From the NCBI GenBank assembly GCA_016212465.1, contig JACRGE010000013.1:1-32324 (forward strand): 32,324 nt of DNA. The letters are read 5' to 3'. Origin of the DNA: Candidatus Micrarchaeota archaeon. GTDB lineage: Archaea > Micrarchaeota > Micrarchaeia > Norongarragalinales > JACRGE01. Every line of letters begins with the position of its first letter. The stretch's first letter is position 1. The translations under genes were made by a program, and so were the position numbers. The notes beneath the pieces are model-generated. The model saw only the letters and a list, made by a program, of their open reading frames with translations, searched no databases and was not told where the DNA came from. Positions 1 to 32,324 of the stretch are shown here, one piece after another.

Positions 1-731
1 CGCGGCGCTAAATAATATGTTAGTCTCGCATGCTTTATCTGGTAGGAAAGCTTTATAGGCATGTCTGTTTTGAGATTCATTTCTAGTATTTCCTCTTCCG
101 GGCAAGCGCGGGTCATGTCATCAAGGTATTCGTAAGGAAACATCGCTCGACTGGGAGCAGACGACTTCAACTCTGCGATGTTCTCAGATTTCTTGGGTGT
201 TTCAATGCGGAGTTCGCCGCTGTCGCCATGAGCTTCGACCACGAATTCCTCCCCTCCAGCTTCTAGTACAACGTGCGATGAAAGAAGCCCAGCGTCCTTC
301 AGCATCTCCTTCAGGGCGCCGCCACGGATCCTGACAATCGAATCCGCTTGGATCCTAGGCTCCTTTGGCGCAACTCCGCCCAAATCAAGCAAGGGGAGCT
401 TGAAATACCGTTTTGACTGGCCCTCAAACTTAAGCAATATCCTTGATTCCTTTTCGTCAAGCGAGATCGTAAGCTTCTCCTCGCTCCTGCTTCTCGCCAG
501 GATTTTGGAGAGATCAACAAGATTTATTCCAACAGTCCGCTCTTCCTCAACGTCGAACCCACTGAACGCTTCTTTCGGAAGCAGGAAATCCACCATGGCT
601 ATCTGGGACGGGTCCATGGTCCTCAGGTGAAGCCCGTTTTTGGTGACCTCCAAAGAGCCCTCGTCCACCAGGTTCACGACTGCATCAATGCATGACTTGA
701 AAAACCTCGCGTCGTCAACAACAATCTCCAT
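1..731 (-). CDS. pcn: DNA polymerase sliding clamp PCNA, C-terminal end cut by the window edge
   Basis: Minus-strand translation from ATG at 731 reads MEIVVDDARFFKSCIDAVVNLVDEGSLEVTKNGLHLRTMDPSQIAMVDF...FKLPLLDLGG...LKLSYQIKHARLTYYLAP and meets no stop before position 1. This matches archaeal PCNA over its full length and ends in the typical YLAP C-terminal motif. The ORF track misses it because it is not stop-terminated inside the window. Confidence 0.8.
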   Translation of the reverse strand, partial: MEIVVDDARFFKSCIDAVVNLVDEGSLEVTKNGLHLRTMDPSQIAMVDFLLPKEAFSGFDVEEERTVGINLVDLSKILARSRSEEKLTISLDEKESRILLKFEGQSKRYFKLPLLDLGGVAPKEPRIQADSIVRIRGGALKEMLKDAGLLSSHVVLEAGGEEFVVEAHGDSGELRIETPKKSENIAELKSSAPSRAMFPYEYLDDMTRACPEEEILEMNLKTDMPIKLSYQIKHARLTYYLAP

Positions 732-915
732 TCAACCCACCTCTACAGAGAATTCAAAAGCCAATAGCAACCAGTAGTTTAAGGCAATAAATTATTAAAT
801 GACTTTATTTGATGACGCTGAGACGCAAAACTTCGAAGGAGATAATAAAATCAATCAGCTATTTAATTAGTAAAAACCAAAAGCGTTGATGTGACGCAAT
901 CCATAAGGTTTATAC

Positions 916-3306
916 ATGGGCACGGAATCTGAAGAGAAAGCATACCTGTTAATGGGTTTGCTGGCTTGCTCTGCACTTTTAATATATGCTGAATTGATAA
1001 ACGGATACCCGTTCCTGAACGACGACAACTATTCGCAGTTCTTGCCTGCGTTGCTTGTAGGGTTGAAGCAGCTGTTTGCTGGAACCATTCCCTTTATCAA
1101 CATGCACCAGATTGCTGGAACCCCCTTGCTTGAGATAGGGACTTACCCATTCTTCTATCCAGGAACAGTGGTTTCGTACCTTATATCCCACTGGTTCATT
1201 CAAGATGATTTCTCGCTAATTGAGGTTTTCGTCGTCACTCACCTGTTGCTTGGCTTCGTTGCAACATTCTATTTGGTGAAAAAACTTTGTGCGTCGAACC
1301 CCTTCGCATTCTTGGGGGGGATTGGGGCTTCGCTGTCTGGGTATATGATAATTGTTTCATCAAATTGGTACTATGCGGCGCCCACTGCATTTTTTCTGCC
1401 CCTTATATTCTTGCTGCAGGCCAAGAATTTGGAGGCGCCGTCCAAACGGAATGCTGTTGCAATGGGTCTAACAAGAGGCGTTTACTTCCTTTCCGGAAAC
1501 GTCCAGTACTTCGCATACTCCTTGTTCTTTGAACTCATATTCTTTGCGCTTTGGATGCTGCAGACGCCTGCTAAAAAAACGCATTCAACAATCAAAAGAG
1601 AGAGACTAACCAATTATATCCTTTCTTTGGCTATTTCCGGTGCAGTTGCACTTCCATTTGGGCTTATGATGTTATACAACACAGCCCACAGCTATGGCAG
1701 AACCGGGGCTGCTGGTCTAAGCGCGTATCTGACGACTCCGACTGCCAACCCAATAGACTTTTTCTTTGGCAACCTTTTGCCGTATCCATTCTATGGGGCA
1801 ATATTCAAATTCGCGAATTCGCCGTCTTCCTTCGGCAACATTTATTTCACTGGAGCCATATTCTTTTTAGCTGCAATCCTTGGAGGGATTCTTCTTTGGC
1901 GCAGGCACGGAAATAATCTTTTGGTCAAATACCCGTTTGCGACGCTTGCGTTGGTTGCGGCATTGCTCTCGTTCGGCGCATATGGCGGGCTGCACCTGCT
2001 TTTCCTACTCATTCCCATCTGGAACAAATTTAGCTGTCCCTTCAAGCTCGCGCTTTACGCAGATTTTTTCATCGTCCTTTTTGGTGTTCAGGTGCTTACA
2101 CAATTTTCTGGACGCTTTTCTGATGGAAGGTTCAAGAAAATGGTTTTGTTTGCGTTAAGTGTTTTCTTCCTCGGCCTAATGTTTTTGCAAGTGCATTACT
2201 CGTCAAAGACTCACTTCACTTACTTCAGCGACAGGCTTCCGTTGAACAGAAGCGAATTCAGCCAGTTTGCTGACGGGCGCACAGTAGCCTATTACACGAA
2301 CAGCTATTACGCTCCAGAAAACGGGCTCAGGCACGGAAAGCTGAATCACAGCGACTCGTCTTTCATGACAAGGAACTTTGCGAGCTACTATGAATTATAC
2401 AGCATCACGGGTTATGAGCCGTTGCAATCGGTTTCCCAAGTAACCAAGATACCGGTTCCCTGGGACAATATTGAGGGGCGCAGAGTTTCGCTCCAGTGGT
2501 TGTCTGAGTGGAGCGTCAAGTATTTGTTCGTCGCCTGCGACTCTCTCAAATACCATCCAGAACTCTGGAACCTTACTGTAGTCAAGAGTCTTGGAGAGAA
2601 GGGACTCGCCATATTAAAAAACGATGAAGCAAAATCCATCGTATTCTGCCAAGGAAACGGAAGGGTATCCTATTCATTTAAGGACAACGGACTTGAATTG
2701 AAGGCAAGGCTTGGATGCCCAGCCAACTGCACGGCAAGCGTTTTATACAACAAAAACTACAGATTGACGTTAAATGGGGAAGTGATTCCGCTCAAAGAAG
2801 ACGGCTTGGGCCGCATAGTGTTCGAGCTTCCAGCAGGTGAGAGCGAGGCGAGGCTTTACTACGAAAACAAACTATTTGAATATGGTGTATTTCTTGGGGT
2901 TGTTCTCCTTTTAATCATCCTCTTATTTTTCAGCTGGATTGAATCCATTATCAGCGGTTTGCTTGAATTCGTGACGCATAGAGTCAGAACAAGAACGTTA
3001 GCAATATTGGTTGGCCTCGTATTTCTCCTCCTGCTCGCAAGGGACATTTCAACGTTTCCTTTAGGCGTTCCAATCGATTGCTTAAGCAAACACAAGGCCA
3101 GTGCCGGAGAGGTATTCAAGTGCACGCGGCAGGGCCTGATTGAGGCAGGGGCCATGCGGCCTGATGTAACTGCGTTGAACAAAATCTCCACTCCCGTGGA
3201 AGAACCCTTTGAAAAAAAGCTGCGGCCGCCGCAGTGCAGTGAAGAGCTCAGAGTATTATCAAATACGGGCAACTCGACCAACGCACTAGCATTTCCATGG
3301 ACTTGA
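916..3306 (+). CDS. polytopic membrane protein of the GT-C glycosyltransferase type (YfhO/ArnT-like)
   Basis: 796 aa. More than 10 predicted TM helices at the N-terminus, an acidic NDDNY motif in the first extracytoplasmic loop, a large non-TM domain, then two C-terminal TM helices. No WWDYG (AglB/STT3) motif was seen. Confidence 0.5.
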   Translation: MGTESEEKAYLLMGLLACSALLIYAELINGYPFLNDDNYSQFLPALLVGLKQLFAGTIPFINMHQIAGTPLLEIGTYPFFYPGTVVSYLISHWFIQDDFSLIEVFVVTHLLLGFVATFYLVKKLCASNPFAFLGGIGASLSGYMIIVSSNWYYAAPTAFFLPLIFLLQAKNLEAPSKRNAVAMGLTRGVYFLSGNVQYFAYSLFFELIFFALWMLQTPAKKTHSTIKRERLTNYILSLAISGAVALPFGLMMLYNTAHSYGRTGAAGLSAYLTTPTANPIDFFFGNLLPYPFYGAIFKFANSPSSFGNIYFTGAIFFLAAILGGILLWRRHGNNLLVKYPFATLALVAALLSFGAYGGLHLLFLLIPIWNKFSCPFKLALYADFFIVLFGVQVLTQFSGRFSDGRFKKMVLFALSVFFLGLMFLQVHYSSKTHFTYFSDRLPLNRSEFSQFADGRTVAYYTNSYYAPENGLRHGKLNHSDSSFMTRNFASYYELYSITGYEPLQSVSQVTKIPVPWDNIEGRRVSLQWLSEWSVKYLFVACDSLKYHPELWNLTVVKSLGEKGLAILKNDEAKSIVFCQGNGRVSYSFKDNGLELKARLGCPANCTASVLYNKNYRLTLNGEVIPLKEDGLGRIVFELPAGESEARLYYENKLFEYGVFLGVVLLLIILLFFSWIESIISGLLEFVTHRVRTRTLAILVGLVFLLLLARDISTFPLGVPIDCLSKHKASAGEVFKCTRQGLIEAGAMRPDVTALNKISTPVEEPFEKKLRPPQCSEELRVLSNTGNSTNALAFPWT

Positions 3307-3317
3307 AAAACTCCAGC

Positions 3318-3944
3318 TTAATCACTTATTTCATAGCTCTTGATCAAACTCAGCTCTTCCTTTTCGCTAAGCGCATAAATTGAAAAGCGATCAAAATGAA
3401 ATGGTGAGTCAAGGCTTTCATTTTTAACCAGTTCCCAGGCGTTATGGAATTTGCTTGGGTCAATAGAGGCAAGAGAGAAATGGGGAATCAAAATATCACC
3501 GACAAACGGATAACCATATTCTCTCACGTTCTTCGCCAGAGCTTCTGGAAACGAATTAATCTTCTCCAAATAACGTTTTGGAATTGTTTTGGTGCGATAA
3601 GCCCTCAGACTATTGACCAGATTCACTTGAGCCCTCCTAATGGACTCAAGACTTTCTTTCTCTAGCATGCATACGATAGTCTCTTTTCCGGTTACGCTGT
3701 CATTAGAGAAAACGCTCCACTCCCTGACCCTAAAACTTTTTTTCTTGAGGCTCGCAGCGAATTTTTTCACGATGGTTTCAATGTCGGAAAAGCTCTTGAA
3801 ATCAGCTATATAGAGAGTGAGGTGTGGCTCGTCATCCAAATAAGTTTGTGGCCCAACCAAATTCCTTATACGCTTCTTTAGACGCATAAAGTGGTCATAA
3901 ATCCTTTGTTCTGGAATCAAGGCAAAAACCAGGAGCATGCACAC
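3318..3944 (-). CDS. 2H phosphoesterase superfamily protein (LigT/ThpR-like)
   Basis: Two H-x-T/S-x motifs, EPHLTLY and IPHFSLA, spaced as in 2'-5' RNA ligase and cyclic phosphodiesterase family members. Confidence 0.6.
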   Translation of the reverse strand: MCMLLVFALIPEQRIYDHFMRLKKRIRNLVGPQTYLDDEPHLTLYIADFKSFSDIETIVKKFAASLKKKSFRVREWSVFSNDSVTGKETIVCMLEKESLESIRRAQVNLVNSLRAYRTKTIPKRYLEKINSFPEALAKNVREYGYPFVGDILIPHFSLASIDPSKFHNAWELVKNESLDSPFHFDRFSIYALSEKEELSLIKSYEISD

Positions 3945-4039
3945 CCCTTTCTCAAATCTATCTTCAGGTTTTTAAGGAATAACCACAATTTAATATGTAG
4001 GGTTTGAAGGAAAGGGCATTTGAAACGGCCTAACAGACG

Positions 4040-4825
4040 GTGGGTCTATTGATCAACTTGATTCCGATGGCTGGATTAGGAAAAAGATTTGCCGACGAAG
4101 GCTATGCCTTGCCCAAGCCGCTCATTCCGGTTTCAGGCAAGCCCATGATAGTAATGGCCTTGAGCATGATGCCGAAGGCGGACATAACAATTCTCGTTTG
4201 CAGGAAGGAGCATGTCGAGCAATATCATATTGACAAGGAGATAAGCAAGCACATTTCCAACGTGCATTGTATTCCAATAGATTTCAACACAGAAGGCCAG
4301 GCGTGCACCTGTCTCTTGGCAAGGGATTTCATTGATACGAACGAACCTCTTTTCATCGGCGCGTGCGACAACGGCATGCTGTGGGATGAAAAAAAGTTTA
4401 AAGAACTCACTGAAGAAAAGGATTCTGACGTGGTGTGCTGGGCGTTCAAGGGACAAAATAATGTTTTGTTAAATCCAAACGCATGGGGCTGGATAAAAAC
4501 GAGAGAAGATGGAAAAACGATTGAAAGAGTTTCGGTAAAGGTTCCAGTCAGCGACAAGATTCTGAATGACCCTGCTGTAATCGGCTCTTTCTGGTTCAGG
4601 ACGGGGAAATTGTTCATTGAAATAGCAGAGGACTTGATTAAAAACAATATCCGGGTCAACAACGAGTTCTATGTTGATAGTTGCGTCGGTCATGCAATCA
4701 AGAGGGGTTATACCTCAAAGGTCTTCATCGTCGACCAATACGTGGGGTGGGGCACGCCCAAGGACTTGAGGGAATACGAGTTCTGGGAAAAGTACTTCTG
4801 TTTGAACAAAAGGTGTTCATTGTGA
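4040..4825 (+). CDS. nucleotidyltransferase (sugar-phosphate or alcohol-phosphate cytidylyltransferase-like, LicC/IspD/TarI-type)
   Basis: N-terminal LIPMAGLGKRF glycine-rich loop (G-x-G-K-R-F) followed by the architecture of small NDP-sugar/CDP-alcohol pyrophosphorylases. GTG start at 4040. The stop overlaps the next gene's start (GTGA). Confidence 0.6.
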   Translation: MGLLINLIPMAGLGKRFADEGYALPKPLIPVSGKPMIVMALSMMPKADITILVCRKEHVEQYHIDKEISKHISNVHCIPIDFNTEGQACTCLLARDFIDTNEPLFIGACDNGMLWDEKKFKELTEEKDSDVVCWAFKGQNNVLLNPNAWGWIKTREDGKTIERVSVKVPVSDKILNDPAVIGSFWFRTGKLFIEIAEDLIKNNIRVNNEFYVDSCVGHAIKRGYTSKVFIVDQYVGWGTPKDLREYEFWEKYFCLNKRCSL

Positions 4826-5547
4826 AGCCAGTTCTTTCAGTGGTCGCGCCGTGTTACAACGAGGAGAAAAGCGTTCCCTTAATTGCCCAAGCATTCTCTA
4901 CGGCGATCGGAAAGAGAAGGGGCATTGAAGTAATTCTGGTGGACAACGGCTCGGCTGATGGAACGCAGACTGAGATAAAAAAGCAGGCAAAAAAATATTC
5001 TTTCATTAAATTGGTAGTAGTCAAGAAAAACATCGGTTATGGATTCGGTATTCATTCAGGGTTAAAGCATGCTGCAGGAGAATATGTGGTATGGACGCAC
5101 GCGGATCTTCAAACAAATCCAGCGGACGTAATCAAGGCGCTTGAAATCATTCTCAAGCAAGAAAAGCCTGAAAAATGTTTTGTGAAAGGAAAAAGAAAGG
5201 GGCGGCCGTTCTTCGATGTTTTTTTCACTCTTGGCATGGCGGTATTCGAGTCTGTTCTCCTCCGGAAGGTTTTGTACGACATCAACGCCCAACCAAATCT
5301 CTTCCACAGGTCATTCTTAGAAAAAGTCCCGAACCCCCCAAACGATTTTTCCTTTGACCTATATTTCTATTACATGGCAAAAAGAATGGGATACAAAACA
5401 ATACGTTTTCCAGTTGAATTCAGGAAAAGGGTTTTCGGTCAATCACACTGGAACACTGGGCTTAAACAAACGTGGAAGTTCATAAAGAGAACCCTAGAGT
5501 ATTCAATTAAATTAAGGAAGTCACTGGAGGAGGAGTCGCATGCTTAA
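4822..5547 (+). CDS. family-2 glycosyltransferase, polyprenyl/dolichyl-phosphate sugar synthase-like (GtrB/CsbB/DPM1-like)
   Basis: LSVVAPCYNEEKSV, ILVDNGSADGT and THADLQ motifs match the GT2 DxD fold. I take the GTG at 4822 as the start (4-nt GTGA overlap with the upstream stop). The track ORF beginning at 4681 is an upstream extension that would overlap the previous CDS. Confidence 0.65.
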   Translation: MKPVLSVVAPCYNEEKSVPLIAQAFSTAIGKRRGIEVILVDNGSADGTQTEIKKQAKKYSFIKLVVVKKNIGYGFGIHSGLKHAAGEYVVWTHADLQTNPADVIKALEIILKQEKPEKCFVKGKRKGRPFFDVFFTLGMAVFESVLLRKVLYDINAQPNLFHRSFLEKVPNPPNDFSFDLYFYYMAKRMGYKTIRFPVEFRKRVFGQSHWNTGLKQTWKFIKRTLEYSIKLRKSLEEESHA

Positions 5548-6127
5548 GATAATCCACCGCGTAAACACCATCAAAGAATTAAATAAAATTCCAAAGGAGC
5601 TTGGGGTGGAGGTTGATGTCAGGAGCTGTGGAAAAGAACTTATTCTCAACCACGAGCCTTCTCGGTCAGGAGACTTGCTTGATGATTATCTGACGAATTT
5701 TGGGCATGCATTCATTATATTGGAAATAAAGGAAGAGGGAATTGAGCAAAGAGTGATTGATTTATGCAAGAAGCACGGCGTTGACAACTATTTTCTTCTC
5801 AGTGTGTCTTTTCCATTTATTTACTTGCTTTCAAAGAAAGGTTTTAAAAAGCTCGCGCTACGCTTCTCTGAATTCGAGTCCATTGAAACCTGTTTGGCCA
5901 TGAGAGGAGAAGCAGAGTGGGTGTGGGCGGATACATTTGAGAAAAATCCATTGAAAAAAGAAGCTTATGAAAAACTGAAGGAAGCTGGATTCAGGATTTG
6001 CTTCGTTTGCCCATCGCGCTGGGGCAGGCCGCATGATATAAGAAATTATAATAATTACTTTAAAGAAAACGGTATTGAGCTGGATGCAGTCATGACCTCA
6101 GCAAAATACTTGGCGGAGTGGGGCTAA
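5540..6127 (+). CDS. GDPD/PLC-like phosphodiesterase superfamily protein
   Basis: N-terminal IIHRVNT...EVDVR...ILNHE resembles the HR...E.D...HD catalytic pattern of glycerophosphodiester phosphodiesterases, in a shortened 195-aa form. The start overlaps the upstream stop (ATGCTTAA). Confidence 0.4.
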   Translation: MLKIIHRVNTIKELNKIPKELGVEVDVRSCGKELILNHEPSRSGDLLDDYLTNFGHAFIILEIKEEGIEQRVIDLCKKHGVDNYFLLSVSFPFIYLLSKKGFKKLALRFSEFESIETCLAMRGEAEWVWADTFEKNPLKKEAYEKLKEAGFRICFVCPSRWGRPHDIRNYNNYFKENGIELDAVMTSAKYLAEWG

Positions 6128-6137
6128 TCCTCGCGAG

Positions 6138-8585
6138 ATGGATTTTTTTAATTTTAATAGTTTAAATATCTCTATTTATTTCTCAAGTGATTGGATGGAA
6201 GCAGAGGAAAAAATAATTGCACTATTTAACCCGCTCATGAGAAGGTTTTTCCGCAAGGAGCCTGGTTTCAACGAAAGAGTACGACTTTTGTTTAACTATG
6301 TTTTGAAAAACCAGTTTCTCAGGTTTTGTTTAGTCGGCGGGATTGCGACCATAGTCAACTATGCAGTTTTTCTTCTGTTTCTGTTGTTCTTCCACATCAA
6401 CTATCTCGTTTCCTCTGCTGTGGGATATGTTTCAGGCGTTTTTGTAGGATTCGACTTGAACAAGAAATTCACTTTCAAATCCGAGTCGAAGGAGTACTAC
6501 TCGGAAGTGATGGAGTACTTCGCGGTTTATACCATTTCGCTTTTTCTGGGTTTGGGCTTCCTGGCTTTTCTGGTAAACCTTAAACTGAATGTACTGCTTG
6601 CAAACGTTTTTTCCATAGCCCTCACCACGATGACCAATTTCTTGGGCGTGAAGTTCTTTGTTTTCAGCGATGCGGTATTTCATAAAAAAATAAATTTCTT
6701 GATCTACAGGTACCGTTATCTCCTAAATTACATGATCATTGGACTAAGTTCTATTATCGTCGAGATTGCCATCCTCTACTTCCTCGGACTGGGTTACGGC
6801 GATTTTTACCTTAAACTGCCTATCGGATTTTTGTCTGGTGTGTTGTTCAGCTACTACCTGAATGCAAAGCTCAACTTCAAGGTTCCAAAGGAAAAGAATT
6901 GGAGAACCTTCCGAATATTCCTCATAATTTCCGTATTCGCTTTTGCGTTAAACCTGCTTTTAATGAAGGTTATATACGGTCTGTTCATTTTCTCAAACTA
7001 CTCTGTTTCAAGACTCTTTACTTCCGCATGTATTTTCATGATAAGCTACTCGCTTCACAGGAGATTCACCTTCACTGACGTAAAGGAGGTTGGCGTCGCA
7101 ATTTATCTTTCAGATGGGGAAGATCTTGGGGAGATAAAGTCCAAAGTAAAACACTACCCGGATTTCATTCACTTGGATTTAGTGGACAAAACATATGCTC
7201 CTAGTGCAGCCAAAGTAGATCTCGATATGGCTGAACAGGTAGCGAGGGAATGGCCCCTTCTCCCCAAGATGCTTCACGTAATGTCTCGCCATCCAATCAA
7301 ATGGATTGAATCTGCTCACACGCAAGCCGATTACATCGTCTTCCACGCGGAAAGTGATGAAGACCCAAACAAGGTTATAAGTCTTTGCAGAAGACTCGGC
7401 AAAAAAGTCGGCATTTCCGTTCGAGTGGACACGAATCTGAAAGAAATCGAGAAATATTTCAGCAAAGTAGATCTTGTTCAAATACTGGGCATAAGGAACC
7501 CAGGCTATTCCAACCAGCACATGGAGGCCGAGGCGTTGGAGAAACTGCGCGAGCTCAACCAATACAGGAAGAGATATCCCTTTGAAGTCTGCATGGACGG
7601 CGGGGTCAAGCTCACCAACATCCACTTGATTGATGCGAGATATATCGTGTCAGCTTCCTCCGTGCTGAAATCAAGCGATTCGGTGAAAGCAATCTATGAT
7701 TTAAAGACCAGCGCCAGGTATTTCTACGATTACGACAAGAATTTCGTGAAGTTCATTGAAACTGAAGTCAAAAACGCTGTGGAGCGGCTTGATTTCATTG
7801 AATCTGGAACGTTTGTAGGCTCATTCGCCGAAAAACCGGGGCTCGAGGGCATCGCGGACATAGACGTAGTAATCATAGTGGATAAGCTAACCAGACAAAA
7901 ATATGGGAAGTTGTTGGCTCAGTTTGAGGAATTGAAGGAAATAATCAAAACTGATTTCGGCTATGACCCTGTAGTAAACCCGACTTTTGGCCCATTGAAA
8001 TTCAATTCAAGCGAAAAATCCGTTGTCCTTCATGTGATGATATACGACATAGCCGGGCACGTGGAGCACTGCAAGGAAAGTCCTTTCACATGCTTGGACT
8101 GGCAACGGTCGCCCCGCTATTTCAAGAAACCCATGTCATACTTCTGCGAAGTAACGTGCCTCAAGCCAAACGATTTCTTCAACGCCAGGCGCTCGGTGAG
8201 CGACTACTTGAAGGACCTCAAGAACTCCAGGATCTCCTACAGGGAATACGAGTTCAACGGCACTGCAACTAAACAAGTGAAGAAATACGTTCCAATGGGC
8301 AATAGGGACCGCTTTGAGTTCTCTTATCACATCATGAAATTCTGCATGCTGAATTTCCTGAAGCTCTACACTAAAAGCAATTACTGGGGCTCACCAGAGG
8401 GGATTGTGGATTCTTATTTCGACGTGTTTGGAGTTAATGCCGAGCAGCACAAAAAGTTTTTCTTTGACTTGCGTGAATTCAAGTTGCAGAACCGGTTCCC
8501 GAATTGGTCTGACAAGCACGAGGCAGGCATTTACGAATTCCTGAAAGACTTCGAAACCCAGTTCAAGGGATATTTCTATGACTAA
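6138..8585 (+). CDS. multidomain membrane protein: two GtrA-like 4-TM modules + ribulose-phosphate-3-epimerase-like TIM barrel + pol-beta-superfamily nucleotidyltransferase-fold (LicD/fukutin- or MNT-like) domain
   Basis: Residues ~60-180 and ~190-310 each form a GtrA-like set of helices (FCLVGGIATIVNYAVF...; YRYLLNYMIIGLSSIIVEIAILYF...). Residues ~320-520 carry IHLDLVDKTY, LHVMS, FHAESD, ILGIRNPGYSNQ and CMDGGVK, which line up with the RPE motifs H-x-D, HLMV, FH-E, NPGFGGQ and VDGGV. Residues ~560-600 read GTFVGSFAEKPGLEGIADIDVVIIVD, i.e. the G[ST]xxG...DxD nucleotidyltransferase-fold motif. Confidence 0.6.
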   Translation: MDFFNFNSLNISIYFSSDWMEAEEKIIALFNPLMRRFFRKEPGFNERVRLLFNYVLKNQFLRFCLVGGIATIVNYAVFLLFLLFFHINYLVSSAVGYVSGVFVGFDLNKKFTFKSESKEYYSEVMEYFAVYTISLFLGLGFLAFLVNLKLNVLLANVFSIALTTMTNFLGVKFFVFSDAVFHKKINFLIYRYRYLLNYMIIGLSSIIVEIAILYFLGLGYGDFYLKLPIGFLSGVLFSYYLNAKLNFKVPKEKNWRTFRIFLIISVFAFALNLLLMKVIYGLFIFSNYSVSRLFTSACIFMISYSLHRRFTFTDVKEVGVAIYLSDGEDLGEIKSKVKHYPDFIHLDLVDKTYAPSAAKVDLDMAEQVAREWPLLPKMLHVMSRHPIKWIESAHTQADYIVFHAESDEDPNKVISLCRRLGKKVGISVRVDTNLKEIEKYFSKVDLVQILGIRNPGYSNQHMEAEALEKLRELNQYRKRYPFEVCMDGGVKLTNIHLIDARYIVSASSVLKSSDSVKAIYDLKTSARYFYDYDKNFVKFIETEVKNAVERLDFIESGTFVGSFAEKPGLEGIADIDVVIIVDKLTRQKYGKLLAQFEELKEIIKTDFGYDPVVNPTFGPLKFNSSEKSVVLHVMIYDIAGHVEHCKESPFTCLDWQRSPRYFKKPMSYFCEVTCLKPNDFFNARRSVSDYLKDLKNSRISYREYEFNGTATKQVKKYVPMGNRDRFEFSYHIMKFCMLNFLKLYTKSNYWGSPEGIVDSYFDVFGVNAEQHKKFFFDLREFKLQNRFPNWSDKHEAGIYEFLKDFETQFKGYFYD

Positions 8586-9210
8586 ACTCTATTTCATCAG
8601 ACACCCCAAGATCGGCTTGAATGTTGGAACCAAGTTTGTCGGTCAACGCACGGACGCAGAGGCTTCCTTGAATGAACCTGAGTTGAACGCGTTGTGGAGT
8701 AAACTAAGGGACAAGATTATAAGCTCGATATTCACTTCCCCACTCAGAAGGTGCTTGGACACTGCGAGGCGCATCCAGGAAAAAAGCGGCATTCCTCAAA
8801 TAACAATCGACAACAACCTAAAGGAAATAGATTACGGCGAAGCAGACGGGAAGGACTTGGAGTTCTTGAAAAAGAACTATCCTAGGATAATTAGGGAATG
8901 GAGTGAGGGAAAAGACCCGCGCTTTCCAGGCGGGGAAAATTATGCGGACGTTTTGCAGAGAGTAAATTCGTTCCTTGCCAATTTCAAAAAAGGGCTTAAG
9001 CAAAATTGCGTGGTTTTCACTCACAACGTTTTTTTGCGGGTGTTGCTTGGTTCGCAGTTGAACATCCCGAGAAATAGATGGTATAAAATAAGGATTGAAC
9101 ACCTAGACCCCTACGAGGTGATAGTCACGAGAGACGGTAAGGTGTTCGTCAATTTGTCCAAGGAGCAGTCAGACAATTTGTTTTCAAGCCTGTGCGTCCA
9201 AACAAAGTGA
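8578..9210 (+). CDS. histidine phosphatase superfamily (phosphoglycerate-mutase-like) protein
   Basis: LYFIRHPK near the N-terminus, SPLRRCLDTA, EIDYGEADG and VVFTHNVFLRVL match the RHG, SPL-R and H motifs of the family. Overlaps the upstream stop (ATGACTAA). Confidence 0.55.
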   Translation: MTKLYFIRHPKIGLNVGTKFVGQRTDAEASLNEPELNALWSKLRDKIISSIFTSPLRRCLDTARRIQEKSGIPQITIDNNLKEIDYGEADGKDLEFLKKNYPRIIREWSEGKDPRFPGGENYADVLQRVNSFLANFKKGLKQNCVVFTHNVFLRVLLGSQLNIPRNRWYKIRIEHLDPYEVIVTRDGKVFVNLSKEQSDNLFSSLCVQTK

Positions 9211-9215
9211 AAACC

Positions 9216-10499
9216 TTAACCTACTCTGTCCAAGTAGAAGGTCGCAAAACCGTATGCACCGCGCCGAAGGGTTATATTCTTGTCCAAGGAGTACCGCGTT
9301 TGCGTATAACCGTCTTTGGCAAGCGACACTTTGTAAGTTCCGTCAGGTACTTCGTCCTCGGGGTATATCTTGAAGGTTCCTTGTAAATCAGTCAGTTTCA
9401 GATACTCCTTTACGGGGGCGTCTGTCCGCGCATCCCTCAAGGTAACAGTCACGTTAGTGAGACCAGTCTGGTTCCTTGAGTGCCTTACAATCCCCATAAA
9501 CAGAGGATACTCACCCAGGGTGAAGTTTATAACGTAAATGTGGTCAGCATCAACAACTTGATTGTAGTAGTCACTCATAAGCATGGAGTGGGAAGCCATG
9601 ATCCTGTAAGCTCCTGCAGAATGCGTCTTGTTGATGAAGTAGTAACCAAATTCGTCTGCTCTTGCTTCATCCACTTTCCTGAGTTCCCCAGTAAAGTTAC
9701 TGTAAGCGAATTTCAGTACCATAATTAATGCACCCCTCAATGGGACCCAGTTTTTGCTTACAACAGTACCATACAAGAAAGGCGGCGTAAGCCACACAAA
9801 TTCGTTCTGGTAACTACCTTTGTAGGCTACGACTTTTTCTGTTGCCAAGAACCCTCGTTTGTAGAACTTAAGTTTAAGAAGAGAGTTTGGACGAATGCCG
9901 TCTATGGCGTATATTCTAAACGTACCAATCCGGTCTGTTAACATGCTCTTCAAGAGAGTGGTTCCATAGCTGTCGTAGACGTCAACCCGAACCCATCCAA
10001 CCCGCCTTTGACTCCGTGCATCAGAAACCACTCCATAGAGCAGTGGCTTTTCCATCAAGGTAAAATTGACTTGAAGTGGACTGCCCTGGACTATGAATGG
10101 GAAAAAATACTCGGTCTGAAGCCCCTCGTAATAAACTACGAGCATGTACGCGCCTGTGGAAAAAGCCTGGCCAAAGAAGTAACTGCCGTTTTCGTTCGTC
10201 AACGTCTCAGCTATTTCAGTAAAGTTGCCAGTAAAGTTATCGTATGCGAACTTGAATACAAAAACTGCCGCGTTTTTCAGAGAGATGTTATTCCAGCCGT
10301 AAACCACTCCTTTAAGTGAAGCGTTTGCTTCAGTTACATTTGTTTCTATTCCCTTGGTCGTCAGCGCGCCAGTTGTTTTTCTCGTCAATTGAGCGCTTGA
10401 AGCCATTTCTTCGAAATAAATCAGCTGAAATAACACGAAGCCTGCGACAACAAGCGCTACCACAAAACCCAAAGCAAACAACCGCACTTCCCGGTACAT
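9216..10499 (-). CDS. N-terminally anchored surface protein with about four carboxypeptidase-regulatory-like beta-sandwich repeats, rich in N-glycosylation sequons
   Basis: One N-terminal TM helix, then repeats of about 100 aa with the recurring pattern YG.V.....G....V.V.D..G....TD..G.F.I. There are 13 N-x-S/T sequons in 427 aa. Confidence 0.5.
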   Translation of the reverse strand: MYREVRLFALGFVVALVVAGFVLFQLIYFEEMASSAQLTRKTTGALTTKGIETNVTEANASLKGVVYGWNNISLKNAAVFVFKFAYDNFTGNFTEIAETLTNENGSYFFGQAFSTGAYMLVVYYEGLQTEYFFPFIVQGSPLQVNFTLMEKPLLYGVVSDARSQRRVGWVRVDVYDSYGTTLLKSMLTDRIGTFRIYAIDGIRPNSLLKLKFYKRGFLATEKVVAYKGSYQNEFVWLTPPFLYGTVVSKNWVPLRGALIMVLKFAYSNFTGELRKVDEARADEFGYYFINKTHSAGAYRIMASHSMLMSDYYNQVVDADHIYVINFTLGEYPLFMGIVRHSRNQTGLTNVTVTLRDARTDAPVKEYLKLTDLQGTFKIYPEDEVPDGTYKVSLAKDGYTQTRYSLDKNITLRRGAYGFATFYLDRVG

Positions 10500-10630
10500 G
10501 GTTATTTTAAGGGATTTGCTGTATAAAATTGCTTTCTACCGCCGAGAGTGCCCAAAAAGTACGATTGAAACCACATCTGCCCAAAACGGGAGATAAAAAC
10601 AGGAATTAAGGGAAGCGCTCCACCTCGTAG

Positions 10631-11653
10631 TCAGGTAGAACGCAGGATATGCTCACAACCAGAGGGGTCCAGGAACTGCATGAAAAGAAACAACTTGAGA
10701 TACCCGAGATAAGGGATCCGGTAGAGGATTTTCCCATGGGCGTGGTTTTCTTTCACTGGTTCGATCCCATAGAGCTGGTCAGGAAACTGGTTGTTGTCAC
10801 CCCAAGTCAGGTAGTAAGTACCGTCGTCCGCAACTATTTTCAAAAAAACACGGTGGATGATGAGACCGTATCCTTTTTCTTTTGGGAGTGCACCGTATAC
10901 AATGATTTCATCTGAGGCGTTTCTAAGAAACGTCTTTCCTTCGTAGGAAATGCTTTTCAAACAAGGAACGATCGTACCCTCCCAATCGCATCTGCCGGCA
11001 TTCAGCTCAAACAATTCCTTGTCATCCAAAACAGGGGCATACAGTTGAACTGCCTTATCCTCGCTGAAGGGAAGCTCTTTTGCAGCAAAACGCACTTTAG
11101 AGAAATCCCCGTTGAAGCGTATTGTCTGAGCTTCTACATAGCCCCCTTTCAAGACTATCATGTCGCCCCGCTCCAAGACAGGGAGCATGCTACAGGAGGT
11201 CACAACATCAATGGGGGTAGTAGTACCGAGAGCAGCTATTATCACGAACCACCCCGCAAGTGCAACGTCAAGCGCATAAACCAGCTCAAGTATTGAGTCC
11301 CTTATTCCTTCGTGGTCCCATTTTTTGGGAACGATATCCAATGCGAAAAGTAGGACAAGGCCCAAAAAAATTAAGACCGCGAAAGCAACTTCCTTGGTGA
11401 GGAGGTAGAGAGCGAAAGAAAGCACGAGCAAAGCAAGAGCAGCGTTGCCCCAGTTGAACCCCTTTACTTTTTCGGGTTTTGTTTTAGGAAGACGGACGTG
11501 ATCCAACAGAAGGTAGATTCCAGCCAGGATCAAAACTAAAACGAAGAGAACCACGCCAATGAAATTGTCTGTTGCAACCCCTAGGTAAAGCGAGCCCAAG
11601 ACAGCGAAAAGGAAGCCAGCGTAGATTGAAAACCTTTTTTTAAGAAAGTCCAT
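10631..11653 (-). CDS. signal peptidase I, archaeal/Sec11 type (S26B), with an N-terminal multi-TM extension
   Basis: Four N-terminal TM helices, then VVTSCSMLPVLERGDMIVL (the Ser motif), HRV and GDNN motifs typical of archaeal/ER-type signal peptidase. Confidence 0.65.
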   Translation of the reverse strand: MDFLKKRFSIYAGFLFAVLGSLYLGVATDNFIGVVLFVLVLILAGIYLLLDHVRLPKTKPEKVKGFNWGNAALALLVLSFALYLLTKEVAFAVLIFLGLVLLFALDIVPKKWDHEGIRDSILELVYALDVALAGWFVIIAALGTTTPIDVVTSCSMLPVLERGDMIVLKGGYVEAQTIRFNGDFSKVRFAAKELPFSEDKAVQLYAPVLDDKELFELNAGRCDWEGTIVPCLKSISYEGKTFLRNASDEIIVYGALPKEKGYGLIIHRVFLKIVADDGTYYLTWGDNNQFPDQLYGIEPVKENHAHGKILYRIPYLGYLKLFLFMQFLDPSGCEHILRST

Positions 11654-11687
11654 GAACGCGCACCAACCAGATATACCATTCCAGGCT

Positions 11688-12251
11688 TTAAGCTCTTCCC
11701 CTGGACTCGCCTAAAACCACTCCAGAAGCAATAAGGTGAGCGAGCCTCAACGGCCAAGGGTATCCCTTGAAAGTTTTCAGAAATCCTCTTGAGTCAGCCG
11801 CGGAAATCCCCGCGCAATGAAAATGCAGCCTGTTGAACTCAAAGGATTCGCCGGCGTTTTTCAGCAATGCCGCACGCTTCTTCCAGTCCCGCAAGTTTTT
11901 TAATGCTGAAAGCACTTTTTTTTCATCCGCTTTTTTCCTCGTAACTGCAATAACTGGAATTTTAAGGAATTTGTAGACTTTCTTCAAGTCTAGTATATTG
12001 AAGCCCCCTAGGGTCACGCTGTGAACAAGAATCAGCCTTATCTGCTTGCCGAAACGCCCTGATTTCCGTATGGTAGAGATAAGCTTGTCAGTCGAATTCA
12101 GTCCATCTTTCTTTATGTGAAATGAAAGTATTCCCTCAACCGATTCATCTGAAGCTCCGCGGGAAACCACTCCGATGCAAAGCACTTTTGCTCCACCTAC
12201 TTTTTTGAAGGGAGAATCATCGATTGAAAGGACTCTTATTCCTTTTTTCAT
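11688..12251 (-). CDS. UPF0215/DUF99 family protein
   Basis: MKKGIRVLSIDDSPF...GVVSRG...GFNILD...PVIAVT matches the conserved archaeal DUF99 pattern. Confidence 0.5.
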   Translation of the reverse strand: MKKGIRVLSIDDSPFKKVGGAKVLCIGVVSRGASDESVEGILSFHIKKDGLNSTDKLISTIRKSGRFGKQIRLILVHSVTLGGFNILDLKKVYKFLKIPVIAVTRKKADEKKVLSALKNLRDWKKRAALLKNAGESFEFNRLHFHCAGISAADSRGFLKTFKGYPWPLRLAHLIASGVVLGESRGRA

Positions 12252-12349
12252 TGGATTACCAAAAGATTTCAGTGAAGGGGGACAAGATTGTTTTCCTTTC
12301 CACGAGCTTCTTTTCTGATTTCTAAAAGCTCCAGAATTTTTTCAAAAGG

Positions 12350-12607
12350 CTATCCTTCCTCAAAGGCGTTTTCAAATTCCTTAAGTTCGTCCTTGATTTT
12401 TTCTAGCGCCTTCTTGAGCCCCTTTTCAGGTCCCCTGCCTTTTATCTTTAGTATGGGATTGCCTGTAAGGGGATGGTCTGGCGCAGAAGCCGCGAATGTC
12501 ACACTCTTAGACGCAAGCAACTTTTCTGCTATAAGATTCGCGAGCCCCACATCCAATCCCTCCAACTTTATCTCAAGATAATCCTTTTCCTTTGAAAGCA
12601 TTTGCAT
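12350..12607 (-). CDS. rpoL: DNA-directed RNA polymerase subunit L (Rpo11)
   Basis: LEIKLEGLDVGLANLIAEKLL...VTFAASAPDHPL...PILKIK is the RpoL/Rpb11 fold signature. I chose the ATG at 12607 as the start because GGAGGG sits 5-6 nt upstream; the track ORF extends to 12625. Confidence 0.75.
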   Translation of the reverse strand: MQMLSKEKDYLEIKLEGLDVGLANLIAEKLLASKSVTFAASAPDHPLTGNPILKIKGRGPEKGLKKALEKIKDELKEFENAFEEG

Positions 12608-12637
12608 CCAGATCCCTCCATTCAAGTATTACCTGGT

Positions 12638-12779
12638 AAGGTTAGTTAAAGTTCTTGGTGTTTTAAGCATTGATTAGGCTGACAAAATATCTTTTTATTT
12701 TTTCAGCTTGTGCTTCAAATCTTTTGCTTACCGTAAATTCTTCTTGCTTCAACTAACTCCACAAAAATTTAAACAACCC
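12638..12779. repeat. inverted repeat copy A (142 bp) in the csl4-rpoL spacer
   Basis: It is the reverse complement of 17372-17513 with a single mismatch (g at 12681 versus a). It fills the gap between the csl4 stop (12793) and a point 31 nt upstream of the rpoL ATG. Confidence 0.85.
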
Positions 12780-12792
12780 CCAGTAAAAAACA

Positions 12793-13308
12793 TTAAAAGG
12801 GAAGCTTTCTTCTCTCGTTGTTCCTGCACTCTGGACAGACGAGGACTGTTCCCTTAAGCTCCAACTCACTTCTGCAGTTGGAACAGAATCCTTTTAAAAC
12901 ACCCAAGTCTTTTTCCGCGAGTGTCAGGTATATGCCGAGTGGTGTAATCTCTATCACTTTTGCTCTAATCAAGTCCCCGATCTTCAGAAAATCCCTGAAA
13001 CTCTCTACATAACCTCGCTTTATCTCTGAGATTCTAAGGTACGCATAGGTGCTGCTTGCAGCAGCCTTTTTCTCCGGCTCAAACCTTACGAGGGCAACCG
13101 TATCATAAAGGTCCTGGACAATTCCATAAACGATGTCGCCTCGCTTGAGCTTCTTTATCTCACTTCCAATAACTGAAACTGACCTCCGCCGAGCATCCTC
13201 CTTCTTCATTCCAGCTATTGAGGCATAGATCTTGCCCTCTGATTCATAAGTGCCTTCGGAAGGCATGAACTCCTCTGTCGTAGCCAAAAACTCTCCGGGC
13301 ACAGCCAT
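12793..13308 (-). CDS. csl4: exosome complex component Csl4 (S1 domain + C-terminal zinc ribbon)
   Basis: N-terminal PGEFLATTEEFMPSEGTY, S1-like GDIVYGIV...ISEIKRGYV...IGDLIRAKV, and a C-terminal CSNC...CPEC zinc ribbon. Confidence 0.75.
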   Translation of the reverse strand: MAVPGEFLATTEEFMPSEGTYESEGKIYASIAGMKKEDARRRSVSVIGSEIKKLKRGDIVYGIVQDLYDTVALVRFEPEKKAAASSTYAYLRISEIKRGYVESFRDFLKIGDLIRAKVIEITPLGIYLTLAEKDLGVLKGFCSNCRSELELKGTVLVCPECRNNERRKLPF

Positions 13309-13512
13309 GTTCCCACCATAGAAGAATAATTACTCTTAATCAAGTCCAGAACTCAAATAGAATCAATACCGCAAAGAGCGTAAACACTTTCAAAAAATTC
13401 GCTGAACCAATATGTTATGGAAGAGATTATTTAAAACCATTCTCCCCCCCCAATTTTCCAGACGAAAACCCTTGAAGGTAAATGTTTTATTGTTTCCTCA
13501 AGAAATGATTTC

Positions 13513-14352
13513 ATGGTTCTTGAATCCATTTTGAGTCCTGAGAGTGCTGAAAGAAATCCCTTGAAGATAGCGCTGCTTTCAGTAATATTTGTTTCAGTAG
13601 GCATCTTTTCCTCGATTTTCATCGGCTATCCGAATGGCTTTCTTCTGGTCGCCCTTGTCGCAGTTCCGTCAGTCCCGCTTATTCTAAACCTATTCAATTA
13701 TGAGGAAGAGGGGATAGAAGAAGGCAGTGTGTGGGGAAGCAGGATTGCAGCGAGGCATCTTCCAATCGTTGTTGTGCTAATCGCTTACTTCGGGGGCTTG
13801 CTGATCGGATTCGGTTTCTGGTACATCATCCTTCCTGACGAGACGGGCAACAGCCTGTTTGCAGTCCAAATAAACGAATTGAAGAATATTGGCGGCAGTT
13901 TCGGAAGCGTCGGGGGGTATGCAGTCAAAATGGATAGTGTTTCAGCATTTGAATTAATATTCATGCACAACCTTGAGGTCCTCGCATTCATTCTCTTATT
14001 CTCCATTCTTTATGGTTCGGGTGCAGTGTTTGTGCTCATCTGGAATGCTTCTGTAGTAAGCGTGTTCATAGTGAATATGGGAAAACAGTTTGTTTTGCAT
14101 GAAGCCCCTCAATTCTCTCTGATATCCGGTCTCAGCTACGGCATCCTTGGCCTGATTCCACACGGAACATTTGAACTCCTTGCATACTTGGTTGGTGCCC
14201 TCGCGGGAGGGATATTGAGCAGCGCGATAGTGAGGAAAGCTTATTTGAGAGGAGAATTTGCGACCGTAATGCGGGACATCGCGAAGCTGGCTGCCTGGGC
14301 AATCATATTCCTTGCCATCGGCGCAGTCATCGAAAGCCAGGCTTTTGCTTGA
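13513..14352 (+). CDS. SpoIIM/DUF95-like integral membrane protein
   Basis: Six predicted TM helices. The block IFMHNLEVLAFILLFSILYGSGAVFVLIWNASVV resembles the DUF95 core. Confidence 0.4.
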   Translation: MVLESILSPESAERNPLKIALLSVIFVSVGIFSSIFIGYPNGFLLVALVAVPSVPLILNLFNYEEEGIEEGSVWGSRIAARHLPIVVVLIAYFGGLLIGFGFWYIILPDETGNSLFAVQINELKNIGGSFGSVGGYAVKMDSVSAFELIFMHNLEVLAFILLFSILYGSGAVFVLIWNASVVSVFIVNMGKQFVLHEAPQFSLISGLSYGILGLIPHGTFELLAYLVGALAGGILSSAIVRKAYLRGEFATVMRDIAKLAAWAIIFLAIGAVIESQAFA

Positions 14353-14363
14353 AGAAAATAGAA

Positions 14364-15290
14364 TCATTCCTGTTCCTTCAAGCGTTTTATGATTGAGGCA
14401 ATCAGCGCGTTTCCCTCACTTGTTTCACTGCCTTCTGCTGTATCCTGCTTTCCCGAGGGCGCGATGCTGCCCGAGAGCAGTCGCGCGAGCTTCGAAAGCT
14501 CGAGGGGGTAGACTATTTTCGTTGCTTTGCCGTCTGCAACGTCCTTCAGAGACTGCAGATAAAAGTAAGCAAGCGTCTTGTCGTTCAATCCCTTCGTAGC
14601 GCGGTCTATAGTGTTTATGACGAGCTCGCGGGCCTCCATTTCGTGCCTGATCGCCTCCTTCCTTTCCTCTGCTTTCCTTCTGAGTTCCATCGCCTTCACG
14701 AGCTCGGGCGGGATTTTAAGCGCTTGTACGTCCACCTTCGTGGGAACAACTCCCCACGGCTCGCTTAAAGCAATCAAGTCGGTGAGAACGCGTTTGTTGA
14801 TCTCGTCTACTTTCTCCAGTACTTCTTCCAGAATCATTTTCCCGATAATATCCCTAAGCTCTGTTTGAAGCAAAGCAACTGCGGCGGTCTTGTACTCTTT
14901 TATCTCAATCACGTACCTCTTGGGGTCTGAAACTCTGTAGAAGAGAATAGGATCAATGGTTACTGTGAGATTGTCTTTCGTTAATATGCTCAGGGAAGGG
15001 GGGTCAACCGATTGAATTCTCAAGTCCACCAAGACCACGCGGTCGATGATAGAGAAAATCAGCCTCCAGCCGGGCCCAACGGTTTTATAATATTTACCGA
15101 ACCTAAACACCACTCCCCGCTCGTATTCCTTGAACTCCATCAAGGTGGGAAAGAAGGCAGCAATGAAAACCAGCAAAAGAAGCAAGGGAAAAAGAAGGAA
15201 GAGAGGCAGCTTGAGTACGAAAATCAGTCCGTATAATAAGGCAAGAATCAATGACACTACTCCCACGAATATTGTTACCTGCCGTTTCAC
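14364..15290 (-). CDS. SPFH/band-7 family protein (stomatin/prohibitin-like)
   Basis: N-terminal TM helix, then EYERGVVFRFGKYYKTVGPGW...ILTKDNLTVTIDPILFYRVSDP and a coiled-coil C-terminus. Confidence 0.7.
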   Translation of the reverse strand: MKRQVTIFVGVVSLILALLYGLIFVLKLPLFLLFPLLLLLVFIAAFFPTLMEFKEYERGVVFRFGKYYKTVGPGWRLIFSIIDRVVLVDLRIQSVDPPSLSILTKDNLTVTIDPILFYRVSDPKRYVIEIKEYKTAAVALLQTELRDIIGKMILEEVLEKVDEINKRVLTDLIALSEPWGVVPTKVDVQALKIPPELVKAMELRRKAEERKEAIRHEMEARELVINTIDRATKGLNDKTLAYFYLQSLKDVADGKATKIVYPLELSKLARLLSGSIAPSGKQDTAEGSETSEGNALIASIIKRLKEQE

Positions 15291-15330
15291 AAACCCACCA
15301 AAATATGTTACTACTCTAAAATAAGTAAAT

Positions 15331-15345
15331 CCAAAATTTATATTA
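15331..15345 (+). promoter_or_regulatory. BRE/TATA-like element (CCAAAA-TTTATATTA) in the stomatin/DUF373 divergent spacer
   Basis: It matches the archaeal TATA consensus TTTAWATA with a purine-rich BRE-like hexamer directly upstream. About 90 nt downstream there is a CCCC-ac-GGGG hairpin followed by CTTTTT. Confidence 0.3.
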
Positions 15346-15544
15346 CTTGCCTTTGGGAAGGTGGCTGCTTCTCGGCTTTTGAATCATGCGTTCAGCCCCC
15401 CGTTCACAAAACCAAAGAAACAATCCATTTTCCACCCCCCACGGGGCTTTTTGAAAGACAAAGCAGTTAAACGGAAGAGTAGTTTAATAACAAAAAACAT
15501 ATTATAAAATAGAATGCAGGATTAAATGAAAAGTGTTGATGTAA

Positions 15545-16780
15545 ATGCCTGAAGCAAAGCGGTTGCTTGTACTAGTGGTTGACGTAGACAACGACTTGGG
15601 CGAGAAAACTAAGGTGCGGGGACCAGTGGTAGGAAGGGAAAGGAACGTCGTGGCTGCAACCAAGCTTGCTATCGCCGACCCAGAGGACTCTGATGCCAAC
15701 ACAATGTTTGCAGCAGTCAAGATATATGATGAATTAAGGAAGGAAGAAAAAAAGGTTGAAATCGCGACGGTCACCGGTGACTCTCGGCTGGGCTATAAAG
15801 CTGACAGGAAAGTGATAGAACAGCTTGAGAAGGTGATAGGCGATTTCGCTCCGGAAGCATGCGTATTCTTAAGTGACGGTGCAAGCGATGACCAGGTTAT
15901 TCCAGTTATTCAGTCAAGGATAAAAATAAACAGCGTTCGCACTATTACGGTGAAGCAAACAAAGGAACTTGAAAAAACGTATTTTGTGGTCCTCGAGAAG
16001 CTAAAGGACCCAGCTGTTGCGAGAATCGTTTTCGGAATTCCAGGCATTGCCTTCCTGCTGTACTTTCTTATGCCAGATATTGGGTTAAAGGTTTTCATTG
16101 GTTTGCTGGGAGCTTATTTTTTACTCAAAGGATTCGGCATAGAAGAAAGAGTTTTCCGCGTAACGGAGTACGTGGAGCTGTCACCTGCACGGGTCAGCTT
16201 CGTATTTTATTTTGTTTCAATACTGTTCATCGTAGTAGGGCTCCTGCTAGCAGTTTACGAGATTTCAAACCACCAGCGTGCAGGCGTAACGAATCTGGCG
16301 AAGCTGAGTGTGTGGTTCATTAAGGACCTCTATATGCTTCCAGTCGCTTTGCTTCTGATGATTGTCGGAAAAGTTGTGGAAGCATTACACGACAAGAAAG
16401 ATTACCTTGTTCCGAGCCACGTGGTTACTGCAAGCGCAATCGTTCTCGTGTGGCTCATATTCAACAGCGCAGCGGAATGGGTCATCGGGCCACCCACGTA
16501 TAATACGACGTTTAGCTACTTCTTCTACCTCTCCATTCTGGCAGTAATTGCGATGACGCTGGTAATATACCTGGCGAGGGAATTCAGAACGGATTTGATT
16601 GCTAAGATGAGGTTGGAGGGAAAGGACGTGTACACGGAAATCGGGGGGAGGCTTGGGAAAATAGTTGAAGTGGACAAGAAGAAGGAAACCCTCATTATCC
16701 AAACCCCTTCGAACCACAAATTCGATCTGGAAGTGAGGCATATAGCAAACGTCGGTGAGAATGTCGTTGTAAGCTACTAA
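15545..16780 (+). CDS. DUF373-family archaeal membrane protein
   Basis: N-terminal soluble domain LVLVVDVDNDLG...ADPEDSDANT...VTGDSRLGY...LSDGASDDQVIPVIQSR followed by multiple TM helices. Confidence 0.5.
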   Translation: MPEAKRLLVLVVDVDNDLGEKTKVRGPVVGRERNVVAATKLAIADPEDSDANTMFAAVKIYDELRKEEKKVEIATVTGDSRLGYKADRKVIEQLEKVIGDFAPEACVFLSDGASDDQVIPVIQSRIKINSVRTITVKQTKELEKTYFVVLEKLKDPAVARIVFGIPGIAFLLYFLMPDIGLKVFIGLLGAYFLLKGFGIEERVFRVTEYVELSPARVSFVFYFVSILFIVVGLLLAVYEISNHQRAGVTNLAKLSVWFIKDLYMLPVALLLMIVGKVVEALHDKKDYLVPSHVVTASAIVLVWLIFNSAAEWVIGPPTYNTTFSYFFYLSILAVIAMTLVIYLAREFRTDLIAKMRLEGKDVYTEIGGRLGKIVEVDKKKETLIIQTPSNHKFDLEVRHIANVGENVVVSY

Positions 16781-17371
16781 AGCAGTAACCATCTAAATTC
16801 GTTAATCTGAATCAGAAATTAGCTTCAACAGAGTATCCAAAATTGTCGACAAGGAGAGGCCAGAAAGGCTTTTAAAGGTCAACTGCTTTAACAATTCATC
16901 TCGTGATGAGAATGAGTGACGCGATAAGGTTGTGGATGAATAAAGCCATGCTCGTTCTGCTAGGCGTTACTGTCTCATATCACTTTTGCCCGATTACAAA
17001 GGGAAAAGGAAGATGAAAACGGGATGACGCTCTTTTCTCGGCTTTTGAGACGCTGACCGGAATATGACTGAAGGAAAGGAAAAGCTACAAAATTTATAGG
17101 CTAGGTTGTGCTTTATTTGTCAAAATAAGCCCTAGGATGCTTTATTTTGCTGAAATAAGGCTCCTGGAACCGAAAAATTTAAATATAAGTTATGTGATAA
17201 ATATTTGATGGGGAATTTCTGAGGCAAGCCCAAGGAGGCAACTTGGAGTCATGCTTTCGGGAAAAGAGGAATCCATCCGAAAGGAGTAGAAAGACGGGAG
17301 GCAACCCCAAGGAGGTTTTCCAATATCCGGTTTTGCTCTCCCATCTCCTACTCTTTTTAGAAGCTTTTTTT

Positions 17372-17513
17372 GGGTTGTTTAAATTTTTGTGGAGTTAGTT
17401 GAAGCAAGAAGAATTTACGGTAAGCAAAAGATTTGAAGCACAAGCTGAAAAAATAAAAAGATATTTTGTTAGCCTAATCAATGCTTAAAACACCAAGAAC
17501 TTTAACTAACCTT
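17372..17513. repeat. inverted repeat copy B (142 bp) in the noncoding region between the DUF373 gene and the lonB 3' end
   Basis: It is the reverse complement of 12638-12779 with 141/142 identity. Weaker similarity continues to about 17356 versus about 12812 and covers a relic of the csl4 stop-codon region. Confidence 0.85.
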
Positions 17514-17608
17514 TTGGGGGTTAAAGTTAAATCTACTTTTGAAAATAAACGTTGCTGAGAAAAAAAGTTTCACGATTTTTGAGGCAGATACCAAAAAGCA
17601 ATTGGGAG

Positions 17609-19546
17609 TCATTCACTGAACTCCTTCTTGATCTTCAAAAGCAGTTCTTTCTTCTCTGGACAGTCTTTTAAAGCATGCGAAAGTACTTCATAGATGTTTG
17701 AAACGGGAATTATTTCAATTATGCGCCTTTGCTCATCGTCAAGCACCAGGTCTTCTTTGTTGGATTTCGGTATGATCACCTTCTTTGCACCTGCTTCAAT
17801 CGCGGCTTCCACCTTAGGGGTAACACCACCCACTGGAAGCACCTCGCCTCTTACTGAGAGAGAGCCAGTCATCGCGATGCTTTGGTAAACAGGGATTTCT
17901 TCCAAAGCAGAGACGACTGCAGTCGCAACTGAAATGGAACCTGAATCCCCTTCAACTCCCTCATAGGTTTGAATGAATTGAATGTGAATGTCGTAGGAAT
18001 AAATGTCTTTGCCGATGTGTTTCTTTATGATGGCTGAAACATTTTCCACTGCTTCGCGAGCGATCTCGCCGAGTTTTCCGGTTGCAATTATTTTACCTTC
18101 TTGACGTGAAGCAGCTGGAGCGACTTCGGCAACAATTGGACTGACGAGGCCAGAGCCAGTAGTGCCAGGCGTTCCAAAAACTGCGAGTCCATTTACCTTC
18201 CCAATCTCTTCTCCGTGAGTGACGAAGATTTGATAATCCTTCCGCAAGTCAATTGCCTGCTGGGTAATCTGTTGCTCTAGGGTGCTTGCCAATCCCTTCG
18301 CCTTCAACAAGTCTTCCCTTGAGACCAGGTTGGCGCCCTGTTCTTTTGCGATGTCACCAGCTGCCCGCACGAGGCCTCCGAGGTCACGGAGCTTTAAGGT
18401 AAGCTTATTCTTCCTGCCTGCACGCTTCCTTGCTTCTTTGATTATTTCCTCAACGGCTTCTCTGCTGAAGTGGGGGATTTTGCCGTCTTTCTTTGCTTCT
18501 TGCGCAACAAATTGAACGAGTTTCTTTCTGTTCTTGGGCGTGTCATCAATGCTTTCCTCCATGTAAACCTCATATCCATATCCTCTGATCCTGCTCCGCA
18601 ATGCGGGATGCATCTTTCTAATGTCCACGTAATTGCCTGAAGCGACGAGAACGAAGTCGCACGGAACCTGTTCTGTTCGAGTCATTGCACCAGAGCTCAT
18701 TTCGCTCTGACCACTTATCCCGTATCTCTTTTCCTGCATCGCGGTAAGCAGCTCTTGCTGAGCCTTGGGATGAAGCGTTGAAATCTCGTCTATGTAAAGA
18801 ACTCCCTTGTTAGCTCTGTGAATAAACCCTGGTTCAACCCTCAAATGAGCAGGAGTTCCGAGTCCGCCCGTCTGAAGGGGGTCGTGTTTCACATCGCCAA
18901 GCAATGCTCCCGCCCTTGCCCCCGTGGCATCCACGAAAGGCGCCTTCGTCTTTCCGGAGTTGTCTATCAATAGCTTGTAGGTTTCTGTTTCAACCATCAA
19001 CAGCCTAGCCCGACCGATCTGGGCTACGAACAAAAGTAAAACGCCAGAGATCATGAGACCAATAAGGAACGCTGCTATTATTACATCGCTGAAATATTTC
19101 CTGCCAAAAGACAACAGGAACATGATCATCAAAGAAATGAATACCAGAACCAATAGATTCAATGGCCCGCCGACCACCCTCTTCTTCATTCGCTCCGCTT
19201 CAATAATTTTTCTGCCTGCGCCTGCTTTTACCACAAGGACTTTCGGCTGGTTTTCATCCAAAGGATTCTGGCCAATGAGAATATCCTCCAATTCCTGGAC
19301 AGGAAGCAATTCAGCCATGGCTTGGGCCAGCATGCTTTTTCCCGTTCCAGGAACGCCGACTAACAAGACGTTTCTCTTCTGCTGAGCCGCTTTCTTCACT
19401 ACTTCACATGCTTTTTCCTGGCCTATAATCTGGTCTATGAGCCGCTCTGAAACAGGAATGTCAGCAGTCGACTTAAATCCTTCTAGAAAATCATTCTCCT
19501 CTCTCTTCTTGGAGGCCTTCAACGTCTTTTTCTTTCTCTCTGGCAT
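17609..19546 (-). CDS. lonB: ATP-dependent protease LonB, archaeal membrane-anchored form
   Basis: Walker [12 protein letters not shown], two TM helices inserted into the AAA+ module, and a C-terminal S16 protease domain ([20 protein letters not shown]). I place the start at ATG 19546 (MPERKKK...); the 22-codon upstream extension to 19612 would run into the divergent promoter region. Confidence 0.85.
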
Positions 19547-19585
19547 GAGACCACGCAATGCTGAACGGACGATAAATAGAATAAA

Positions 19586-19597
19586 CCCCGGAGGTAT
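19586..19597. promoter_or_regulatory. A/T-rich TATA-like element (TATAATAATATA) in the 83-nt divergent spacer between lonB and the HAD hydrolase gene
   Basis: Palindromic A/T box 33-50 nt from both divergent start codons. This is a sequence-only inference. Confidence 0.3.
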
Positions 19598-19629
19598 AAT
19601 AATATACTGCAACCCCGCTTAATAATTTC

Positions 19630-20295
19630 GTGGTGGGAATGATTAAAGCGGTGCTGTTCGACATTGGGCATACGCTTGAAGACCACCGTAAGTCAAACAA
19701 GAAGTTTATCCACTTATGCATTGAACTGAGTATACTGGATGAAAGGAAATCACGCAGAATCCTGAGGGAATTGGTAAGAAAAAAACGAGCGAAAAACCCC
19801 TACATCGTCTTGGGGCATTCAGACGGATTTCGGAGGGACGTAGCTGAAGCCCTTGGAATACCTTATGAAAAACTCACCCAAGAATTCAGTAGAACATATG
19901 AGAAGGAAGCGAGGCTTATGCCAGGCGCTCTCTTCATGCTGAAGGAATTGAAGAAAGAGGGCATAAAGATTGGAGCAATTGCAAACGCCTCCCGCAGGTT
20001 CACGGAAATTTTTTTCAAACGCTTTGGTTTGGAGAAATATTTTGACTGTATTGTTCTTTCTGATGAAACTGGAGCGCGAAAACCTAGTCCCCTGATTTTC
20101 AGAAAAGCATTGGATGAACTCAACGTTAAGCCAAGTGAAGCAGTAATGGTTGGCAATAGATTGGATAACGACGTGGTGCCTGCAAAGAAGTTGGGGATGC
20201 AAACGGTGTTGGTTGCAGGGGGCCCTCAAACACGAAAAGGAGTTAAACCAAACCGTATTATTCATTGCTTGCGTGAATTGCTGGAGTATGTTTAG
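19630..20295 (+). CDS. HAD-superfamily hydrolase (subfamily IA-like)
   Basis: Motif I AVLFDIGHTL, Ser/Thr motif IGAIANASRR, and motif IV VMVGNRLDNDV. Confidence 0.6.
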   Translation: MVGMIKAVLFDIGHTLEDHRKSNKKFIHLCIELSILDERKSRRILRELVRKKRAKNPYIVLGHSDGFRRDVAEALGIPYEKLTQEFSRTYEKEARLMPGALFMLKELKKEGIKIGAIANASRRFTEIFFKRFGLEKYFDCIVLSDETGARKPSPLIFRKALDELNVKPSEAVMVGNRLDNDVVPAKKLGMQTVLVAGGPQTRKGVKPNRIIHCLRELLEYV

Positions 20296-20316
20296 TTGAA
20301 TGAAAGGTTCATTGAA

Positions 20317-21204
20317 ATGTTCAAGTTCGTCGTATTGGGTTCTGCAGCTGCACTGCCTTCCAAGAAGCATTTGCCGAGCTGTTTTGCGCTGAAGCACGGC
20401 TCGGTTTATCTCTTCGAATGCTGTGAGGGGTGCCAGAGGCAGATGATGAAGTACGGAGTAAGCTACTTTAAGGCAAAGGTGATCTTCATTTCCCATCTTC
20501 ACGCCGACGCTTTCCTTGGAGTCTTTGGGCTGGTGCAGACGCTGAACCTCATGGGAAGAACAGAGGAACTGCGAGTCTTTGGACCGAAGGGAACAAAAAA
20601 GTTTTTGGAGAGTGCGCTGGCCTTGAATGAATTAAAGCCATTTTTCAAGGTGATTGTGAAGGATGCGAATGCAGGGATTGTTCTTGAGGAAGATGACTTC
20701 ACGGTAAAGGCGTTTCCAGTCAAACACAATGCTCCTGCAGTCGGGTATGCGTTGGAGGAAAATGAGAAAACGCGTTTTGATGAAAAAAAGGCGAAGGCGA
20801 AAGGAATCAGAGGAAAGATGTTTACTGAAATAAGCGAGAAGGGAAGAATAAGAGTCGGAAACAAGACAGTTGGGCTTGAGGAGGTTACATACAAGGAGAA
20901 GGGTGTGAAAGTAGTTTTCTCTGGCGATACGAGGCAGACTGAGCGCATTGAAAAAGAGAGCGCTGGAGCTGATCTTTTGATCCATGATGCGTGCTTCGTG
21001 GAAGAGCATCGGAAGCTTGCTGAAGAAAAGTTTCACTCCACTGCAGCTGAAGCCGCTGAAACCGCGAAAAAAGCAAAGGTTAAGTGGCTTCTCCTAACCC
21101 ACGCGAGCAACAGATACGATGACCGGTCCATTCTCTTGAAGGAAGCGAAAAAAACATTTGAGAATTCACTTATTGCTGAAGAAGGACTTGAGCTAGAGGT
21201 TTAG
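20317..21204 (+). CDS. rnz: ribonuclease Z (short-form tRNase Z) with an atypical motif II (HLHADA instead of HxHxDH)
   Basis: LGSAAALPS, FISHLHADAF, KHNAPAVGY, FSGDT, LIHDACF and LLTHASNRY follow the tRNase Z metallo-beta-lactamase motif order. ATG at 20317 is taken as the start; the track ORF begins at 20296. Confidence 0.75.
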   Translation: MFKFVVLGSAAALPSKKHLPSCFALKHGSVYLFECCEGCQRQMMKYGVSYFKAKVIFISHLHADAFLGVFGLVQTLNLMGRTEELRVFGPKGTKKFLESALALNELKPFFKVIVKDANAGIVLEEDDFTVKAFPVKHNAPAVGYALEENEKTRFDEKKAKAKGIRGKMFTEISEKGRIRVGNKTVGLEEVTYKEKGVKVVFSGDTRQTERIEKESAGADLLIHDACFVEEHRKLAEEKFHSTAAEAAETAKKAKVKWLLLTHASNRYDDRSILLKEAKKTFENSLIAEEGLELEV

Positions 21205-21223
21205 ACCGGTAAAGGCGTTTTGC

Positions 21224-21724
21224 ATGAGAAATGAAACTGCGATAATAATCGGTATAACCGTTTTTTTGGTTGCTTTCCTTGCCGTGCAACATTTTTTCCC
21301 CCGCACCGAATACGTTGTTGACGGAATAAGAATCTTAAGCAAGGAGAATCCAAAGAATGCAATTGCACGGATTGCGGGAAGAGCTGACGTGGTTATGAAA
21401 CTGGAGGCGCCTGGAGAAAACTCTTCCAACATATGCGTAATCCAAATGGCTTCCGAGATAACGAAGGCACTTGCGTCCGTGAACAAGACTCCAGCCATTT
21501 ACGCGAATGACGCGAATTCAACGAAATGCCTTTTCATCGGAAACAAGAGTGTTGACTGCCCTGACGGCTCAACCAAGGGACTCATTCTAGTGCAAATGGG
21601 CTCCTGCAACTGCATTAAGATAGAAGGAAGCGTGTTGGAGATAAATGGGGACAAGAGGTTCATGTGTGAAACCGAGAATGCGAAGAAGATAAGCTCCATG
21701 ATTGGCTATGCAGTAAGCGGTTGA
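21224..21724 (+). CDS. hypothetical small protein with an N-terminal signal/anchor
   Basis: 166-aa ORF with one N-terminal hydrophobic helix and several N-x-S/T sequons. No recognisable family. Confidence 0.3.
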   Translation: MRNETAIIIGITVFLVAFLAVQHFFPRTEYVVDGIRILSKENPKNAIARIAGRADVVMKLEAPGENSSNICVIQMASEITKALASVNKTPAIYANDANSTKCLFIGNKSVDCPDGSTKGLILVQMGSCNCIKIEGSVLEINGDKRFMCETENAKKISSMIGYAVSG

Positions 21725-21869
21725 AATTATCTAATGAAGCATGGACACTGTAAGAAGGAGGACGGATTTCAAAACCCCACAGATTACTGAAATATTAAAA
21801 TCAAAAAATAAATCAAGGTAAACAAAAAAGTATTCTGGTAGTCTCGGAAGCAGGTAGCAAAAAGTTGAT

Positions 21870-23858
21870 TTACAGGAAGTACTGGAAGTTGATTTTGCTT
21901 TCCTCCAATTTCTTCAATTCCTCTCGCACTCTTTTTGCATGCTCTTGGATTTCGTTAGTCCCTTCTGCCGAAATGTGCTTGTACCTTCCCTGAAGCTTCA
22001 GATAAGGTTCTACTGGTTTGAGTTCCGCAGGGGAGTAAGTGAACTTAAACAAGCCATTTTCTATTTCAAACAAGTTCCATAGGCCGCATTCAACCGCGCT
22101 TCTGGCTACGCCAACAGTCTGGTTGTTTGGAAAACGCCAGGAAAGAAAACAAGGGGCGTGAACCACAATGAAACGGAATCCGGTCATCGCCTTTGCTTTC
22201 TTCAGCTTTTTCTCAAAGTCAGGTAGGAATCCTATTGAAGCGGTTGCGGAATAAGGGACTGCGTGAGCAGTTGCAATGAACGCGACGTTCTTCTTCCACT
22301 CGTGTTTTCCACCCACTTCAGCAGGAGAAGTGGTAGTGGAAGCAAGAAATGGGGTGGCGCCACTTCTCTGAACTCCTGTGTTGTGAACAACGATGCCATC
22401 AGCGATGAAGTTATGCTCCCCCTCTACTCTTAAATCCAATGTTGGCTCTGTTCCTATTAATTTTTTGTATTTTACCTTCTCCATTTCAAAATACTGATTC
22501 CTTATTAAAAAGTTCTGGTACGTATACTGGCTTGGATATTTTTTGATATTCCACTCTTTTTTTTCTGAAAAGCAGATATACCCCCCTTCTGTGTCCTCTA
22601 ACAAATTTCTATAAACAATTTTAGTGCCTTTTTTTGTTTTTCGCCAATGTATTTTTCCAACCCTATAGTTCATGGTTTGCAAAAGCAGCCTAAGCCTATT
22701 TAGGAGATCACGACTTGATGAAACGAACCTAAAGCTGTTTTCAACCTTGTAGCCATCCGTTGATACGAGACCTCTGACAAAAGCTTTCTTTTCTTCTTTC
22801 GGAATCGTGAATACCCATTCGGGAATTGTTTTATTTTTTGCTCCATGACCAAAACCCATAGAATCAATAAATCTTGCCAAGTTTACTGAATTGATGTATA
22901 AGTAGTTGCTATCAGTTCTGCTCACCCTGTTTTTAAAAATACGCGAGTGCAACCAAATCAATCTTTTTCTTTCCTTGCTTTTTTCTGGTAATGCGAATCC
23001 AGTTTCTGCCTTTTTGATTCTACACCATCCATCACCGACATACATACCGAGATATTCCATCAACTCGGGGCTAGATTTTTCGGGTATTGAGATGAAATTT
23101 ATTTTATTTACTTTATAGTCGCCTTTTTTTGAAAGTCTTATATTCTTAAACCTGAAAGACTCGGCAATTTCAAGGTTCTTTAGTACAACTACCTCATCAC
23201 CGATGTTAATCTTTGCAAGTGTCTTCCAGATCAGTGTGTTTTGCTTGCCTCTTCCATTTCTCTTTAGTATTAAAAAAGGATGATTTGAAGTTGCTTTTAT
23301 AGAGTGGTGTGATGTCTCTAATTCAAACACTGGTTTTTCACCATTGTCGAATACACCCGTGCATTTTTTAAGTATTGGCCTGTATGTTTTTTGATTAAAT
23401 GCATAGATTTTATCCCCCTCCTTAATTTCCATTATTTTTTTAATACCATGTTCTGTCATTATCAGTGTTGAGCGGCTCAAACAGTTCGCATAGCATTCGT
23501 TGTCGTAGCATATGCAAACCATATCCTCATTGCGTTCCATCGCCCCGCTCAATGCGCCAAAGCCTATGTCGTAAATGCCACCGTCTCCGCCAACGCAGAC
23601 TGAAACCCCTTTCTTCTTCTCGTGCTTTAAAGCCCGAGACACTCCAGATGCAACTGCGGGAGTGTTTTCAAAGAGCGAATGAATCAAAGGAACGTTCCAA
23701 GTGGAGTTAGGGTATTTCGTGCTTGTTACTTCCATGCAGCCTGTTGCAAGAGAAACAATTATATCTTCACCAAGTCCAGCGAGGAGGTTTCGAATAGCGA
23801 TGGCCGGCCCACACCCCGGGCATGACTTGTGTCCCTTGAAATACAGTTCTTTTTCCAT
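21870..23858 (-). CDS. porB: 2-oxoacid:ferredoxin oxidoreductase beta subunit (TPP-binding, PorB-like), interrupted by an intein
   Basis: N-extein HKSCPGCG...VCVGGDGGIYDIGF...CYDNECYAN and C-extein TGVQRSGATP... to the end rejoin into a protein of about 294 aa with a contiguous DNE.Y.NTG.QRS TPP-binding motif. Confidence 0.8.
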   Translation of the reverse strand: MEKELYFKGHKSCPGCGPAIAIRNLLAGLGEDIIVSLATGCMEVTSTKYPNSTWNVPLIHSLFENTPAVASGVSRALKHEKKKGVSVCVGGDGGIYDIGFGALSGAMERNEDMVCICYDNECYANCLSRSTLIMTEHGIKKIMEIKEGDKIYAFNQKTYRPILKKCTGVFDNGEKPVFELETSHHSIKATSNHPFLILKRNGRGKQNTLIWKTLAKINIGDEVVVLKNLEIAESFRFKNIRLSKKGDYKVNKINFISIPEKSSPELMEYLGMYVGDGWCRIKKAETGFALPEKSKERKRLIWLHSRIFKNRVSRTDSNYLYINSVNLARFIDSMGFGHGAKNKTIPEWVFTIPKEEKKAFVRGLVSTDGYKVENSFRFVSSSRDLLNRLRLLLQTMNYRVGKIHWRKTKKGTKIVYRNLLEDTEGGYICFSEKKEWNIKKYPSQYTYQNFLIRNQYFEMEKVKYKKLIGTEPTLDLRVEGEHNFIADGIVVHNTGVQRSGATPFLASTTTSPAEVGGKHEWKKNVAFIATAHAVPYSATASIGFLPDFEKKLKKAKAMTGFRFIVVHAPCFLSWRFPNNQTVGVARSAVECGLWNLFEIENGLFKFTYSPAELKPVEPYLKLQGRYKHISAEGTNEIQEHAKRVREELKKLEESKINFQYFL
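22380..23483 (-). mobile_element. intein (368 aa) with a LAGLIDADG homing-endonuclease domain, inserted in the TPP-binding motif of porB
   Basis: Starts with Cys (CLSRSTLIM), has a TxxH block (LETSHHSIKAT), two LAGLIDADG-like blocks (LMEYLGMYVGDGW and FVRGLVSTDGY), and ends ...FIADGIVVHN followed by Thr at +1. Short hand-counted samples give about 33% GC for the intein versus about 42% for the flanking extein. Confidence 0.8.
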
Positions 23859-23876
23859 GAAATCACTATGAATGAA

Positions 23877-25034
23877 CTACCTAGGTTTCGGTTTTTTTCC
23901 TCTGGGCGGTTCCACCTGCGGGCCCTGAGCTCTGCTTCGGCGTGCCACGTGCATATAGCTAACAAATCGATCGTTTCGCTTTGTAGGCCGGGTGTTTCCG
24001 AGAACCATGGAAATGTGCGCGTTGGTCGCGGGATCTAATTCGCGCGAAGCCGCGAAAATGCTGGAGTAAACAGGGTGCCCGTCCTTTTTTAGAAATTCGG
24101 GAAAATGTTGCATTCTTTCCCTATGGTAACTCGGGTTTTGCGCATCCGCTATATTGGGGTATTCGTAGAATTTAAACGCCCTAAAAATATCTCTAAGCGA
24201 AACTGGCCTGCCGCTCCTATCCTTAACGTTCTTCACCCGGTCGTGGATACGCTGAATGTGGGAGACGAAGGGAAGTATTTGTCCCAAAGGCACGTTGTTT
24301 GCTTGCGCTGCCTTGTATAAGGCCACGGCTCTTTCAGGGGTTTTTAAAGAAGCCCTGATTCCGTGAAGTGCAACCAAATCACTGGTTTTTTGGTATTCAG
24401 GATAGTAAACCTGGATGTCGCCGAGCGGAACTCCTTGCTTTACAGCCCTGTATATCATCTGGAGCGGTTCCGCATGCTTTGGAAAACCGGTTTTTCTGTA
24501 TGTCCTTAAAAAAGAAGGGGGGATTTCATCCTCTTGAACAACTCTAACGCAAGCCACTATCTCTGGGGGATTGGTTACGCCGAAATTTAGCGCGTGCACA
24601 ATATCCTTTGGATTAACTTCATCAACCAAAGAAAGCCGCATGAACTCAGGGAGGGCAAGCACTCTTTGCCTGGCGCCGGCCTGAATTGACTCGAGAACTG
24701 CGGTCCTAGGCGCATTTTGTACAGGTATTAACAAGCCCTCGTGCAAATCGCCAGTCCTTACCTTTTCTTTTCTGGCAGCATCCAGTATCTCAAGCAAGTC
24801 GCCCAGCCCGTATCCCTTTGTTACAATCAAGTCGTGCAACTGGGCATAGGTCAATCCATAGGTTATGGCTATGTCATGCAGGACTATTTCGGGTGCACCA
24901 CTTCTCCTTGTAATTCGGGCGAGCTTGGTTTTTTCGGATGGCGGGAGTTTCGCGACGAACCTGTCGTTTCTTTTCACTAGTCCTGAGGCCTTCCGCTTTC
25001 TAAAAAAATCGTGAATAAATGTTTTAAATGGCAT
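23877..25034 (-). CDS. hypothetical basic protein (385 aa) sitting between the por alpha and beta genes
   Basis: Long ORF with no Cys clusters, a KRNDRFV heptapeptide near both ends, a basic C-terminal tail (RRSRAQGPQVEPPRGKKPKPR) and several PLGD/GLGD helix-hairpin-like motifs. Spacers are 3 nt to porA and 18 nt to porB. No match to any known OFOR subunit. Confidence 0.35.
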   Translation of the reverse strand: MPFKTFIHDFFRKRKASGLVKRNDRFVAKLPPSEKTKLARITRRSGAPEIVLHDIAITYGLTYAQLHDLIVTKGYGLGDLLEILDAARKEKVRTGDLHEGLLIPVQNAPRTAVLESIQAGARQRVLALPEFMRLSLVDEVNPKDIVHALNFGVTNPPEIVACVRVVQEDEIPPSFLRTYRKTGFPKHAEPLQMIYRAVKQGVPLGDIQVYYPEYQKTSDLVALHGIRASLKTPERAVALYKAAQANNVPLGQILPFVSHIQRIHDRVKNVKDRSGRPVSLRDIFRAFKFYEYPNIADAQNPSYHRERMQHFPEFLKKDGHPVYSSIFAASRELDPATNAHISMVLGNTRPTKRNDRFVSYMHVARRSRAQGPQVEPPRGKKPKPR

Positions 25035-25037
25035 TTC

Positions 25038-26174
25038 CTACACCCATATTGTTCCGCATCTATTCTTTTTCAAATCTTGATAAAGGTTCGCAATAACCTT
25101 CAGCGGAACGTCCTTTCCTCCGAGCCCGCAGATGACGTCCAGGAGACTGGGCTTTTTCTTCTCAGAAACCCCGCACAACGCGGCCTTGATTTCGTTGGCG
25201 AGAATTCCTTCGTTCCCCAGGCTAAGGTCTTTTTCAATCACCGCAATCCCTTTCCTCCCTTCGAGGACTCCTGCTATCTCCTTTCCGGGGAATGGCCGGA
25301 AGCACTTTATCCTCAACAGCCCCACTTTTTCTTTTTTCTCCCTCAGTGAATCAACTGCCCTCTCTGCGTTTTCTGCAAGACTCCCCATTGTAGCAAAGAG
25401 GTAATCCGCGTCCTCTGTGCAATACTCTTCTACAAAAGGAAACTGTTTTCTCTTGAATTTTTTCTCAAACTCTGCGGCAACCTCTTTAATCGTTTTCACT
25501 GAGGAAAGCAAATCCTCTTGTTGCATTTCCTTGAGCCCTTGATAATGCTCTGGTGAAACGAATGCGCCGAATGTAAGCGGATTGCCTATATCAAGAGAAG
25601 AAGCGGGACTGAATTTTGGGAGAAAGGAATCAACTTCTTCTTGGGAGGGAATCTCCAAAGGAGAGATTTCATGCGTTAGGAAAAAGCCGTCAAAACAAAC
25701 CATTGTTGGAATAAGGGATGCTTCTGCGATCTTAAATGCTTGAATCAACGTGTCAACAGTTTCTTGATTGTTTTTGCAATAGAGTTGAATCCAGCCAGTG
25801 TCTCTTTGGGAAAGCGAATCCTGCCAATCATTCCATATGTTGATGGGAGCACTCACCGCCCGGTTTGCAACTGCCATGACAAGGGGTAACCTCATCCCAG
25901 CTGCGTTATGAAGCGCTTCGTGCATGAGAAGCAGTCCTTGCGATGAGGTTGCGGTGAAAGTCCTTGAACCAGCTGCGCTTGCGCCGATGAGTGCGCTTAT
26001 TGCAGATAACTCTGATTCCACGTCAACGAACTCATATCCATACTGTGGTTGGATGCGGGAAAGCTCTTCAGGAATATGCGTTGAAGGAGTAATAGGATAA
26101 GCCGCTATCACGCCTGGTCTGCAGAGGGCCGTAACATGTGCGACTGCAATGCTTCCCTCCATTATTTTCTTCAT
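25038..26174 (-). CDS. porA: 2-oxoacid:ferredoxin oxidoreductase alpha subunit
   Basis: AVAHVTALCRPGVIAAYPITPST...FTATSSQGLLLMHEALHNAAGMRLPLVMAVANRA is the POR/VOR/KOR alpha core. Substrate specificity cannot be assigned from sequence. Confidence 0.8.
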   Translation of the reverse strand: MKKIMEGSIAVAHVTALCRPGVIAAYPITPSTHIPEELSRIQPQYGYEFVDVESELSAISALIGASAAGSRTFTATSSQGLLLMHEALHNAAGMRLPLVMAVANRAVSAPINIWNDWQDSLSQRDTGWIQLYCKNNQETVDTLIQAFKIAEASLIPTMVCFDGFFLTHEISPLEIPSQEEVDSFLPKFSPASSLDIGNPLTFGAFVSPEHYQGLKEMQQEDLLSSVKTIKEVAAEFEKKFKRKQFPFVEEYCTEDADYLFATMGSLAENAERAVDSLREKKEKVGLLRIKCFRPFPGKEIAGVLEGRKGIAVIEKDLSLGNEGILANEIKAALCGVSEKKKPSLLDVICGLGGKDVPLKVIANLYQDLKKNRCGTIWV

Positions 26175-26310
26175 CTAAACACCTGAAACGGGTATTGTTT
26201 TTCTGATTTCTTTAATTGGTTATCCCAATTGTTTCACACATATTTTTTTAATTGTCAGCCCTTTTTATCATCGTCTCTCTTAAATCCTTCGACTCTATTG
26301 TTTCCTTCTT

Positions 26311-26553
26311 TCATTTTTCTTCAACTACCTTGAATGCCTTGAACGGGCACTCTGTAACACAAATCAAACATCCTTTGCAGTAATCGTAGTCTATCTCAAT
26401 TCCGTCTGGGCCGAGGGCTATGCAGCCATCTGGGCATACCTTTACGCAGATGCCGCATTTCTTGCACGCACCCTTTTCTACTACTGGTTTCTGCGTCCTC
26501 CACCCTGAGGTCTTGCTCATGGGCCCTGGCGTAACAACAATTTCTTTTTTCAT
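26311..26553 (-). CDS. porD: 2-oxoacid:ferredoxin oxidoreductase delta subunit (2x[4Fe-4S] ferredoxin)
   Basis: 80 aa with two CxxCxxCxxxCP motifs (CKKCGICVKVCP and CKGCLICVTECP). Confidence 0.7.
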   Translation of the reverse strand: MKKEIVVTPGPMSKTSGWRTQKPVVEKGACKKCGICVKVCPDGCIALGPDGIEIDYDYCKGCLICVTECPFKAFKVVEEK

Positions 26554-26619
26554 TTAAACAACCACTAAATGAGTTAAACAAAAAGCAATAAAAACGTTGC
26601 ATGCTCAGAAAATAAAAGA

Positions 26620-27495
26620 TCACATTTTCCTCAAAGCCGCGATGCGCTCTTCGATGGGTGGATGGCTCATGAACAGCGAAGCCATTTTCTTCTTCGTGAA
26701 GGGATTTGCGAAGTAAAGCGGTGCTGTGGCACCGTTTGCATTCTGGGTGGGAAGCGCGTCGTTCTTTATTTTTTCCAGCGCATTAGCAAGCCCGTCCGGA
26801 TAGCGCGTGAGCAATGCTCCCGAAGCGTCCGCAAGGAATTCTCTTTTTCTTGAAATCGCGAGCTGAACGAGTTTGGCGAAAATGGGCGCGAAAATCGCGA
26901 AAAGAATTCCGATTATTAGAATGAAGGCGCTCGCTCTGCCTCCACCTCGGTCATTGCCGCCCCATCGCATCCTGAGCATGATGTCGGAAAGAATGACTAC
27001 TATCCCAACCATTACTGCCGCAAGTGTCATAAAACGGACATCATAGTTCTTTATGTGACTCATTTCATGAGCTATAACCCCCTCAAGCTCGTCTCTCTTG
27101 AGCTTCTTCAAGGCGCCAGTCGTGACTGCGATGACGCTGTGCCCAGGGTTTCTTCCGGTCGCGAAAGCGTTTATGGCTTCGTCTTGAACAACGTAAACGC
27201 GGGGCTTCGGAATACCGGCTGCAATCGCCATTTCCTCCACTTCATTGTGTAATTGAAGATACTGGCGCTCGTCTGCTGGCTTTGCGCCTGAAACCGCTAT
27301 GACCAAATCATCTGAGTAATAGTAGTTCCCTAGGGTGAGTAGAATCGCGAGAAAGGCAGCAATAATTACTCCAAAGCCGCCCAATCCTGTTAAATAAGAG
27401 AAGAGAAAGGCAAGAGCCAAGATTAGAATGAAAAAGAACCCGATCAGCAAGTAGGATTTCCTTTTGTTTGAAGCAATTTGGTCGTAGATTAACAT
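26620..27495 (-). CDS. htpX: HtpX-like M48 zinc metalloprotease
   Basis: N-terminal TM helices, HEMSHIKNYD (HExxH), and two further TM helices. Forms the conserved pair with the adjacent lemA gene. Confidence 0.8.
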   Translation of the reverse strand: MLIYDQIASNKRKSYLLIGFFFILILALAFLFSYLTGLGGFGVIIAAFLAILLTLGNYYYSDDLVIAVSGAKPADERQYLQLHNEVEEMAIAAGIPKPRVYVVQDEAINAFATGRNPGHSVIAVTTGALKKLKRDELEGVIAHEMSHIKNYDVRFMTLAAVMVGIVVILSDIMLRMRWGGNDRGGGRASAFILIIGILFAIFAPIFAKLVQLAISRKREFLADASGALLTRYPDGLANALEKIKNDALPTQNANGATAPLYFANPFTKKKMASLFMSHPPIEERIAALRKM

Positions 27496-27546
27496 GGCAC
27501 ACCCTCTTTCTCAAGTGAGCAAAAGAAAAAAGGAAAACAAGAGAAA

Positions 27547-28125
27547 TCAGTCAAACTTCACTTTTACTGGAGCCCTTTCCTCAGGCCTCTCCAACTGGAA
27601 GAACTCTTTCTGGGTGAAACCAAATGTTCCGGCAACCATGTTGCCAGGAAATGTTTGAATGGCAATATTATAGTCCATTACGGCGTCGTTGTAGAACTGC
27701 CGGGCATAAGCGATCTTGCTCTCAATTCCATCCAACTGCTCCTGCAGCGTCTTGAAGTTCTCGCTAGCCCTCAGCTGGGGGTAGTTTTCTGCTATTGCGA
27801 TGATTGACTTCAAAGCCTGAGAAAGCATGTTCTCGGCCGCGGCCCTTTCCCTCAAATCAGGGGAACTGGATGCAGCGACCATTCGTTCCCTTGCTTTAGC
27901 CACATTCTCAAAAATGGTTTTCTCGTGCTTCGCATAAGCCTTAACGGTTTCAACCAAATTCGGAACTAGGTCGTATCTCTTTTTCAGCTGGACGTCAATC
28001 TGGGACCAGGAATTGCTTACCACATTTCTTTTCGCGACTAGGTTGTTGTATAGAAAGAACAAGGCTATCATGATGAAAGCCAACAATCCGAGTATTGCAA
28101 CTACTACAACTATGATGTCCACCAT
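27547..28125 (-). CDS. lemA: LemA family protein
   Basis: N-terminal TM helix followed by WSQIDVQLKKRYDLVPNLVETVKAYAKHE...IAENYPQLRASENF, typical of LemA. Confidence 0.75.
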   Translation of the reverse strand: MVDIIVVVVAILGLLAFIMIALFFLYNNLVAKRNVVSNSWSQIDVQLKKRYDLVPNLVETVKAYAKHEKTIFENVAKARERMVAASSSPDLRERAAAENMLSQALKSIIAIAENYPQLRASENFKTLQEQLDGIESKIAYARQFYNDAVMDYNIAIQTFPGNMVAGTFGFTQKEFFQLERPEERAPVKVKFD

Positions 28126-28266
28126 TAGACCACCAACTACATTTCTCTTTCAGGGGATTTAAAGGTTTGGTTGCATACTCTTTTTAATTACATTAAGGGG
28201 TATTTTTTTAATCCTTAATTTCGTTGTTATTAACTTTAAGAAACGAAATTTTGGCAAGGTGGTTGA

Positions 28267-28746
28267 ATGGAGACAAGGGTTGAAAGAATCGAACCGAAAG
28301 ACTGCAACATTATTCTAGGAATGTCGCATTTCATTAAAACAGCTGAAGATCTCTACGAAGTTTTGGTGACTGCTTCGCCTTCCCTGAAATTCGGGGTAGG
28401 ATTCTGCGAAAGCTCAGGCCCTTGCTTGGTGAGGGTAGAAGGAAACGACGAGGAGCTGAAGAAACTTGCGGGGGAGAGTGCATTCCGCATTGGCGCAGGA
28501 CATTGTTTCATCATCTTCCTCAAAGGAGGTTATCCAATAAACGTTTTGAACCGAATCAAGGAAGTGCAAGAGGTTTGCAACATATTTTGTGCCACAGCTA
28601 ACCCGGTTGAAGTAGTCATTGGCGAAACAGCGCAAGGAAGGGGAATCCTCGGAGTCGTTGATGGACTGAAAAGCAATGGAATAGAGGGGGAGGAGGACGT
28701 CAAGAAGAGAAAGGAATTCCTGAGGAAGATAGGATACAAATTGTAA
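28267..28746 (+). CDS. conserved archaeal protein, adenosine-specific-kinase-like (PF04008-type) family
   Basis: [20 protein letters not shown]...[23 protein letters not shown]...[21 protein letters not shown]...ATANP...GILGVVDG recalls that family. This assignment comes from memory of the family pattern only. Confidence 0.4.
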
Positions 28747-28949
28747 AAAGTAAAGATTAGATGGACGCAAGGAAAAGGAGAGAGTTTTGGGAAAGAGGTT
28801 CAAACCATAAAGAAGGAGGAAATTAAAAAAAGAGGAATAAATTCTAGAGAAAAATCAAATAAAAGTTGGGAAGGTAGGCTGCAAATTGTAAGGCATAGCC
28901 CATTCTGTTTTAATACTGGGGAATGCATGATTATTAGAAGGTGCTAGAG

Positions 28950-30419
28950 ATGAATGAACGGGAGAGCAGGGTTTTATCTGCACTGAAAACGCATTTCGAG
29001 AAAGCGGATGCAGCAGCTGAACGGATAGGCATGAGCTATTCTGCGTTGATGAGTGTGGTTTCTGGACTCGAGCGCGACAAGTTTGTTGAGGTAAGGAAGG
29101 AAAGCAGGAAGTTCGCTTCGCTTACGCCGGAAGGAAGGGAGTACCTTGAAAGAGGACTGCCTGAAAAACGGCTCTTTGAAGCAGTTGGAAACGAGATGGG
29201 GTTGCGGGAGGCGATTGAAAAAGCTGGTTTGGTGGGAACGGAGAAGACGATTGCGCTCCAGTGGATAATCAAGAAGGGTTGGGCGAAGATAGAGAAAAGG
29301 GATGGGAAAAGTTATTTGAAGCTCCTTGTTTCCAAGTCAAGGGTGGCAGAGGAGAAAACCATTGAATTGATTGGAGGGGAGAGAGAAGAGCTTAAAAAAC
29401 TCAATCAAGAAGAGTTGAATGAACTCACTTCAAGGGGTCTTGTGAGAGTCTCTGAGGAAAGAGCTTTTCATTTAAGGATTTGCGGCAAAGGCGAAAAGGC
29501 TTTGAGGGAAGAAAAAACGGATTCCGGCATATCCCAGCTGACGCCTGAGATGCTCAAAAGCGGGAAATGGGCGGCAAAGAAATTTAGGGAATACTCGCTT
29601 GAAACAGCGGTCGTTCCCCTGAAGATTGGAAAAAAGCAGTTTTACCTGGAATTCCTGAGCGAGATAAAGGAGAAGCTTGTTGGAATTGGTTTCAGGGAAG
29701 CCCATGGACCTCTTGTGGAAACGGAGTTCTGGAACATGGATGTTCTGTTCATGGCACAAGACCATCCAGCGAGGGAAGTGCATGACATCTTTAAAGTAAG
29801 GGAGCCTGAAAACGGTAGGATATTGGACAAGACATTGAAGGAAAGAGTTTACGCTTCACATAAACACGGGGGTAAAACAGGCAGCACTGGATGGGGCTAT
29901 GAATGGAATGCGGAAATCGCTGTCCGTCTCGTGCTACGCTCCCAAACAACTGCAGTTAGCGCAAGAGAGCTTGCAAAGGATCCAAACCCACCGCAGAGGG
30001 TTTTTGCAGTTGGAAAGTGCTTCAGGCCGGACCAAATTGATTGGGCGCATTTCGTTGAGTTCAACCAATGCGAGGGAATCGTGGTGGACGAGGGAATGAC
30101 GTTCAGGGAATTGCTCGGCTACTTAAGGAGCTTCGCGATAGACATTGCAGGAGCAGAGGACGCCAAATTCCGTCCATCGTATTTTCCGTTCACGGAGCCT
30201 AGCGTGGAACTGCTTGCGAAAATCCCTGGCAGGGGTTGGATTGAAGTAGGCGGAGCAGGCATGTTTCGCCCAGAGATGCTGGAAGCACTTGGAGTAGAGG
30301 TCCCAGTATTGGCGTGGGGGCTCGGAATAGACAGGCTGGCGATGATAAAACTTGGAGTGAAGGACATCAGACATCTTTTAACCCAAGATATTGAAATGCT
30401 GAGGAGCAAATCTTACTAA
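28950..30419 (+). CDS. pheS: phenylalanine--tRNA ligase alpha subunit, archaeal type
   Basis: Class II aaRS motifs FRPDQIDWAHFVEFNQCEG, FPFTEPSVE and GAGMFRPEML, plus the N-terminal winged-helix region. Start taken at ATG 28950; a GTG at 28941 is also in frame. Confidence 0.85.
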   Translation: MNERESRVLSALKTHFEKADAAAERIGMSYSALMSVVSGLERDKFVEVRKESRKFASLTPEGREYLERGLPEKRLFEAVGNEMGLREAIEKAGLVGTEKTIALQWIIKKGWAKIEKRDGKSYLKLLVSKSRVAEEKTIELIGGEREELKKLNQEELNELTSRGLVRVSEERAFHLRICGKGEKALREEKTDSGISQLTPEMLKSGKWAAKKFREYSLETAVVPLKIGKKQFYLEFLSEIKEKLVGIGFREAHGPLVETEFWNMDVLFMAQDHPAREVHDIFKVREPENGRILDKTLKERVYASHKHGGKTGSTGWGYEWNAEIAVRLVLRSQTTAVSARELAKDPNPPQRVFAVGKCFRPDQIDWAHFVEFNQCEGIVVDEGMTFRELLGYLRSFAIDIAGAEDAKFRPSYFPFTEPSVELLAKIPGRGWIEVGGAGMFRPEMLEALGVEVPVLAWGLGIDRLAMIKLGVKDIRHLLTQDIEMLRSKSY

Positions 30420-30429
30420 GGTGGGGTAA

Positions 30430-32076
30430 ATGGTCACCATTTCTGTTAGAAAAAAGGATTTTCTTAAACTGGTTGGGAAACATGTTTCGGACAAAGAACT
30501 TGAGGAAACGCTTCCGCTCATTAAATGCGCCGTTGAGGGAATCACTGAAGAGGAGATGGCTCTTGAAATAACCGGCGACAGGCCGGACTTGCTCTCGTCA
30601 GAAGGCGTTGCAAGAGCATTAAAGGGTTTTCTTGGAATGGAGAAGGGTGCACCCAAGCTTCGCTTGAAGAAAAGCGGGATGAAAATAATGGTGGAAAGGA
30701 GCGTTGAACCGGTCAGACCGTTCGTAGTAAGCGCTGTTGTAAAAGGGATTGAGATAACCGGCGGTTACATCAAGGGCTTGATGCAGCTGCAGGAGAAACT
30801 GCATTTGACGCACGGAAGGAAGAGGAGAAAGGTTGCAATTGGGATACACAACCTTGACGTATTAACAGGGGATTTTGTTTACAAGGCAGTTTTGCCAGAG
30901 GAGATAGAGTTTGTTCCGCTGGGAAAGCATACGAAAATGAACTTGAAGGAAATCCTTGAAAAGCACGAGAAAGGAAGGGAGTACGCGTTTACTCTTGAAG
31001 GAAAACAGTTGTATCCAATTATTTTGGATGGAAAAGGAGAGGTAGTAAGCTTCCCGCCCATCATCAATAACTCTCTTACAGTCGTAACCGAAGAAACAAG
31101 GAATTTTTTCCTTGACCTAACTGGAGAAAACTTTGATGCAGTGAATGTCGCTTTAAACATACTATGCCATGATTTCCAGGATCGCGGAGCAAGTATTGAA
31201 AGCGTTGAAGTCATTTACCCAAACAACAGAATCATTGAAACGCCCGTCGTAAAAGAAACGGCGATGAGAGTGGGATTTGAGGAAGCGAACAAGATGCTTG
31301 GAATACACTTGAAAGCACTGGAAATGGTGGAGTTGCTGAAGAAGCAAAGGATTGATGCAGTTGCGGAAGGGGGTTGGGTGAATACAAAAATCCCGTGCTA
31401 TAGAGGAGATTTCCTGCATCCGGTTGACTTGATTGAAGAAATCGCGATTGGATACGGCTTCAATAACTTCGAACCACTTGCTCCACGCATTTTCACGAAA
31501 GGAAGCGCAAGCACCCTCACAGTCTTAGTGAACAAAGCGAGGGACCTTGCAATCGGAGCTGGTTTCCTTGAAACCCATACGTATGTTATTACGAACGAAA
31601 ACACTTTGAGGAAGGCAAAAACAAGCGAGAAGCCAGTTATAATATCAAACCCGGTTAGCTTGGACTTGAATTGCTTGAGGCCCCGGATTACCCCAATCCT
31701 GTTGGAAGCGCTTTCGAAAAACACGCACAACGATTATCCTCAAAGAGTTTTTGAAGCAGGTGAAGTCGTCGTTTTGAAGGAAGGAACGGAGACGGAGACT
31801 CAAACCCAATTCAACCTCGCAGCAGTCTCCGCTCACGCCGAGGCGAACTTTTCTGAAATCGTATCTGCCCTTGACGCAATCATGAAAGGACTTAGGAGGA
31901 AATACGAATTGAAGAAAACGAAGAAAGAACGCTTCATTGAAGGAAGGTGCGCAGAAATAATAGAAGGAGGCAGGGTGGGAGGGGAAGTGGGGGAGGTTCA
32001 TCCACTTGTTTTAAAGGAATTCGGTCTGACGATGCCTTGCGCTTCATTCGAGTTCAAGCTCAAGGAAGTTGAGTGA
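30430..32076 (+). CDS. pheT: phenylalanine--tRNA ligase beta subunit, archaeal type
   Basis: N-terminal B3/4-like domain (SVRKKDFLKLVGK...ITGDRPDLLS) and C-terminal B5 and catalytic-like domains. Sits immediately downstream of pheS. Confidence 0.85.
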   Translation: MVTISVRKKDFLKLVGKHVSDKELEETLPLIKCAVEGITEEEMALEITGDRPDLLSSEGVARALKGFLGMEKGAPKLRLKKSGMKIMVERSVEPVRPFVVSAVVKGIEITGGYIKGLMQLQEKLHLTHGRKRRKVAIGIHNLDVLTGDFVYKAVLPEEIEFVPLGKHTKMNLKEILEKHEKGREYAFTLEGKQLYPIILDGKGEVVSFPPIINNSLTVVTEETRNFFLDLTGENFDAVNVALNILCHDFQDRGASIESVEVIYPNNRIIETPVVKETAMRVGFEEANKMLGIHLKALEMVELLKKQRIDAVAEGGWVNTKIPCYRGDFLHPVDLIEEIAIGYGFNNFEPLAPRIFTKGSASTLTVLVNKARDLAIGAGFLETHTYVITNENTLRKAKTSEKPVIISNPVSLDLNCLRPRITPILLEALSKNTHNDYPQRVFEAGEVVVLKEGTETETQTQFNLAAVSAHAEANFSEIVSALDAIMKGLRRKYELKKTKKERFIEGRCAEIIEGGRVGGEVGEVHPLVLKEFGLTMPCASFEFKLKEVE

Positions 32077-32146
32077 AACGCGCGAATTGAATAATATCCC
32101 AACGGATACTAAAAAAGCTTGTGTCGGGCATTGAAAGGTGCAACCA

Positions 32147-32324
32147 ATGGAAGACGAGCCGCTTGTTTTATTGGAGGAGTTGCACGGAATTCCTCTTCTC
32201 CTTGCTGGAGGGTACTTGAAGGACAACAACGAAAGGGTTCGAAAGTGGTTCGGCGAATATTTTGCCGACGTGTTCGTTTTCAGAAAATCAGTTGGCGAGT
32301 TCTGGTACCCCCGGAAGTATTTCC
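32147..32324 (+). CDS. hypothetical protein, 5' fragment that continues past the window end
   Basis: ATG at 32147 opens MEDEPLVLLEELHGIPLLLAGGYLKDNNERVRKWFGEYFADVFVF... with no stop before the window ends. No family recognised. Confidence 0.3.
   Translation, partial: MEDEPLVLLEELHGIPLLLAGGYLKDNNERVRKWFGEYFADVFVFRKSVGEFWYPRKYF

Follow-up and report, generated by a model that had tools for sequence, protein, structure and literature searches.

A widely shared gene cassette in a Micrarchaeota archaeon, candidate for making a lipid-linked sugar from ketopentose 5-phosphate

We analyzed a window of 32,324 nt (the whole stretch of DNA studied; Candidatus Micrarchaeota archaeon contig JACRGE010000013.1, GCA_016212465.1) and in particular its region 916-10499. 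We propose, with confidence and doubt in about equal measure, that this locus is one copy of a cassette that would make a lipid-phosphate-linked sugar from ketopentose 5-phosphate and pass it to a polytopic GT-C-type transferase at the outer face of the membrane. The cassette is widely shared yet unstudied. It may supply a route that has been missing for rare sugars, for example xylulofuranose, and its donor pathway from ketopentose 5-phosphate would be a dedicated and undescribed one. Four kinds of direct observation underlie this reading: the families to which the enzymes belong, the integrity of their catalytic residues, the fusions between genes and the synteny.

The first-pass annotation had listed a GT2, GtrA modules and a polytopic transferase, and this parts list stands. 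Every open reading frame it had described is present at the coordinates given, and direct reading of the sequence confirmed the overlapping start and stop codons (GTGA at 4822-4825, ATGCTTAA at 5540-5547 and ATGACTAA at 8578-8585). The GT2 (4822..5547, plus strand) is a polyprenyl-phosphate glycosyltransferase of the DPMS/GtrB/ArnC type with a soluble catalytic domain (PF00535, E = 4e-19) and a conserved ADLQ motif. Its best PDB relatives were ArnC (9e-12), P. furiosus DPMS (PfDPMS; 1.5e-9, residues 5-210) and GtrB sll0501, and its GTG start at 4822 fits the point where the homologue alignment begins. Two GtrA/DPMS-type 4-TM modules (6321..7067, plus strand; PF04138, E = 1.2e-36, two stretches) are N-terminal in an 815-aa fusion protein (ORF 6138-8585). 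Their TM segments lie in residues 60-287, and they may act as a flippase for the lipid-linked sugar or as a membrane anchor. Bacterial orthologues have one GtrA module, fused to the epimerase described below.

The candidate for the final extracytoplasmic transferase is a 796-aa polytopic membrane protein (916..3306, plus strand) with approximately 10 TM segments and a large loop at 430-650. The Pfam scan of this protein gave no match. Alignment with Pfam-annotated YfhO by hhalign gave a probability of 88.8% (E = 2.5e-6, 362 columns); the GT-C identity, which rests on this one match, is plausible and not proven. In its family the motif D36-D37-N38..Q41-F42..P44 (DDN..QF.P), located just past TM1, is invariant. 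The family has only 6 clusters in a database of 5.8 billion proteins. Its members adjoin the cassette in loci L003, L009, L018, L022 and L032 and in the variant locus L008; in L009 the orthologue, 46% identical, is placed after the cassette. A large polytopic protein adjoins the cassette at nearly every cellular locus. At other loci these neighbours are PMT_2, DUF6798, GT87 or STT3-type proteins, and homology between them is absent for most pairs of loci, which is reminiscent of the variable GtrC. The 10-kb flanks of Pelagibacter locus L036 contained no large polytopic protein (≥400 aa, ≥6 TM segments). Taken from sequence, three-component extracytoplasmic glycosylation is quite probably the function of these parts.

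The remaining genes encode putative donor-making enzymes. The sugar-phosphate nucleotidyltransferase of the RmlA/GalU fold (4040..4825, plus strand) matched PF00483 with 28 bits only (E = 2e-6) and has an AGLGKRF loop. Its top NCBIfam match was rmlA_long (49.7 bits, cutoff 320) and it scored under every NCBIfam cutoff, so it was not classified as a plain glucose-1-phosphate nucleotidyltransferase. The top PDB match of its family profile was, over the full length, 4EVW (E = 2e-14), an uncharacterised NDP-sugar pyrophosphorylase. The fusion protein continues with a ribulose-phosphate 3-epimerase-like (RPE) domain (7074..7721, plus strand; PF00834, E = 1.7e-25), which aligned end to end with human RPE (3OVP) and in which the metal and catalytic residues H345, D347, H380, M382 and D487 are invariant. 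The histidine phosphatase (8578..9210, plus strand; branch 1, PF00300, E = 6e-32) is CobC-like, with conserved catalytic residues R8, H9, R58, E83 and H149. Both fell under their NCBIfam equivalog cutoffs (97.7 bits against 165 for RPE, 114.5 against 162.9 for TIGR03162 cobC), therefore their substrates may depart from the textbook ones. A 2H (LigT/CPDase-type) cyclic phosphodiesterase (3318..3944, minus strand, divergent from the operon) was omitted from the first-pass annotation and is a member of the conserved set. It matched PF13563 with 28.9 bits (cutoff 27) and, weakly, DUF1045 and TIGR03223; both H-x-T/S motifs are there (H41-L-T43 and H155-F-S), with H41, T43 and H155 at least 93% conserved. 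The 195-aa product of 5540..6127 (plus strand) is a phosphodiesterase of the GDPD/PI-PLC fold for which the Pfam scan gave no family.

The C-terminal part of the fusion protein (7722..8582, plus strand) had been called LicD/fukutin-like, and this was not borne out: none of 28 family members matched Pfam LicD, and 26 of 28 matched NTP_transf_2. We assign it to the pol-beta-type nucleotidyltransferases; it carries a helical subdomain at its C-terminus and resembles ANT(9)/AadA (ANT). Since K, R and H are invariant at many of its positions, its substrate may be a phosphorylated sugar. Synteny likewise gave no support for including the neighbouring surface protein (9216..10499, minus strand, convergent with the operon), which has no homologue in related loci and whose membership is doubtful. 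This protein has an N-terminal anchor, CarboxypepD_reg repeats (PF13620, E = 1.7e-19, three stretches) and 13 N-X-S/T sequons, where 2.6 were expected and 0 of 2000 shuffles reached 13.

Genes for GtrA-RPE, ANT-histidine phosphatase, 2H, nucleotidyltransferase, GT2 and GDPD, often fused, occur together in approximately 35 independent loci, therefore the grouping is not due to chance. RPE was present in 35 of 36 loci, ANT, histidine phosphatase and 2H in 32 each, the nucleotidyltransferase and GT2 in 31 each, GDPD in 28 and AraD in 26. The hosts are DPANN archaea, Thermoplasmatota, Patescibacteria, Marinimicrobia, SAR11, Bacteroidota and Actinomarina, so that both archaea and a minimum of five bacterial phyla are represented; the cassette is horizontally spread and conserved. 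The 2H orthologues come after the fusion gene in 32 of 36 loci. Single GtrA-GtrA-RPE-ANT-histidine phosphatase proteins of approximately 990 aa occur among the homologues, and bacteria have separate GtrA-RPE and ANT-histidine phosphatase fusions. The phosphatase was at the C-terminus of the fusion in most of 32 homologue clusters (in all of P0001-P0017). Further fusions join 2H to the phosphatase (L014) and the nucleotidyltransferase to GT2 (L012). The loci sit within polysaccharide or O-antigen gene clusters. This strong synteny agrees with the earlier view that a dedicated sugar-phosphate/nucleotide module is joined to the glycosylation parts and travels with them.

AraD is not present in this window; elsewhere AraD genes scored 274 and 365 bits, over the NCBIfam cutoff of 257, so the recognisable sugar enzymes of the cassette are ketopentose-5-phosphate enzymes. 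Ketopentose 5-phosphate is thus probably the source of the donor. An independent sister variant was found on an E. coli IncR plasmid, on an Azospirillum plasmid and in L043, L071 and L072. It keeps the nucleotidyltransferase, GtrA, GT2 and GDPD genes and lacks 2H; instead of ANT and the histidine phosphatase it encodes a kinase resembling phosphoribulokinase (NF005655, 205 bits) and a HAD protein. The top match of the HAD was ribulose-1,5-bisphosphate 5-phosphatase (NF053830, 168 bits); the haloarchaeal enzyme behind this model yields cyclised ribulose-1-phosphate (PMC9700705). This pair of enzymes in a parallel variant points to O1 and O5 chemistry on a ketopentose, not to a CDP-alcohol, and supports a logic shared by both variants in which O1 is phosphorylated and the 5-phosphate is removed. 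The nucleotidyltransferase domain of sister variants is a tandem duplicate, which could be a catalytic/regulatory pair and not two steps. Giant-virus contigs also bear the sister version, entirely soluble and without GT2 and GtrA; there GDPD and two nucleotidyltransferase domains are on one polypeptide, therefore the GDPD-fold enzyme belongs to nucleotide-sugar synthesis. A link to a xylulose-containing serogroup was not shown: one E. coli carrier was checked, and its O-antigen cluster is of the O35 type.

From these data we infer the identity of the sugar and the order of steps. The membrane-tethered RPE domain would convert ribulose-5-phosphate to xylulose-5-phosphate; in most relatives the added AraD would give L-ribulose-5-phosphate. 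The ANT-like domain would then attach a nucleotidyl-phosphate to one of the hydroxyls of the sugar, O1 being the likeliest, and the histidine phosphatase would strip the 5-phosphate, which would free the ketose for furanose ring closure. The GDPD-fold enzyme would cleave or cyclise the phosphodiester, and the 2H esterase would open the cyclic phosphate and leave phosphate on the anomeric O2. The RmlA-fold enzyme would form the NDP-sugar, GT2 would move the sugar to polyprenyl phosphate, the GtrA modules would flip it and the YfhO-like protein would hand it to a surface polymer. That the sugar is kept as a ketopentofuranose, here xylulofuranose, is a tentative assignment, and the order of the cyclic-phosphate steps is conjectural. 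To our knowledge there is no precedent for NDP-ketopentoses, for a DPMS-type GT2 that takes a ketose donor or for an RmlA-fold enzyme whose substrate is a ketose 2-phosphate.

It is unlikely, in our view, that the donor is instead an aldopentofuranose (L-Araf, D-Xylf or D-Ribf). Such a sugar would be held as a furanose by its 5-phosphate while the NDP-sugar is formed and until polyprenyl phosphate has received it. The histidine phosphatase would then remove that phosphate from the lipid-linked form, in the manner of Rv3807c or the PRP domain in PRPP-dependent systems, and ANT, GDPD and 2H would install the 1-phosphate via a 1,2-cyclic phosphate. Known pentofuranose three-component systems do transfer first and remove the 5-phosphate after (PMC11127046). 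The phosphatase resembles CobC, whose substrate is an alpha-riboside 5'-phosphate, and the families weakly matched by 2H, DUF1045 and TIGR03223, are annotated with phosphonate metabolism. Ribose-1,2-cyclic-phosphate-5-phosphate occurs in the phosphonate pathway, and anomeric 1''-phosphates are products of CPDase-type 2H enzymes; both points favour this reading. However, no aldose-ketose isomerase was recognised in ANT-type or kinase-type cassettes, and the phosphoribulokinase-like kinase and RuBP-5-phosphatase-like HAD of the kinase-type variant would take off the 5-phosphate before lipid transfer, not after.

The first-pass annotation was right about three-component glycosylation parts with a joined dedicated module; its proposal that a CDP-activated phospho-alcohol or phospho-pentose is transferred by a LicD/fukutin-type enzyme did not hold up. 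In the form that we weighed, and find improbable, the RmlA-fold enzyme would make CDP-linked pentulose-5-phosphate or pentitol-5-phosphate, and the pol-beta domain (LicD/FKRP-like) would add a phosphodiester decoration, for example on the GT2-made lipid-linked sugar, before flipping and transfer. In its favour, the pol-beta nucleotidyltransferase superfamily also takes in LicD, fukutin and FKRP, and the RPE-Zn-ADH fusion and nucleotidyltransferase domains of L008 recall CDP-pentitol synthesis by TarJ/TarI or AbpA/B. Against it stand the missing LicD matches and the ten ORFs scanned in 916-12251, in which neither a CDP-alcohol phosphatidyltransferase model match nor a reductase was found. It also gives the conserved GDPD-fold, 2H and phosphatase enzymes no role. 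Further points against it are the phosphatase fused to the nucleotidyltransferase-fold domain in nearly all family members and the GDPD and tandem nucleotidyltransferases kept by giant viruses without GT2 and GtrA.

A non-surface role, with the cassette making or recycling a cytoplasmic or membrane small molecule (glycolipid, compatible solute or nucleotide-derived metabolite) and GtrA as anchor only, would suit the unconserved polytopic partner, the L036 flanks, the soluble giant-virus versions and the description of PF04138 as a GtrA/DPMS transmembrane domain that may simply tether GT2, but is very unlikely given the polytopic neighbours at nearly all cellular loci (several of them PMT_2, YfhO-like, GT87 or STT3), the surrounding polysaccharide or O-antigen clusters, and the nearest solved relatives of GT2, which all produce polyprenyl-phosphate sugars for extracytoplasmic use.

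We compared the cassette, read as a ketopentose pathway, with known systems. With LicD/fukutin/FKRP phosphotransferases (CDP-ribitol or CDP-choline) it shares the broad pol-beta superfamily and a tie to ribulose-5-phosphate, the compound from which CDP-ribitol is formed, and differs by the 0 of 28 LicD matches and by the ten scanned ORFs having no phosphatidyltransferase or reductase. The aminoglycoside O-nucleotidyltransferases ANT(9)/AAD(9) and AadA/ANT(3'')(9) are approximately 10% identical to the ANT-like domain, which in contrast forms part of a sugar-phosphate pathway, is joined to a histidine phosphatase in one protein family and lies outside a resistance-gene context. Three proteins of the sister cassette recall the haloarchaeal non-carboxylating pentose bisphosphate pathway (RuBP 5-phosphatase, Ru1P aldolase; PMC9700705): the RuBP 5-phosphatase-type HAD, the kinase resembling phosphoribulokinase and a protein of the class II aldolase fold. 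They imply a ketopentose-1-phosphate intermediate. The haloarchaeal route is a catabolic one with DHAP and glycolaldehyde as end products, whereas the sister-cassette enzymes accompany nucleotidyltransferases and GT2, and the window has ANT-like and histidine phosphatase domains in their place.

PRPP-dependent pentofuranose systems (Citrobacter ORF12-15, GT136; mycobacterial DPPR/DPA; PMC11127046) also have a pentose-phosphate-derived lipid-linked donor, a phosphatase removing the 5-phosphate, auxiliary epimerases setting the sugar, a flippase and a GT-C. The cassette differs in having neither a UbiA-type phosphoribosyltransferase nor PRPP; its lipid-transfer enzyme is a Leloir-type GT2 needing a nucleotide sugar. 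Its RPE and AraD would act on soluble ketose phosphates and not on lipid-linked sugar, its flippase would be GtrA and not MATE, and nothing in those systems corresponds to its ANT-like, GDPD-fold and 2H enzymes. GtrA/GtrB/GtrC O-antigen glucosylation and CsbB/GtcA/YfhO teichoic-acid glycosylation share the DPMS/GtrB-type GT2, the GtrA-family 4-TM module and a polytopic transferase (YfhO-like in this locus), and the polytopic partner varies by locus as GtrC does while the other parts are conserved. Unlike in those systems, GtrA is fused to donor enzymes and GT2 itself lacks a TM anchor. Those systems use housekeeping UDP-Glc or UDP-GlcNAc, whereas the cassette has 5-6 extra enzymes that would provide it with a donor derived from a pentulose phosphate.

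The locus opened with a gene for a 796-aa polytopic protein (916-3306, plus strand), followed by a gene for a 2H protein on the minus strand (3318-3944). Five plus-strand genes came next. They encoded an NTP-transferase of the RmlA/GalU fold (4040-4825), a GT2 (4822-5547), a GDPD-like protein of 195 aa (5540-6127), an 815-aa fusion protein with the domain order GtrA-GtrA-RPE-ANT-like (6138-8585) and a histidine phosphatase (8578-9210). We confirmed that the ORFs named in the first-pass annotation exist. The three start/stop overlaps that it described (GTGA, ATGCTTAA and ATGACTAA) were all present, and therefore the five genes from 4040 to 9210 look like a single operon. The 2H gene was divergent from this operon, with a spacer of 95 bp between them. 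The window is the complete contig (32,324 bp) of a Candidatus Micrarchaeota MAG, and two of its proteins were identical to HY991_00425 and HY991_00445 of NCBI.

Downstream of the operon, on the minus strand, we found the gene of a surface protein (9216-10499) with 13 sequons, where 2.6 were expected. This protein had been taken as a part of the system, but it was not conserved alongside the cassette. Just upstream of its gene, on the same strand, was the gene of an archaeal signal peptidase I (10631-11653), a protein of 340 aa in total with a long N-terminal multi-TM extension. The remaining contig carried housekeeping genes of archaeal type (LonB, an exosome subunit, endonuclease dU, PheRS, the archaeal signal peptidase). 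We also observed a gene of a TPP enzyme of the 2-oxoacid:ferredoxin oxidoreductase beta type (21870-23858, minus strand), into which an intein that carries a LAGLIDADG homing-endonuclease domain is inserted (PF14890, PF14528). Two ORFs gave no match in Pfam, namely a 385-aa ORF (23877-25034, minus strand), which directly adjoined a gene of a POR/OFOR alpha-type subunit, and a 166-aa ORF (21224-21724, plus strand). No tRNA and no Rfam family was found in the window.

The RPE domain of the fusion protein matched PF00834 (E = 1.7e-25) and aligned end to end with human RPE. The barrel, the metal ligands and the catalytic residues were kept, with H345, D347, H380 and D487 invariant. Since the domain scored under the NCBIfam equivalog cutoffs (97.7 vs 165), its textbook substrate is only putative. 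The last 290 residues of the fusion protein had a confident predicted structure (pLDDT 89). This C-terminal part had been called LicD/fukutin-like. We observed that NTP_transf_2 of Pfam matched 26 of the 28 members of its family, while LicD matched none (0/28), and therefore we replaced this name with ANT-like O-nucleotidyltransferase. Searches of PDB sequences with the domain, either as a single sequence or as a profile, returned chance-level matches only. The family had 264 representatives among 1.84 billion proteins, and nearly all of them were either ANT-HisPhos proteins of about 480 aa or full fusions.

The separate histidine phosphatase matched PF00300 (E = 6e-32). The RHG motif and the catalytic Arg, Glu and His of branch 1 were present in it, and R8, H9, R58, E83 and H149 were kept. 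Its best model was CobC, yet the score was under the equivalog cutoff (114.5 vs 162.9). The product of 3318-3944 matched PF13563 (28.9 bits vs a cutoff of 27). It had the motifs HLT and HFS, with H41, T43 and H155 kept in 27 sequences, and with both H-x-T/S motifs it is a predicted 2H cyclic phosphodiesterase. The 195-aa protein was without a Pfam family. Its TIM-barrel fold and its catalytic constellation His/Arg...Glu/Asp...His were those of the GDPD/PLC-like superfamily. It was far commoner than the fusion protein, with more than 360 clusters of homologues. It accompanied the same NTP-transferase and often also the GT2, and no homologue of it was found in the GenBank phage collection. In one Uhrbacteria assembly (L005/L006, GCA_001791195.1) the GDPD-like gene lay within a nonulosonic/amino-sugar cluster, together with HAD, two NTP-transferases, a transketolase, a second faint GDPD, an Exo_endo_phos protein and WavE, as a core of NTP-transferase and GDPD without GT2.

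A plain glucose-1-phosphate nucleotidyltransferase, an identity that would have spoken against the first-pass annotation, was rejected for the product of 4040-4825, because the protein was far under every equivalog cutoff (the top match, rmlA_long, gave 49.7 bits vs 320). What it shared with RmlA, GalU and RfbF was limited to the fold and the G-x-G-x-R loop near the N-terminus, and its best solved relative was 4EVW, an uncharacterised structural-genomics protein.

The finding of the first-pass annotation is real, and its parts list was largely right. The GT2 matched PF00535 (E = 4e-19) and kept the ADLQ motif. Its closest solved relatives were ArnC, the P. furiosus Dol-P-Man synthase (PfDPMS) and GtrB, all of them polyprenyl-phosphate glycosyltransferases, and it has the features of a predicted polyprenyl-phosphate-sugar synthase of the GtrABC and CsbB-GtcA-YfhO systems. 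GtrA, a small family with 4 TM segments, was represented by two modules in the 815-aa protein (PF04138, E = 1.2e-36). These modules were joined to enzymes instead of standing alone.

The 796-aa protein is a candidate GT-C transferase. We counted about 10 TM segments in it, and TM1 was followed by an invariant DD motif. Pfam and PDB sequence searches gave no match, and the family profile against PDB was also empty. A single hhalign match linked it to a Pfam-annotated YfhO (probability 88.8%, E = 2.5e-6). Its relatives were few. A 46% orthologue was found directly after the cassette in one related locus (L009), and members of the family flanked the cassette in four others (L003, L018, L022, L032) and also in a variant locus (L008). 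In a Pfam scan the polytopic neighbours of the cassette (n = 30) were mixed: PMT_2 (five times), DUF6798, GT87, STT3 and Wzy_C, with many without a family. Apart from the YfhO-like group, jackhmmer found no family shared by the neighbours of different loci. The polytopic partner thus differs between the loci, which recalls the variable GtrC.

The proposal that the genes travel together held in relatives. We analyzed 36 loci, 31 of them from a scan of GTDB species genomes and the rest from metagenome contexts. RPE was present in 35, ANT, HisPhos and 2H in 32 each, the NTP-transferase and the GT2 in 31 each, the GDPD-like gene in 28 and a class II aldolase-fold gene in 26, with the missing genes partly resulting from short contigs. 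This co-occurrence ruled out chance juxtaposition. The aldolase-fold gene scored above the NCBIfam AraD cutoff in 2 of 3 tested cases and, judged by its sequence, is a genuine AraD L-ribulose-5-phosphate 4-epimerase in the ANT-type loci; it was absent from the window. The full fusion protein was rare: in a set of 5.8 billion proteins its homologues formed just 32 clusters, and most of these clusters also had the C-terminal histidine phosphatase. In bacteria the archaeal fusion corresponded to two proteins, GtrA-RPE and ANT-HisPhos. Other fusions joined HisPhos with 2H (L014) and the NTP-transferase with GT2 (L012). Among the archaeal hosts were Woesearchaeota, Pacearchaeota, Nanoarchaeota and Thermoplasmatota. 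Among the bacterial hosts were Patescibacteria/Saccharibacteria, Marinimicrobia, Pelagibacteraceae (including one complete genome), Cytophagales/Chitinophagia/Flavobacteriales and Actinomarina. Public annotations of the cassette proteins were generic or 'hypothetical', and a literature search on GtrA with RPE, AraD or YfhO/archaea/pentose, on Xulf and on giant-virus phosphoribulokinase returned no description of the cassette. By its gene content, we assign the locus to an uncharacterised cassette of wide distribution, with predicted roles in donor synthesis and glycosylation.

Further, we identified a sister cassette, in which a phosphoribulokinase-like (PRK) kinase and a HAD replace ANT and HisPhos. 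In CPR bacteria the GDPD-like gene adjoined two NTP-transferase genes. The sister cassette was found on an E. coli IncR plasmid (L044, NZ_CP145712.1, 6022-14984) and on an Azospirillum brasilense plasmid (L045, NZ_CP032350.1). The gene order in L044 was NTP-transferase-NTP-transferase, GtrA, GT2, GDPD-like, a polytopic-PRK kinase fusion, HAD, class II aldolase-fold protein and polytopic protein. L045 had the same genes, with those of the aldolase-fold and polytopic proteins upstream of the NTP-transferase pair, and its neighbours were wzm/wzt-like ABC transporter genes and gmd. The best model for the kinase was phosphoribulokinase (205 bits), and for the HAD it was the haloarchaeal ribulose-1,5-bisphosphate 5-phosphatase (168 bits), whose product is cyclised ribulose-1-phosphate (PMC9700705). 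The 2H enzyme was missing from this type. In both cassette types the first enzyme is tethered to the membrane, as GtrA-RPE in the window and as polytopic-PRK in the sister. PRK-family kinases joined to GtrA-like or polytopic membrane domains in one protein were also seen in two homologue clusters (P0031, P0032) and in a further locus (L043:2434-4497). Among 5426 complete E. coli genomes the kinase-type cassette occurred in 2, on a plasmid both times; the one carrier checked for a link with xylulose serogroups, S1-CAM-01-A, had an O35-type wzx/wzy cluster.

Viral versions were present on 39 IMG/VR contigs, mostly low-GC giant-virus MAGs (L050-L086, e.g. L055:2586-10241; GC 0.21-0.30). They recurrently encoded a PRK-like kinase, a RuBP-5-phosphatase-like HAD fused to a class II aldolase-fold domain, and a GDPD-NTP-transferase-NTP-transferase triple fusion, mostly without GT2 or GtrA. 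The bins could hold misassigned contigs, but the low GC and the recurrence argue otherwise. The viral trio may represent the donor pathway proposed below in soluble form. The triple fusion suggests that the GDPD-fold enzyme and two nucleotidyl-transfer domains form a unit which makes an activated sugar, and membrane parts would be added to it where the sugar serves outside the cell. The tandem NTP-transferase domains may instead be a catalytic/regulatory pair. A variant locus (L008:3317-22002) had two YfhO-like proteins, a pair of GT2 and GDPD-like genes, a tandem NTP-transferase, a fusion of RPE with a Zn-alcohol dehydrogenase, an AP_endonuc_2 barrel and a B12-radical SAM enzyme, and the product of this locus may instead be a pentitol or a modified pentose. 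For its 527-aa protein we rejected a C-terminus of the ANT or LicD type, as this protein is the tandem NTP-transferase.

The recognisable sugar enzymes of both cassette types (RPE, AraD, phosphoribulokinase-like, RuBP-5-phosphatase-like) all belong to ketopentose-phosphate families, and no aldose-ketose isomerase was recognised in either type. Roles could be mapped from one type to the other. Activated phosphate would be placed on O1 by the ANT-like domain in the window and by the kinase with the first NTP-transferase in the sister. The 5-phosphate would be removed by the histidine phosphatase or the HAD, and stereochemistry would be set by RPE and AraD or by the aldolase-fold protein. The GDPD-like enzyme, the last NTP-transferase, GT2 and GtrA are shared. 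This mapping points to a ketopentofuranose as the donor sugar and, since RPE is present and AraD absent, to D-xylulofuranose in the window. We therefore put forward, as a doubtful proposal, that the cassette and its sister represent a previously unknown activation of 2-ketopentofuranoses (xylulofuranose, L-ribulofuranose) as nucleotide sugars. After activation of O1, loss of the 5-phosphate would make ring closure possible. The GDPD-fold enzyme, together with the 2H esterase in the window, would then shift the phosphate from O1 to the tertiary anomeric O2 via a 1,2-cyclic phosphate. The second nucleotidyltransferase would give the NDP-ketopentofuranose, and GT2 would consume it as a conventional NDP-sugar. 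We infer this order of steps from the predicted enzymes. We know of no kinase that phosphorylates the tertiary anomeric O2 of a pentulose. Cyclising mechanisms have precedents in PI-PLC and GDPD, and CPDase gives the 1''-phosphate when it opens ADP-ribose 1'',2''-cyclic phosphate. Direct nucleotidylation of ketoses has a precedent of the CMP-Kdo type.

Xylulofuranose is a rare glycan constituent, whose donor pathway is not known (PMC7685785, PMC8707391, PMC11380512, PMC9614988). Several O-antigens and capsules of bacteria contain it, as do chlorovirus glycans, and its activated donor was never identified. Sources include E. coli O95/O97, Yersinia enterocolitica O:10, C. jejuni RM1221, Devosia polysaccharides and chlorovirus N-glycans (PMC7685785, PMC11380512, PMC8707391, PMC9614988). 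A review of E. coli O-antigens gives NDP-D-Xulf without genes and states that no nucleotide-activated Ribf was demonstrated (PMC7685785). If our proposal is true, the ketopentofuranose route would be the missing xylulofuranose donor pathway, common to archaea, bacteria, plasmids and giant viruses. The cassette, which would lead from central pentose phosphates to a lipid-linked donor, is compact and portable, and it would be a testable candidate for this pathway. Nucleotide-sugar synthesis may here involve an O-nucleotidyltransferase, a GDPD-fold enzyme and a 2H esterase, which would be new enzymology. The cassette spans DPANN archaea, CPR bacteria, SAR11, Marinimicrobia, Bacteroidota and an E. 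coli plasmid, with the soluble form on giant-virus contigs. It may be a common determinant, so far overlooked, of how surface antigens vary among abundant environmental microbes, and it could be used as a glyco-engineering module.

Among known systems, the CDP-alcohol chemistry suggested at first was probably wrong in kind. No CDP-alcohol phosphatidyltransferase (PF01066) was detected among the ten ORFs scanned (916-12251, E <= 0.01), and by its predicted enzymes the locus is neither a LicD/fukutin nor a CDP-alcohol system. In its predicted logic the locus resembles the PRPP-dependent pentofuranose systems (PMC11127046), which likewise start from a pentose phosphate and use a 5-phosphatase, epimerases and a flippase; their GT-C would correspond to the candidate GT-C of the locus. 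The UbiA-type polyprenyl phosphoribose synthase, which defines the GT136-type PRPP systems, was found neither among the scanned ORFs of the window nor among the Pfam-annotated called genes of related loci, and GT2 stands in its place. The GtrABC and CsbB-GtcA-YfhO systems are those which the locus would resemble in the way it works, with GT2 and GtrA represented and a candidate for the GT-C. What distinguishes the locus from them is a putative donor pathway of its own.

Follow-up and report, generated by a model that had tools for sequence, protein, structure and literature searches.

A membrane-anchored fusion of GtrA, epimerase-type, and nucleotidyltransferase modules at the core of an uncharacterized gene cassette in archaea and bacteria

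We analyzed a window of 32,324 nt (the whole stretch of DNA under study, from a Candidatus Micrarchaeota archaeon), in which five tightly overlapping genes over positions 4040-9210 form an operon. The first (4040..4825, + strand) encodes a sugar-1-phosphate nucleotidylyltransferase of the RmlA/GlmU-like type (PF00483: E = 2e-6; TIGR01208: E = 2e-13). The second (4822..5547, +; PF00535) encodes a 241-aa polyprenyl-phosphate-type GT2 glycosyltransferase that starts at GTG 4822 and is free of transmembrane (TM) helices by hydropathy; its best solved relatives, ArnC, the dolichyl-phosphate mannose synthase (DPMS) of Pyrococcus furiosus (5mlz, E = 1.5e-9), and GtrB (5ekp), are all polyprenyl-phosphate glycosyltransferases. 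The third (5540..6127, +) encodes a conserved 195-aa partner with no Pfam match and no signal peptide, which we identified as a GDPD/PLC-like phosphodiesterase barrel with a complete catalytic set. The fusion gene (6138..8585, +; 815 aa, ATG to TAA) comes next, and the operon ends with a histidine phosphatase (His_Phos_1; 8578..9210, +; PF00300: E = 6e-32, 111 bits; NCBI MBI5228550.1). Upstream lie a 2H phosphoesterase of the cyclic-phosphodiesterase family (3318..3944, - strand; PF13563: E = 1.4e-6) and a polytopic membrane protein of 796 aa (916..3306, +) with at least 10 hydrophobic segments. The 2H enzyme has both HxT/S motifs, H41 (HLTL) and H155 (HFSL) being invariant in 14 orthologs, and weak matches to DUF1045 and TIGR03223, both phn-operon-associated; in relatives, its gene lies directly downstream of the histidine phosphatase. 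The membrane protein has no family match in Pfam or NCBIfam, and the annotation of its homologs gives no class. Rfam and tRNA scans of the window returned no matches.

The 815-aa fusion ORF is intact. Its uninterrupted, end-to-end alignment with homologs (35-55% identity, E down to 1e-269) shows that the ORF did not arise by chance or through an internal frameshift; collinear alignment with ~30 homologs from independent assemblies rules out both an internal frameshift and a chimeric ORF at 6138-8585. The NCBI gene model starts at M20 (ATG 6195; MBI5228549.1, 796 aa, named "GtrA family protein"). The original prediction was of a four-module protein, GtrA-GtrA-RPE barrel-pol-beta NTase, the last module being labeled LicD/fukutin-like. 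All four modules are present, and all six quoted motifs lie where they had been placed (IHLDLVD at aa 344, FHAE at 402, NPGYSNQ at 454, MDGGVK at 486, GTFVGSFA at 557, and IADIDVVII at 572); the LicD/fukutin label did not hold, and most relatives have a fifth module, the polypeptide running on from the NTase into a His_Phos_1 domain in our architecture survey of related loci. Hydropathy placed eight hydrophobic segments within aa 55-302 and none thereafter. The fusion ORF is a membrane-anchored multi-enzyme and the core of an uncharacterized cassette. The earlier interpretation is partly supported, the LicD/fukutin-type transferase being the part that was rejected. The original prediction knew of no described protein with these modules, and literature searches on combinations of GtrA, RPE/3-epimerase, 2H phosphoesterase, GDPD, and histidine phosphatase found no paper on the fusion.

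The two predicted tandem GtrA-type four-TM modules were recovered as two stretches of PF04138 (GtrA_DPMS_TM: E = 1.2e-36, 125.9 bits, gathering score 26.1), with four hydropathy peaks in each. Module 1 (6321..6665, +; aa 62-176, the best PF04138 stretch) has its hydrophobic helices at 65-83, 87-107, 128-146, and 152-175, and is a stand-alone small gene in several relatives. Module 2 (6720..7073, +; approximately aa 195-312), with helices at 200-218, 223-241, 260-278, and 282-302, is fused with the RPE barrel in all related loci that have an RPE region, the linker from the last TM helix to the barrel being shorter than 10 residues. The tandem fusion is natural evidence for GtrA proteins working as pairs. 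Even for the prototypes, the evidence for polyprenyl-phosphate-sugar translocation by GtrA is indirect (PMC11127046).

The RPE-type (ribulose-phosphate-binding) barrel (7086..7703, +; aa 317-522; PF00834) matched Pfam Ribul_P_3_epim over aa 332-509 (E = 1.7e-25, 90 bits, gathering cutoff 21.1), in line with the original prediction, and all 14 sequences compared share the candidate metal-binding His/Asp residues H345, D347, H380, and D487. In a phmmer comparison with human RPE (3ovp/3qc3, E = 1e-14), these four residues aligned at the human metal-ligand positions H35/D37/H70/D175. The barrel has the same fold as Rpe and allulose-6-phosphate 3-epimerase. It also shares with them the four residues that line up with the H/D/H/D set for metal binding and acid-base catalysis, the conserved M382, and two loops, DGG and PGxxxQ, that match the RPE phosphate-binding loops. 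It differs from them in being always fused to GtrA, in its strand-2 motif (HxDLVDxT(Y/F) vs. HxDxMDGxFVPN), and in falling far under the equivalog cutoffs: TIGR01163, the NCBIfam rpe equivalog, does not support orthology with the housekeeping Rpe (90.6 bits vs. a cutoff of 212.6), and NF004076 scored 97.7 bits against a cutoff of 165. Because the barrel also resembles allulose-6-P 3-epimerase (E = 6e-19, NCBIfam), its substrate could be a hexulose. Judged from its residues, the barrel appears to be a divergent, catalytically complete 3-epimerase type.

The remainder of the protein (7704..8585, +; aa 523-815) is a pol-beta-fold NTase with a helical second domain and the signature G561-S562 ... 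D574-x-D576. The predicted fold was confirmed, with ANT(9)/AadA/KNTase as the nearest folds, and the pol-beta motif hG[GS]x9-13Dh[DE]h is satisfied by V560-G561-S562, 11 residues, and D574-I-D576-V. The family shows no variation at G561, D574, or D576, and at least 90% of its sequences have S562; in the 40 relatives with a fusion of NTase and histidine phosphatase, the G, the S, and the two D never vary. The Pfam NTP_transf_2 match is weak (aa 544-600, E = 0.0055, 17.5-19.3 bits vs. a cutoff of 21), reaching 21.3 bits in a SAR11 homolog (cutoff 21) and E <= 0.01 in 21 of the 40 relatives (best 9e-7). What had been read as a LicD/fukutin motif is merely the generic pol-beta hG[GS]x9-13DxD, with D574-x-D576 common to the whole superfamily. 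The LicD/fukutin assignment was rejected, there being no match to LicD (PF04991) and no LicD or FKRP among the best structural matches; in a profile search of aa 521-815 at E <= 10, in which HMMER filters drop most matches above ~0.1, only PF01909 was reported.

Foldseek aligned 206 residues over both domains of 6sxj and 7uy4. Like the aminoglycoside nucleotidyltransferases ANT(9), ANT(3'')(9)/AadA, and ANT(4')/KNTase, the protein has an NTase domain followed by a helical second domain, but identity to them is just 8-13% (Foldseek E just 2.5e-3, TM score ~0.5), and an invariant His-rich block (H632, H641, H644, SPFT, W655) is particular to its family. No PDB sequence match and no ANT Pfam family match was found. 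The NTase is a divergent two-domain enzyme laid out as in ANT/KNTase and not LicD/fukutin-like. Its family is separate and small: a search of 1.84 billion cluster representatives gave 264 clusters at E <= 1e-3. HEPN and MNT proteins were also among its structural matches. A reading of the helical domain as a HEPN RNase or toxin-antitoxin component was rejected: the Rx4-6H motif is missing (the site reads RRSVSDY), and the domain is conserved within a glycosylation cassette.

The histidine phosphatase ORF, the fifth module, overlaps the fusion gene by 8 nt (ATGACTAA). It matched CobC (3hjg, E = 1e-16) and FBPase-2 (E = 1e-7), and the branch 1 core RH ... R ... E ... H is visible as R8-H9, R57/R58, E120, and H149, the R, H, and H being invariant in 40 relatives. 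All 40 bacterial-type relatives scanned have NTase and phosphatase in one polypeptide, as do most archaeal relatives, and phosphatase and 2H enzyme are fused in two loci (L005 and L013). A sequencing frameshift is the less likely cause of the split between NTase and phosphatase in this window, because the ATG lies exactly at the domain linker, because the same start/stop overlap of 8 nt (ATGCTTAA) is found at 5540 between the GT2 and GDPD-like genes, and because natural splits occur at the same boundary in L005, L013, and L018. No relatives of the NTase-phosphatase protein were found among viral contigs.

We compared gene order, where contigs were long enough, across 35 distinct loci belonging to archaea and to six groups of bacteria. 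The cassette is held by DPANN archaea, CPR-labeled MAGs, SAR11, Bacteroidota (including freshwater ones), Actinomarina, and Marinimicrobia, and its order is kept: GtrA-RPE, NTase, histidine phosphatase, 2H, (AraD), NTP-transferase, GT2, and the 195-aa protein. The AraD-type 4-epimerase (NF006047: 257.8 bits vs. a cutoff of 257) is usual, absent from 10 of the 35 loci and from this window. GT-C genes of the PMT_2 and YfhO types flank the cassette in L001-L004, a weak PMT_2 match in L006 (E = 0.019) is below cutoff, and no recognizable GT-C was found in this window. The 796-aa membrane protein, whose orthologs adjoin the cassette in L005, L017, and L021, is an unproven candidate for the extracytoplasmic transferase. 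Within the searches made, the enzyme set matches no described nucleotide-sugar or lipid-sugar pathway. MAGs of Aquirufa and Sediminibacterium (L031, L034) also contain relatives, and NZ_CP172844.1 is an example of a complete genome that carries the cassette. The carriers are among the most abundant and least cultivable microbes, and because the cassette is kept in strongly streamlined genomes, it probably makes an important surface structure. Solving it would define new sugar-activation chemistry and give functions to two families without a Pfam model, the NTase and the 195-aa GDPD-like family.

The probable role of the cassette is to make, from the phosphate of a five-carbon sugar, a lipid-linked sugar that decorates the cell surface. 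The best explanation, which we hold with slightly better than even confidence, is a membrane-tethered assembly line leading from a pentulose 5-phosphate to a polyprenyl-phosphate-linked sugar for Gtr-type extracytoplasmic glycosylation. What we observed is which domains are present, that their catalytic motifs are intact, how they are fused, and which genes occur together; from this we infer its substrate, the order of its steps, the docking of GT2, and the flipping as follows. The RPE-like barrel, with AraD where present, would interconvert pentulose 5-phosphates of the pentose-phosphate pathway; the NTase, histidine phosphatase, GDPD-like, and 2H enzymes would rework the phosphate so that the sugar becomes activated at its anomeric carbon, and from this product the RmlA-like enzyme would make an NDP-sugar. 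GT2, docked on the GtrA modules, would then put the sugar onto polyprenyl phosphate, and the GtrA pair would export the lipid-linked sugar for extracytoplasmic glycosylation. Several observations sit uneasily with this assembly line. A simple NDP-sugar route would not call for both of the different nucleotidyltransferases and all three phosphoester hydrolases, and some of these enzymes may therefore serve another role; a soluble first step leaves the universal GtrA-RPE tether unaccounted for; and AraD is missing here and from the 10 loci noted above, as is a recognizable GT-C from the window.

An alternative that we consider unlikely is that the cassette is a new route activating a ketopentose (xylulo- or ribulofuranose) as the glycosyl donor. 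Removal of the 5-phosphate would let the furanose ring close, the ANT-like NTase would nucleotidylate a ring hydroxyl, the GDPD-like enzyme would cyclize the phosphodiester to a cyclic phosphate, and the 2H enzyme would open this ring, the phosphate staying at the anomeric carbon. PhnP-type enzymes open ribose 1,2-cyclic phosphate in a comparable way. The RmlA-like enzyme and GT2 would then make the NDP-linked and polyprenyl-phosphate-linked donors. The biosynthetic origin of the xylulofuranose residues of E. coli O95/O97 has been noted as unknown (PMC7685785), and a ketopentose route, if true, would address it.

It is decidedly unlikely that the RPE barrel, perhaps with the NTase and phosphatase, acts on a polyprenyl-phosphate-linked intermediate that GtrA presents and does not flip, which would resemble the action of DprE1/E2 or an SDR epimerase on lipid-linked ribofuranose. 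The universal GtrA-RPE fusion and its linker of under 10 residues speak for such an arrangement, but from the length of that linker the start of beta-1 should adjoin the membrane and the catalytic face should point away. RPE chemistry, moreover, requires a free 2-keto group, which is missing from a glycosidically linked furanose. In its favor, P. furiosus DPMS binds lipid through a TM domain of the same GtrA_DPMS_TM fold (Pfam family name; PMC12992685), and epimerization follows lipid loading as a rule in pentofuranose systems (PMC11127046).

We give little probability to the model of the original prediction, in which a LicD/fukutin-type phosphotransferase moves pentitol- or pentulose-phosphate from a CDP-donor, which would give a teichoic-acid-like phosphodiester decoration. 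It is consistent with the pol-beta fold and DxD of the C-terminal domain, with the conserved GDPD-like partner, an enzyme type typical of polyol-phosphodiester metabolism, and with an RmlA-like enzyme that could in principle cytidylylate pentulose 5-phosphate. Against it, the nearest folds are ANT(9)/AadA/KNTase, with neither LicD nor FKRP among the best matches, LicD gave no Pfam match, no reductase for making a pentitol occurs among the Pfam assignments of the cassette genes, and the cassette transferase is a polyprenyl-phosphate GT2, which gives glycosyl and not alditol-phosphate lipid donors.

Very doubtful, too, is that NTase, 2H, GDPD-like enzyme, and histidine phosphatase catalyze no biosynthetic steps and instead form a nucleotide-based module for regulation or clean-up that controls or services an ordinary GtrA/GT2 pathway, for example by forming and cleaving a 2'-5'-linked or cyclic nucleotide or by recycling what is left when a labile nucleotide sugar breaks down. 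In other systems, a pol-beta NTase and a 2H phosphoesterase form a pair that makes and degrades 2'-5' oligonucleotides, HEPN and MNT proteins resemble the NTase in structure, and the phosphoester enzymes outnumber the needs of a simple pathway. However, all four proteins occur in various fusions with one another and with the RPE barrel and are kept in streamlined genomes such as those of SAR11, and the helical domain lacks the HEPN motif, with no effector or sensor domain present. Least credible of all is that the RPE-like domain is the organism's housekeeping pentose-phosphate-pathway epimerase, fused to a membrane protein by chance and uninformative on the glycosylation substrate: the catalytic tetrad is intact and DPANN genomes are small, often with fused genes, but the barrel scores far below the rpe equivalog cutoff and phyla unrelated to one another, SAR11 among them, have the GtrA-RPE fusion in the same cassette.

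The preferred assembly line can be set beside known systems. P. furiosus DPMS, a GT2 fused to a GtrA_DPMS_TM domain, has the same two folds acting jointly at the membrane, and its catalytic domain aligns with the cassette GT2; in the cassette, by contrast, GT2 is a polypeptide of its own and the GtrA-type TM domain is fused to other enzymes. Pentofuranose three-component systems and mycobacterial DPA synthesis combine PPPRS/DPPRS, a phosphatase, an epimerase, a flippase, and a GT-C, and Rv3789 is a small, GtrA-like flippase (PMC11127046). The proposed logic of the cassette is the same, with a pentose-phosphate-derived sugar, 5-phosphate removal, auxiliary diversifying epimerases, a lipid-phosphate donor, and a small flippase. 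Unlike these systems, the cassette has a GT2 and NTP-transferase route in place of a UbiA-type PRPP transferase, epimerases of the RPE and AraD types (for keto-sugar phosphates) and not SDR/DprE enzymes acting on a lipid-linked sugar, and a phosphatase of the His_Phos_1 and not the HAD or PAP2 type.

Gtr-type three-component glycosylation (GtrA/GtrB/GtrC; CsbB/GtcA/YfhO in Gram-positives) likewise has a GtrA-family membrane module, the closest solved relatives of the cassette GT2 are GtrB, ArnC, and DPMS, and PMT_2/YfhO GT-C genes adjoin the cassette in several relatives, with only the unclassified 796-aa polytopic protein in this window. In contrast to Gtr-type systems, the cassette has two copies of GtrA in fusion with three or four soluble enzymes, its GT2 is without TM helices of its own, and RPE-like, AraD, NTase, histidine phosphatase, 2H, and GDPD-like enzymes are brought along. 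Because this dedicated sugar-phosphate enzyme set is attached, the sugar handled by the cassette should not be an ordinary UDP-hexose.

The ORF at 6138-8585 (+ strand) encodes an 815-aa fusion protein, and every sequence motif quoted in the original prediction was found in it where expected. An internal frameshift joining two genes is ruled out as its origin: 30 full-length relatives (E 1e-114 to 1e-269), found among 5.8 billion protein clusters, align collinearly with it at 35-55% identity, and the ORF is therefore real. In NCBI it is MBI5228549.1, 'GtrA family protein', with the start at M20 (nt 6195). The record is a MAG contig labeled Candidatus Micrarchaeota, and the window's other genes are of archaeal type (exosome Rrp4/Csl4, LonB, archaeal PheRS, and DUF373).

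The two tandem GtrA-type modules of four TM helices predicted for this protein are visible both in Pfam (two GtrA_DPMS_TM stretches, E 1.2e-36) and in hydropathy, which shows two sets of four hydrophobic helices (aa 55-302) and no further ones toward the C-terminus. Fewer than 10 residues separate the last GtrA helix ('HRRFTF') from strand beta-1 of the barrel, and GtrA is fused to RPE in every locus where the RPE region is present. Two other proteins from the homolog search (P0031 and P0032, ~830 aa each) pair a GtrA module with PF00485, a PRK/uridine-kinase domain, so that here too GtrA is joined to an enzyme of sugar or nucleotide phosphates. The middle domain is RPE-like, as proposed (Ribul_P_3_epim at aa 332-509, E 1.7e-25, Pfam), and hits to the barrel (aa 317-522) include solved RPEs (E 1e-14) and allulose-6-P 3-epimerase (E 2.5e-12). 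H345, D347, H380, and D487 align with H35, D37, H70, and D175, which serve human RPE in metal binding and acid-base catalysis; all four are invariant across the family, and so are M382 and the DGG loop. The barrel scores far below the NCBIfam rpe equivalog cutoff (90.6 vs 212.6 bits), and its sequence indicates a paralogue with a complete catalytic set, not the housekeeping enzyme.

For the C-terminal domain, the proposed NTase fold held and the proposed LicD/fukutin kinship did not. V-G561-S562-x11-D574-I-D576-V fits the generic pol-beta signature hG[GS]x9-13Dh[DE]h, and an AlphaFold2 model (28 sequences, pLDDT 88) contains a pol-beta NTase domain and, after it, a helical one; the Pfam match to NTP_transf_2 (aa 544-600, E 0.0055) is below threshold, and Foldseek agreement is weak (E 2.5e-3, TM ~0.5). 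The Pfam search gave no LicD match to this domain, and LicD, fukutin, and FKRP have no entry in either structural-match list, so that a LicD/fukutin identity was rejected. Exhaustive HMMER searching of 1.84 billion cluster representatives recovered only 264 clusters at E <= 1e-3, most frequently a ~480-aa protein in which His_Phos_1 follows the NTase (40/40 tested) and PF01909 is matched in 21/40. With an invariant His-rich block of its own (H632, H641, H644, SPFT, and W655), the NTase forms a small, distinct family.

In most relatives the same polypeptide runs on into a histidine phosphatase. The window has a His_Phos_1 ORF at 8578-9210 (E 6e-32), with CobC its closest solved relative and FBPase-2 lower in the list. 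The fusion ORF ends TAT GAC TAA, and the next begins at the ATG within tATGACTAA, exactly at the NTase/HisPhos linker. A 1-nt error could produce such a split, but it is probably natural, because an 8-nt overlap of the same style recurs at 5540 and the same boundary is split in three other loci (L005, L013, and L018). Start/stop overlaps occur at three operon junctions: GTGA at 4822-4825, linking the first two genes (NTP-transferase and GT2); ATGCTTAA at 5540-5547, between GT2 and the 195-aa gene; and ATGACTAA at 8578-8585. The listed GT2 start, TTG 4681, is probably wrong, GTG 4822 yielding the usual MKPxLSVV...YNE N-terminus. Rosetta-stone fusions link RPE, NTase, HisPhos, and 2H, additionally through a 416-aa protein uniting histidine phosphatase and 2H phosphoesterase (L005, 9919-11169; L013, ~4474-5700).

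We surveyed the cassette through homolog gene neighborhoods, a scan of GTDB representative genomes, and a tblastn map (39 loci, 35 distinct). Wherever the contig is long enough, gene set and order are nearly constant: (GtrA-)GtrA-RPE, NTase, HisPhos, 2H, AraD-type aldolase_II (25/35 distinct loci), NTP_transferase, GT2, and the ~195-aa protein, a free GtrA sometimes sitting between NTP_transferase and GT2. Co-occurrence with the RmlA-like enzyme, polyprenyl-phosphate GT2, GtrA, and GDPD-like enzyme is strict. The operon in the window runs NTP-transferase (4040), GT2 (4822), 195-aa protein (5540), fusion, and HisPhos, with 2H (3318-3944) upstream on the opposite strand and no AraD within the 32 kb. 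Carriers include Woese-, Pace-, Nano-, and Micrarchaeota; MAGs labeled Patescibacteria or Saccharibacteria; and bacteria (Pelagibacteraceae, including complete genome NZ_CP172844.1, Cytophagaceae, Chitinophagia, Flavobacteriales, Aquirufa, Sediminibacterium, Actinomarina, and Neomarinimicrobiota). The archaeal-type architecture is a single ORF or GtrA followed by a separate GtrA-RPE-NTase-HisPhos, and the bacterial one is split into GtrA-RPE, NTase-HisPhos, and 2H. MAGs labeled Patescibacteria (L010/L006), Saccharibacteria (L016), Methanosarcinales (L019), and Thermoplasmatota (L018) have the archaeal, DPANN-type fused architecture, 39-45% identical to that in the window, reflecting either horizontal transfer or mis-binned or mislabeled contigs.

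The cassette enzymes have recognizable domain identities and intact active-site motifs. Both HxT/S motifs are present in the 2H protein, which weakly matches the phn-operon-associated groups DUF1045 and TIGR03223; GT2 (241 aa, without a TM helix by hydropathy) has as its best solved relatives the polyprenyl-phosphate glycosyltransferases ArnC, P. furiosus DPMS, and GtrB; and the SAR11 aldolase_II barely exceeds the AraD subfamily cutoff (257.8 vs 257 bits). The 195-aa GDPD-like protein (5540-6127) shares 43% identity with its SAR11 counterpart and 48-51% with Marinimicrobia- and CPR-labeled copies, above the 30-36% between the fusion protein and bacterial copies, a cross-domain conservation that is unusually high. 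GT-C genes (PMT_2 and YfhO) adjoin the cassette in four loci (L001-L004), and L006 has a weak PMT_2 match. A 796-aa polytopic membrane protein (916-3306, + strand), given no family by family searches or homologs, recurs beside the cassette in three archaeal loci (L005 15087, L017 16093, and L021 17319; E 1e-95 to 1e-112) and may represent a new GT-C-like transferase. The operon is followed immediately by the gene for a 427-aa protein (9216-10499, - strand) that has three CarboxypepD_reg repeats and a TM segment at its N-terminus; it is possibly a surface protein, and therefore a possible glycosylation acceptor. Elsewhere in the window, a 2-oxoacid:ferredoxin oxidoreductase TPP-binding subunit (TPP_enzyme_C; 21870-23858, - strand) is split by an intein that contains a homing-endonuclease domain of the LAGLIDADG type, and the POR_N/PFOR_II subunit lies at 25038-26174.

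We infer a pathway in which the RPE-like barrel, joined by AraD in the loci that have it, would fix the configuration of a pentulose 5-phosphate, which the phosphate-handling enzymes would turn into an anomerically activated sugar. The RmlA-like enzyme would then form an NDP-linked donor and GT2 a polyprenyl-phosphate-linked one, the TM-less GT2 probably docking on the GtrA modules like DPMS in split form, and the GtrA pair would export the donor to a GT-C. One scheme employs every gene (dephosphorylation, O-nucleotidylation, GDPD-type cyclization, and ring opening by 2H to give an anomeric phosphate). This scheme is speculative and rather unlikely, although its chemistry is coherent and would suit a ketopentofuranose, whose tertiary anomeric hydroxyl resists direct phosphorylation.

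Xylulofuranose residues occur in O antigens, their biosynthetic origin being stated as unknown (PMC7685785). No relative turned up in any organism bearing such a glycan, the ten clusters looked up being all from metagenomes or MAGs, and the connection is thus only a lead. We found no paper on the fusion architecture or the cassette, and databases use generic names for it ('GtrA family protein'; 'pentose-5-phosphate-3-epimerase/putative flippase GtrA/broad specificity phosphatase PhoE'). As an overall kind, extracytoplasmic glycosylation from lipid-linked sugar donors is already known; the enzyme set and its fusions are new. The nearest systems, namely three-component glycosylation by Gtr or CsbB-GtcA-YfhO, PRPP-based pentofuranose three-component systems with mycobacterial DPA synthesis (PMC11127046), and P. 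furiosus DPMS, share the overall logic of the cassette but differ from it in the sugar-forming enzymes.

Follow-up and report, generated by a model that had tools for sequence, protein, structure and literature searches.

Several families of short repeats in prokaryotic genomes are classed as MITEs, among them the Correia elements of Neisseria, the ERIC/IRU elements of enterobacteria and the SM elements of Sulfolobus. An element of this class is expected to measure about 50-800 bp and to have no coding capacity. MITEs are present in DPANN genomes (PMC11602168), and IS200/IS605 elements have been reported in >65% of Micrarchaeota genomes (PMC13343696). We describe here a pair of inverted 142-bp repeats on a metagenome-assembled contig of an uncultured DPANN archaeon (Micrarchaeota). 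The window, by which we mean the whole stretch of DNA that was analysed, measures 32,324 nt, and its relevant features are collected in Table 1. Our preferred but tentative reading, which we hold to have a little less than an even chance of being right, takes the 142-bp block for a MITE-like repeat that is mobile and arrived recently at two intergenic sites, in opposite orientation and 4.6 kb apart.

Table 1. The inverted repeat pair and the genes around it (window coordinates)
Feature	Position	Strand	Description
rpoL	12350-12607	-	Follows copy A directly; ribosome-binding site GGAGGG 7-12 nt upstream of the ATG; Pfam RpoL
Repeat copy A	12638-12779	.	Takes up 142 nt of the 185-nt spacer from the stop codon of csl4 (12793-12795) to the ATG of rpoL (12607)
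Left terminal segment (GGTTAGTTAAAGTTCT...)	12640-12671	+	Imperfect complement of the right terminal segment, TIR-like
Right terminal segment (...TGCTTCAACTAACTCCACAAAAATTTAAACAACC)	12745-12778	+	Includes palindromic TATA-like TTTAAA, 12768-12773
Segment between the arms	12780-17371	.	4592 bp; Pfam genes; same order and orientation in relatives
csl4	12793-13308	-	Pfam Csl4
SpoIIM-like	13513-14352	+	Pfam SpoIIM
Band_7/stomatin	14364-15290	-	Pfam Band_7
DUF373	15545-16780	+	Pfam DUF373
Region without annotated protein gene	16781-17371		591 nt; contains the RNA gene
Conserved structured RNA	17281-17363	+	Long hairpin, invariant loop GGCAACCCCAAGGAGG at 17300-17315; terminal T-runs abut copy B
Repeat copy B	17372-17513	.	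Matches the reverse complement of copy A except at 17470; flanked by the 3' ends of the conserved RNA gene and of lonB
lonB	17609-19612	-	Convergent with the RNA gene; stop codon 95 nt from copy B; Pfam LonB

The near-perfect inverted pair reported in a preliminary description of this DNA was borne out. By repeat search and by direct comparison the two copies match as reverse complements at 141 of 142 positions, 4592 nt apart, the sole difference being a G at 12681 against an A at 17470 (copy B read on the minus strand). In the window there are exactly two matches to a 41-mer of the block, where shuffling (100 shuffles) leads one to expect 0.00 occurrences. Sensitive blastn (word size 7) found no third or partial copy in the 32-kb window, the next-best match there being 15 nt long with an E value of 0.5. 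The similarity ends abruptly on both sides and nothing is shared past either boundary; alignments of the flanks of copy A with those of copy B stay at chance level on both sides at 40, 100 and 300 nt. The preliminary description had also seen a relic of the csl4 stop region beside copy B. This part of it is not supported, as local alignment of the 40-nt flanks gives a top score of 13, a value reached by 1280 of 2000 shuffles, and the stretch that was taken for the relic belongs to a conserved RNA gene, being its 3' end and T-run. Its further proposal, that so high an identity reflects recent copying or homogenisation, is supported.

The block has a GC content of 31%, compared with ~45% for the window. 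At 142 bp it lies within the size range given above for MITEs, and it is non-coding, its longest internal ORFs having 28-29 aa (none ≥30 aa). A concatenated translation of its six frames, used as query, had no match among 5.8 billion proteins at E values up to 10, and a tRNA/tmRNA search returned nothing in or beside the repeat. Between the two ends of the block there is an inverted similarity that is imperfect and gapped, with ~34 nt involved at each end, about 26 of 34 aligned columns identical and 4 gaps. The alignment score of 18 was equalled by 61 of 5000 shuffles and by 5 of 870 segments of the window, a modest signal (p about 0.01). In copy A the complementarity of the ends does not stop at the block but extends over a few flanking bases (TTACCTGG / CCAG-TAA). 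TATA-like boxes lie close to both ends of the block; the one in the left terminal segment, CTTTAACT on the minus strand at 12651-12644, is 37-44 nt upstream of the rpoL ATG. A CTTTAA-type box of the same kind precedes the start codon of other genes in the window by 33-45 nt. A long hairpin can form on one strand of the block (z = -3.65), and a 31-nt T-rich hairpin lies around the block centre. The sense strand folds no better than shuffles, neither in the block (z -0.63) nor in the whole csl4-rpoL spacer (z +0.48).

Searches for further copies covered several collections. Exact scans, which drew on three different 20-24-mers of the block, gave 0 matches in the GTDB species genomes (with a 24-mer; the source MAG is not among them), in the JGI metagenomes and in IMG/VR. 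Plasmids and phages gave no match to the block with blastn in distant mode, and in 1.27 Mb of loci from 80 relatives blastn and nhmmer found nothing below E 0.1. The two closest syntenic relatives, L005 and L002, showed no comparable inverted repeat. In the 32-kb window, Pfam scans detected no transposase. No target-site duplication is consistent across both copies at offsets of 0-8 nt and lengths of 3-10 nt with at most 1 mismatch in total. The bases right outside the block differ between the copies (GGT/CAA on one side, CCAG/AAAA on the other), and the flanking bases have no common motif in either orientation; a shared target could only hide inside the block. By eye, the motif CCCAAAA can be seen on either side of a slightly shorter core in copy B alone, and copy A is without an equivalent.

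Pfam bears out the gene assignments around the repeat (Csl4, RpoL, SpoIIM, Band_7, DUF373 and LonB), the NCBI protein names are in agreement, and the rpoL start at 12607 agrees with the 85-aa NCBI protein MBI5228554.1. It had been proposed that copy A fills most of the csl4-rpoL spacer, as its 142 of 185 nt confirm, and that it represents the native promoter and leader of rpoL, with copy B as a duplicate of the csl4 3' end and of the DNA upstream of rpoL, which the comparison with relatives does not support. Among 34 related Micrarchaeota the csl4-rpoL spacer ranges from -10 to 128 nt (median 15.5 nt); the one described here measures 185 nt, or 43 nt once the block is subtracted. Since these relatives are too distant (DUF373 at most 61% identical) for their spacer sequences to be set side by side, it is spacer lengths that are compared. 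Because the relatives' spacers are shorter, copy A has the look of an insertion rather than of the promoter and leader native to rpoL. Some relatives have natural csl4-rpoL spacers of 84-128 nt, and therefore spacer length alone is no proof of insertion. The only repeats in other relatives' long csl4-rpoL spacers are low-complexity A-runs. Two of the relatives' loci, L086 and L065, have a homologous 125-nt csl4-rpoL spacer in common.

Copy B, which had been placed in otherwise gene-free DNA, in fact begins 8 nt after the end of a conserved RNA gene. A covariance model, R1, which was built from 6 relatives only, matches this RNA over its full length with 32.7 bits (E 5e-6). At least 17 Micrarchaeota genomes, the source genome and 16 relatives, carry the RNA; its fold has a z of -3.7, and 15 of 20 pairs show a compensatory change. 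Rfam 15 at gathering thresholds had no match in the window, and relaxing the threshold to E values up to 1 for positions 12300-17700 yielded chance-level matches only, none of them inside the repeat. The RNA itself matches no Rfam family and is apparently an undescribed conserved small RNA gene. Identities as SRP RNA, H/ACA RNA or C/D box RNA were rejected on motifs and on the absence of an Rfam match. From the 3' end of the RNA to the lonB stop codon the compact relatives L026, L032, L054 and L002 have ~70-120 nt, compared with 245 nt here, or 103 nt once the block is taken out. Small ORFs that relatives carry in their DUF373-lonB spacers have no homologue in the window (tblastn). Both copies of the repeat sit at comparable places, just after the T-run that closes the upstream transcription unit and in the same relative orientation; this unit is csl4 in the case of copy A and the conserved RNA in that of copy B. 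Following copy B in the rpoL-ward direction, nothing recognisable lies downstream save the lonB 3' end.

A block about one short read long, in a metagenome-assembled contig, might be a chimeric or duplicated read-length segment created by the assembly. An independent assembly, the Logan contigs of run SRR12113407, speaks against this. Its contig L001 spans positions 14134-17401 and its contig L087 positions 13715-12750, each with 3 mismatches to the window, so that a separate assembly runs from unique DNA into each copy. Both contigs stop exactly 30 nt into the repeat, at 17401 and 12750 (two of the four junctions), and these stops require both junctions in the reads. On the assumption that the Logan k-mer graph has a k of ~31, branching at a true repeat boundary is expected just there. 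The breaks 30 nt inside the repeat therefore argue that it is no assembly artefact, an explanation that we regard as extremely improbable. The same contigs end within the repeat and carry no linkage information on another proposal, namely that the pair delimits a programmed invertible segment, or that both orientations of the 4.6-kb segment coexist through recombination between the arms. In principle an inverted pair of such length is an inversion substrate, as the preliminary description held, and in our assessment 142 bp of near-identical inverted arms should suffice for homologous recombination; moreover, the relative L002 records past block inversions nearby in evolution, though with other end points. 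However, the comparison of gene order that had been recommended showed the assembled orientation to be the one conserved across Micrarchaeota, matching the relatives that retain these genes, and flipping the segment would split the conserved csl4-rpoL unit. Pfam scans (28 ORFs, 27 of them from the window gene set) detected no recombinase or invertase gene in the window. An invertible segment or coexisting orientations appear very unlikely to us.

A more serious rival is that a spacer native to one site was copied once, in inverted form, into the other without any transposase, possibly by templated break repair or by a template switch during replication that made use of the nearby sequence. This is the model of the preliminary description, except that either copy may have been the source. 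The copies seen are two in number and 4.6 kb apart, which makes a local one-off duplication the simpler account, and neither a target-site duplication nor a transposase nor anything similar in any collection searched was found. The relatives' csl4-rpoL spacers of up to 128 nt allow for a long native spacer, and the end complementarity that reaches the flanks of copy A could mean that copy A is the fuller version. Against a single copying event, both sites and not just one exceed those of compact relatives by about the block length, the ends are sharp, with the claimed csl4-stop extension at chance level, and TIR-like ends and hairpin potential are not expected in an arbitrary spacer. We consider this duplication possible, if on the doubtful side. 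It is unlikely, in our view, that the block is instead a regulatory cassette, that is, a promoter/terminator or cis-acting RNA hairpin needed at both sites and kept identical by gene conversion, with copy A driving rpoL and copy B driving or terminating transcription between the RNA gene and lonB. The TATA-like boxes at both ends, one of them as far from the rpoL start as such boxes usually are, the placement of both copies after a T-run terminator in the same relative orientation and the T-rich hairpin near the block centre would agree with such a role, but relatives cope with csl4-rpoL spacers of ~15 nt and without such an element, copy B, in the rpoL-ward direction, faces nothing recognisable but the 3' end of lonB, and the sense-strand folds are no better than shuffles. 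The single mismatch, for its part, cannot tell conversion from recency. A MITE-like mobile repeat is suggested by the sharp-ended, nearly identical copies at two sites that are both longer than in compact relatives, and likewise by the low GC content, the terminal inverted similarity, the hairpin strand, the lack of an ORF and the presence in a second assembly. What stands against it is that there is no consistent target-site duplication, no transposase in the window and no related sequence in the collections searched.

With the MITE-like reading in mind, one may infer how the present arrangement arose. On this view, a transposase whose gene lies elsewhere in the genome would have acted in trans to mobilise the element, and its insertion within the csl4-rpoL operon would have been tolerated since rpoL could still be transcribed. 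Such transcription might proceed by read-through, or it might start from the TATA-like box in the element end, whose distance from the rpoL ATG is the one usual in this genome. Incidentally, the two inverted copies would offer homologous recombination a substrate on which the 4.6-kb block could be flipped. A bolder model strikes us as very unlikely. In it, the block would represent a MITE family particular to Micrarchaeota, of which it would be the first recognised member; archaeal TATA boxes would face outward from its ends, one copy would by co-option serve as promoter of rpoL, which encodes an essential RNA polymerase subunit, and the inverted pair would allow both orientations of the 4.6-kb segment of conserved genes to occur in the population.

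A small hairpin-forming repeat pair is an ordinary kind of feature, and this one adds one more short repeat to those of a poorly sampled DPANN lineage. It would indicate that a compact genome tolerates insertion inside the conserved csl4-rpoL unit, and if the element is mobile and has promoter-like ends, it would provide an example of archaeal operon rewiring by a MITE. In practical terms, short-read assemblies of this organism break at the repeat pair, or could be given the wrong orientation there. Of more use is a by-product of the analysis, the conserved structured RNA by copy B, for which covariation support is good and which Rfam lacks.

Among known systems, the fim/hin invertible promoter switches resemble this locus in that a DNA segment is bracketed by inverted repeats. 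Their repeats, however, are of 10-30 bp and enclose a promoter segment of a few hundred bp, with a recombinase gene adjacent, whereas here 4.6 kb of conserved housekeeping genes are enclosed and no recombinase was found nearby. Inversions by recombination between inverted IS or rRNA copies likewise involve several kb of genes enclosed by near-identical inverted arms, but the arms described here are of 142 bp only, no evidence of an inverted isomer was found and a flip would break a conserved operon. The IS200/IS605-derived palindrome-associated elements (PATEs) share with the block the absence of a target duplication and the presence of hairpins, and their parent IS is reported to be common in Micrarchaeota (PMC13343696). 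The two copies of the block share no flanking motif and its complementarity is between its two ends, not within each of them, whereas PATEs go in 3' of a fixed 4-5-nt target and their hairpins are separate and subterminal. From prokaryotic MITEs the block differs in that it shows no target-site duplication, that it is seen in two copies only, that no cognate IS was identified and that nothing in the collections searched resembles it in sequence. It nevertheless resembles them in its size in the 100-200 bp range, its non-coding, AT-rich and intergenic nature, its imperfect, TIR-like ends, its long hairpin, the near-identity of its copies and the promoter-like boxes at its ends, which would be able to read outward into the neighbouring genes.

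Two inverted arms at 12638-12779 (copy A) and 17372-17513 (copy B), each of 142 nt with 4592 nt between them, were recovered by a repeat search of the window. Read in the same sense they are identical at 141/142 positions, the sole mismatch being G at 12681 in copy A against A at 17470 in copy B (minus-strand reading), which confirms the repeat and its coordinates in the preliminary description. The window has exactly two occurrences of a 41-mer from this 142-bp block, where shuffles predict 0.00, and blastn (word size 7) detected no third or partial copy there, the next best match being 15 nt long (E 0.5). The identity stops abruptly at both ends: flanks of 40, 100 and 300 nt on both sides showed only the shuffled level of similarity in gapped local alignment. 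The right 40-nt flank scored 13, a value matched by 1280/2000 shuffles, leaving unsupported the relic of the csl4 stop region that had been proposed beside copy B; the supposed relic is the 3' end and T-runs of a conserved RNA gene that runs into this copy. Exact scans with three 20-24-mers of the block gave 0 occurrences in GTDB species genomes, JGI metagenome contigs and IMG/VR, and the block matched neither plasmids and phages (blastn) nor the loci of 80 relatives (blastn and nhmmer). The count of two copies refers to the 32-kb window.

The repeat is genuine rather than a product of faulty assembly. The window is an entire 32,324-bp contig of an NCBI MAG labelled Candidatus Micrarchaeota archaeon, and two contigs from an independent Logan assembly of run SRR12113407 span window 14134-17401 (L001) and 13715-12750 (L087), each with 3 differing positions, and end exactly 30 nt into copy B and copy A, respectively. 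With a Logan k of ~31, as we assumed, the graph would be expected to branch there at a true repeat boundary. These end points therefore place the junctions 17371/17372 and 12779/12780 (2/4 junctions) in the reads, and faulty assembly is an extremely improbable source of the pair. The copies diverge at 1/142 positions (0.7%), not greatly in excess of the 0.1-0.3% that separates the MAG from the Logan contigs, so that copying or the last homogenisation was recent relative to variation within the population, and the earlier view of a recent duplication or gene conversion is reasonable.

Features around the repeat and the conserved RNA gene in the window and in relatives
Feature	Location	Strand	Basis
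hyp340 (hypothetical, 340 aa)	window 10631-11653	-	Pfam/NCBI names
Endo_dU/DUF99	window 11688-12251	-	Pfam/NCBI names
rpoL (copy A next, before csl4)	window 12350-12607	-	Pfam/NCBI names
csl4	window 12793-13308	-	Pfam/NCBI names
SpoIIM-like	window 13513-14352	+	Pfam/NCBI names
Band_7	window 14364-15290	-	Pfam/NCBI names
DUF373	window 15545-16780	+	Pfam/NCBI names
lonB	window 17609-19612	-	Pfam/NCBI names
RNA gene	window 17281-17363	+	R1
RNA gene	L026 1495-1589	-	relative
RNA gene	L046 54-148	-	relative
RNA gene	L032 11465-11562		relative
RNA gene	L054 11635-11731		relative
RNA gene	L041 8133-8229		relative
RNA gene	L007 11551-11644		relative

Pfam and NCBI protein names agree on the gene layout, in which copy B lies inside an 828-nt DUF373-lonB gap that holds no protein gene. 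Neither a transposase nor an integrase or invertase turned up in Pfam scans of 28 window ORFs. No DUF373 homologue from any source exceeds 61% identity, a distance that rules out direct comparison of non-coding DNA with relatives but leaves gene order comparable. The gene-order comparison proposed in the preliminary description, run on 80 loci from GTDB species representatives, showed that <-hyp340, <-(Endo_dU), <-rpoL, <-csl4, (SpoIIM->, <-Band_7), DUF373->, <-lonB is a recurrent order in Micrarchaeota, with relative orientations like those of the window. The assembled orientation of the 4.6-kb segment between the copies is therefore the conserved one. In L002, the closest relative, the whole csl4-rpoL-Endo_dU-hyp340 block (6806-9046) is flipped relative to SpoIIM-DUF373-lonB, an arrangement that sets it apart from the window and from most other relatives. 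This inversion arose in evolution, and its end points differ from the repeat arms of the window. Neither L002 nor L005, another relative, contains a comparable inverted repeat.

The lonB of L002 (11858-15154, -; 1098 aa) bears an intein with Intein_splicing and LAGLIDADG_3 domains, whereas the window lonB (667 aa) has none. An intein with a LAGLIDADG domain splits, at residues 133-493, the window's 662-aa TPP_enzyme_C protein (21870-23858, -), a pyruvate:ferredoxin oxidoreductase type beta subunit, and GC falls to 0.35-0.36 over 22501-23500 in the region of this gene. An 815-aa ORF at 6138-8585 (+) is an unusual fusion of GtrA/DPMS transmembrane domains and a ribulose-phosphate 3-epimerase domain.

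Copy B had been placed in otherwise gene-free DNA, which is wrong, as a conserved RNA gene abuts it. A 16-nt core, GGCAACCCCAAGGAGG, lies at 17300-17315, with a 1-mismatch version at 17223-17238, and occurs on the DUF373 strand in the DUF373-lonB spacers of many relatives. A covariance model (R1), built from six relatives only with the window left out, gave 17 matches at E <0.01, plus one chance-level match in L074; the window match is of full length (32.7 bits, E 5e-6). In relatives with both genes on the contig, the matches fall within the DUF373-lonB spacer and run convergently to lonB. Compensatory changes affect 15/20 pairs, and pairing cells reach 91.9%, against <=65% with partners slid, with the caveat that the alignment was fitted to the model. 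This RNA of ~85-100 nt, present in 17 Micrarchaeota genomes (16 relatives and the window), folds in the window as a long hairpin (z = -3.7). Its near-invariant hairpin loop, A.CCC.AAGGAGGCAA..UCC, includes AAGGAGG, a perfect Shine-Dalgarno sequence. As no Rfam family matched in the window or relatives, the RNA may be an undescribed family. Its 3' end and T-runs (...CUACUCUUUUUAGAAGCUUUUUUU) continue directly into copy B at 17372.

Degenerate extra copies of the RNA core occur at window 17207-17278 and 17575-17612 and at 11605, 11686 and 11744 in L002, and window 17215-17252 and 17575-17612 are 71% alike. These copies suggest that the RNA domain was duplicated in tandem in the lineage of the window and L002. 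A 36-aa ORF (17502-17612, -) lies in the same region, its ATG overlapping the lonB stop codon as ATGA. A 14-mer, CAGAAAGGCTTTTA, is identical in window 16861-16874 and L002 11308-11321, 81-94 nt past the DUF373 stop in both, and looks like a BRE/TATA promoter directed at the RNA region.

The block has a GC content of 31%, against ~45% in the window, and longest ORFs of 28-29 aa; its concatenated six-frame translation had no match among 5.8 billion proteins. Its two ends match each other imperfectly in inverted orientation (GGTTAGTTAAAGTTCT..., and GGTTGTTTAAATTTTT... from the opposite strand), with an alignment score equalled by 61/5000 shuffles and 5/870 window segments. When folded as RNA, copy A forms a single long imperfect hairpin on its plus strand, which corresponds to the minus strand of copy B (z = -3.65), a fold seen neither for the opposite strand of the block (z = -0.63) nor for the whole csl4-rpoL spacer in sense orientation (z = +0.48). 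No target-site duplication consistent across the two copies was found. A TATA-like box stands at each block end. That at the left end, CTTTAACT (minus strand, 12651-12644), precedes the rpoL ATG by 37-44 nt, and several other window genes have a CTTTAA-type box and then a GGTGG-type ribosome-binding site at similar distance. The far-end box TTTAAATTTTT, previously put forward as the promoter, implies a leader of ~130-140 nt by our estimate, unusual for this genome. In the rpoL-ward sense a T-run precedes both copies: before copy A, a T6 that starts 2 nt past the stop codon of csl4 leaves a gap of 5 nt to the block, and before copy B, a T7 closes the RNA gene and abuts the block. The copies are thus oriented alike with respect to the transcription unit upstream of them, which with n=2 could be coincidence.

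Spacer lengths favour insertion at both sites. The distance from csl4 stop to rpoL start is -10 to 128 nt in 34 relatives (median 15.5), against 185 nt in the window, or 43 nt minus the block, and copy A as native rpoL promoter and leader therefore finds no support in these lengths, although a promoter within the block is possible. From the RNA 3' end to the lonB stop there are ~70-120 nt in four compact relatives (L026, L032, L054, L002) and 245 nt in the window, or 103 nt minus the block. These lengths fall short of proof, since csl4-rpoL spacers of 84-128 nt are native to some relatives and others have ~1 kb or more inserted between the RNA gene and lonB. Two distant relatives (L086 9190-9317, L065 3240-3364) share a homologous ~125-nt csl4-rpoL spacer of 89% identity that includes a TATA-like TTTTTATAT; long spacers thus arose independently elsewhere.

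Our tentative preference is for a MITE-like repeat, small, mobile and non-autonomous, which may recently have inserted at both sites. Its sharp ends, the expansion of both host spacers by about one block length, the AT-rich, non-coding content, the imperfect terminal inverted repeats and the hairpin from one strand all point this way. The main rival, somewhat less probable, is that a spacer segment was duplicated once, locally and in inverted orientation, which would agree with there being only two copies, close together, and neither target duplication nor transposase. Both are likelier than the remaining readings. A regulatory cassette held identical through gene conversion is unlikely, and an active inversion system between the arms more unlikely still, because the assembly shows the conserved gene order and a flip would separate csl4 from rpoL. 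Inversion and coexistence of both orientations, raised in the preliminary description, may occur; the Logan contigs end within the repeat and are uninformative about linkage across it.

The mobile-repeat reading also draws on known systems. MITE-like elements are known from DPANN genomes (PMC11602168), and IS200/IS605 elements, derivatives of which leave no target duplication, have been reported in >65% of Micrarchaeota genomes (PMC13343696). The repeat is an unclassified small intergenic repeat element, of a kind that is itself familiar, and this one is new.
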